Source: Rhina ancylostomus (Eukaryota). From it: 64,000 bases of DNA. Positions 1-64,000 of the stretch are shown piece by piece (position 1 is the first letter of the stretch; each line of letters opens with the position of its first letter). The notes under the pieces were generated by a model. That model saw nothing but the letters and a program-made list of their open reading frames with translations, was not told the origin of the DNA and ran no database searches. The translations under genes were made by a program, and so were the position numbers. The stretch spans positions 81,041,874 through 81,105,873 of the forward strand of contig JARFYF010000084.1 in assembly GCA_030265395.1 (NCBI GenBank), read 5' to 3'.

Positions 1-214
1 TCTAGGGTAGGGACATGTTTGGCACAACTTTGTGGGCCAAAGGGCCTGCATTGTGCTGTAGGTTTTCTATGTTTCTAGAAACTGGATTTTGTCAAGCGAC
101 TTTTGTCCTGACATTGGCTGAAAGTCCTTTTAAGACCATCTCTTTATAAACTGACCTGCAGACAACCTGTTGCTCCCACAGGCACTTGCAATATAGGCTG
201 CCTGACAGTACCTT

Positions 215-535
215 CTTGCTTATTGCAAAACAGGAGGCCAATCAGGGCCCACACTGGTTCCAAGCAGAGCAATTCCACCAGTCCCCAAATTTCCTGTACC
301 CCTGCAACCTATTCTCTCGCACATACCCATCAATTCCCCTTTGATGCTTTGGCCAATTACCTACACCAAGGGGCAACTTGTAGCAGCCAATTAACCCATC
401 AGCTCACCTTCAGGATGTGGAAGGAAACCAGAGCACCGGGGGAAACCTGCAGTGTTGAGAGAACATGCAAATTCCAGAAGAAAAAGGACAATAGCCAGAG
501 GCATGAGGTAGCAGCAATAACTACTGCAGCACCAT
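215..535 (-). mobile_element. Degenerate V-SINE (HE1-like)
   Basis: ggaaaccagagcaccgggggaaacc core and aggccaatcagggccc tail. Confidence 0.6.
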
Positions 536-699
536 TCAAAAAATTCCTAATTTGCTTAATGACTCTACATTTAACATTTCCCTGGTGACATCAGGTGTCA
601 AAAACATAAGAGGTGGACTTTCAATCAGTTCTCCATGTCTCAGACGGCACGGACAGTATCCATGAGTGAATGCTGCAGTGGGGAAATTCAGAACTTTAT

Positions 700-3600
700 A
701 AAATGTTATTTTTGTCTGATTATTGATAATTTCTTTATTAAATACTTACATTACAGTCTTTACATTGCAAAGATGATAAATGTGTGGCTTTACACACATG
801 TACATATAAGCTTGGCTATACTTTAAAAATGAGTAAAATATACTGTTAATCATTCAGATAAAAAGGTTTCTATTTCCCTGCACTGCAACAGATTACATTC
901 ATTTCCTTTTAATGGACTGAAGTCCCAAGTCATAACAACATACACATTATTACAGATTCAGTTTGTATTTAGTACAAGATCCACCAGCAATAAAAGGTAC
1001 TTATAAAGTTCCTGAATGGTTGTAAAATGTCCCATAGCACTTCACAAGAGCGTTATCAAACAAAATTTGATACCAAGTCACATGAGATATTAGGGCCAAT
1101 GGCAATGTTTGAAAAATGTCTCAAAAGAAAAGGTAGGAGTTGTAGAGAGAGAAGTTTAGGTAGGGAATTCCAGAAATGGTCAGTAGTGGAGGGATTAAAT
1201 TATGGATGATAAAGAGACCAGAGTTGGGGAAGTGGGACATCACTGGAATAGACACTATTTATTTCCCATCATTAATTGCCTTCAAATTAGGATGGTGCTA
1301 GTCTTGGTGGGGAACCTGCAGATGGTGGTGTTCCCATGCACCTGTTATCATCCTTAGTCATTAGAGGTCACAGGTTTGGGGACAAACTGTTGGAATAACC
1401 CAGGTGAATACCTGCTGTGCACTTTTAAAATGGCACATACTGCAGCCACAGTGCACTGGTGGTAGAGGGAATGAATGGTGGATGTACTACCAACCAAAAG
1501 AAGTTGCTTTACCCTGGATAATGTTGAGCTTCTTGTGTGTTGTTGGAGCTGCACTCATCCAGGCTGGAGGAGATTACAGAGAATGGGTTGGGCAAGGACA
1601 TGGAGAAATTTAAAATCAAGGATAGGAATCTTTAAAAATCAAAGTATTGATTAACCCAGGGGCAATGCAGGTCAATGAACACAGAGGAGATGGAAGAACA
1701 AGATGTGAAACATTAGGACACAAGGAGTAGCATTTTGGATGACTCGTTTATGGAGGATCGAAGACCAGGTAGTTGTGCAGTGAAAGGAGTCTNNNNNTCC
1801 ATAAAAACTAGCAAATTGAGCTTGTAAATCTGTTCAATAAATGACAGTTCTCCTTTTTGCTGGGTGGCCCAGGATTATGCTTACTTGGCAAAGAATTTTA
1901 CAATGGCTCATACACAAAGTTTATGCTCAAAATGGAAAGAGACAGATTGTTGTCAGATTAGTGAAGTTGCTGGTCAGAGTAGCAGCCAATTCATACACTC
2001 CACACAAAAAATCATGGCACACATTAGATCAGTCCAATTCTGCCTCACTTTTGAGGTGGATACTGAAGACCAGATTCATGATTCCCTGTACCAATGAAAT
2101 CGATGGTACAGAATCCTATTTGGACAATTGAAGATAGTTTAAAAAAAATACATCAGGCAATACACAAAACCTGCCATTTAGAGGCAACAGGATACCAATA
2201 GCTTTTGTCCTGTCATTGACATGAAATCCCTTTAATACCATTTCTATTGAAAGCTCTTTCAAAAGAACTGTTAGATACAGTTATCCTATGAAACATCACT
2301 TTGCATCCTCTCATATAAATGTCACTTATATTAAGTGCTGTATAAAATTGTTTTAATGCAAGTTAACTCCAGCATTTACAAACAGATATAAAAAGATTAT
2401 ATATAGTAACACATTTCCTAAAAATACATTCAAGCAACTTATACTCCTGAAGCTTGATGAAATAAACTCCAAGGCCCACAAAACCAATATAAATGGCGGT
2501 AATTTATACAGTCAGTTTAATGCGCAAGTGTGCAGCTTATATTTTGCAATATATCTTTTTTAAAAAAAAATCAACCTGTGGTGATGTTGTCCCAAATAAA
2601 CTTTCAGTTCTAAGAAACATTAATACAAAATGTGAATTGTACATCCTTGGACAGCAGGTCAACCAAATTTAATTGAATTCTGAAACCATGGGAAGACAAC
2701 AATACCATTCAATCGTTTGAGCCTGTGGTATCATTCTGATTGAAGGTGGCAGATCTGTACTTGAAACCTGTTTACTTCCCTTCATTCCTTAAGCTTTGAT
2801 ACTGTCGCCTCACAAAAATCTATTGATTTCACTTTTAAGTGGGTATGGAGAATACACAACCAGCATCTTTCAGAGCTTAACTCATTGAGACTGGGATTGT
2901 TCTCCTATCCCCAGCTGTGATACCATGTTGGCCAATGATAAGGATGTCATTCCTATAGTCCATTAACAGTCCAATGAACACCAGCAGTGCAATATTTTCC
3001 CCGTTTAAAAAAAAAGATATTTTTTGTATCCCATTACCAATTGACAAAAATTTGTCAGAAAATCTTCAAGAATACTACTACTTTTGTGGGGACAGAGCCT
3101 AATAGAAATGGGTCCATCCCTACTTTGGATCCTGGCTCCTCCTCAAGACTTTTAAAACTTAGATATTATTAATGGGCGTAGCTTTCTGCTTGAAGACCTG
3201 GTTGCACCAAGAACTACTGCTTCCAGTGGACTATTAATGCTCAAGTGAGTTGTTGACCAATTTACACCAGAGCACTTGAGCATTATTAGTTCGATGGGAC
3301 TAATACTCGATCACAGAACCGAACACTTCCTAATATCTGGGATATCTACACTTTTAACAAATCAGAACAAAGTTGCACATTCTCCACATAATATCAAATG
3401 GGGGTAACGTTCTAACTTGCTCACCTCAGCGTCCAGTGCTTGGTTAAACAGGATTACCGTGATGGGAAAACTTGGACTTGTAATTTTTTTGTTTAATATA
3501 CCTGGTTAAAAAAAAGTTTAGAAATGTGACTGACTACAGTCATTACTGCAAAACATTACACAAGCCATATCCCAACCCTGATCAGGGCTAGGGTGCACTC

Positions 3601-5692
3601 TTGTGCAGACCAGAAGTCAGGTGCAGCCAATGTACACCATTAAAACTGAGGTGAACTTCTTTAGAAAACCTCAAATCATTTGAGGTTAGAGTGCCTCCAT
3701 TAACCTGACGACTGTTTTTAAAGACCTGAAATTCTGTATGGCTGCTGAGCAATCATTAGGGATTTCACTAGACCAAGTAAAAAGCTGTGTGCCTGTGAGT
3801 GTGAGATGTTGGAGTTAGTTCTTAGCTTTCTCCCCTACCCACCTAGATGCAATTTCTGAGTGCTTTAGTGTGGACTTCATGGCTCCTAGCTTCCCACAGC
3901 TCTCACCACTAGCCAGCTGCACCAGTGACGAATAAAATAGCCGTCACTAGGGTTAATCAGAGTATAAAATGGGTTGTGAAGCTGTTGGATTACCATAAAA
4001 CTTCAGCTGATTCATGTTCTTGAAGGACAATGCCGGTTGTCCTTCACCTTTTAAAGTGATTCCAGTCTCACACCAGTGTGGGTAACTTAACAGTCATAGA
4101 GAGATACACCATGGAAACAGGCCCTTCAGCCCACTAAGTTAATGCTGACCATCAACCACCCAGTTACACCAATCCTACGCTAATCCCATTTTTATCCTCC
4201 CCACATTCCCATCAACTCCCCCCAGATTCTGCCCCTCACCTACACACCAGGGGCAATTTACAGTGGCCAGTTAACCTCTCAAACTGCGCACCCTTGGAAC
4301 ATGGGAGCCACTTTGTTGTACCCAGGCAAACTCAAATTGGACAACGAAAGCAGAATAACCAGTGCCCACACTGCAGGAATCTTTAAAAAAAAGTTAATAG
4401 CTGCCTCTGAAATCTAGTCCTATCCAGCTGTGGGACCCCATCTGCTTTCCCAACACCCACCACACCCCCACCCACCATAGGGAAACCAAAGCCAGTTGCA
4501 GCATTACAAATGTAGCCCACCTGAGGCTACCTATTTGAGGGAACCAACCTCGCCTACCAAATGTCTGAATGTCTCATTATACAGTAGGCATTTGGGGTAT
4601 CCAATTTGTCACTGTATATTCTTGCTGATAGTTCGCAGCAGAGCAAACTAAACATTGATCATCATTGGCTACATAAGAAATAAAAGGAGACCATTTAGCT
4701 CCATGTCTGCTCTGTCATTCAAAGCAATCACAGCTCACTTTTTATCTCAGAACCACTTTCTGCACTCAATTCCTTTCATTGCTCTCTACTTCAGAGGCAG
4801 TGGCACTTCAGACAAAACTTTCTGCCTGACTCTGCACCAATGGCTCCAGATCCATACTTGAGGGGGCACATGAGCACACAGGGCAGAATTAGGTCAATGG
4901 AAGTATTGACATCACCACTGTCATCCCAAGGATCATGTCCCACCACTTCAGGTAACTCAGTCCTCCCCACTAAATTTGAATGCCATTGCAACCCAACTGT
5001 CCAACAGAATGAGATTTGGTTTTATTTCACATTGGAACAGTTGCACTCTCTAAAGAGAGGATGGAGGCCACTGGGTCAGTAGCAGGCCTGACCTCCCGCT
5101 TTTACACCCCAGATCTGGGCCTTGTTCCTCAAGATCTCCCCCCTTCCTCAGTGTTTAAACTCATGCATCTGGCAGCTACCAGTTTTTTGGTGTTTGATTC
5201 CTATTTCCATCTCCATTCCAGGTAGATATGTTCCTACATCATAGCAAACCAATGCAGAATTTAAAAAATGAATTTTTGGGGGAGTAGAAATTATAAGTGC
5301 CATATTGCTGAATACAACTCTTTAACAGGCACACATCCCTATGATTATGATATCTTGAATATAGAAAAGAAACTTAAGTTCCTCAAAGTATATACCTATA
5401 CTTTATATATACTTATATTAATAAAGTGCATGATTACAGGTTACAAGATGGAATCTTTGGCTTCCTGAGAAGTTACCAATCAAATATGCAATCCTATAAC
5501 AAAACAAAAATTCTGGCCTTTTGTTTTTTGCTCCCAGAATTCCACTGCCTTTGTGAAGAACAGCCTGTCCCTCAGTCAGTGACTCAAGAATTTCTTCTGT
5601 GGGACTTCCATTCTCTCTGGTACGAAGTTGACCGCTGAGTCTTTGTTACTTGTTTCGAGTTGCTTCTCCCCCTTGGTCAGTTGGCCATTGTC
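700..5692 (-). other. Putative 3' UTR of TGFBR2, with candidate proximal (5026-5021) and distal (739-734) AATAAA signals
   Basis: AU-rich blocks downstream of the stop and TTTATT on the + strand at 5021 and 734. The true transcript end cannot be determined from DNA alone. Confidence 0.45.
4095..4310 (-). mobile_element. V-SINE 3' fragment
   Basis: ggaaacaggcccttcagccca...ctacacaccaggggcaatttacagtggcc, shared with the copies at 19450 and 55350. Confidence 0.6.
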
Positions 5693-5899
5693 TTACACCA
5701 CAGTGACTGCCTTCAGGTTCTGTTTGGTCTCACTGACAGTGCAATCTTCTGGGATCTTCTCCTCTGAGCAGCTCCGGCCGGAGAGTTTGTCCATTTGTTC
5801 CAAATCACTGAAACGTTCCACTATGCACTGAGCGGTGAGACGGGCTTCAGGATCATGATCCCAGCATTCCACAATAATTTCACACACCTGCTGCACAAG
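5693..5899 (-). CDS. TGFBR2: TGFBR2 exon 7, terminal coding part (LVQQVCE...[14 protein letters not shown]...[29 protein letters not shown])
   Basis: A long pyrimidine tract precedes ttttcaag|CTT. Kinase subdomain XI; TAA stop at 5695-5693. In-frame downstream CAG acceptors are possible alternatives. Confidence 0.93.
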
Positions 5900-8800
5900 C
5901 TTGAAAAGACAAGAGGGAGGGAGAGAACAATGATTACCTGAACCCAATATACTGGCTCCAATAAAAAGCCCACATGCATGTACTGTTGATACAAAACCAT
6001 CGGTTACTTTGCTTCATAAACTATTTCTCAAATTAGCCTCCAGAGAAGTTTTGTTTTTGCATGCTGATAGATTATCACGTAGGATGAAGCTTTTAGTCAA
6101 TGACTCCAGTGAAGAAGTCTCCAATAAGTTTCACCTACACCCCAGTTGCCTCGTGGGCCTGTGCTCGACATCTTGTATTACTTTAAGAAATTGAAGCAAA
6201 TAGAGGACAACTTTCACCTCTTTACTGATCAAGAACAGTCCAGGTACCTACAGGTAAATGCAGAGGACAACTGCCCTTCATGTTAACGTCATTGTGTTTA
6301 AAAAAATATTTACAAGAGTCCAGCACCCAGCAGAACAATCCTGTCAATCTCATTACCCTCATCCTTTCCCCCAAAGACCTGCAAATTATTCTGTCATATG
6401 CCCATCAATTTGCTTTTGGCTCCTTGGCCACTCAACTATACCAAGGGATAATCTATAATAGCCCATTAACCTGCCAGCACAAATTTGGGATGTTGGGGAA
6501 ACCAAAGTACCTTGAGGGACCCCTGCAGTCAAAGACAATGCATGCAAGCTTCATGCAGAGTGCGCTTAAGGTCGTGATCGAACTTGAGTCCTTAGAAATG
6601 CGAGGCAACAGCACTAACTGTTGCATCACAGTCCCATCCAAGAGAGTGCTTTCACGTAACCTTTCACATCTTTAGATCTTCTGAAATATATCCTAACCTT
6701 TTAACTCAGAAGCAGGAATATTATCACAGAATAAAGTGGAAAGGATATCTTTTTGCATGGCACCTTTTACAACCTCAGAAAATTCCAAAGTGATTTACCA
6801 CCAATGTGATATTTTTGAAGTGTGCTTAATTCAGGGATTCAGTCTGAGAGTTAATTTGTGCAAGGTGTCATGGCAACAAGGTGGATAATCGGGAAATGTG
6901 TTTTTAGGATGTGAGCAGAGGGTTAACCACCATTCAGGTCACTGGGGGAGCTCCTCATTTTGCTCCAAATCTCCTTTTCTCTCACCCTAGATGAGCATCA
7001 GCTCAGCATCTCTGACACTGCAGCATTCTCTCCATACTGCAGTTAAGCTTCAGCTAAGCGATCATGCTCGAGTTCCTGGAGTTCAAATGAGCCCAGAACC
7101 TTGTGAGAGCACTACCCCACGCCCAACCACATCTACAAGCAAAGAGTGTGGAAGGAAGTATTTTTGCTGCGTCTGGCCAATGGGCTGTTTTTGCTGCTTG
7201 TTTTTCAGTTTCCATTTGTAGTTGGTCCTGAGCTAAAAGTAAACCCACCCCAAGTCACGTTCCAGTATAGGTGCAGGGGCTGAAAGGGGCCATCTTGTTT
7301 GGTGACTCTAGGTGCTGATGTATTTCTGTGCAGGCACAAATATAAAAAGCAGGCTAACCACTGACTGACTAATTATTTACTGGTCACATCAATAGTTTTG
7401 AGTACCTGGTGATTAAGCCAGCTGTTGGGGATCTCAGGCCTGCCCCGATCCCTAAGAACAACATCCTTCATGCTTTCCACACAGGGATGCTCCCGGACTT
7501 TGGAGCCAAAGGCTGGCTCATAGTCTTTCACTTCTGTAGAGAAAGAAAAGTCAAGATACAAGATATCTTTTAGTCACATGTACATCGAAACATACAGTGA
7601 AATACATCTTTTTGCGTAGAGTGTTCTGGGGGCAGCCAGCAAGCGCCGCCAAACCTCCAGCGCCAACAACGCATGCCCACAACTTCCTAATTGGTAGTCT
7701 TTGGAATGTGGGAGGAAACCGGAGCACCTGGAGGAAACCCACAGAGATGGGGAGAATGTACAAACTCCTTAAAGACAGTGGCTGGTATTGAATCTGGGTG
7801 GAAACAGGCAAACAGTTTTGCCCAATGGAGGTACATTATTCTGAAATCCCTTCTTGTCCATTCAGGCACAGAATCAGGAAGGGAGGCTGATGTTTGGCCC
7901 CCTCCCTTCCAACAAGCTATGGATGGCAGGGATGACTGGAGCAGAGCAGATGGAGCCAGAAAAGATCTTTGATTGACAAGACTATTAACGTATCCAGGTC
8001 ACGAGGTGGAGAATTAAGCTGAGCTGAAGGCTCAGCCGTGATCTGACAGAATGGTTGAGCAGGCTGTAGGTCTGAAATGCATAGTCCAAGCTCCTACTAT
8101 TTCCAGGGCTGGGAAGCCCAAAAGGTCAGTGAATCATGGCTTGGGAAATCATTTTCCCCACTACCAATCCCATTAGTGGTGCAACTTTATATAATGTTCC
8201 TTCTAAAGCACAGTTAGTTTTCAACAGGAGCAGAATCCATAGGGAACAAATCACATATTTCGTTACGATATAAAAGGAGGCTATTTTGGCACATCAACAT
8301 GCTGGTTCACGAAGCAGTCCCATTCCTCCACTAATTTTCCATGTAACCCATTTTCTCTGTATTCCTGTCAACTCTCCACAGATTCTACTATGCACCCACA
8401 CTACAGGTAATCTACAGTGGTCAATTAATCTACCAACCCATATCTCTGGGATAGGGGAAATAAACCGGAGCACTGGGGGGGGGGGGGGGNNNNNNNNNNN
8501 NNNNNNNNNNNNNNNNNNNNNNNNNNNNNNNNNNNNNNNNNNNNNNNNNNNNNNNNNNNNNNNNNNNNNNNNNNNNNNNNNNNNNNNNNGGAGCACTGGG
8601 GGAGGGGGGGGGGTGGAAGAAATTCAAGGTCACAGGGAGAATGAGCAAATGCCAAATGGATAGGTTCGAAGGTCAGGATTGAACCCAGGTCACTGGAGCC
8701 GAAAGGGAGCAGCTCTACCTGCTGCACCAGTACACTATCCAGGTCACACCAGGTTAACAATATCCAGCTGTTACAAGCTGGTGGAACTGATCCCTGCTTA

Positions 8801-11800
8801 TGTGATCACAGCCCATGAAGATGAGTAATTTTCAACTATTCCAACCAGAGGAAACAGCTAAGATATATTGCCCAGACTGTCATCATTTCCAGTACATTCC
8901 CTCCTATCTGGCCCAGTTTCCACTCCCTTTTCCAAAGACACTGCTGGCGACCCAGGGGAATATATGGGAAACATTTGCTGTGTGATCTTTAAGATATAAC
9001 TATTGGCAGTAGCTTCATGGAATGAGTGCAAAAATGATACAATACGAGAAAGGGAAACATCTTTAAGCTCTGTACTAATGGGACTGAAAGGTGGGGCCAC
9101 ATCTCCACTAGCAAAGCTGTTTATATAGTCCTCCTTAATACGTGCAGTAGTGTATGATCAAGGATCAAACAATATTGCACGTATTAAGGAGGACTACACA
9201 GATGGAGCTTCCTTGGGTGCAGAACACTGTCCCAGTTTGGACCATCAGTGTTGACCGGAGCCCCCCTTCCCACCTCAACTTTCTCACCAGAAGTCAAAAG
9301 ATTAAGTTCCCTCAGCCCCTCCTTCCACTTTAAATCTACTCTAAAGAAGCACTTCCCAAAGCACAAGAGTGATGCATATTTTACTTCTAGTTTGAGTCTA
9401 GCCTACCAGTGGAAACAGCCTTCCTGCCTCTATCTTGTCTATCTCTTTCATAATTTTATACATTTCTATAAGATCCCCTCTCATTCTTCTGAATGCCAGC
9501 AAGTATAGTCCCAGACGACTCAATCTCTCCTCATCTCCAGAATCAATCTGGTGAACCTCCTCTGCACTGCCTCCAAAGCCAGTATATCCTTCCTCAAGTA
9601 AAGAGACCAGAAATGCATGCAGCANNNNNNNNNNNNNNNNNNNNNNNNNNNNNNNNNNNNNNNNNNNNNNNNNNNNNNNNNNNNNNNNNNNNNNNNNNNN
9701 NNNNNNNNNNNNNNNNNNNNNNNNTCCTGACTCCAGTCTTGTATCAGTGTGCTGCATTTGGGTTCTCTGCGAGCTTGCTCCTTGCTCAACATTGTGACAG
9801 CAGAATAATTTCCCTGCTCTTAAATTCAATCCCTCTAGCAATGAAGGCCAACATTCCATTTGCCTTCTTGATAACCTGTTCCACCTGCAAACCAACCTTG
9901 TGCGATTCATGCACAAGCCCTTCCAAGTCCCTCTGCACAACAGCATGCTGCAATCTCTCACCACTTAAATAATAATCTGACTTTCTATTTTCCCTTCCAA
10001 AGTGGATGACCTTGCATTTTCCAGCATTGTACTCCATCTCCAGACCTTTGCCCACTCACTTAACCTATCTATATCTCTCTGCAGGCTCTTTGCTTGCTCT
10101 GCACACATTACTTTTACATTCAATTTAGTATCATCAGCAAAATTAGACACTTTACACTTGGTCCCCTCTTCCAAATCATTAATGTATATTGTGAACAGTT
10201 GCAGGCCCAACACTAAGCCCTGTGGCACCCCGCTCACCACTGATTTCCAACCAGAGAAACATCCATTTATCCCAACTCTCTGCCTTCGATTGGTTAACCA
10301 ATCCTCTATCCATGCTAATATACATTACTGCATGCATCCTTATCTTATATGGATAAGTTTTTTATGCAGCACCTTATCGAATGCCCTCTGGAAATCCAAG
10401 GGTACCACATCCACCTGTTCCCCTCTATCCACTGCATTTATTATATCCTCCAATAACTCCAGTAAGTTTGTCACACCAGACCTGCCCTTCCTGAATTCAT
10501 GCTGTGTCTGCCTCAGGTGTTTAGAGATTTGTTATGAGCTACTGAGAGTTGGAACAAACCTTGCCCCTTTCTCAATGGTCCAATGTCATGTCAGTCACAA
10601 TCTTGGTGATCTTCCAGAAGAGAGGAAGTGAGTTGATAAATATAATAAACATGGTCAACCAAGCCCAAGTAGAGAGAAAATCAATTCAGCATATGCAACA
10701 ACATACAATAAAACAGTTCACAGTTCAACTGGGAGTAGTCAAGAGTGTGAAGAACACTGCTGTCCTTTTCTTAGAGAAAGTAAGTGGGTAGAACTCAGAC
10801 ACCTCCCTGTCATCATCCCCCCAACCAACAAAATGTGAACTCATGATCACGAAGCTCCTGCAGTTTGCTTCTTGAACTCCAGGGCTTCATGTGGTGTATC
10901 AATATGATACCAGGCCAAAGAATTTGGAGCAATTGAAGTCATGACCATTTCGTTGAGGGCTATATACATTTTGTTGAGTGATCCTGCACTGGTTAGTATT
11001 TATTTTGGAATCTATGGATGGCAAACTCAAGAAACAGACATTGTCATTTTAGACTTTCCACACAACTGTTTGTGTCCAGCACTCAGTAAGGAACAGACCA
11101 TTGCATCATGGGTTTAAGAGGCCACAGAAGATGTGCTTCATTAAGCCATTTAACTGATATCAGTGGCAAAACAAACATGACATAAAAGGAAAAGCTGACA
11201 GAATGGAACTGATATCAGAGATCACTGAGGTGACTGGCATGAGGGCAGATCTCCCACAGTATGAGAAATAGCTGGAAATGGAGATGTCCTCTTGGTAAAC
11301 TGACTGGCAAGGCACAGACTAACTGAAGCATGATTCAGCAAACTCATTCAGCAACAGACTAAATAATGCTGTCTGAACTTCAAAACAAGACACAGAAACT
11401 CATACAATGTCAGGAGAATCATCTTGTTTGGATGCCAACTTGATGAAATACATTGTTTGTCACACTACCAAGCCTTGCTCAAACCAGTCTGGACCCAAAA
11501 CTGTTTATTATATTTTAATCCTCTCTAAATCATACTTGTCCATCACTCTGTGCTATTGACCTACATTTTATCCTTTTCACCAAAAGTTTCAATTTGTAAA
11601 AACTTATCCTTGGTCAAATCTCTGTGGCCTTTTCCATCTCATCTCTCTACCTTCTGTAGCCCTACAAACCTCTTAGAACTCTATGCTCCTCCAATCCAAA
11701 CTCCAGAGCACCCCCACACAAATATTGACCAAGAGTGAAGGTTCTAATTGGAGAAAGGCCAGTATTACCAGGCTGAAAATAGGATTTATCAAAAGAGAAT

Positions 11801-14800
11801 CAGGTTGTAGCAGTGGATGTCATTCCAACTAATTGCTTTGTAAAAAATAGAAAGGGAATTAGAGGATCTTCCAGTTTTAGACTCCCATGGATGTTGAGGA
11901 ATACATGGGAGAGGATAAAGCAAAATAAGGGGAGCTTATGCCAAACACCAAGAATTCAACAATGGAGAAAGTTTGGATGGCTACAGAAAATGCAAGGATG
12001 AAATTTTAAAAAAATCGGAGAAAGAGGGTTGAGCTCCTAGTAATGGAACAGAATACACTTAAGACAATTAGATGCAATACAGCTAAATTACGCTATCTAT
12101 TTTGGCTGGTGTTCAACAAACGTTCAAGAGGAGAATGAAACAAGAGTTCTAATATTTTGTCACATTGTTGTGCAATTATTTTTAAAGTGTGTTATTTTTA
12201 ATTAAAAGATATTTTGAATGCCTCTCTTCCTGTGTATACTAGGCGCTGACAGTCTTTTCAGGTTATGAACCAGACTTTATCATCTACACCAATACCAGTA
12301 GTAAATGTGTCACAGGAGGATCCTATCAATACAGGCCCGCCTCACATAGATTCCATTTTTATTTAAAAACCTGTTTACTCACTGCCATGGAAGTGCTGCC
12401 TTGCTGCTATAGAATCCAAGAGAGAGGCTATAGGGTTAAAATATTTTTTTTTAACTATAGAGTAAACTTATGGGAATGATTAGGAAATGGTTCAACAAAT
12501 CTCAATGTTTCTGGGAGCACTACAAAGCTGCAGCAACAGCAACTCCCATTTATTCACTGTTTTTAGTGACCTCCCCCATAGTAAAACACAGGAGAGCCAA
12601 CAAACATAATCTGATACAACGCCAGAGAGGCATGCTTAAAGAAGTTCTTAAAAGGAGGCCCCTGAAAGAGACAGCAAGATGCAGCGAGAAAATTGTGATT
12701 ACAGCGCACTCTTCATTTTATATCCCATAAACCTTTTATCCCCTCCTTGAATCCCACGTTTTGCGTGGAGATGCATTCCTAAGGGATACCTTTCTCTTGA
12801 GAGTAATGTCCCAGGAGTGTGCAGTCTTCAGGCAAGGGAATTCTGATCATATTGTAGGCAGAAGAGAAAGGGTTGTTGTTTTAACCAACTGGAAATGGAT
12901 GTTAAATTGTTTGATGATGCATTGTTGTGCAAGTACAAATAGAATAGGCTGACTTGTCAGTTTCCAAAGCAAATCCCTTAAGTGGCCTCCCGCCATGAAT
13001 TGGCAGCCTGTAATCATTGCCTTTGGTAAAAGAGTTCAGTTCTCTATCTACATTTTGTGTTTATTTATTTTCTTCCTCCCCCAAATAAATTCCGTAAGGC
13101 CATATTTCTATAACCTGAATTGTTGTAGTGCAAGGGTAGTATAGCAGTCTAGGCAATTGAAGGCATGGATGCCCAGATGGAGCAATGCAAACCTGGGACC
13201 ATAAGAATGTGGAACTGAGGGACCACAAAGATCTTGAAGGGCTGTAGGAGGTTACAGAGATAGCAAGGAACAAATACATGAAGGGATCTGAACATAAGGT
13301 TGTAAACTGTTAAAACAAGGCTGGTGGTCACCGTAAGTCACAAGAACATTTAAGTGCTGGGACAGGCTGACAAGTTATTCCTTTCCTTGTCTTGTTGCCA
13401 ACTCCACCTTGCTAATTATTATCACCAAACACCAGCAGTAGCTTCAAAAATAAAACACAACTGTGTGTGTCAAAAACATTTAATAAGCAATTTAAAACTG
13501 CCTAATGCTCAAAAGAATCGAAAGTTGAGAAGTTCAAAAGCACTAAAGAGAATGATTACAGCGACCCACGTCTGAACACGTCCCAGACGGGTGCGTCTGA
13601 AACTAGAGAGTGGCTGATAAGAGAAAGGCTGCAGCAGGGAGAAAGACGTTGCAGGAAAGGAAGTTTACTTGCTGCAATGCTATAACTACAGGAAACAACC
13701 ATTGTGTGTTTCTTTATTGTTGCTGGTGGGAGATAGTCCTGGAGATGAGGCAATTTTGATTCAATTCTAGCTCCACAATTGTTTCGGTTACAAAGTGGCC
13801 CATGATTCCATACGACCGAAGGCACAAGCTACCTCTAGTCTGCAATGTAATTTTAATGGGTGGAGCAATACTGGAACACAAGCACAGGCACATGTTTTGC
13901 TAACTGATAACTACTCAGCAATCCGATAAAAATGGAAATATTTTTAAAAGGGAAACTGTCCTCAGGCAGATTCAGTTAATAAAAGCCATTCAACTTGAAC
14001 AAATGGATTAAGGGGAGATCTTAACTCTTGATAGTGGGTGGCCCTGGTAGGAGATTTCTAACATTCAGTGTCTGAATAAACAACTACCAAAACTCAGTGC
14101 CAAGCAGAGAGCTCCAGTTCGGTCACAGCTAGTCACTGAAAGCCTCCACATAACAATAGCTTCAGCCCTTGCTCTGTGCAATGTCAATGCCTCCATTTAC
14201 AAGAAGGAGCCAAATTATGACAATCCACTACTGACATTTGTTGCTCAAGCAGCTTTCGTGAAATAAGAGCCTTACTTCTGAATTTTTCATGACACCACAA
14301 CAGCAGGTTTCTTTTCCTGGGTGCTGGGTGTATTAAATGAAAACTTTAATAACCAGTCAACACTTAAGTGCCATATACACAAAGATAGACCACTCCAGTC
14401 TCTTCCCATATTGCTGCATCAAATCCTATCTTGCTTTTCCTTCATGAACCTCTTTGGCTTCCCTTTAAATGTCATTCTTAAATGTACCAATTGCACCATG
14501 TTGTGACTTTATCTGCATGCTGCACATGCAGGAATGAAGAAATTCACTCTGAGAGTGCATTAGAAAGAGATTAACCATAACATTTCTCGCAATACACAAC
14601 TGTCAATAACGATAGAACATGTCTGGAGAGCAGCAGTCAGCAAGAGAAAAGCAAGCTATTGGTCTGGTGAACAAATCACACTCAAAACTTTAACTGCACC
14701 TTCTCTCCCTGAAAATGGTTGAGCTGTATTCCAGTATTATCCAATTGGCCTTCAATGCGTTTTGTTTTAAAAAGAGATAGAGTGCACAAGCTTGTTCTCT

Positions 14801-17800
14801 GACTACTATATGGTACCGTGGGCTTCGAAGAAATATTTGCCATTGGAAAGTTGTTTTAGGTTAATATCTGCTGAAATGCAATATTCAATCCTTGTAACCA
14901 AACAAGGTGACATGTGCTGAAATACTAAATAGACATTTGGCCAAGACTTCTCTATCCTTGGAAATAGATAAAAAGGATTTACATTGACCCAAGGAGTTAT
15001 GTGGGTTCTCATTTCATGTTTGACCGAAAAGCCAAGACAAATCACCAAATGAGCCTTTATTGACACCAATGATGATTTCTCCTCTTTGCTGAGATTACAG
15101 GGGCTGTGCATCAACAGGACAATATATGATCTGTTATAAACGTCAGCTCTTTGAAGTTTTAATGCTACTCACCGCCAACAGCTGTACATCGCGATACCAT
15201 CTCCCACAGCACAAGTGCCAGTGAATACACATCTGCCTGCTTAAATGCCTCAATGTCCTCCAAATTAATTCGTGACTCGAGCACTTCAGGTGCCATATAT
15301 CTGGCTGTTCCAACCTACAAGTACATAAAAAGGGTCAAACATGTCATGTTCATCGTTGCAATGTTGTAAAAATTGACAAGTAGAAAAATCAACCCACCAA
15401 TAACTAATACACGATTCAAATTACCTCAGACTCAGGTTAAGTTTTTAAAAAGAACAAGGGTTTATCTATAACTTTGGCCAAATTCCTTCCTCACTTCTAA
15501 GCATCAAATCTATAAGGAATCTGGCAGCCCGATCAACTGCTATTGAGAGAGTTGTGAAAAACCAGCTACTAGTTAATTGCACAGAGGCATTCCATTATGA
15601 CTTTCTCAGTTTTCATTCCTGTGGTATGGGTGTGGGTCCATGGGCAGAAAGGCATTCAATGCTGAGATGTCCAAGAAAGACAGCTCATCATTCCCTGGGT
15701 GGCAACATGTATCCATATTACATTCCCTTGTAAAACAAAATGTCACTGCTCCCACTGACAATTTCAAAATCAAGGCAAATTCTACCGATTAATGGCTGCT
15801 CTTTATTTGATTACAATGACTTCCAGGAGACCAAAGAAAGATTTCAATTTGGACTGTGACATCAAGTTTGCTTCCCGATTTACCTCAGGGAAAGCAGCAA
15901 ACATAATCAAAGGCCCCTCCCACCCTGGTCGTTCTCTCTTCTTCCCTCTTCCATCGGGCAAAAGGTACAAAAGCTCAAGAACACATACCACTAGATTCAA
16001 GGACAGCTTCTATCCCGCTGCTGAGACTCTTAAACGGACCTCTTGCACGATAAAGGTGAACTCCTGATCTCAAACTATCTCGTCATGGCCCTTGCATCTT
16101 ATTTGACTACCTGCACTCTCTCTGTAACTGTAACAATATATTCTGCATACTGTTATTGTTTTTACTTCTGTACTACCTCAATGTTGCTAATGGACTGCTT
16201 CACACACTTTTACAGGCACAGTCCAATTCCTAGAAAGATATGTTTTAACAGCGAGGGCATCAAACAGTTCTTTAAATGAATTTAGTTCCCAATTTAGTTC
16301 TTTGCCCAAAAAGTTTCGATTGATACAAAACCCAATCATGAATTACTATTATTTTGTAAAGGAATATCTTTGCAAGGCAAGGCATACCCCCACCTACACA
16401 ACATCTCGACTTCTGGCTTGTGCAATCAGTTTTATGTTTCACAAGCTCACATGCAAACACCACAACCCCGCCCACATTAATAGCCACTTTACAACAGTCT
16501 CCTGCCTTTTAGTCTGAAGCACAGCCATGAAAGTACCACAAAAGCTCTCCCAGATTTGATATCCCTTGGCATTCCCAATGGAAGTTTTAGCCTCCATTAA
16601 TGCAAAACCTAATTTAAAGTTTACCATAAGTGAGCTTACACTGCACCATTTTGGTGACATTGTTGACACAAGCTGTTAATCCTAGTTGAATTGTGGTATC
16701 ATTTCACACAGCAGAATACAACCACAATTAAATGTGGTTGCACAACACAATGGCAGGCTCATCATTACTGTCTACGTCTAAGGCTGTGAAGAGCAGTGGG
16801 ATAAACTAGTGCCCAGTTCTTTGAACTAAGACATCTAGTGCTGCTGGAAGGTCATCAACTCAGTCTTCCAGTCGACAAATGTCTTGGTCCACAATTTCTT
16901 GGTCTTCCAGCACAGTGCAATGTCTCTAAGGGAATGCTGCCAACTGGCACATTCCAGGTTGCAGGAGTACATGCTGGGGGATGGATGCAGTGATGCTCGG
17001 TGCAGCCAATGTAAAGGCTCTGTGGGGAAGGACCACAGTCAAGGCTCTTTCTGCTCCCACACATGGAGGGGCTGAGTTGGATGGGACAACCTCACAAACA
17101 CTGAAATGGTGCATCACCCCAGAGGGCCATATAAGTGCTATGGTTTAAAAGCAAGTCAGCACTACTGAATGTATTGACCATGAATGTAGAAGTTTTGCAC
17201 TCTCTTCTGTATATATTTATGAATAAAGTTTAATTTTGAAATAAAAAGTAGTTCTTTGAACTAATACCAGAATCTGCTTCTTGGGAGAGACTGAAAATCA
17301 GGACCATGTCTGTTCTCTGAGCTAGAAACAACCTGCAATGGTTTCAGGAAGAATGGGGAGTTTTCACTGGTGCTCTGGTTAACATTTATCTTTTGAACAA
17401 TATCACTTATATCTTCTGAACAATTTTGTGTAAATTGGCTATTATGTATATGTCAACACTATGACTATACTTTCACCTTAATTGGTTTACAGTACATTGG
17501 GGGCATTTCTGGGTTGTGAATGGTGCTTAATGAATGCAGGGAGGCTTCCTTATAAAAACACAACCACCAAAAATGGACTGCTGCAAGGATCCTGAATGCT
17601 TAAGAACAACATTCAGCAAGTAAATGCACACATACATGCAAGCACAGAACTCCTGGCTCAGACCAGAATGCAGTGAATCAGAGTTCCAGCCTTTCTCCCG
17701 ATGGACACTGACAAGGAGTTACAGCAGGAATCTTCTTGGAGAGACAAATAAATCTGGCCCTAATATAGAAAAACATGTGTACAATACATGCTTCCTGTGA

Positions 17801-20800
17801 GAGCCATGGTACCCCCAGCAGTGTTGCCCAGAATGATTCAGATGGTGCTATCGCTGAAATGCAACAGGAAGCAAGCATTGCAGGGGAACAATGCTCAGCT
17901 CAGAGCCATTTCACATGTGCAACCTGCTATCATTATCCTGTCAATGGTTTTCAAACTGAGGTATTGTTAGCAGTGTTACAGGAGACAGACCAGCACAGGT
18001 TAGCAAACCACAGAAGAGTATAGATGCAAATGTAAATTTAATTAAATCATTGAAAAGTAAAAACAGTAGAAGACCAGGGCTTAACGCTTGGGTATTTCTG
18101 CTTTAGTTGAGAATAGCCCACACAAAAAGAGTAACACCTCCAAAGGCCTACATGGAAAATAGGTGTCTCCCACCTCACCGCCCAAACTCGATAAAGTTTC
18201 AAGCTGAAGGTAAATGTCAACCAGGCAGGTTTCTCACTTTCAAATTATTTTTTTTAAATGTTGCATATAGATTTCAAAGTGTTCATGTAGACTATTGACC
18301 AGTTTGTCTGTGAGGTGTGTTGGTTAGTGAGTGGCGAGGGTGACTCAGCACATAGATACATTTCAACATTACTTTCAATGTGCACGTTTTCATTACCGAT
18401 TTCAATTCTGTTGTGCTTTAAGGAGACAGGATGTTAATCTCTTGACTGATGTTTTTTAAATAACCTGCTTGCCTTGAGGGGGTGATCTGCTTTGCCCAAA
18501 ATGCATGATCCATTTATCTTTTAGCATCTGCCTGCTCAATATACCATACTTTTCAGATCATAAGGAGGCTTGCAACACTGAAGTCCTGATCAGAGGGTTT
18601 GGCTGCAGGACACTATGATCCCTCAATGCCTACAGGAAAATCATGGAACACTGCACTCCTAGGTACTGTCATCAGCTTGGGTGGGTGAACACCTCTGGGT
18701 TAAGGAATCATGGTGAAGNNNNNNNNNNNNNNNNNNNNNNNNNNNNNNNNNNNNNNNNNNNNNNNNNNNNNNNNNNNNNNNNNNNNNNNNNNNNNNNNNN
18801 NNNNNNNNNNNNNNNNNNNNNNNNNNNNNNNNNNNNNNNNNNNNNNNNNNNNNNNNNNNNNNNNNNNNNNNNNNNNNNNNNNNNNNNNNNNNNNNNNNNN
18901 NNNNNNNNNNNNNNNNNNNNNNNNNNNNNNNNNNNNNNNNNNNNNNNNNNNNNNNNNNNNNNNNNNNNNNNNNNNNNNNNNNNNNNNNNNNNNNNNNNNN
19001 NNNNNNNNNNNNNNNNNNNNNNNNNNNNNNNNNNNNNNNNNNNNNNNNNNNNNNNNNNNNNNNNNNNNNNNNNNNNNNNNNNNNNNNNNNNNNNNNNNNN
19101 NNNNNNNNNNNNNNNNNNNNNNNNNNNNNNNNNNNNNNNNNNNNNNNNNNNNNNNNNNNNNNNNNNNNNNNNNNNNNNNNNNNNNNNNNNNNNNNNNNNN
19201 NNNNNNNNNNNNNNNNNNNNNNNNNNNNNNNNNNNNNNNNNNNNNNNNNNNNNNNNNNNNNNNNNNNNNNNNNNNNNNNNNNNNNNNNNNNNNNNNNNNN
19301 NNNNNNNNNNNNNNNNNNNNNNNNNNNNNNNNNNNNNNNNNNNNNNNNNNNNNNNNNNNNNNNNNNNNNNNNNNNNNNNNNNNNNNNNNNNNNNNNNNNN
19401 NNNNNNNNNNNNNNNNNNNNNNNNNNNNNNNNNNNNNNNNNNNNNNNNCCACAGAGTCCTACCCTAATCCCATTTTATCCATCAACATTCCCATCAGATT
19501 CCATTGCTCACCTACACACTAGAGGCAATTTACAGTGACCAATTAACCTACCAACCTGCACATTTTTAGGACGTGGAGGAAACCAGGGCACTAGAGAAAA
19601 CTCATAGGTCACAGGAAGAACGTGTAAACTCCACATGGATGGCACCAGAGATCAGGATTGAATCTGGGTCGCTGGAGCTGAGGTAGCAGTTCTACTAACT
19701 GCACCGCTGTGTTGCCCAATGGTGAATGGCAGAGGAATTAAACAAATACATGTCCCTACAAGTTCATACTCATGTTATTAACAAGTTCATGGCAGATACA
19801 AAAAAAAACTTTCCAGAAATACTGGAAATGGGTCCAATGCAAACAAGGATCTTCTGCTTATCTTCCAAAATTCCATAAATTCTGGAATGGTTCCTTTAGA
19901 TTGAAAGGCAGCAAAATGTTAGAGGGAGAGAGAAAACAGGATACTACCAGCCTGACATCAGTATCCAGGAAAATGTTGGAATCTACAGTGAAAGGATGTG
20001 GTATCAAAAAACTAACAAAAATATGATTAGCAGAGCATGGGTTCATGAAAGGGAAATCATGTTTGATTGATCTATTGGAGCTCTTTGAGGATGTGACTAG
20101 TAGAATAGATAACGGGCAAGAGAGGATTTGGTGTACTTAGCCTTTCAGAAAACTTTCGATAAAGTATCACACAGAAAGTTGGCAAACAAAAGTTACAGAA
20201 CATGGACTTGGAGGTAACACATGACCATGATTTGAGAGTTGGTTCACTAAGAGGAGGTACAATCAAATGTGTCGCAGGTTGGTAGGCTGTGTCTATTGGG
20301 GCACTGCAGGGATTGATACTCAGGCCCCAAGCTGTTCACAGTCTGTATCAATGATTTGTAATGTTTCTAAGTTTACTGACAACATGAAACCAAGTGGGAA
20401 TAAGAAGATGCAAAAAAACTCAAGGGGATACAGGCAAGCTGAGTAAATGGACACAATGCAGCTGATGGAGTACAATGTGAGGGAATTTGAGGTTATCTAC
20501 TTTAGTAAAAATAAATCAGACATGCCAAGTGTTTTTTTTAAATGGCAAGAGATTGGGAAATGTTGATATTCAAGAGGACCCGGTCGTCCTGGTACACAAG
20601 TCACTGAAAGCTAAATGCAGGTGCAGCAGGCAGTCAGGAATGCAAAGTGTTTTATTGTTGGAGGATTTGAATACTAGAGTAAAGATGTTTTACTAGGATT
20701 ATGTTGGGTCTTTAGGAAACTACACCTGGAGCATTATGGACAATTTTGGTCTCCTTACTCAAGAAAGGATGTCCTTGCTGTAAAGGGAGTGTAATGAAGA

Positions 20801-23800
20801 ATCTCTACACTGGTTCCTGGGGTGGATTGGGTAGAATAGGTCTGTATTCTTGAGCATTTAGAAGAATGAGCATCGCTCAGTGCAACAAAACACTTCAAGG
20901 ACTCAGGGTAGATGCAGAGAGACTTTTTCCCCGTAGTTAAGGAGTAGATTTCAAAAGGGGACCGAGAGGAGGAAAAATTTCTGCAGACGATGACAAATCA
21001 TTAGGAATCTCTACTACAGAGGGCTGGAGGTTGTGGACACCAGAGGAATCAAAGGATATGAGAACAGGGCAAGAAAATGGTGTCGAGGTATATCAGCCAT
21101 AACCTTGTTGAATCCCAGAGCAGGCTGAAATAGCCTACTTCTGCTCCTATTTCTTATGTTCTGGACTGGTTTACTTATTAACATTTTGATTCTGCATTGA
21201 AAGCAGGAGCAGATTCATAGAACAGCACAACAGAGTAACAGGCCCTTCGGCCCATGATATCTGTGCTGACATCATTCCTCCAGATGATCACCTACCAGAT
21301 TTTCACTGAAGATACAAGTGCAGCTGTAATACACTTAAGGTATTATAGCACCTTGGCTGATATTACTATCAAGCTCTCATGTATAGTTACTGGGCAGAGG
21401 AACAGGAGGGCACTTGCGATCAGTAACCTAGCCCAACTGCACCCCAACAAATTATCCATTATCTGTTTTCCACCAAGGGATCAACCTACAACAATACAAG
21501 CTAGGACCAGTAGCTTGACAGGTCAAATTAGATCTAAAATCAAATTAGATACATTTANNNNNNNNNNNNNNNNNNNNNNNNNNNNNNNNNNNNNNNNNNN
21601 NNNNNNNNNNNNNNNNNNNNNNNNNNNNNNNNNNNNNNNNNNNNNNNNNNNNNNNNNATTAGATACATTTAACAGCCAAAGCATGCATGAACACTTATCT
21701 GACAACAATCATAATATGATTGAGTACAATGTAGCGTCTGAGAGTATGACAAAGCAGCCACTAATACAGCAGAATTTGTAAAGACCAACTTCTCTGCAAT
21801 AAGATGAAGTCTGTTCATGGTAAAGTAGGCAAACCTACTTATGAATAACAGCACCTTTGAGCAGTGGGAGATGTTCCAAACACCCAAGGAAAACTCGCAA
21901 GCAGCCACAGACAACTAAAAAGGTGAGGGATAACATGAAACTAGAAGGAAACACATTCGTAAAAGGCATCAGCTCAGATCCGCAATGTACAACAATGGTT
22001 GCCTGTTACTTTTAATTCTCCATCCCACTCTGACCTTTTTGTCATTGGTCTCTTGTACTGTTCCAAAGAAGCCTAAAATAATCTTGAGGAACAGCACTTA
22101 GCTTCTGACTGGACACCTTATCACTGTCAGGATTCAACACTCAATTCAACAATTTCAGGCAACGAAGGATCATCAATCTGTACTGAGAAATCTATTTTTC
22201 TCTCTTCACAGATGTCTCTTGACTTGCTATGGCATTTCCAGCGTGTGGTGTCAGATGTCCACCAGGTGCAGTGTTCTGTACCTCACTGTTGCAGCATTGT
22301 TTTTCTTCTTTCCTCAACCATCTCTAGACCAATCAGCTGTGATTAACAATTTTTCACCACCCTATTTCTAACCTATCCTAGTTCCTAGGTCATCAGTTTG
22401 AAAGTAGCAGCATTCCATGAAAACCAATACTGAATGAGAGAAAGGGATTCAGATCACACCCCACACAAGGTTCTACAGGAAGCAGATGATCCAAATATAA
22501 TTTTCCAAAGTTCTCTATATTCAGGACAAATTAGACTGGAAAATTGTACATGCCACTCCACAATTTAAGAAAGATGATAGAAGGAAACAAGGGAATTGTG
22601 GACCAGTTGGCCCAACATCTGTTATTAGGAAATTACAAGGAGTTTATAACTAAAGATAGAGCAACTGAATACCATGAATAGCGGAAGTCAGCATGGATTT
22701 ATAAAGGGTAGGTTATGTCCGACAGACTTGAGAATTAATTCTTTTAAGCGAGTAAAGCAGTGGACAAGGGCGTACCTATGGTTGGTATTCACACACGTTT
22801 GTAGAAGGTATTGAAATTCCTCATGAAGACTCCTAGTTGACTTGAAGCTCCTTTTTGAACACAATTGACTCTGTCTCCACCACTACTGTTGGAAGTGCAC
22901 TAATCGCTTACTGTATAAAAAGCTTTTCATCCTGTCAAATTAGTCTCTTTTGCCCATCACCCTCATGTACCCTAGTTCTTGACTGCCCAGCCAATGGGAA
23001 CAATTTCTCTCTAATCTCACTACATTCTTCATGATTTTTAAATCAGACCACCTCGCAAATTCTTCTGTTTCAAGCAGAACATTCGCAACTTCTCTGGTTT
23101 ATCCATGTAATTAAAGACTCTNNNNNNNNNNNNNNNNNNNNNNNNNNNNNNNNNNNNNNNNNNNNNNNNNNNNNNNNNNNNNNNNNNNNNNNNNNNNNNN
23201 NNNNNNNNNNNNNNNNNNNNNNNNNNNNNNNNNNNNNNNNNNNNNNNNNNNNNNNNNNNNNNNNNNNNNNNNNNNNNNNNNNNNNNNNNNNNNNNNNNNN
23301 NNNNNNNNNNNNNNNNNNNNNNNNNNNNNNNNNNNNNNNNNNNNNNNNNNNNNNNNNNNNNNNNNNNNNNNNNNNNNNNNNNNNNNNNNNNNNNNNNNTA
23401 CCCCTCCTCATTCTCCCTGCCAAAATTTAACATTACACACCTCAGTATTACATTTCATCTGCCACCAATCCACCAGTTTACCAGCCTCACTGTATCCCAT
23501 CATAGTCTACTAACATTTTCTTCAAAGTTCACTACACCTTCAAGTTTTGTGTCATCTGCAATTATGGAAATTGTGCTCGACATACATATGAAAGACATTG
23601 ACTTCTGTATTAGGAGAAACAGTCCCCCTGGGGACTGGGGAACTTCACTGTACACTTCCTTCCAGTCTGATAAACAATCCTTCACTACTACCTACTATTA
23701 ACTGGCTAGGTTTTGCTTCATGCTACTACAATTTATTTTAATCCTGGGCTTCAGTGATAACGATAAGATGATGCACCCAAAACATTTGTTTATAAAAATC

Positions 23801-26800
23801 CACATATACAACATCAGTTGCATTTCCCTTTTTGACCCTCTATTTTTCATCAAAAAAAACTTTATCCAGTTAGGTACAATCAGCTTTGAACAATTCTGTG
23901 CTGGCTTTTCATCAATCTGCAGGTGACTGCTAATTCGGCCCCTAACTGGGGTTTGTAAAACTTTGATTCTGGACTTTATAAATAGAGGCAGAGGCAAAGA
24001 GTATAAGAGTGAAAAGACCCAATGAACGTTTATAAAATCCAGGTTCAGCCGCAAAATGGTTAAATTGACTGGAATGTGGTTGCTGTGATTACCCTAATCC
24101 CTTTTATGAATAATATTTATAATTCTGCAGTCCTCAGGCATCACCTCAGTACCTAAAGGAGATCTGGAAGATTATGGCCATTATTAAAACTAAATATATC
24201 AAAAAGAACAGAAAATAATTCGAAGGTAAATGGAATACTGGCCTTTGTACTGGGAAGATTATAGAACTTTAGTATGTATAGTATCTATATGAAGCCCTGG
24301 TTAGCCCACACTAAAAGCACTGTGAACAGATCTGGACATCACATTTTAAGATCTGCATTATCTTCACATCTGATACCACAGATGGGGATTATCTTCACAT
24401 TTGTCCATGCAATTCCTCCTCTTAACCTAACTGTTAAGTTCAAACAAGGGATTTTGTGGATAAATATGAAGACAATCCCGAGAATTCAGAAAATTATGAG
24501 GTAATTTGATTGAGGTTTTGGATTTGGAACTGGAACTGGAAGGGTAAATAGAGAGAAACTATTTTTACTGGATTGGAAGGTTAGGAGAAGGTGTAAAAAT
24601 TAAAGCAAGGCACTTCAAAACTGAAGTGAAGAAACACTTCAACATGCAAAGGGTGGCAGAAATACAGAACACTTTTGCTCACTGAGGCCCAGTTAGTTTT
24701 AACTCTTGGTTTAATTTATTTTTGATAACAAAAGAACAAGGGGGATAAAAATTGGGTATGTGGAGTTAGGTCACAGATTAGAGATATTGTCAGTGAATGA
24801 TGGAACAGACCTGACTAGCTAGTGGACTGCTCAAGTTCTGGTATGATCTGAAAGGATCCATTCCCCACAAATCAGTTCTTGATTCGTGACTCAACAAGAA
24901 CCTTAAGTCTTCGACTGCACTCACTATCTATACTCGGGCAAGATGAACAACATTCCACACCCTACCTGTACCCCAGTAATTGATCCACAGTTTGTACCAC
25001 AGTAAAGAATTGACATGGGACTGTGGTCCAGAATCTGTATTTCTTATACCAGCAACGTGTCAAGTTTATTGTCATATGCACAAGTATGGCAAGGTACCAC
25101 TACAATGAAAAATTTTCTTGCAGTAGCATCACAGACACGTAGGTACAGGCGACACACAGAATATAAATTATTGCAATGGAGATACAAAAACAGTGCGCAA
25201 AAATCAAGACTTTAGTGCAAAAAAAATGACAAGTCCATGGTAGTGCAAGAGGTGGTCTCTAGTGTTCCAACGTTGAGGTAGGTTTAGGGTTGCGCAGGTC
25301 AGTTCAAGAACCAGACTGTGTAAGAAAGCAGCTGTTCCTGAACCTGGAGATGTGGGACTTCAGGCTTCTGCACCTCCTGCCTGATGGTAGCAGTGTGAAG
25401 AGGGCCCTTTAGGTGCTTGATTACAATCACCGAGATTCTAGCTTACAGAGTTTTAGCTTATTTCAGGCAGGTGCTGTGGCAAAGGGGAGCGGGGGAAGCC
25501 AGGTCTTTGGGATCAGTGGCGTAATCTTCTCTGATGGTCAAATCTGTTTCTGCATATAGTTAACGATACAGATCATACCAAACAATACCCTGGGATTTCC
25601 ACAATCCACACATTGCAGCAAAAGGTGGCTTCTAAGACCTACAGAGGGAGAAGGGGATGGAGGTGGGTGCATGGTCTGCGGGATAGGTTCATTTAGAAGA
25701 TTAGCATACTTGAAAGTCAATGACTCATTACTAAAAGGTATTAGCTACAATCCATGGAATGAATTGTTTTTTTTAAAAACCAGATTTGGTCTGACACTAG
25801 CTGCTAAATGCAACATAAATGACATTCAGGGCAGTGAGGCTAAAGCCCAGGTTCGTATGCTTTGTTTTGTAATGGCAAGCTGTGTTTTGCTGAGGAAAGC
25901 ACCAGCTATTTAAAAAAAAGGGAATAGGCAGCTATGAGAGAACTAATATCATTCATGTCTGTGGTTTACGAGAAGATCTAGATTGTCAGTACTGTTAAAG
26001 ACTTGGCTTCACCAAATCAGCAGAGGTAGTAAAAAACTACCATAAACCTCAAACAAACCTACCTCAACATTGGAACATTAGAGACCACCTCTTGCACTAC
26101 CATAAACTTGTCATTTTTTTTCCCCCGCACTGAAGTCTTGTTTTTGCGCACACAGTCTTTTTTTTCCCCTCTCTCCATCTTCTTGTATAATTTATGTGGT
26201 AGATTGTGGGTTCAGGTCCTGCTCCAGACATTTGGTGGGGTGGTCCCAGCCAATACCTCAGGGCAGAAACAGGGAAATGTCACACCACTTAAACTGGGTA
26301 CCTGCCTATCACTTCACGTGGAGGTTAAAGGCCAATGGTTTTCTTTCAGAGTGGAGACTGGAAGTTGGCAGACCCCCCACCCCCTGCCACATTCTCTCTC
26401 AAACAACTGAGGCAGCTTCTAAGGTCAGAGTTGGATTGTTTTTGTTGAGGCTTGCTTTAGGTCAAAAGGTTGCAGCAATTCCTGCATTACAAAAGATGAG
26501 AATACTTCAAAACATTTGACTAAGCTTCGGATGTGCCAAGATGTAAAGGATGCTCTATAAGGGCAGGCCTGAGGCAGAAGGAGTTTGGCTGGGTAAAGAG
26601 CAGCAAGGGAATTATGGAGCCAAGGCGTGAAAATAGAGTTCAGGTGGTAAGTTAGTCAGCTTCTACCCCACTACCATCAGGTCCTCAATCTGACCCGAAA
26701 AACCCTAACAATACCTCGGACTATATTTCTTTTCCTCTCTTTCAATCTTGTATTAGCGTCGTTATTAGATTTTTAAAATTTAAAAAAAATATTTACAGCA

Positions 26801-29800
26801 TGGTAACAGGCCCTTCCGGCCCAATGAGTCCACGCCACCCATTTTAAACCCCAAATTAACCTACCCNNNNNNNNNNNNNNNNNNNNNNNNNNNNNNNNNN
26901 NNNNNNNNNNNNNNNNNNNNNNNNNNNNNNNNNNNNNNNNNNNNNNNNNNNNNNNNNNNNNNNNNNAAGAATAAGATCAGCCATTTGTTTAGCAAGTGTA
27001 GGGAGATGTTTTCCACTTTAACTGATGAACCATCCAGGTAACAAAGCTATCAGCTCTTATTTGCCTATGAAGTGTAAATCCATCGTTCATACACCCGTTA
27101 TATTTGCTTTTAGTTTCCTGTGTTTTAGACCTTTCAGTAACAGCCTTTACATTTTTTTGAATGTGTTTGTATTCCTTTTCTGTATTGTGGAATTTATGTT
27201 TGGAAAATTGGTTATTTTTCAGGTATTTCTGGTTGAGATGCAAGAAGTTCTATACTGGTGTTATCTGTGCCATTGTAATGTTGCCACAAGATATAGTTAC
27301 AGTATGTTATTGTCACCAAATGGGGGCTTTGCATGTTCTGTATTTCATGTTATGGTGATTGATACACCTGCTTATGCTATACATGATAGGAGATGTTCCT
27401 TGGTGCACTGTCAGGCAACAAAGATGAGATGCTGCCGACACATAGGGTACCTGTAGATGCCCACACCTAAACTGGCAATGAAACACTGAGAATTTTGTCC
27501 CTCAGCCTGTATGCTCAGTTTCCTTTGGGTTATGAATAATGCTGTACATAAGTGTGGGTCCAGTATGATTCTTGTGCTATTTCATCTAATCAGGCAGTTA
27601 ATTCCATTCAATGAAACATTCCAAGACCTAGATAACAACATAATGATGTGCTTATGGTGGACAAGTAGCNNNNNNNNNNTGCTCAAGTATTGAAAAAGAC
27701 TAACGTGCCTCAGTGTTTGGTTTCTGTGCTTGGTAAATGCTGCATTAAATCTCGTGTCTGCATTAAGTTATCGTTAACTCTCATGTGCCAGACAGATGTG
27801 TTTGCTGTCTGCCAATGGTAGCTCTTTGGAATACACCCAGATAAGATTAGTGCTAGGTGGCTGCAGGCATCCTTTCCATTCCATAAGCAAGTAGATACAT
27901 AATTTCATCCATCACGCAGACTTTCCATTTCATCAACTAACATGGTTTCCATTCCATCAATCAATCAATCTTTCCATTTCCTCCATCAGGCATTCTTACC
28001 ATTGATTAGTCAATCATTCCAGTCCATCCTTCAGACATTATTGCAACTCCATCAATTAAGCAGTCCTTCCATTCCATTCATCAGAGAGTCTTTCCATTCC
28101 ATCTGTCAGGCTGAATTTCCTTTTCTATCTGACAGGCATTCTTACCATTCCATCAATCAGACAGTCCAGTCTGTTCTACAGACATTATTGCAACTCCACC
28201 AATCAGGCAGACCATCAATTCCATTCATCCATCAAACATTTCCAAGCGTCATCCACAACTCATCAGCAATTGAAGCATTCCATGCAGCAAGACTTAGACA
28301 GTGTTCTCATGGACTGATAATTGGCAAATAACTTTCACACCACAGATGTGCCAGGCTCTGGCTACTTCCAAATAGAGGGAGTCTAACCACCTACTCTTTC
28401 GTTCATTGTCATTATTGTTGCCAAATCTTACACCTTCAATATCCCAGCATTTACCAGGAACTCATTTGGAACAGTTGGCTAAGTATGCTGGCTACATGAG
28501 CAAGTGATAGGCTGGGTAACCTGGGGTGACTGACTCACATTCCATTGCACCAAACCTCTTCCCCCTCTACAATGCCAGAAGACATATCATTCCAACAGAT
28601 TGGCATGCCATTCTGTCAGACAGGCAGGAGTGTTGTTCCATGAATTGGGCAAGTTTCAATCCTGTCAATCAATTATATTTTTTATTCTGTCCCCGAGGAA
28701 CTATCACTTCATCAATCGGGCCATCTTTTCATTCCATCAATGAGGCAGTCTTTGAATTCCATCATTCATGCGACCACTTCATTCCAGCCATTGGGCAGCG
28801 TGTCCATTCCATCAAGTGGGCAGACTTTCAAATCCATTATCCAGGCACACGTTCTTTTCCAGCCACCTGTCAGACATACTATTTAATCCATGAGGTGGTA
28901 CTTCCATTCCATCCTCCATGCAATCCTTACGCCCCCAAACATAAGGAAGTCTGTCCATTCCATCCATCAGGTGGACTGTCCAATCATTACAGACATTGCA
29001 TTCCATGGATCAGTCAGTCATTCTGTTCATCCAGCAGAATTTCCATTCCATCATTCATGCAATTAATCCATCAGGTAGACCTTCTATCCTTTGGACAGAT
29101 TTGCCATTCTATTAATCAGACCAACATGCCTCTGCATTGATCAGACTAACATTCCCATGTTGAATTTCATTGAAAACTCCTCATCAAATGAAACATTCGT
29201 GCCTGCTTGCAGAAAGTCATACTGACAACAGTCATACTGAGACAACATACTGACATGGATTGCTTATTGGCAAATATTTACACCACAGTAATGCAAGGCT
29301 ATTCACACAACATAATTGTAAGGCTATGACCATCTCCAACAATGATATTCCCACCATCATCCTCTGATGTTTAAGGAAATTATCACTGATAAATTCTACA
29401 CTGTCAATAGTCTAGCATTTACCAGGAAATGAACTACACTAGCTATGTAAGTGTGATGGCTACAAGAGTGGGTTATAAGCAGAGTATCTGGGGTGATTGT
29501 GTCACTGCTGACATGCCAAAGCTTTGCCACCCTCTACAAATGCCATTCCATTAGACAGACATACCATTTCCATCAATCTCCCATGCCAGTCTATCAAGCT
29601 AGCATACTGTTCTATCAGGTAAGCATGCTATTTTATCAATAAGATTTGTTTTTTTTTTAATTTTACTTACAGCGTGGTAACAGGCCCTTCTGGCCCAACA
29701 CGTCCACACCGCCCATTTTAAACCCCAAATTAACCTACCTGTACGTCTTTGGAATGTGGGAGGAAACCGGAGCACCCGGAGGAAACCCACGCAGACGTGG

Positions 29801-32800
29801 GAGAACGTACAAACTCCTTACAGGCAGCGACGGGAATCAAACCCGGGTCGCTGACGCTGTAATAGCATCGTGCTAACCACTACGCTATCGTGCTGCCCCA
29901 ATATTATCCTTAATTTGTTGTTTACTTTGCACAAGTGTATGTATAATTTATATTAATTTAAATTTGTTAACTTGGTTGTCATTTGTAATGTAATGTACTG
30001 CTGCTGCAAAGAGCTAATTAACATAGCATTTATACCATGCACGTATGCCCATGACAATAAACGAAATTACTTCTGTTACAAACTTCCTGTAAGTTGTTTA
30101 GCTAATCTTTCAGTTTTACATACTGGTAGAAGTCAGATTCAACAGTGCAAGCTTGATATCAAATTGAGCACCTCCATTTGGCCTTCCTTCCATTTTTGGA
30201 CATTCTTTAGGCCCCCCTTCAGAGTCCTGCCCACAACATACATTTCTGAAAAGAGGAGGCAACTTTGCTACATGGAGAGAACAGGGCAGTAAAAGACTAG
30301 TGATAGATTTAATAGAGGTGGTCCAATCTCAAGGTGTTTTGATAAGGAGGGAATGTTTCCACTGGCAGATGGATCAGTAGTTGGAGGACACAGTGGTAAA
30401 GTGGCTATAGAAACAGCTGGGAGATGAGAACTTAGACTCAGTGAGTTGCTATCATTTGAAATGGACTATCAGAAAGGCTGGGGAAAATCAGATTCGATTG
30501 TAACTTTCAAAACAGATATATAGCTTAAAGAGAAAGTGCTGCAGCCCTGTGGGACAAGCAGTGTATGACAATCAGGATAGCAGTTTTAAAATATTGACAT
30601 AGCCTGATGGGCCAAATGGCCTTCTCCTTTGCTCAATGATCCTGTAAGCTACTTCCATGTTACAATGATCATTGAAGAAAATATATCCACTGTAATAAAA
30701 TCATGCATAGACAAATACCTCGATCTACAGTGACTCTCAAAACAGTTAAAAGCTGCTTGGAAGATCTCCTGCTTACTTACTTCTGGATGGGTGATTTAAC
30801 TTTGAGCTGGTGGCAAGTTCCACGATAGTAGCACAAGCAGCTCATTCTGTATGCACGCCAAGCCTATTAAAGAGCATTGATCTGCTGGCTGAATGCCTGT
30901 TTACTCTCAGTGATTAATGCAAAACAGTGACATCAATTAGGTGTCCAATACCAGAGTCCTCGTCTGACAAAAGTCAGCCTTTTAGTAATGCCTAATACGC
31001 TGTGCATGTGGGCTTTCAAATATGTTTGTCAAAGTATCAACATCATAGACTTGTTAGCTGGTAGGATTAAATGGACTGTGGCAGTGTGGATATGAATTTG
31101 GCCATAGGACAAGGATAGGTGGTACATGGCTGTTCTCAGGCTGAAAAGAGACATACAGAGGTGTTCCACAGCAGTCAGGATGAGGATGATTGCTCTTTTT
31201 GGTCTCTCAATTTTAAAATCTGTAGGTGACACATAACCAAAAAACATAGTGAGTAGATCTTCAGAAGGGCACAGAGACAGGAATGAGTAAGAAGAACAAG
31301 GAAAGCCATAAAATACACCATGCTATTTTGAATCAGGTGTAGCAACCAAGGAGATGGAGTTGTATGTAGGTGGTGGGATAACTTGAAGTTTAAAAAAAAC
31401 AGGGCAAGGGATCTTTAGTTTATGTACTGAGGCATAGAATGCAAATGATATTAAACCTTTCTCAATCATAGGTTATGCACCCAGATGGAAGACGGTGCTC
31501 AGTACTGAACACCATACCTTAGGAAGGCTCTAGAGAGAGTGCAGAAGAGATTTACTGGAAAGTTGACTTGAACGTGGAGATGGCTCAGTACAGTTAACAA
31601 GTTTACTGAGGAGACAGAAATCAGAAGTGCTGTTGATAGTGAGGAGGATAGTCTCAGGGAGCAGAATGATACTGATCAGTTGGTAAGATGGGCAGAGCAA
31701 TATCAAATGGAATTTAATCCTGGTGAGTAATAAGGCTCAGAGATACACACTGAACGGTAGGGCCTTTGGGAGTACTAAGGAACAGAGGAATTTTCGTTAA
31801 AAAGTCCAAAGATCTTTAAAAAGGTGGCAGTACAGGCAGATAGGATACTTGCCTTCATTAACCAGGCATAGAATATAAGAGCATGGGAGGTCACAGTATA
31901 AAACACTGGCTAGGCCATAGCTGGAGTAATGTGTACAATTCAGGTCACCCACCCTACAGGAAGAATATGACTGCATTGGAGAGGGTGCAGGGGATGGAAT
32001 GCTTCATATACAAGGAGAGACTGGATGGCTGGGTATGTATTCCTTGGATTGAAGCTGGCCAAGGTGGGACCTTGTTGAAGTATACAGTACATAATTATGA
32101 GGGACACAGATAGGGTAAATAGTTGAAAACTTTTCCCCGTAGCAGGGGCATCTAAAGCTCTCTTGCAACATACAAGTATTTACATAAACACTTGAACCAC
32201 CAACACATACAAGTCTACACACCAACTACTAGTAAATGGGATTAGTACAAATAGGTACTTGATGGACATGAAGCAAAGAGCCTGTCCTTGTGCCACACAT
32301 AATGCAGAGATGCCAGACTTGGTGCAGAGAAAACTTTAACAGGAGATGATGTAAATGAAGAACAGATGGAGTAAATGAAAAGAAATAGCAGAGATCACAG
32401 AGTTAACATAAGAGGACCAGAATCAGAAGCTTTTGTTTCAATAGAGCAACTGTGATGATTTGACCTGGGAGGTGGGAAGGATGATTCCACCCATTTCCAC
32501 AGAAAGTTTCTTCCAAATTTATTTATTTTTTAAATTGACTTTTCCTCAGAGACCACAGGAGCTACGGAAGAATCCTGGGTTGAACACATCCAACACCTGC
32601 TTCACTCACTCAACACAACTTTTCCCAAAGAGTTTACCAGCAGGTGTTAGGATCCCAATCAACACATGCAGCGTGCTAAATGTTGTTGAAGCTAATGGGT
32701 GGCCTAAAAATAGACCTGAGAAATGCAACAGTGGCACAGATTAGCTGCAGGATGTTGCATTGGTATTTCAGTCAGCATTGTGGCTCAGAAACAGGCACAA

Positions 32801-35800
32801 AGACAACAAAATCCAATGGCGAGGTGTTACAAGCACAAAGGTATGTCGATAGGAACAAAGCACATGACCTTCCACCATGGCTAAGGGACCAAATGAACAG
32901 AGGCAAAGCAAGCCTGAAAAATCCTGAAAAATAAACTACAAGCACAGAAGCATCCAGAACCAGCCTGGAATCAAATCCCACCAGCAGCAGAATAAAGCAG
33001 ACAGGGTTAGGGGCAGGGTTAGATCTGCGGAGTTAGCGTTAGGTCAAATCCTACAGTTTTAGCAGGAGGCTATGAACGAGATTATTCCTGTAGTTTTAAA
33101 CTGAGATTAGGGACAGGGTTAGTTCTGCTGTAATAGGATACAAGGTTCATGGGTAGGATTAGTCCTGCAGTTAGAGGCTGTAGAGTTATGGGCAGGATTA
33201 GTACTGCAATTATAGACTGAGTGGTTTAGGGATACAGTAAATCCTGCAGTTTTAGGCTGTGAGGTTAGGGGCAGGGTTAGCTCTGCACATACTGGCTCTC
33301 AGGCAAGGGAAGGATTAATTGCACAGTTACTGGCTCTCAGTGGCTAGAGACAGGACAATTATAGGTTGTGGAGCTACAGGTAGGTTAGTCATGACTATAG
33401 GTTGTGGAGTTAGGATGGGGCTCTGTAATTGCAGGAGTGACCCTGCCCCTAACCCCAGAACCTGTAACTGCAGGACTAATCCTACCCCTAACTGCACACA
33501 ATACTCCAAAGTGCTGCCTAACCAGTGTTTTATAAAGTTACCACATAACCTCCCAACTCTTATATTCATGCTCTGACCTACAAGGTAAGCATGCCATATG
33601 CCTTCTACACCACCCCATCTAACTCTGTTGTCACTTTCAGGGAACTACGGACTTGAACACCAAGGTCTCTCTGTTCTTCAGCATTCCTTCATTCCCAATC
33701 ACTTACTGTACATGCTCTGCCCCTTTATGACCTTCCAAAATGCATCATCTTGCACTTGTCAGGGCTAAATTCTATTTTCTAATGTGTCACGCAACTTTAC
33801 ATCTGATCTTTATCCTACTGTAGCCTTGGGCAAGTTCCTCGCTACCCACAACACCTCTAACTTTCCAGTGATATTCAACACTAAAATATAGGTTTTCACT
33901 GCTGGAATCCCAGAATTGGAGCTGGAGAGGGAAGGTCACTTGGCTCATTGAGCCTGTGCCAGCTGTCTGAAAGTGTTTTAGTGATATCCAATCCCCCTTG
34001 AAACTTTTTATTGTACCTGCTTCCTTCGATCATTGAAGCAGTAAACAACAAATCCCCTCCTAAAATTTCCGGTCTGCTGCCAATTAATTTAAAACTGCGT
34101 ACTCTGATTGCTGACTCTCCAGCCAATGGAGACTTCTCCTTAAAATTTTTTGCAAACTATTAATGTGCCCTTAGCTTATTCTGCTCTAATGAGAAAATTA
34201 CAGGTTTCTCAAGCCTCTATAGAACTGGTAATATTCTAGTAAATCCACATTGGATAATATAGAAAGAAGTGACTTAAATGGAATACAAATATTGTGGGAA
34301 GGTTATTTTTATTTTGTTCAGTATTTTTGCACTGCTATTGGCTGTAAACCTGAATGTTGTGTAGCCAGTCAACACGTGCCCAGCCAGGACTTGCTTTCTC
34401 CAAGGGTTTCGGGTTTGAAGGAAGAAAACCCAAGAGGCATTCCCAGAGTGTGGAATCAGGCCCTGTATAACTTTGCAGGAAGACAGTGCTCCATACAACA
34501 GAACCAAGAGCAACCTATCGGAAAGTACTTGATAATTATGGTCAACAACAATGCACTGTTACACAGCACCTTTGCATCATAAGGTACTTTGAAGGAGTAT
34601 AAATCAAAAATCATTTGACAGAACCATAGCTGAGTCATTAGGATAGGTACTCAAAAGCTGAGCAAGGGGATTGATAGAGAGGTGAAGGTTTATAGCAGAA
34701 ATTCCTGAGCTTGGAATAGCTTGAGGAGATGAAGGCTTGCACTCACCTGTCCACTGTTGGCCAAGTCATCTATGGACAGAGATGACTCCAGCCGCACGGA
34801 CAATCCACAGTCACACAGGCAACAGGTCATGTCATTTTTCACCAGTATGTTGGAGCTTTTGAGGTCCCGGTGAGCAATGGGAATCTTTGGCCTACCACAG
34901 GGGGTGTATTCACTGTGCAAGTGGGCGATCCCTCGGGCTAGTGATCCACCTAACAGGCACAGATCCTCCCAGCTCACAACGTGCCTCAGCAGGTAGTCTT
35001 GCAGGTTGCCCTGTGGGTGATAAGCGGTGATCAGCCAGTATTGCTTGCCCATTTCCGTATCACGCTCCTCTGCTGTCAGGAACTGCAGCACATTCTCGTG
35101 CTTCAGGTTGACGTCAGAGCAGATCTCTTTCTCATTCTTCCACGACACATACTCATCGAAGTGGAAGATCTTTGCAGCCACTGTCTCAAACTGTTCGGAG
35201 GTGCTCTGCCGTAGCTTGGCCTTGTAGACCTCAGCAAAGCGGCCCTTGCCTACTACGCCATCCAGCTCCAGGGGCAGCAGCTCAGTGTTGTGGTTGATGT
35301 TGTTGGCACAGGTGGAGCTGATATCAGACTGGTCGTCGTCCAGACGAATGGTGCAACCTTCGCTCCGGTCAATCGGCCCCCGGAGCCGATGGCCCGCCTT
35401 CTTGACCTTCTGATCCTTTGCCCACTCTCTGTTCAGGCTCCTCCGTCTCTGGACCCGGTACAAATAATAACCGAGGATCACCACAGAAGCAATGACGAGC
35501 AGTGGGACGAGCGTGACGAGGACCACCTCGGTGATCAGCTCCTTTTCCAGGTTGTCATCTAAAGTAGATGGATACCAGCAGAGTTGTAACAAAGTAAAGC
35601 AGCCACAATCAGAGCTTACAAAGTAAATCTCTTGAACTGAACATTGAAAACAGGAATTTGGCCAAAACTCAGCCCTCTTAGTTAAGTGTGATCTCCCCTG
35701 AAGGAACACCATATCAAAACAAAACAAATTACACATCTTATGAATGGATCTGGGATTATCAATATTGACCGGTTCTGGTGCATTTGAGCAAAAGGGAATC

Positions 35801-38800
35801 AACGGGGCATTCCAGCTCCTGTAGGTGACACAGGCATCTGGACCTGTTGTCAACTATCTACCTACTGGTTAATCCCTGGGCTCTTAGAAGTGGAGACCCT
35901 GCCTCTTTTTTTTGGAGAATGATGCATTTTTCTTGCTTAACTTTAATACTTAGAAGTTGAGAGTTAACACAGATGACCGTGTCAGTGACTTTACTTACCT
36001 TTTAAATTTTCCAGTAATCCAAGGAACTTTGCCCAGTCTATAATTTTGAGTAGGTTTTTGAAAACAAAACATCTCATCTAACACTCTTCCACATGTACTT
36101 CTTGAATTAAGACTGCATTAGCCACATCTCAACAGCTGTCCTGTGGCTTTGAGGTCAGAAAGTTATGGGTTTAAATCTTGGCACAAGAGGCTTGAATACA
36201 GAATTTTGGCAAATAGTCCCATACAGCACTGGGGGAGTGCCGCACAGTCAGAAGGACTTTCTCTCAGTTAAGATTTTAAATGTCAGCCTCTTTTTTTGAA
36301 AAGTGAATTCAAAAGTTTTCACTGGAATATTTCAAAGTACAAGGTCCTCATTCTTGTATTAGCCAACAATTATTTGAAACAACCATTTCTAATCCACATC
36401 ATCTGATCATCATCACATTTCCACTTGCAAGACCTGGCTGCGTGCAAAGTGGGTACCTTCCTGTGTCACCTCCAAAAAGTGCAAGATGCCTTGGGAGATC
36501 CTGAAGAAGGAACAACATAAATGCAAGCAGTTCCTGTAAAAGTGTGTGGAAAGGAATGAACCAAGCAACTCTCATCACTCTCACCATTCAGTGATGTGTC
36601 TTCAATGGAAGAATACAGCTCAGAAATTGGAAACAAACATGGCCACATCCATAGTGAAACCAACAGAGCATTACAGGACAACATGTTTATAGTACATGGA
36701 TCACATAGGACTATCAGAACTTCTAAGAACAGTGCCTGTTTCCTGTTATGAATCAAAACCTAGATGGCTTAAAAAGGAATGAATGGCACTAAGAGGCCCA
36801 GTCAGATATCCATATTAGAAACTGCAAGGCAAATCCAACACCAAGCACACTGGTTGCAATATCCTCTCAGGAGTTGTAAGCGGTGGTTAAAGCCTTATGT
36901 TTTTACACTTTGCTAGTGAACCATTAATTTTTTTTTAAAAAATCCCTACCTTTTGTATTTAGACTTGATGGGTTAACATGGGTCAATACTGCCTACAAGT
37001 TTACGAGAGCAGTGGAAAAATAACCATGTCTGCTGCAAATCACTTACTCCTGGCAGTAATCCCAAATGGGTTGCTAATAGGAATTGAGCCTAATTTATTA
37101 TATATTTGGGATTAGGTGTTCAACTCACCTGCTGGGAGACAGACATCTTGTAACAATCCCTCATGCACCTCCAAAGAAAACTATCTCACTACTTCAACCT
37201 CCACAGAAACTTTCAACAACAGTATTACACAGATCCAGGGATAGGTTTGCCAGTTCTGATTCATTAATCTTGACATTTCTTCCCCCCTTTTCAGTATTTC
37301 ATAAATATACAAGGAATGAAAAGTACAACTTCTCTCACGGTGGTGCCCAGGAGATTAATTTTTAATTCTAGAGCATTTCAGCACAATCCTGAAAGAGTGA
37401 CAACCCTGAATAGTAAAATAATTGCTTTAAAATGAAGACTACGTCATATTTGTATTATGACAACCACCAATTGATATGAGAGTAGTATAATACAAAAGAG
37501 GCTTATAAAGGTGGGCAAATCCCCAGGACCTGACCAAACCATTATTGGAAGCAAGGAAAGAAATTGATGGGGCCCTGGCAGACTTTTGTACCTTCATTAG
37601 CTATGGGTGAGGTACAGGAACACTAGAGGGTGGCTAATGTTGTGCCTTTATTTAAGGATAATGTTGTGTCTTTATTTAAGGAGGACTGCATGCACAAGCT
37701 GGGGAACTACAGGCCAGTGAGCCAAACATCAGTGGTGAGTAGCTTATTGGAGGGGATTCTACCTACATTTGGAAAGGCAAGGATTGATTAGAAATAGTCA
37801 GCATGACTTTGTGCTTGGGAGATAGTGCCTCATGAATTTAATTTTTGTACTGAAGAGATGACCAAGAGGATTGACAACAATAGGGTAGTTGATGTTGTCT
37901 ACATGGATTTTAGCAAGGCTGTTGACAAGGTCCTGCATGATAGGTTGGTCTGGAAGGAATCACACACAGAATCCAGGGTGAGCTAGCCAACTGGATACAA
38001 AATTGGCTTGGTGGAAGGAGTCAGAGGTTTGTAGTGGAGGAATATTTTTCAGATTGGAGGCCCATGACCAGTGGTGTGCTGTAGGGATTAATGCTGAGTC
38101 CCTTGTTGTTTGTCACATACATTAACAATTTGGACGAGAATGCAGATGACACCAATGTTGGTGGTGTAGTGGACAGTGAAGAAGGTTGTCTAAGATTACA
38201 AAAGCAGCTAAATCAACTGGAAAAGTGGACAAAGGAATTGCAGATAGAACTTAACTCAGACAAGTTGCAAAGTGATATACTTGGGAAGTTAAACCAGGGC
38301 TCGATGTACACAATGAGTGGCAGGGCCTTGTGAAGTGCCATACAAGAGGGAGAACAAAGAATACATGTACAGGTACATGTTCCTCAAAAGTGGAAACACA
38401 GTGAGACGGAGTGATGAAGGCGGTGTATGGCATGCTTGCCTTCATCAGTCAGGGTACTGAGTATAAGAGTTGGGTAACATCATGTCAGTTGCACAAGATG
38501 TTGGTGAGAATGCAAGTGGGGTATCGTGTGCAGTTCTGGTCACCAGACCATAGGAACAATGTGATTAAGGGTGCAGAAAAGATTCAAAAGGACGAAGGGC
38601 TTGAGATACAAGGAGAGGCTGGATACGCTGGAACTGTTTCCCCCCCCCCCCCCCCCCCAGAGTAAAGGTGGTTGAGGGGTGACCTCAGAGGTTTATAAAA
38701 TGACAAGGGTCACAGGCAGTCTTTTCCTGGGCCAGGGGAGTCCAAAACTCTAAACAGAGCAGGATAAGTTTTGTTCTTTACACAGAGGGTGGTGGATATC

Positions 38801-41800
38801 TGGAACAAGCTGCCAGAGCAAGTTTTAGTGGCAGCTGCAATTACAACATTTAAAAAGACATTTGGACAGGTTCAGGGGGATGAGCCAAATGGGACAAACT
38901 CAAGTAGGCACCTTAGTCGGCCCAGACAAGTTGGGTCAAAGAGCCCATTTCTATGATGTATGACACTACAACTATGTGCATATAATTCAAATTCTGTCTC
39001 TCACTCTTTTAAAAAAAACAAATTGCAGAGGGTCAGGGCCATTGGGAGGGATTTAAACACATGTGAGAATTTTACAACAGATGCAATGAGGGCAGTGCAG
39101 GTCACCCAACAGTGAGGAGTGGTATTGATGAAAGTTGAGCATCACTTCATCTCCCTGAGCCAGGCTGCTCAGTACAATATTTGGTCCTATGGTCCCTAAC
39201 ATAAAGAATCTCAAACATCAGATTGACAGCCTTTCACTACAGGAATATTTATTTACACAGTTCTTCAACACATGTAAAAAAAATCTTTGTTAAATTGTCT
39301 TCACTATTATAACATTGGAAATGTAACCAGTGCACAAAGCTCAAGGTCCCAGAAATAGTAACATGATTAAAAAAATATAGATTCTGTTCATTAAGAGACA
39401 TTGATTGAGTAGTACCAGCCAGGACAATGGTGAGAAAAGTCTTATTCTTCAAAATAGTGCCATATGGTTGTTTATATCCATTTTACATGACAGATAGGTC
39501 TCACTATATGAAGTGCTCTGGCTGTGCAGCACACCCTTTTATTGCAGTGGAAATTAGCCTGGATTGTATGGCCTGGAGATTTTAAAACCACAAGCTTACT
39601 CAAAAGGTGAGGGGGATACCACTGAATCAGGAGGCAATGGTGGTAATAAATGGCCTTTATATACCAGCCCAGCCTTTTAACAACAGCAATATTTGGGCAC
39701 AACAGATACACTTCACGGAAATGTGTTTAAACAGCTGTGTAAACAACACACCTCACTGAAAAAAGGCCTGCCCAGATTTTCTGCCAAAAGGGGCCAGCTA
39801 GGTATGTCAGATCTGTGCACAAATGTCTGCGTCTTCAGAGGATGCATTCCTACCCCACTCCCAGGCCCTGGTCACGAGGTTGACTTATTTTGGCAACAGG
39901 CAAAAGGTGTGGGAAAACAGCCCAGAACTTTCGAGTGAGCCTGGTTGCTGTCTACTGTCAGTAGGAATCAGTAATGGAAGAGATTGTCAGTTTAAAAGCA
40001 CAGAGCAGAATAAACCATCAGAAACAAATGAAACAGAGTTTATTTCAAGCCAGACTGTTTATCAGTGCTCCACTCAATTTCCAGAAGTGGTGAACATGCC
40101 CTGTAATACATTCCAGTGCAGGGGGCCAAGGAGTTCACACAAAGCACCGCACACTTCCCAAAAGAGTCATCGTTTCTGTCAGACCTTTTAAAAAGCCCAA
40201 CAGATATTTGTTTCATGTGGAATTTGGACCAAATGTTAGCAAGACCATTGTGACTAGACAGGGGCCAGGAGAGTAAGAGCGAGTCAAAGGAAGAGACCCA
40301 CATTACAGTCTCTCAGAGGGTGAGCCTCAGAAGGTTTGAAGAACAGACTGTAACCATTGTCTCTGTTAAGTAACATACTTTTATATTGGACACAACTTCC
40401 TCTAACAATCTGCAGTGCTGGTAACCAATATAACTGTACCCAGAGTTGTTAGTCGTAGTTCTGATTAAAATTATATACAAATTGGCAAGACTGGGTGGGG
40501 GACGAAAGAGGTAGAAAAAGAGCAAGAGAATGATTGCTGAACATCCAAAGTCTTAACATCAGATAGTGTTTTTATTTCTACCCAGTGTAACATGTATAGG
40601 TTCTTATCAGTGGACACAGCAGGAATGGCTAGTATAGTGAGAGGTAAAGTCTTGAACCAAGAATAACTTGCTGAGCACCAACTTGGGTACAGTAGATAAC
40701 AAACTGGGACTATACATTAAAATGTTCCAGGAAAAAAGTGCTCAAGAAAGAACTGACTTTTGAGACATTTGAGTTGGACATCAGTCAGCCCACAATAAAT
40801 GAGTGCAAGCATTATCTGCTTGTAAACATGGCTCGAGTAGCAGGCTTTGATGCGCTAGTAAATTTAAACACAGACAGGAAACCGCATGTCTGAGATCAGA
40901 CACATGATTCGCTTCCAACCACAGATGCAGTTCACGACAGTCTGTTTTCAGTTAAGAGAGGGAGGACAGCTGGAATCGTCAAATGGCGATTAAACAGTGC
41001 CTTCAACCTCATTTAGGGGGCTGTTAAAAACAAAACTGGCCTTTGAACAGTTAAACTGACACAAGGCAGCTTCTTTCCACTTTGAGTTAGTTAATACAAG
41101 AGTTCCTGGGACTGCCAGTGTTTACTAGTGGGCCTTCCCATGGGTTTCTCCCAACTGTGGTCCCAGTGGCTGATTGGTTAGGTTGCTTGTCCCACATCCA
41201 ATACTGGATGAGCAGAAATTTCCCCCAACACTGAGCAGTCAGAGACTATTGTCTTCAACCCACACCACAAACTCTAGTTCTAGCCACCAACTTGCCCTCC
41301 CTCCCTGGCAACTATACAAGGTGGAAAACAAACTGTTCAAATCACAGCATCCCATTTGAGGACATTAAAGGGCTTCAACAAAATATAGGCAGGCTGGGGG
41401 AAGAGGGTAGATAGGTGACAGATGAAGTTAATGCACTGAAATGCAAGTGTTACATTTTGGTATGAAAATTAGAGGACAATTCTAAAAAGAGGTACAAGAA
41501 CAAGACACCTGGGGATCTTCATGCACGTAGTTCATTGAAAATAGCAGAGCAAGTTTAGAAAGCGGTTAAATAAAAAACACATGGGACCTTGGGCTTTTAT
41601 ACAGAGAGACAAAGTGTGAGAGCATGGCAAATACTAGGTTAACCATAACACTATTATATCCTGTTCCAGACAACTCTTTAGGGAAGGTGTTAAGGTTAGA
41701 GAGGGTGTAGAAGAGACGAAACAAGAATGATTCCAGAGCTGAGGGAGTTTAGTTACATTGACAGAGTGGAGAAACTGGGGCTGTCCTTGGAGGATCTGAT

Positions 41801-44800
41801 GCAGGGCAAATGGAGAGAAGCTATTCCCACCAGAGCAAGGGTCAAGACATGAAGGCAATGGGCAAAAAAAAAAACAGAAAAGTGGATTGGATAAACTCTT
41901 TCTGAAACAAACAGAGTGTGGAGTCAGGAATGCACCAGCAGACAGATTCAACTGTGGCTTTCAAAATGGAAGCTGGAAAGAATTTGCAGGACTACAAAGG
42001 GAAAAGATAGGGGGAGCTAAACTAGCGAGCTTGCTCCTGGAGAGTTGGTACAGATGTGACTTAAAGGGTCTCCTAACACACCAACTTTCCTCAAATTCTA
42101 GGAAGCTGGTGCTGAGCTCCTTATCCTGTATTCTCCCCATTAAACAAGACATCAGTTATCACCTTCGTTAATATTTGCCACCTCCACCAGGAAGGTCTTG
42201 GCAGACAGGAATTTAGAATATAGAAGGGAAAAGAGAAAGCAGGTAGAGCAGGAGAGCAACTGGGATAAGCATAACCAAATTATGCCAGGAATGGACAGAG
42301 CATACAAACAAGAGACTGCATTAATACATAGGTTTCAGGTAGGAAATATGGTAAGACAAATAGGGCTACAGCACAAAAAGCTTGTTTAAAAATGTTAGAG
42401 ATAAGAAGATGCTATATCTGAGTGTGCAAAGCATTCATAATAAAAAGATAGATTAATTAACAGCACAAAAAGATGTAAACTGATACCATTCCCATTACAG
42501 AAACATGGCTGCAGGGTGACCAAGGAAGGGAAATGAATATCCAAAGATATTTGATATTTAGGAATGACATCCAAAAAAGTGGGGTGGCCTTGTCTGTAAA
42601 GGCTGAAGTCAGAACATTAGGGGAAAAAAAATGGTATTGGCTCAGAAAATAAAGGATATGGAACAGGTTTGAATGGGATAAGCAGCACCGAAGGGTAGGA
42701 GATGTCTACAGGACTCCAAACAGTAGTGGTAATGCAGAGGTTAATAACAAATGTTTAGAAATGCAGAAAACAAAAAGATACTACAGTAATCAGATATAAA
42801 TTTTAAATCTACATATAGAATGGACAAAGAACATCAGTAATAATTTAGGGATAGTAAGTTTTTTTTAAAAATTGGACAAATTTTGCAGGATGAATTCCTG
42901 GTGGATGTACNNNNNNNNNNNNNNNNNNNNNNNNNNNNNNNNNNNNNNNNNNNNNNNNNNNNNNNNNNNNNNNNNNNNNNNNNNNNNNNNNNNNNNNNNN
43001 NNNNNNNNNNNNNNNNNNNNNNNNNNNNNNNNNNNNNNNNNNNCACACTTTCCTAATTAGAAAATTAAGTGGGTCTCACTGAAACTAGGATCCTAAATCT
43101 AAAAACGGAACTATGATAAGGTATGAAGAGTGTGTTAGCTATGATAGATTTTTGAGCTACTTTGAAAAGGCATGAGGTGGATAGTCAATGGCTAAAATTT
43201 GAGATGAATGTAGGAATCCAACAGTTAACCTTCTCTGGTGCAAGAACAAAAGGAAAAGGGGCCCAATCATGGCTAACAGAAGTTAAGGATAGGAAGTCTT
43301 GATGTACAAAAGGACCTCAGTTTCCTCTTACACCAGTCACTGAAAGCAAACAATGTAGGTACAGAAACCAGATAAGCTGCCAAATAGTATATTGGCCATC
43401 ATTCCCAAGCATGGTTTTGAGTACAGGCACAAGGATGTCTCACTACAATTATACAGGTTCTTGGTGAGACTTGTTGGAATATTGTCTGCCATTTTAGTTT
43501 TTTTTTACCCAAAAGATATTCGCCATAGCGCAACAAAAAAGTTCAGGCTGATTCCTGACATGGCAGGACTGTTTAAAGAGGTTGGCTGACTAGTCCCATG
43601 TTCACTCAAGTTAGAGGAATGAGAGAAGATCTCATTGAAACTTTCAAAATTTTGACAGAGCTAGACAGACTGAATGCAAAGAGGATGTTTCCCCGGTCAG
43701 TGGGCTGGGGGCAGAGGGGAGAAAGAGAGGAAAAAAGGGGCGTGGAAATTACAGAAACCAAGGATCACACAGTCTCAGACTATGGGGCAGACATTGGTAT
43801 TGGTTTATTATTGTCACATGTACCAAGATACAGTGAGAGCCTCTGTTTGCGTGCCATCCAGACAGATCATGCCATACACAAGTACATTGAGGAAGTAAAA
43901 AGAAAACAGAACGTAGAATATAGCATTACAGTTACAGAATAAATGCAGTGCTGGTAGACAAATAAAATGCAAGGGCCATGATGCAATCAAGAGTTCATCT
44001 TTTAGCATACGAGAGATCCATTCAAGAGTCTGATAACAGTGGGATAGTAGCTGTCCAAGTCTGGTGGTTCGTGCTCTCAAGGAGGAATTTCTTCACTCAA
44101 GGGATGGTGAACCTGGAGAAGAACAAGTTACTGAATCTACTCAAGGAGAAAAATTTCTAGACTTAAAAAGGCATTGAGAGGTATTAGAAGAGAGCAGGTA
44201 TATTTATATTAGCCATGTTTTCATTAAATGGTGGAACAAACTTGAAGAGTGAAATATTCATCTACTGCTTTCAATTTTCTACTATTGCTCACTTCATTAA
44301 TAAAACCTCCAAGACTACGTCTAACTTAAGCTGGCAACCCTGCTTTCATTCTCAATTACATGTAGGCTTCCAGCATAACCCAATGTCTAATGGAACCCAC
44401 ATCAAGGTGCCTTCACTCTCACGTTAAAGGAGCATCACTTTCCAACAAATTCCTGGGACATCAGAATAAAAAGATTCAAGACGATATCTTGTGTAATCCT
44501 TCCTGCTGTGACAATAACTTCAGCTCAGTCACCCTGCAAACAAAAAGTGCCAAGGAGGAAATTGGGGGGGGGGTCAGAAGCAGTCATAATCCCAAGATAT
44601 CAGATCTCAATAAAATTAATTGTGCTGTTACACAAATTTGTCAGAGTTAATTTACATCTGGTATCGTAATCATGACTAAAACCAAGCAAAAGGTTCCAGT
44701 TTTCCTGACAACCATTAGATTGACACAAGGAGGTGCAGTCTGTCGTCCAAAGCCCTAATCCCCAAACATTTAAATTGGTTTATACCAAGGACTGAAGAAA

Positions 44801-47800
44801 ACTATAATAGCTCACATTTATATTCCATCTTTAAGATAGCAAAACATTGAACCACTTTACAGGAGCACTACTGAACAAAATTTACCACAGGGCCACATTA
44901 GGAAATGACATGAACAAATGCTTTGTCAAAGAGGAAGTTCTAAGTATCCTGAAAATAGGATGAGGGGTGGAAAAGGTTTAAATGGAATCCAAGGTCAAAG
45001 CTCAGTGCGGCTGAAGGCACAGCTGGCAATATTGGAACAACTAACTTTAGGGGTGATCAAGAGGTCAGAATTGAGTGGAATAAAATATCTCTGATGGTTA
45101 CAAGGTTGGAATGGAATATCTTAAGATGTTGTGAGAAGTAGAAATAGTAGTTTGGAAGGAAACTCTTGAGTTTAGCTCCAGGCAACTGAAGGCATGAATT
45201 TCAGAAATTGCAATGGAAACCAAGGATATGCCCAAGGCCAGAGTTGGAGATGTGAAGATCTGAGAACTGTGGGCTGGAGCAGGAATAGTGATGAAGGCAA
45301 AGCAAAACTTCTGAAAAAAAATTAATCACATCAGCAAACAAATTTCATCTTCTGATGCAACTCACCAGCCGTGAATATCAGTAGGTCATTACATTCTGCC
45401 ACCTTTGAGCATGAGCAAATGTAGAACAAAGAACCTTGAGCCTTCTTTTCTTTCATCTCACATTTCGTATTATTGTAGTCATCCAGTAGGTGTCCATACA
45501 GAGGGATTAATGGATTGTGGCACAGAGTTTCTACAGTTATGTTGGCATCTTGCTTCCTCCTGCAGTTTAAGTAAAAACAGAAGCCTTTAAAATTAGAGAG
45601 AGGTAAACAGGAAAAGAGATCTAATATGCGAGGTACTGGGAAGAGGCAGGACGCTCGATGCAATTATTGTATAGGTTTTGCTTATTCAATATTGCCAGAA
45701 CTCTAAGCTCTGCAGGTCTTGGGCTTCCTTTTAATCTTTCGCATGTTTAAAATGATCAAAGAATTCATTAACATTGGTCCAGGAAAAAAAACCTGTTGGA
45801 AGCAGCCAAAATAAAAGGCCACAATGTTCAAATTAAAATATCCATTCTTAAAAGGGATTACGGAAAAACTTCAAGGGGCAGTAGAAATTGAGGATTTTCT
45901 TCCCTGAAAGGCAGTGAATGCTGGGTCAATGGGAGTTCTGCAGAACGATAGACGTTCTGGTTAAGGTTACCAACTTAGTATGGAGGAGAGGGCAGACAAA
46001 TGGAACTGAGGTAAAGACAAGACAGAATTGCAGATTTCATCTAACCTGTGTGGGAAAAACTTCACTCCAAGTTGCACTCGGCTTACCATTATGGCCCTCT
46101 TTATGGATTCCAACACCAGAAGGGATTGTATCTCTGGATTTTCCTTCTTGAAATGTGTTCTTATTTTAAATACTTCTCTTTGGTCATCCCTCAACCTTCC
46201 AAACTCAGATGAATACAATCCATTATGCTAATGGTGTTGTTATTCATTTAACCTCAAGGTCTTCAATGAGAATAATTTTTTCCCCCCAGAATCACATGAT
46301 AGATCTTGCCCTTTCACCCATGCTTATCAATAAATCAACAAACAATCATTAGGAAGAGATAAATGAATCTTCAATTACCATGTCTTGCATCTTGCCTCAG
46401 CATCACCATACTAATTATTGAAGATTGCTTGGTAAGCAGCATCCACTATTACCTACTAGCAGTAACTAATAATAATTCCTAATGAAGGAGTTGCCATTTA
46501 TGTAATGACTTATGGCCTCTAAAACACCTTACAGCCACTTAAGTATTTTTGAAGTCTCTGGAATGTGGCAGCTACCTTGAGAGCCCTCAAATAGCAATGA
46601 GATAAATGGCCAGATCTTTTGTTTCCAATCACTGGTTATTATATAACTAAAAGCCAAAACTCAAATAGCACCTTAGTGATGAAGACCCTCACTACAGAAA
46701 AGTCAGAATGAAAGGAGGAAGGCTATTACCAGATTGAGACACAAACTTCGTCCCTGCTCTCACAGATAGAGCTCTTGCTGCAGTTACTCATACAGGAGCC
46801 AACACTGGTGCAATTAGAAGGTTGGGTGTCACAGAACCGGCAGAGTTCATTGAATTGCATCATGCCACCAAGAATATTGCCTTTGTGTTTCCCTGGAAAA
46901 GAGAAAAGTGGAAATAACAAGATTTAAACTTCCAGGGGAAAAAAAAAATCAGTCCTTCCTTGCTAAAAATAACTGGAAAACAGACACATTGAAAAATCAT
47001 CAAATTAATCTCTTGTCTGGGAGGAATAGTTTTATAAATGCAATGCAGGAGATATCTACGAGCTGGGTTTAAAACAAATCAGTCTCCCTTTTGGTGTGCA
47101 AATTTGCTCTGTTCAAGGCAGCATCCAAATTCCTTTTAATAGTTACTCATGAATCTAGTTCTAATCTCTACAAACAAAACATTGCTACTCTCAATTCAAC
47201 TGAGAAAATTCTCCAGAACAAATTCTTTAGCAAATTACCTTAAATCAATGTCTTCTGGTTACAGATTCACCTAGAGTCTAACTAAGTGGTGCAATTGCCA
47301 ATCCTAAAATCATGCCTATTTAGAATATTCCCCTACATTTTGCTCAAATTGCTTTTATACCCTTGTGCCCCTGTGCCACAATGCAACTGTACATTGAAAG
47401 TAATTGCACTTTAAAATTGTCATTTTAAAAAAGTCCGATATTTTAGACTGACAATTTGGTTTCATTAATGCAGCTAAAAAATCATAAAAACACATAAAAT
47501 TAGTCTCATTTTTCAGTGACCAATTTTTAAAAATGCTAAACAAGACTTATAAATATACAGAAACCTTTCCTGGTCATTGTGGCATACCATTGTTAATTTA
47601 AAAATAGAAGTGCTTTTAAAACTGTGCCTGATTGTGCCCTGGCACCTGAACAAAATGGGTTCATTCTTGGAGTTTCCTCAACAGTCTGTAAACAACAGTT
47701 AACACAAGGTCCCAAAGGTGATTAAAATCGAATGGGGTGTGTGACCATTTTTGTTACTGAGGGCAGCTTCTAGCACAGTGTTTCAAACTACTGCAGAAAA

Positions 47801-50800
47801 CTATAGAAACCGAACATACAGAATAATTTCCATTTTATGATCTTTTTCAAGACTTATGCCACTTTTTGGCATTGTGTTCCATAATGACTAGTGCTATGAC
47901 ACAGAAATTCTACGCTTGTGTACTTATAATTTTAACAAATACTGGTCAGGTTTACAAATGCATTTTGCAGCACAACTATCAAATTACTCTAGATTATATT
48001 CTAATAATTACCATCCTTTCACTGGGCACATCTGGTTATTAGCAATACTCAGTTTGTAGTTAGCCCTAGCTCCTGTCAAACTAGTAATCTTCCTCACCTT
48101 TTACCTCCAAGTCACACACTATCCTTACTTAGATACAATGTTGGCTATTCCTTCAGAGTGAAAAACATGGAATTAATTACCTGATAGCATCTTCACAGTA
48201 TGGAAGGCAGCATGTTCAAGCAGTCTCCCACTGCAATCGTCTCAAAAGGCTAATAAATGGCTGTCTTGCCAGTGACCCCAAAATCTCCATTTCAGCAACC
48301 CACCTGAGAACCTTCTCAATTTGTAGGGCTTAAGGTAGTGAGGTATTTTGACCCATTGATCTCCAGCAGAATGGTAAATTTTGATTCTCTTTCCCACCCC
48401 CACCCCACCCCCTCTTAATATTTACAAATAGGAGACTTGACATACTCATCCCTTTAAAAAAATATACTCTCTATATAGGCTAAACCTCATTGAGTCATTC
48501 TAGTGGTACTACATCCTTTCACAATAGAGCTCAGTTTACCAATACCATACTGAAACATCAGGCTGCACTGGTCCAAGCAAAAAAGTGGTCCACAGTACCC
48601 TCCACATATTTTGAATGTCAAAACTGCTAAAAACAACTTGAACTCACAACTGTCTAATGCAGCAAAATATACCAAGGAGCTTCACAGGATTGTATCAAAC
48701 CAGATTTAACAAAGACATTGAAGTAAATTTAGGGCAGATTTCAGTCAGGGAGGAAGTATTAATGGAATGTCTGAAAGGAGAGATAGAAGAGACAGGCCCA
48801 AGGAAAATCCTGAGCTAGGTAACAATGCTAACAATAGTTAAATTCGGCAGTGATCAAGAGGCTCGATGTGGAGGAGCACACAAAACTTGAAGGATTATAC
48901 AGGTGAACGAGACTACAAAAAAGGTACGAAGAGGGCAATGCCATGGATGGATATGAAAAAAAAACCTGAAAAAAAAAAGAGTAGGTCAGCAAATTTAAGC
49001 AATGCATTATGTTTATCATGTGGCATGGTAGGGGGCAAATTGACCCATTGAGTCTATGGCAGCTCCGAGCATCTCTCACTCTCTCTCTGCCCAGAGAAGC
49101 AATCTTCCAGTTAGATCCTTATACACTACAAGAAATGCTTCTCACCTGTTTAAGACAGGCAGGTGTGGATATTTTTCTTCTCCTATCAATGTGGTTGGTG
49201 GAACATTTCTGATTTGTTTTCAGCTTTTGTTTTCTGTTCTCAATTGAGGAGATTCAGGAGGCCATCGTGACTGAAAAGTTGGTGTATGCCATCCAATTTC
49301 TAACCCACACTACCTATGCAATTTAGGTATTCATAAATAATAATTGTAAGAGTTGGCCAAAATTCAGATTTCCCAAATTCAGAAATTATTTTTGAGTAGA
49401 CAGGCAATGTATCACATTTTGCTTGGTTTTGGGAAAAGCTGGGTTAAGCTTTACAACCCAAAGGCCAAAATCTGAATAATGTACAAGCTCAATGTTTTAA
49501 CTGCCGTCTCCATGAAAGCATGGCATGATTTTAACAAAAGTGAGCGAGTACAGTTTTAACCAGAATTAGTGCAATTGTTTAATCATATTTCTGCCATGTA
49601 ATTGGCACCATTTCACAGCCAGAAGTAGCCTGTGCTTTTTTTTTGCCGCCTGGTTATGCATAACTATTACAAAAGACAGCAACACACAGTTCACAAGTCT
49701 GTTTACAAGCAAAGTTTTCTTAAATGTTGAAGGAAGGGTTAAATGAGGTGATGGTCACATTGCTACTTATGTGGTAAATATAAACACAAAACAGTAACAT
49801 CAGAAAAATGGTTGCCCTCAAGTCCAAAATTACTGTAGTGATTTATTAGATAATCTTAGTGAAAGAAACAAGAATCCAAGAGTAGTTCATTCACTGCTGA
49901 TACATATGCTGCATTAGTAATGGAGTTTGGCTTCTTTCAAGCTGCCCTTTGAATGACCTTGGTCTTCTCCAACTCTGTCATTTGTCTTTTAGTAGGTATA
50001 ATCAAAAATCATAGAGGTCTGCAAAAGTTCTCTCAATATCCTGGTCCCAGAACACTCAAGTGCAGTGATCACACTTTTATTACTCAGTTGGGGATCTAAT
50101 TTCACATTGGTTACATTCTGCAGCGGATGAGGCATTCTGCAAGTACATATAGCGATGCTGTTCCTATTTTGCAGTAGGAAGCCACAAGTGCTGATGGTGT
50201 GTTTGACAGTTGAGGCATTCCCACAGCTTGATTCCCAGTGCTATTTGATAGATAAGAGTTCAGTTGTCAAATCATCTTCCATGACTTGTACTCATTCTGC
50301 ATGGTCCTTTGTTGACCTACTGAGATCCAAATCAGAAGTGGTTTTGTGATTTGAGATGATGCAGCTTTTTCGGCCATTACAACGTACTGGTGAAGCCTTG
50401 AATGATCAGTACACACGAAGTGTCAACCAGAGGGCAGATAGTTAAGCATGCAGTGTCCAAACAGTGGGAAGAAACAGTTTTGCTGATCGTGAACTGATTA
50501 GTCCACTTCCTGCTCACAAACTGAATGTGCAAAGTCCTCTCAGTTCAAAGTCAGGAGTAGTTGTAGACCATGACAACAGAAGTAACAATACAAAATACAG
50601 CCTTCCTTCAGAGAAACCCAAAACCCATTGGGTAAACCAGTCCAATGAGATTCATGAACCCTGGGTGTTTTTTTTATTTGTACAGTGTTATTAAAGTGTT
50701 ATAATTACAGATTTAGTGTTTATATTAAAATCAGAGTCATAGAGCTATAAAGCAAAGGAAACATGCTAGCCAATTTGCTAACTGAGCTAGTCCCATTTGC

Positions 50801-53800
50801 CTGCATTTGGCCCAAATCCCTCCAAACCTTTCTCATCTATGTACATGCCATTTCCTCCATTCCAAACAAATTTTCCAATGGACCACAGTTCCTGCAAATC
50901 ATCTGCAACTCAACTAATGTAGCATCCTACGTTATGCTTCAATGAGTCTCTACACAATTACCTACAGACAGCAAGAAATAGCACAAGAAAAATATTTTCT
51001 GACAGTGCCTTTCATGACCTCAGGGTGACCTTAAGTGCTTCACTGCCAATTAAAGACTTCTAAGTGTCTTCATAATTGTAACGTACGAAATACGACAGCC
51101 AATTTACACAGAGAATTGAAATAAAAGTACTAAATGCTGGAAGCACTCAACAGGTCAGACAGCAAGTGTGGAAGGAGAAACAGGATTAACATTTCAGGTC
51201 GAGGACTCTTCACCTTCAACCTGAAACGTTAACCATGTTTCTTGTTCCTGAGATGCTGCTTCACCTGCTGAGTGTTTTCAGTATTTTCTGCTTTTAAAGT
51301 TCAGATTTCCAGCATGTGCAGGTATTGTTTGATTTACAGAGCATTCCCCCCCCCTACATACAGCAATGCAATAACAGCACTGTTGATTGAAGAAAACGCA
51401 TCAGCCAAGTCACCAGAAAACCACCATACTCTGCTCTGAATAATGCCATGTAATCTTTTACATTTGGCTCCAAGGTTAAACAAGGCCTGGTTTACCATTT
51501 CATCTGAAGATAAAGCATCTCTGACAGTACAGCCTTAATATTATACTGCAATACTAGCCTTGATTAACCGTTCAAATCTATGCAGCACAACCTCAATGTC
51601 TAGCCTTGGATTTGGAACTGAAAGTATACCTTCAAATCTAGGCTGATATGACTACAGTTCAAGTTTTATCCTGATTGCTCCAGTTCCGTAGGTTCCTCTA
51701 CGTTCTGGATCCACTCAGATTACCAACTATCAAATGTGCCTTCAGTTAAGTTTTAATAGTATCCTGACATAGCTGTAATATTCCATTTTCTTACTATTCC
51801 TTTAAGGAACTGCTGTGCATTTCATAGATGGAACACACTGCAGCCTTCATATACCCTTGTGGAAAGAAATAAGTGTTCAGAGTGGCTGAAATGGTGTCAA
51901 TCAAATGGGCTGTTTTCTCCTGGATGGCAATCTTCTTGAGAGATGTTGGAGAGTTGTTGCATTCATCCAGACAAGTGAGAAGTCTGCCTTCAGACTCCCA
52001 ATTTGTGCCTTATAGATGGCAAAATGGCTTGGGGGTGTTCAGGAAATGAGTCACCCGCCACAGGATACCCAGCCTCTGACTTGCTCTTGTTGCTAAGGAA
52101 TTTCTGTGGCTGATCCAGTTGAGCTTCTGGTCAATGGCAACTCCAAAAACAATGAAGGTGGGGGTCCTGGCATTACCATTGCCCAAAGTTATGTGGTACA
52201 ACTCTTACTGGAGATGGCCATTCCCTTGCACATTTACAGCACAAAAGTTACACGTCATTTATTGTCCCATGCATGAACACTATAAAATAAGCAGCTAAGA
52301 TCCTGTCAATATGTGATGAGAAAAAAAATAATCAGGAGTATGCTCTCCTACCACCTTAGGTAACTGAATCTGGTGTCTGGTACTGCTCTGGTCTTGATTA
52401 ATGTCAGTTAGTTCTTACTCCAGCTCTGAAGGAGGAGTTGATGGGTTAACTCTTTTAAAGGAACAGACAGTCTGTTTGATGTTGCTCAGTATGCTGCACG
52501 AAAGTGATCTCATCCCCCTTTGATCAACTGTTGCTAGCAGTAGTACAGAGGCCTCCCCACCTCAGGTTCTCTAATTGACATCTTCCTCAAAAGTATCTGT
52601 TCGTTCATCAACTGCGGAGGAGAGCCGAGTGACTGGGGAATGAACATTGCCTACCTCATTACAGTCCCAAGGGCTTTAGGCACAGCCTGACAAACGAGTC
52701 AATTCTGTTCTGCTTGCATTCTTAGTGGCACTCAAAAAAGATTACTGAAGCAGTCTCCTGTTTGAACAGAGTCAGCAATCAGCAAACAAGCCAGCACAGA
52801 TTCCAGGAAGGGTGAGGAGAGCACTAACTAGCTTCAACACCGCAGTGGACTGCCTTGTGGTTATATATCGGGGGGGGGGGGGGGGGGGGGGGGGGNNNNN
52901 NNNNNNNNNNNNNNNNNNNNNNNNNNNNNNNNNNNNNNNNNNNNNNNNNNNNNNNNNNNNNNNNNNNNNNNNNNNNNNNNNNNNNNNNNNNNNNNACTTC
53001 CCCGTATCTACACCACTGGGTCCGCCCCCCCCCCCCAAATCCTGGCTCTGCCCCCTTTTTCCCCTCAGTCTCTTTCACTCATTGTCTCCTGACTCCACCC
53101 TCACCCTCCTCTACCAGGCTCCATCTGCTTATCCTCTCCCTCTTCACCCAGTTCCACCTTTTGCCTGCCAACCCCTCCCTCTCACCTCTTTATACTGGCT
53201 ATCTTCCCTCTACACCCATGGAGGGTCTTGACCCAAAACACCAACCATCTCTTTGCCTCCACAGGTGCTGCTTCACTCACTGCGCTCCTCTACCATTTTT
53301 GTTTTGTCTTGCCACAGATTCCAGCATCTGCAGTCTGGTGCCTAAAAATATTCCTGCAATTCTTGAAAATCTGGCATCTCCTTACTTTTTTTTTTAAGAT
53401 GTCTCATAGTAATTTCTACAAGAACATTTCTTAGCATTGCTACATTACCCCACACTCAAGGGTTTTCTTCGCTAATACTCTCTTTAATACAGAGACAGTT
53501 GCAAATCTGAACTTCCTCTTCACTACACCATCCTCAGCAACAAATTCACTGGTCGGCCATCAGTTTCCAATGACCGAATACACGTTGATGGTTTACTCTC
53601 CTGCAGCATCAGCATTCTGAAAGCAAAACTGAAATGGAGACAGAAATCTCAAGGACAGACCTGCTGTGAGCTCCATCATTACTTGATATTGTGTGCAGAC
53701 AGAAGACTCGATCATGCCCAGAATTAAACCTTCATGAGACCAGAGAACTAGGTGTCAACCATGGCTCAGTCAATGTGGCACTCTCACTTCAAAGTTAAAG

Positions 53801-56800
53801 TCATGTTTATTGTCATATGCACAAGTGCATGTATATACAGGTGCAAAGAAAAACTTGCAGCAGCATCACAGGCACATAGCATCATACACAAAAAAATTAA
53901 ACATAAATATACACAATTTTTACAAGAAAGAACACAATTAGAACAAAGAAGTCCATTTCAGTGCAAAGTGGTCAGTGTTGGTAAACAGTAGTGATTGGTG
54001 TTTTGCTGGTTGGTTCAAGAACTGAATGGCTGAAAGGAAGTAGCTGTTCTTGAATCTCTTCAGATCCCACTCCAGAGAACAGATCACAAAAATATAGGTT
54101 GACTCACCCTTATGGTACTAAGGGGGTGCTGCACAACTGAAGGCACCACCGGGGAGATAAAACATGAAGCCAAGCTCCTCTTTTGCATTCTCAGATAGAC
54201 GTGAAGATCCTATGGTACCATACCAAAAGGAGAGGTGATCAAGTCTCTGCAGGTCAATAATTCTTTAACCACAGTCAAAATCCAGGTGAACACCATGCCA
54301 TTGTGAGGGGCTTGCTGCACAGAACCCAGAGGTCACAAATGCCACAAAGCCATAGACTATGGAAACAGGCCATTTGGCCCAACTTGTTCATGCTGACCAA
54401 GACTCTGATCTAAGCTAGTTCCATTTGCCCATGTTTGGCTCATATCCCTCTATACCTTTCCTATTCATGTATCCGTCCAAGTACCTTTTGAATGTTGTTA
54501 ATGTACCTGCGTCAACCACTTCCTCTGGCAGCTTAATCCATATACTGACCACCCTCTGGGTGAAAATGTTGTCCCTCAGGTTCCTATTAAATCTCTCCCC
54601 TTAAACCCATGCCCCCTAGTTCTTGATTCCCCCAAACCTAGGAAAAAGACTGTGCATTGATTCCATCTATGTCCCTCAATTTTTTGTACAGCTCTACAAG
54701 ATCAGCCGTCATTCTCCTATGGTCCAATGATAAAAGTCTCAACCTCTCTCCTTAACTCAGTCCTTCTAGTCCCAGCAACATCCTTGCAAATCTCCTCTCC
54801 AGGTTAATGGCATCTTTCCTATAGCAGGGCAACCAAAACTGAACACAATATTCCAAATGCAGCCTCACCAACGATNNNNNNNNNNGATTTGTAAAAAAAA
54901 CAACTCAACCACAAAAGTGTAAAATGCACTGAGATCACAGAGGCAATTTGTAAACACACCATTTTTCTCTTCAAATATTTTATAGGCTTAATCAAACCCC
55001 CAAAAAAGGTTAAAAACAAACAAATTTGAATTCGATCATCAGCCATTTGAAGAAAGTAACATCAACTAAATAAATATAAACTCCATTTTTAGATAAAATT
55101 GTTATCGTCATAGGTCAATCCAATGAGAGAATTACTCCTTAACTCTAGTTTCCAATTATAAGAAATTAAGGCCCTTGCATAATTATTTTAAAAACTTAAT
55201 GTCTGGTCTCACCACCCACTAGCATCTCACATTATAAATTCCTATACCCGTGTTGCCTGTTTACATTGTAATGAAATTCTCTTGCCAGTGGGGGTGCTGC
55301 AGCCATTAAAGAGCTTGCATTCGAGTTTATTTGAGCAATTTCCATTGCATTGAGAGATACAGCTCAAAAACAGGCCCTTTGGCCCATTGTGTGCATACTG
55401 ACCATCAGCCATCCATTTACATTAATCCCATTTTTCATCACCACACGCTCTGATCAACAGCAACCCTCCCCCACCAAATTCTACCTACTTGTCCACTCCA
55501 CTTGAGAGCCCATAAATAGATCAACGGAATGAAGATCATCATCCTCTACCTTGAGGGATAACCACAACGACTCGCCTACACACTTGGGGAATTCACAGCA
55601 GCCAATTAATCTCTAAATACACACGTCTTTGAGAGTTAGGAGGAAACCTCGAGCCAGATAAGCCTAAGATAACTGAACAATTTTGTATAAGAGACAAATA
55701 ACAAGAAATGTTGCTTTATACTGAAAGGCATCGAACACTCAACCAAGTGGAGTTTGAAGTACAGCATAAGAAAGCGAAGGCTGCCATCAGGGCAACAAGA
55801 AGGAAGAGTGTTGGGAGAGAGGGAACAGCAAACATGGGTGGAAATAATGAGAACAGCCTTCAGTTTTGAGAGAAGGCAGTCAGTGATAATTCTGACAAAC
55901 CATGGAAGGATGGTTGAAGGCTGCTCACAAATGATTCACAGGGTAAAGTCGGAACCGTATTCTGCACTGGAGGGCAAGAGAATAAATGAGAACTAAGAAA
56001 ATGAGCCAGAATCCAGAATACTCCAAGTGTGCATAGGCTAATGGATTGCTGTAAACTGTCTCTAGTGTGCAAGTGAGAGGCAGGATCTGAGAAATGTTCA
56101 TGGGAACAACAAAGTGGGATCAGTGTAGGGTTAGTACGACTCTGTGGGCCAAAGGATCATTTTCCACATTATCTGATTGTATGACTCAATTTAGATACAG
56201 AGCTGAGAATGAGGCACAAATTCACTCAGTAGAAGATCCCTGATGAACCACACTGGCCTCCCACCCCCAGAAGCTCCCCAGTTTATTCAGGAGGCCTACC
56301 ACAGAATGCTGTCTGACCACACAATTTCAATGCCACCGATTCACTTTTCATACTATTGATTACTAATTTTAAACTCCAAGTTTAAAAAAAAGTGGATTTA
56401 TCAACTGGATTAAGGAGGCAAGACCACAGACTATTCAAAGAACAGTGGAAGCCAAGCTAATATATAAAAGAAAAACCTATTATTACTGCTTCACTGCCTC
56501 TTCATCAAACCCATGCTTGGTTCTAGAGAGTTAATAAACACTGCAATAGTTAGGTAAATGGGACAGTAAGGAAGTTCAAAATGTATCAATGGTGAAAGAT
56601 GGAAGGCTGGAGGCAAGGGCAGTACTACTGGAAGGCACAATGCCATTATTTTTATAGGTATCTAAAAGGCACACAAAACGGAGAAGACACTAAGAACAAA
56701 ACGGGCAGCAGAACAGAGAGCCAGCAGAAACTCCCCCATCCACATGTGGGCATCATAGTGAATCTAGACAGTAAATAAATTACAGTTCTATTATTTTAAA

Positions 56801-59800
56801 CTGTTTTCTTTCATTAACTGAACATCTCTCAACATCTTCCTCTAAACCTTTTGCCAAGTACTTGAAGTTTTCATTGAGCCACAGTTTGTGGTGACAGGCC
56901 ATGAAATATCTTCTGTATTTGTCATCAAATACATTTCCAAAAGATTTGAAAGAAAATGCTGAACTCAAACCTTTAGAGAATAACTGACTTGACAATTCCA
57001 AAACACGGCCTTTCCACAACTTAAGCCTTTCCTTTCATCTGGACATTCACAAAATCAGAGAGGAGAATTTTGGTGTTCAAAGAAACAAATTCTGGCAGTA
57101 AACTCAAACAGAAACCCCCTAGCAAGACTCCTGCCTCCTCTATTTACTTCCTCCTGCTCCAAGGCTGTGATATTACCTCAACCCACCGCCCCCAACNNNN
57201 NNNNNNNNNNNNNNNNNNNNNNNNNNNNNNNNNNNNNNNNNNNNNNNNNNNNNNNNNNNNNNNNNNNNNNNNNNNNNNNNNNNNNNNNNNNNNNNNNNNN
57301 NNNNNNNNNNNNNNNNNNNNNNNNNNNNNNNNNNNNNNNNNNNNNNNNNNNNNNNNNNNNNNNNNNNNNNNNNNNNNNNNNNNNNNNNNNNNNNNNNNNN
57401 NNNNNNNNNNNNNNNNNNNNNNNNNNNNNNNNNNNNNNNNNNNNNNNNNNNNNNNNNNNNNNNNNNNNNNNNNNNNNNNNNNNNNNNNNNNNNNNNNNNN
57501 NNNNNNNNNNNNNNNNNNNNNNNNNNNNNNNNNNNNNNNNNNNNNNNNNNNNNNNNNNNNNNNNNNNNNNNNNNNNNNNNNNNNNNNNNNNNNNNNNNNN
57601 NNNNNNNNNNNNNNNNNNNNNNNNNNNNNNNNNNNNNNNNNNNNNNNNNNNNNNNNNNNNNNNNNNNNNNNNNNNNNNNNNNNNNNNNNNNNNNNNNNNN
57701 NNNNNNNNNNNNNNNNNNNNNNNNNNNNNNNNNNNNNNNNNNNNNNNNNNNNNNNNNNNNNNNNNNNNNNNNNNNNNNNNNNNNNNNNNNNNNNNNNNNN
57801 NNNNNNNNNNNNNNNNNNNNNNNNNNNNNNNNNNNNNNNNNNNNNNNNNNNNNNNNNNNNNNNNNNNNNNNNNNNNNNNNNNNNNTTGGCTTGATTCATA
57901 TTGTACCACAAGGTAATAGACTCAGGGTAGCCCAAATAACTTCATTGCCAATGACAAGCTTCCTGAAGCAAAGTGAATGTAGTGGAAGACGCAAAACAGA
58001 CAGACTCTCTCACAAGTGGACAGAGAAATGTTTCAAGGAATGCAGTCAAAACCTTCTTGAAGTAAATGTAACATCCTTACCACCCATTTCTCTCTCCACA
58101 TATGCTGCCCAACATGCTGAATATTTCCAACACTTTCTGGTTTTATTTCAGGATTTCCAGCATCTGCAGTTTGAAGCTTTTCTATCAATTTGATTATTTT
58201 GGCTTGAATGCTGGACTTGGGCCAAATGAAACCCAATGTCAGGAATGATGGCTTTATTAAGAGTAACATCCTCAAATGTACAGTTGTAATGCCCCTGTAG
58301 AGGTTATCAAGCTGGCGTGATGCATGTGGAACTATTAGAAAGATGCAGGGCCTATACAGGGATTGGAACAGTTCTCATTATATAACGTGTAAATGACATT
58401 GACAAGACATGTACAAAAATATTCATTGGTAAATACTCATCAACTTGTTAGAGTGGCCAGATGGCTGAGATACATTTATAAAATTGTAGTTAGAGCACTG
58501 TCAAATAAGCAGGATCTTGACTGTAGAATCTTACAGCTTCCATTTAACAAGAATGATCCACTTATGGAAGACCCTTCAAATCACACAATAACCAGGCAGA
58601 ACAAAGCCAGGCACGGAAACAAGGAAACAAAAAGAGGGAGGCATTTTCCGTCATCACTTGGACTAATTAACAGTACAGCAATCACTAGCTGGTCATCTAC
58701 TCAAACTCAAGACTCTTCTTTTGGCAGCATTTTGTTTTTTTTTAAAAAGAGGAGGAGAAACTGGTTTTCCTGAAATTGAAAGTTGTTTTTAAAACCACAC
58801 CCAGGTCTTCCAGAACGTGTACTCCTCTGATGTAAATATATGTGTCAATTTCCTTGTATTGATGTATTGATTTTCAAAGTAAAAGATCAGAAGGTTTTGA
58901 GGCCTGTTCTTCAACTTTTGTGTTAAACTGATGAAAGCAAGTGGGATTGGTACACCTTTGTACTGGCATCCTCTTAACATCACCAAATTGCATAGAACTT
59001 ACAGTACATAATCAGGTTTTTCAGCCAAGCTGATCGATGCTAGTTACCTCAAAGCTATCATGCCCTATTTCTTTATTTGCTTATTCAGATCCCACCCCCC
59101 CACCCTTAAAACAAATCACACTAAATCTAATAAACTGGATAGCATGATAATCCCATCGACATTTTAACTCTTTCGTGGGTTTATCCCGAACTTCTTACTG
59201 GAGCTCCTCTAATACTGCATTCCCACATGCAATGTCTTCTCTATTGAATCTTTTCATTAAGAAAACACTTGAATCAGATTATAACCTCAGTGATGCACAT
59301 GGGGTGCAGGAACAGAGGGGTCTGGAGGTATGGGTACACAAGTCAATGAATGTGGCAGAGCAAGTTGAGAAAGTGGTTAATAAGATATACACAGTTCTGT
59401 GTAATTGAGGCAGAGTACAAAAGCAAGTAATGCTGATATACATACATAGTTACTGTCAATCATCTGTATTTACAGGAATACAGTTTGTTATGACTTGCTA
59501 GTGGCAGCTGGACCAGGTTGACTGAAAGCCAAACAATTGAAAATCAAGCAGTGGCATATAATTGCTATCTGTTCCTACTGAATGAAGGTAGAGTGGGGTG
59601 GTGAATCTCATGTTACTGGACAAGCAATCCAGAGGCCTGGACTAATAATCTCGAGAAAGCAAGTTCAAATACTTCCATGGCAATTAGAATTTGAATTCAA
59701 TTTTAAAAGTTTGGAAACAGAAGACAGCAGTTAAAGCAGCTATGAAGGTGTTGGACTGTCAAAATTTGAACTGGCTCACCAGAGTCTGTTAGGAAGGAAG

Positions 59801-62800
59801 ACCTGTTGTCTTTCTAACTTAAAAGATGACCAAGTCCCACATCAATACAGCTAACTATTAACTACTCTTAGGAATGGCCTACCAAGCCACTCAACTGTAA
59901 CAGCATTCTGCAAGGGCAACTCAGATTGGCATGAAATGTGGGCCCATATCCAAAAGAATAATTGTGCACTTTTTATTTTTCCAGAAAAAGTAAAAAAGTA
60001 AAACAAAGAAATTTCCAAGATGTGAACCTGCTCACTTGCTTGTCTTTCCTTAAGGATATCTGTCTTAAGGGGGCACTGCTGTCTTCTCTGACCAACTACT
60101 AAGCAGATATTAAAAGGCAATTATGTCAGAACAACAACTTACATTCATAGCCACCTTAAGAAGAATCTTCGAAAGGCGACAACTAACTACACAGAGAAAG
60201 AAAGTCTTTAGAAAGGAATTCTAGCGCCTAAGCAGCTAAAAGAGTGACTGCTACTGGGACAGTGATTAAAATAGAAACAAGAGACCAGAATCAGAATAGC
60301 ACAGAGATCCCAGAAGTTTGTAAAGCTGGAGGATACAGAAATAGGGAGAAGTAGAGTACCATTTTGAACTGTGGTGCATTGTACAATACGACTTCTCAAA
60401 AGAAAATGGCATGAATTTTAGGGGGTAATGTCACCTTTTCCACAGAAGTGTAAAGTCTTGAAGCTGTGGCTCCCAATTGCAACTTGATGCTGGATTCCTC
60501 ACGGATTCCAACAAGGGAGTGCAAGCTGCGGCAATCCCCACCTTTGCTGGCTGGGAATCTATTCAAGCATCCTACAGACCAGCCAATCCTAGGCAAGGGA
60601 CCAAGGCATGTTTGAAATTAAGAGCATTCTAAATCTAAATGTATAGATTTAGAAGTATCCTGTTTTTGAGCATTTTATGATTTGAATTCAAGACTTCAAT
60701 ATTTTTGGATGTCTTTGAATCGCAGTTTGACAACTGTGACAGCTGGCTAGAGGATTGTGCCTGAGCCAGCTGTTAAATTGTTTGTCTTACTGCGTGTGTG
60801 GGGGGCCTGTTCCCACTTCCCTACCTGACACCATTGAAGGCCCCAACATTGAAGTGACTTGCAAGAAATGGAGGAAACTAATTCCCCCAGGGAACTACAA
60901 TGTGGAAACACAAGCAGCTTGCTGCTAACCACACACTCTGCACCAGTGTGTACCAAGACACACGTGCTCCACAGCATAACAATGTTAATACATGTCCATC
61001 TGTAAAAACCAAAATATCTTTGCAAAGCAGTGTGTCAAGTGAACTGTGACTCCTTAGGCAGTACAAGACAGCTCATTTTATTCTGAAGCAATGCTTGGCT
61101 CTCCAAAATACACAAGATTTTTTCCCTCTGTAAACCACGCTGAAAGGGATAACTTTGTTCTCCTTCACCAAGTAACCCTAAAGAGCCCATCAACACCTAC
61201 ATCACATTCGGGTCACCAAGCTGACTTTTGAGCCAACTCCCTCTAGTTAATATCAAAATCTTGCAGATATCTTTCACAGTATTTCCTTTCACATGTGTTA
61301 TTATCGAATACACATCCACCACCTTTCCAGGGAGTAAATTGCCAGTTACCCATTTCCTCCGGAGATTAATGTTTCTGTACTTCTATTGTTTTGAAATTGA
61401 ATATCATTTCTTCCTATTTATTCTGTGTGTCATTATTCTGACTGCATCTATTAAATCTCCCCTAACCTGTTCTGTTCCAGACAACAACCCAAGCTTCTTT
61501 GGTCTCAACACATACTTGGGGATTACCATTGCAGTAATTGTGTGCAACAAACAGTTTAAGAGACAGCAGTCACTGGGACACACCACACCAACAAGAACTT
61601 TCACTAATACAGCCGCTCATTAATATGGTGAGGTGCTTCACAATAACGGGACCAGGCAAAATTTGATGCTGGATTGATAGTCAACAAGTATTTAAGAGAA
61701 AGTCAAAACAAAATTTGGAGTTCAATAGCCTGTGGTTGGTGCAAGGGCAGTCATGGCCCCCTCTTGGAGCGGGATTGCTTGTGAACGCAGCCCAAAGTGG
61801 ATGATAATCCCCACTTACAGCAAAATACTGGCATAAGGTAAACAAAACCCCGGTAAGGGCAGTTTCTTTTGCCCAAGGAAAGCACAGATAGCTGGAGGAC
61901 AGCCATTGACAATGGAATAACGGTCAAGAGGCGAAAGGAGAAATATTGAAGTCTCAGTGGACTGGAGGACTGCAGAAAAATACAGAGCAAATTGTGGATG
62001 AATGCAAGAGTTCTGGATGTGCTCAGCTTTAGATAAAAATCACCCTTATCTCAGATGAAGTCAAAACTGACCACTCTTAATTAAATGAAAACTTTTTCCA
62101 ATTTTCCAAGTATTGAAATGAAAACAACATATTTCTTTCTCTGTTAAATCTCTTGGATAAACTTATTACCTCATTAGGTGAGGATGCCTTGCACAGGATA
62201 CATAATCCAAGGTGTACAATGCAAGTGTTTTCCGAATCAAATGTCTTTATCGGCGATCATCTACTTCAACATTTACTTTATGAAAGAATACTACTACATA
62301 ATTTCTGTGGAAAAAATTGTAATCCTGCGAAGCACACAGTTACAAAAGACAGTTATGTTTGGAAATAAATAAGAAAGTGCTAAATACATTGCTCTCAATT
62401 TAATCACCATCTTTCGTACACACACAAGGCACTAGATTCAAGCTCTGAGGCACCAGAAGAATGCAAACCCTTGCAGCAGTCACTTACATTAATCTTGAAA
62501 AATATTCTAGAAACTGATCAATATAGATCAGCCTTACAAAATGTCCACCCCCAAAACAAACCCACATTAAAACATAACAGCCTTCTTTTACCATGGAATC
62601 AAGGGCAGTGTGCCTTTGCAACTGTGGCTTTATGTGCAGCTCACTCTTGCATCTGCAGGAATATGCAGCCCACTTTTGCTACTGCTCTGATATACATTCT
62701 ATCTTTGCTATTGCACACACAAATGCACATTTCTGCAATAAAACAAACATAGCCCAACTTTTCCATTAAAGAAATACACACAGCTCACCCTTGCAACTTC

Positions 62801-63631
62801 ACCAATGCACACAGCCCATGCTTATCGCAGCACAAATAAACTGCCCACCTTAAAACTTTTATTATTGCATAACACAGCTACCTATACAACTGTGCCAATG
62901 AATACAGCCCACACTTACTGCTGCACTAAGACAGTCCACTTTGGTTAATGGACAAAACACAACACAGCCCACATTTGCTATTGCACAAAATAAACAGGGA
63001 GTTCACCTTTAGTGTACCACGGAAAGCACAGTGCACTTTTACTATAAATACAAAACCAGCTCACCGTTACAACCGTGCTAATGAACACAGCCCAACTTTT
63101 AAAATAACACGCATTAATACAATTACCTTTAGAACTGTGCTAAGTAACACAGACCACCTTAACTATTGAACAAAAAACCAGCCACCTTTACAACTGTGCT
63201 ATTAAACGCAGCCCACCTTTAGAAGTGTGCCAAAAACACACAGCACCCCTCCCCTTTGCCCAGTTCCGCCCCCAATAGGCAACACAAAGCTGGTGCACAT
63301 TTCTAACCCGGGACAGGGGTTGCCCCCTTGCACCAGTCCAAGTGTGCAGACTGAAGCCAGCTCCAGTTCCCCTCACCCCAAAATTGAGTTGGGCTACGCC
63401 CTGCTGTGCTTATAGGCTGCACTCGATGGCTGTCAACTGCAGCCCGGTGCCGCTCTGCTCTCCCATCTCCTGAGCTTTGCCTCAGCCCGGACTGTGAGCG
63501 CTGCGACCCGCGTTCCACCATCCCGAGGGCGCCGCGGTGCCCTGAGCAAACTTACCGCAAGCCCGGAAAACGTCTGAAAACCCCAACGCTGTAAATAAAG
63601 CGACGACCCAAAAGGAATCCATCAGTCCCAT
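5693..63631 (-). CDS. TGFBR2: TGF-beta receptor type-2 (or TGFBR2-like paralogue), whole spliced gene, 7 coding exons, 573 aa
   Basis: Exons of 76+163+194+812+142+128+207 = 1722 nt join in frame with GT-AG boundaries (intron phases 1,2,1,0,1,0). The product has a signal peptide, a 12-Cys ectodomain ending in CSC..ECND, a TM helix, and a Ser/Thr kinase ([36 protein letters not shown]). It has no GS box, so it is a type II receptor. Orthologue versus paralogue cannot be settled without synteny or phylogeny. Confidence 0.93.
7406..7533 (-). CDS. TGFBR2: TGFBR2 exon 6 ([43 protein letters not shown])
   Basis: Acceptor tctacag|, donor CAG|GTACT, 128 nt. Near-identical to canonical TGFBR2. Confidence 0.96.
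7551..7825 (-). mobile_element. V-SINE with a different (Rex1-like) 3' tail, abutting the exon 6 acceptor
   Basis: Same V core as the copy at 29649. The tail ends ...CACTGTATGTTTCGATGTACATGTGACTAAAAGATATCTTGTATCTTG. Confidence 0.75.
8270..8735 (-). mobile_element. V-SINE spanning an assembly gap
   Basis: aaaccggagcac core and aggattgaacccaggtcactggagc (reverse-complement B box). Confidence 0.6.
9398..10515 (-). mobile_element. CR1/HER1-like LINE ORF2 (RT) fragment, frameshifted
   Basis: Peptides [21 protein letters not shown]...[41 protein letters not shown] and [14 protein letters not shown]. Confidence 0.9.
15173..15314 (-). CDS. TGFBR2: TGFBR2 exon 5 ([47 protein letters not shown])
   Basis: Translated by hand (absent from the ORF track). 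Acceptor ttgtag|, donor G|GTGAGT, 142 nt, kinase subdomains VIII-IX. Confidence 0.96.
15885..16190 (+). mobile_element. Rex1/Babar-like LINE 3' end
   Basis: Peptide [44 protein letters not shown]. Confidence 0.75.
16830..17249 (+). mobile_element. 5'-truncated Tx1/L1-clade LINE with a 15-bp target-site duplication
   Basis: C-terminal ORF2-like peptide [32 protein letters not shown] and an A-rich tail. AGTTCTTTGAACTAA occurs at 16815-16829 and 17250-17264. Confidence 0.75.
19450..19718 (-). mobile_element. V-SINE (HE1-like)
   Basis: ggaggaaaccagggcac core and aggattgaatctgggtcgctggagctg head. Confidence 0.65.
19840..21160 (+). mobile_element. Decayed CR1-like LINE (RT to 3' end)
   Basis: Remnants of [18 protein letters not shown] and LFTVCINDL; ends in cctacttctgctcctatttcttatg. 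Confidence 0.75.
21975..22280 (+). mobile_element. Penelope-like element 3' remnant (related pieces at about 51120-51320 -, 53040-53345 +, 58080-58170 +)
   Basis: tttaattctccatcccactc...gaggaacagcac...ctcaattcaacaatttcag and the shared atttccagcatctgcagt terminus. Family assigned from recall. Confidence 0.45.
22490..24840. mobile_element. Cluster of CR1-like fragments in both orientations (about 22490-22850 +, 22870-23900 -, 24220-24840 +)
   Basis: Peptides [12 protein letters not shown] and LNFGREN on the minus strand; cagcatggatttataaagggtagg on the plus strand. Confidence 0.6.
25058..25405 (-). mobile_element. Rex1/Babar-like LINE 3' end
   Basis: caagtttattgtcatatgcacaagt tail and aagcagctgttcctgaacctgg...ctcctgcctgatggtag. 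Confidence 0.65.
26790..26866 (-). mobile_element. 3' end of a young V-SINE running into a gap
   Basis: Near-identical to 29665-29740. Confidence 0.7.
27870..29640. repeat. Degenerate TTCCATTCCATC-rich satellite (unit about 23 bp), twice interrupted by the same LINE fragment
   Basis: Recurrent ttccattccatc(a/c)atcag(g/a)cag(a/t)c units. Confidence 0.75.
29649..29899 (-). mobile_element. Full-length, young tRNA-derived V-SINE (HE1-like)
   Basis: On the minus strand: A box TAGCGTAGTGG, B box GGTTTGATTCCC, V-domain core GGGTTTCCTCCGGGTGCTCCGGTTTCCTCCCACATTCCAAAGAC, CR1-like tail GGGCCAGAAGGGCCTGTT and poly(A). CpGs are retained. Confidence 0.85.
31390..32290 (+). mobile_element. Decayed CR1-like LINE 3' portion
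   Basis: ggatacttgccttcattaaccaggcatagaatataagagc; peptide [12 protein letters not shown]. Confidence 0.7.
33000..33495. repeat. Degenerate minisatellite (unit about 36-39 bp) with GGGTTAGGGGCAGGGTTAG core; last units inverted
   Basis: Repeated ttagggg/acagg(g/a)ttag..ctgcagtt, then ccctgcccctaacc...aactgcaggactaatcctacccctaac from about 33441. Confidence 0.8.
33495..33860 (-). mobile_element. CR1-like LINE fragment
   Basis: aactgcacacaatactcca...agcatgccatatgccttct is the reverse complement of KAYGML...LEYCVQ. Confidence 0.65.
34747..35558 (-). CDS. TGFBR2: TGFBR2 exon 4 (TM helix, juxtamembrane region, kinase up to LANSGQ)
   Basis: Acceptor tttag|, donor CAG|GTGAGT, 812 nt. Contains [56 protein letters not shown] and [12 protein letters not shown]. 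Confidence 0.96.
36140..36590 (+). mobile_element. Ancient Deu-domain-like SINE (relatives at about 6750-7120 -, 26220-26560 +, 39370-39630 -, 54050-54340 +)
   Basis: agaaagttatgggtttaaat...cagcactgggggagtgccgcacagtcag...agattttaaa, followed by an L2-like tail. Confidence 0.45.
37500..38965 (+). mobile_element. CR1/HER1-like LINE, 5'-truncated and decayed
   Basis: Peptides [57 protein letters not shown] and [15 protein letters not shown]; tail ttctatgatgtatgac. Confidence 0.88.
41340..42070 (+). mobile_element. Old CR1-like 3' fragment
   Basis: aaatgcaagtgttacattttgg and cagagtgtggagtcaggaatgcac. Confidence 0.55.
42400..44270 (+). mobile_element. CR1-like LINE (endonuclease remnant plus 3' part), interrupted by an opposite-strand element
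   Basis: attacagaaacatggctgcag (ITETWL) and ggggtggccttg; peptides [27 protein letters not shown] and [12 protein letters not shown]. Confidence 0.7.
43792..44080 (-). mobile_element. Rex1/Babar-like LINE 3' end nested in CR1
   Basis: Reverse complement of the family at 15885 (RARTTRL..., gtgacaataataaaccaatacc tail). Confidence 0.65.
45366..45559 (-). CDS. TGFBR2: TGFBR2 exon 3 (ectodomain: [16 protein letters not shown]...KCEMKEKK...[18 protein letters not shown])
   Basis: Acceptor ctgcag|, donor G|GTGAG. Contains the Cys box CSC..ECND. Confidence 0.95.
46730..46892 (-). CDS. TGFBR2: TGFBR2 exon 2 (ectodomain: ...[41 protein letters not shown])
   Basis: Acceptor ttttccag|, donor TG|GTAATA. 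Cys spacing matches the TGFBR2 LCKFCD...CMSNCSITSICE...EVCVAVW pattern. Confidence 0.95.
51810..52280 (-). mobile_element. Non-LTR retroelement fragment of a second family (also at about 1255-1570 -, 28310-28575 +, 29255-29545 +)
   Basis: Peptide [36 protein letters not shown], a LINE RT C-terminal region. Clade uncertain. Confidence 0.65.
53792..54058 (-). mobile_element. Rex1/Babar-like LINE 3' tail (same family as 25058)
   Basis: gtttattgtcatatgcacaagt...ggttcaagaac...gaagtagctgttcttgaa. Confidence 0.6.
54350..54875 (-). mobile_element. CR1/HER1-like LINE 3' end
   Basis: accaaaactgaacacaatattcc, accaccctctgggtgaaaa and ggaaacaggccatttggccc. Confidence 0.8.
55350..55650 (-). mobile_element. 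Degenerate V-SINE
   Basis: caggccctttggccca tail and gtctttgagagttaggaggaaacc core. Confidence 0.5.
62550..63310. repeat. Degenerate tandem array (unit about 30-35 bp; consensus near ACACAGCCCACCTTTACAACTGTGCTAATAA) at the start of intron 1
   Basis: About 20 recurring acacagcccac...actgtgc units. Confidence 0.75.
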
Positions 63632-63920
63632 GGTCTAAAACTCCCGTTCGGCAATGATCGGTAGTGATGAGGAGAATAACAAGAAAAAAATACAAATGAA
63701 AAAGTTTGTAAAGTTTTTTTTGAGTCGCCTTATCGTGGCCTCAACTATAAGTTCTCCCTCCCTCTCCGTCTGAGTCAAAATGCGCCTATGAGTCATTGGT
63801 TTATGCATTTTAAGGGAAACAGGAAACTTCAAACTCAGAATGTGGGTTGGGCTTCCAGCGAGAAAAAAAAGACTCCTCCAATCAATCATCAGGGTGGATT
63901 AGCTGGGCAAGAAGCAATTG
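63390..63920 (-). promoter_or_regulatory. CpG-enriched promoter / 5' UTR region with tandem ETS sites (63814-63830), two AP-1 TGAGTCA sites (63771-63777, 63789-63795) and a CCAAT (63795-63799)
   Basis: Motifs read directly from the sequence. CpG density is visibly higher than in the flanking introns. No clear TATA box. Confidence 0.65.
63556..63631 (-). CDS. TGFBR2: TGFBR2 coding exon 1 (signal peptide [26 protein letters not shown])
   Basis: Strong Kozak context gaccATGG, hydrophobic leader, consensus donor G|GTAAGT in phase 1 matching exon 2, and CpG-rich surroundings. Not in the ORF track; read by hand. Confidence 0.85.
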
Positions 63921-64000
63921 CTAAGGGAGAGAAAGACTATACTAAGTGNNNNNNNNNNNNNNNNNNNNNNNNNNNNNNNNNNNNNNNNNNNNNNCTTGTT

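Follow-up and report, generated by a model that had tools for sequence, protein, structure and literature searches.

Does Rhina ancylostomus possess a type II TGF-beta receptor kinase in which the DFG motif's phenylalanine has been replaced by cysteine, or does this replacement exist only in its draft assembly? The question arises from a window of 64 kb (the whole stretch of DNA that was analysed), whose plus strand reads tcc aca gtc at positions 34804-34812; read from the minus strand, in the frame of exon 4, these bases are GAC TGT GGA (Asp-Cys-Gly), exactly as the original prediction had it. The locus is most likely the ordinary TGFBR2 of a sawfish relative with three suspect bases, and the weights that we give to this and to the other explanations are judgements informed by the counts reported below.

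The identity of the gene was established from its structure and its phylogeny. Seven minus-strand exons, which take up the whole window (Table 1), join to 574 codons (a 1722-nt CDS without internal stop) and have canonical GT/AG splice ends throughout. The Pfam domain PF08917 (ecTbetaR2) scores above cut-off on exons 2 and 3 and the Pfam kinase domain is found in exons 4-5; exon 4 matches the human TGFBR2 kinase structures (PDB 7DV6, 5E8V and 8YGZ) with an E value of 1e-99, the two kinases being colinear and having in common the CCLCD segment and all catalytic residues. In an IQ-TREE phylogeny of 27 proteins, the window protein is sister (99/96) to Pristis pectinata TGFBR2 (XP_051872120.1, P0125), on a short end branch (0.018) and within a TGFBR2 clade supported at 100/100. 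The paralogue TGFBR2L, which is present in batoids, has the same domain layout and keeps both the DFG and the alphaC Phe, forms a separate clade (100/100), and this identity was rejected for the window gene; TGFBR2L is described as a product of the 2R duplications that was lost in mammals (PMC13187141). A pseudogene was likewise rejected, there being no stop, frameshift or splice loss and no scattered neutral change. Judged from its sequence, the gene is a true, complete, seven-exon TGFBR2 orthologue and not TGFBR2L, in agreement with the original prediction, which had also named TGFBR2 and argued against a pseudogene. The Pristis protein, also of 574 aa and 97.7% identical, is the closest relative that we found: a search of short protein fragments gave 104 matches, none of them above 83% identity. 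Isoform X2 of Pristis starts with a different first exon, which was matched on the minus strand at 63300 to ~63215, where the first 16 residues are identical; since the frame is lost after these residues, this predicted exon is, as far as the reading frame tells, not conserved as coding in the window.

Table 1. Coordinates of the TGFBR2 exons and of the private exon-4 codons in the window.
Feature	Position	Strand	Description
Exon 1	63556..63631	-	Start codon, signal peptide; tblastn with Pristis P0125; GT donor
Exon 2	46730..46892	-	Ectodomain; Pfam ecTbetaR2, E 6e-11; AG/GT ends
Exon 3	45366..45559	-	Ectodomain; Pfam ecTbetaR2, E 1e-22; AG/GT ends
Exon 4	34747..35558	-	Transmembrane, juxtamembrane, kinase up to activation loop; Pkinase match for kinase part
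Exon 5	15173..15314	-	Identical to Pristis
Exon 6	7406..7533	-	Identical to Pristis
Exon 7	5693..5899	-	Stop codon included; identical to Pristis
Codon 395, TGT (Cys)	34807..34809	-	RS2 of the spine, the DFG Phe (F398 in human); T>G at base 34808, context T[T>G]T
Codon 291, TGC (Cys)	35119..35121	-	alphaC Glu+4, assigned to RS3 from the PKA spacing (F294 in human); T>G at base 35120
Codon 399, GTG (Val)	34795..34797	-	DFG+3 (L402 in human); T>G or C>G at base 34797
Codon 203, CTC (Leu)	35383..35385	-	Ile in five close batoids; A>C; variable juxtamembrane site

The receptor had been described as otherwise intact, with a single TTT to TGT change accounting for the DCG motif, and this description proved incomplete. 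The kinase domain is identical to that of Pristis at 298 of 301 residues, and the differences are Phe395Cys and two further private changes, Phe291Cys and Leu399Val; Pristis has Phe, Phe and Leu at these positions, as does the human receptor (F294, F398 and L402; window residue numbers are the human ones minus 3, and human K277, E290, D397 and F398 are numbered as in PMC5300139). All three lie in exon 4, and each puts a G into the coding strand, in two cases at least by T>G; the Leu399Val base is 11 bases away from the DFG change. A fourth private change of exon 4, Ile203Leu, is an A>C and belongs to the same substitution class as T>G. The nine differences from Pristis outside the kinase are spread over the signal peptide, the ectodomain and the juxtamembrane region.

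Columns 291, 395 and 399 are invariant in the 120 best of 742 homologues and in 22 named chondrichthyan species; among these species 54 kinase columns do vary, and none of them carries a change of the window. In a wider set of 375 proteins (many of them redundant isoforms; one of the searches behind the set supplied 120 of its 393 matches), column 395 is Phe in all 338 homologues with a residue there, with one gap and the other proteins falling short of the column. The alignment of chondrichthyan TGFBR2 and TGFBR2L proteins that had been proposed as a check thus gave a DFG Phe in every sequence covering this column. Column 291 holds Phe in 364, Tyr in five, Leu in two and Cys in none of 371 proteins, and column 399 Leu in 319, Ile in 16, Met in two and Val in none of 337, although Val occurs at the equivalent position of ACVR2B. 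The DFG Phe is also invariant among the type II receptors examined here, including ACVR2A and ACVR2B; the broader claim that it is nearly invariant across the TGF-beta receptors does not hold, as DLG is the motif of the family's type I receptors (PMC5578689). Three features that might be taken for private changes were rejected as such: the beta3 motif (codons 272-274) reads AAK in the elasmobranch TGFBR2 examined, against AVK in the human and Callorhinchus proteins, and the batoids examined share both Leu447 and Ile531.

The catalytic apparatus is complete, as had been proposed: beta3 Lys274, alphaC Glu287, HRD 374-376 with its Asp, the catalytic-loop Asn, DFG Asp394 and APE 423-425 are all present, so that the loss of the catalytic Lys or Asp that marks a pseudokinase is not observed. 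The regulatory spine, to which the DFG Phe does belong (PMC3797032), is another matter. Spine residues were assigned by the spacing known from PKA (E91/L95; PMC3797032) and not by coordinates; the spine residue next after RS2 (the DFG Phe) is RS3 (PMC3797032), and because alphaC Glu+4 matches the PKA spacing we assigned residue 291 to RS3. Two of the three kinase changes therefore place Cys at adjacent spine positions. As assembled, RS2 and RS3 are both Cys, with RS1 His374 and RS4 Phe304 kept, and the kinase lacks the large hydrophobic RS2 of an assembled regulatory spine, which is true of the animal only if the bases are real. The CCLCDC cluster, which had been put forward as a mark of redox sensitivity, gives no sign of a new redox function, because CCLC is ancestral, being present in human TGFBR2, and its last Cys alone is new.

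It is reported in PMC3797032 that PKA is fully active with Leu at RS2, whereas Ala, Gly, Asn or Asp abolish its activity (Asn loses >95% and Gly >99%), that Gly at RS3 costs ~15% and leaves ~85%, and that Cys occupies RS2 in 0.04% of ~13,000 kinases. The DLG of the type I receptors and the active RS2 Leu variant of PKA indicate that RS2 need not be Phe, but Leu is a large aliphatic residue, unlike Cys. If DCG is real, the receptor would probably be strongly impaired rather than mildly attenuated, unless the change is compensated; going by the PKA mutants (PMC3797032), the term attenuated, used in the original prediction, is probably too mild. A literature search, with most subscription papers and the variant databases outside its scope, returned no published F398C, F294C or DCG kinase, and one paper names F398, merely as a distance marker.

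Judging from the pattern of bases, we consider it probable that DCG and the alphaC Cys, together with the nearby Val, arose as errors of the consensus where coverage of the draft is thin. The animal would then have an ordinary, active TGFBR2 with DFG, and A:T>C:G miscalls from two-colour sequencing, in which G is the absence of signal, would not have been out-voted at the thin coverage of a short-read draft. That the assembly is a draft is directly visible: 13 N-gaps (2400 N) interrupt the window, contigs end in poly-G runs at two gaps (8489 and 52895), and a 23-base flank is repeated across the gap at 8489, with G in one copy and A in the other. Poly-G contig ends and short flanks repeated on either side of 100-N gaps (8476-8612, 52870-52995 and 21544-21671) are scaffolding scars of a short-read draft. 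Which platform was used, how deep the local coverage was and that an error occurred are our inferences. On the coding strand, T>G is required for either Phe>Cys change, and T>G or C>G for Leu>Val. The window differs from Pristis at seven other places explained by a single step; six of these are transitions, as are 62% of the 165 mismatches between nine repeat pairs of the window. A:T>C:G makes up ~8% of the divergence of these pairs (half of the 27 mismatches, out of 165, that fall in the AC/GT class), and T>G in two of two changes has a probability of 0.006-0.03 under neutral spectra, a value that makes decay, private alleles or a pseudogene copy less likely. The DFG change was ascertained, being the reason for which the site was reported, and the probabilities given below for the other changes are conditional on it.

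The same substitution class is known as a sequencing artefact. T>G/A>C is described as a recurrent artefact of two-colour Illumina (NovaSeq) instruments, commonest in N[T>G]T (PMC13218037), and A/C and G/T swaps as the commonest HiSeq errors (PMC3334598); the T[T>G]T of the DFG site fits the former context, the poly-G contig ends are a further likeness to two-colour data, and a single poor read would fit a pair of changes only 11 bases from each other. Several observations nevertheless sit less well with error. The published T>G artefact is one of low allele fraction in deep human data and not of consensus sequence, and its rarity is said to leave germline calls unaffected when depth is conventional (PMC13218037); because it is negligible at ordinary depth, a very low local depth must be assumed. 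Exon 4, moreover, lies inside a gap-free piece of 15 kb (27680-42910) and not at a contig end. The sites of Phe291Cys and Ile203Leu are outside the NT[TG] context, which thus fits one of the two certain T>G sites of the kinase, and would fit the third site if the ancestral Leu codon was TTG; a metagenome scan gave 12 loci of 36-65% identity, none near enough to yield this codon. The G.G error context (PMC8138829) was rejected, no site having G.G. The 11-base pairing of changes is weakly significant (P 0.05-0.10) and their confinement to exon 4 is not significant (P 0.33). Among sequencing runs, 24 from 10 studies were listed as sharing words with the locus, the best two containing 0.57 and 0.49 of 91 words and no RNA run being among those listed; these shares speak neither for nor against the bases. 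An assembly error, which the original prediction had itself named as the case against it, is still the best-supported reading, and would serve as a warning that a draft fish genome may, through T>G miscalls, display what looks like a striking change of motif.

A real and fixed remodelling of the spine, in which the stacked Phe residues of RS2 (DFG) and RS3 (alphaC) both became Cys and DFG+3 became Val as a co-evolved set, appears unlikely from the sequences compared, yet it is the alternative that we take most seriously. It stays alive because of the low probability of a second spine change, the misfits of context and the Val of ACVR2B. Of the three kinase changes, two bring one and the same residue to neighbouring positions of the spine, for which the chance is 0.005-0.065 given the first: two more random errors of the same class would touch another spine residue with P 0.038-0.065 and would give exactly RS3 Phe>Cys with P 0.005-0.011. 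Nor does the shared T>G provide independent evidence against selection for Cys, because Phe changes to Cys in one step only by T>G, and the catalytic residues, the splice sites and the other 298 kinase residues are untouched, as under continued selection. The active conformation would be weak by default, and thiol chemistry, such as a disulfide between RS2 and RS3, might lock or release it; TGFBR2L, which batoids carry (PMC13187141) and in which the DFG and alphaC Phe are intact, could act as a buffer. This paralogue is, however, known from other batoids, neither Rhina ancylostomus nor Pristis being among them; the double Cys has no precedent in 338 TGFBR2/TGFBR2L sequences; and both the rarity of Cys at RS2 and the abolition of PKA activity by small RS2 side chains speak against it (PMC3797032). 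The short end branch leaves little time for three linked changes. The cytosol is reducing, which we counted against the disulfide. If true, one lineage of sawfish relatives would have a natural DCG kinase with every catalytic residue kept, in which a link between the two cysteines completes or locks the spine; a receptor kinase that was constitutively active would have become redox-gated, with TGFBR2L as back-up. Were the bases real, a rule that holds for nearly all kinases would have a natural exception in a receptor central to development, the paired RS2/RS3 cysteines would allow a direct test of a spine built or gated by thiol chemistry, and the interpretation of human TGFBR2 variants at F398 and F294 would be helped.

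A haploid assembly displays a single allele, and the assembler may have picked a real but private deleterious haplotype (heterozygous or somatic, perhaps from one clustered T>G event), whose kinase-impaired receptor with intact ectodomain would be a hypomorph or a dominant negative; pathogenic human missense alleles beside the motif (C394W, H377P, D379V and N384K; PMC5300139, Table 1) illustrate that such alleles exist in single individuals. We regard this as quite improbable, three linked missense changes of a rare class at invariant columns, with none elsewhere in the kinase, being very unlikely as standing variation. There is a slimmer chance that the 15-kb piece with exon 4 is a decaying duplicate, scaffolded instead of the working copy: the private kinase changes are all in this exon, which has its own gap-bounded piece, and exons 5-7 are identical to Pristis, but decay should give mostly transitions, as in the repeat pairs, exon 4 shows no stop, indel or splice damage, and the confinement is, as noted, compatible with chance. 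Just as improbable, in our estimate, is the explanation closest to the idea of the original prediction, an early and fixed degeneration to an attenuated or decoy receptor as selection relaxed and TGFBR2L took over. The paralogue is indeed found in rays, skates and sharks; in the chondrichthyans examined, however, both genes are kept with intact spines, and relaxation predicts scattered, transition-rich changes at tolerant sites, whereas none of the 54 variable kinase columns (22 species) is changed in the window.

Two further observations were made. Rhinoraja longicauda TGFBR2 (P0128), from a further annotated batoid assembly, has two private changes of its own at highly conserved kinase columns, Arg367Cys and His478Gln (window numbering). 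In intron 5 of the window gene, broken reverse-transcriptase-like frames lie on the minus strand at 9401-10628, which from their motifs look like a CR1/L2-type LINE fragment.
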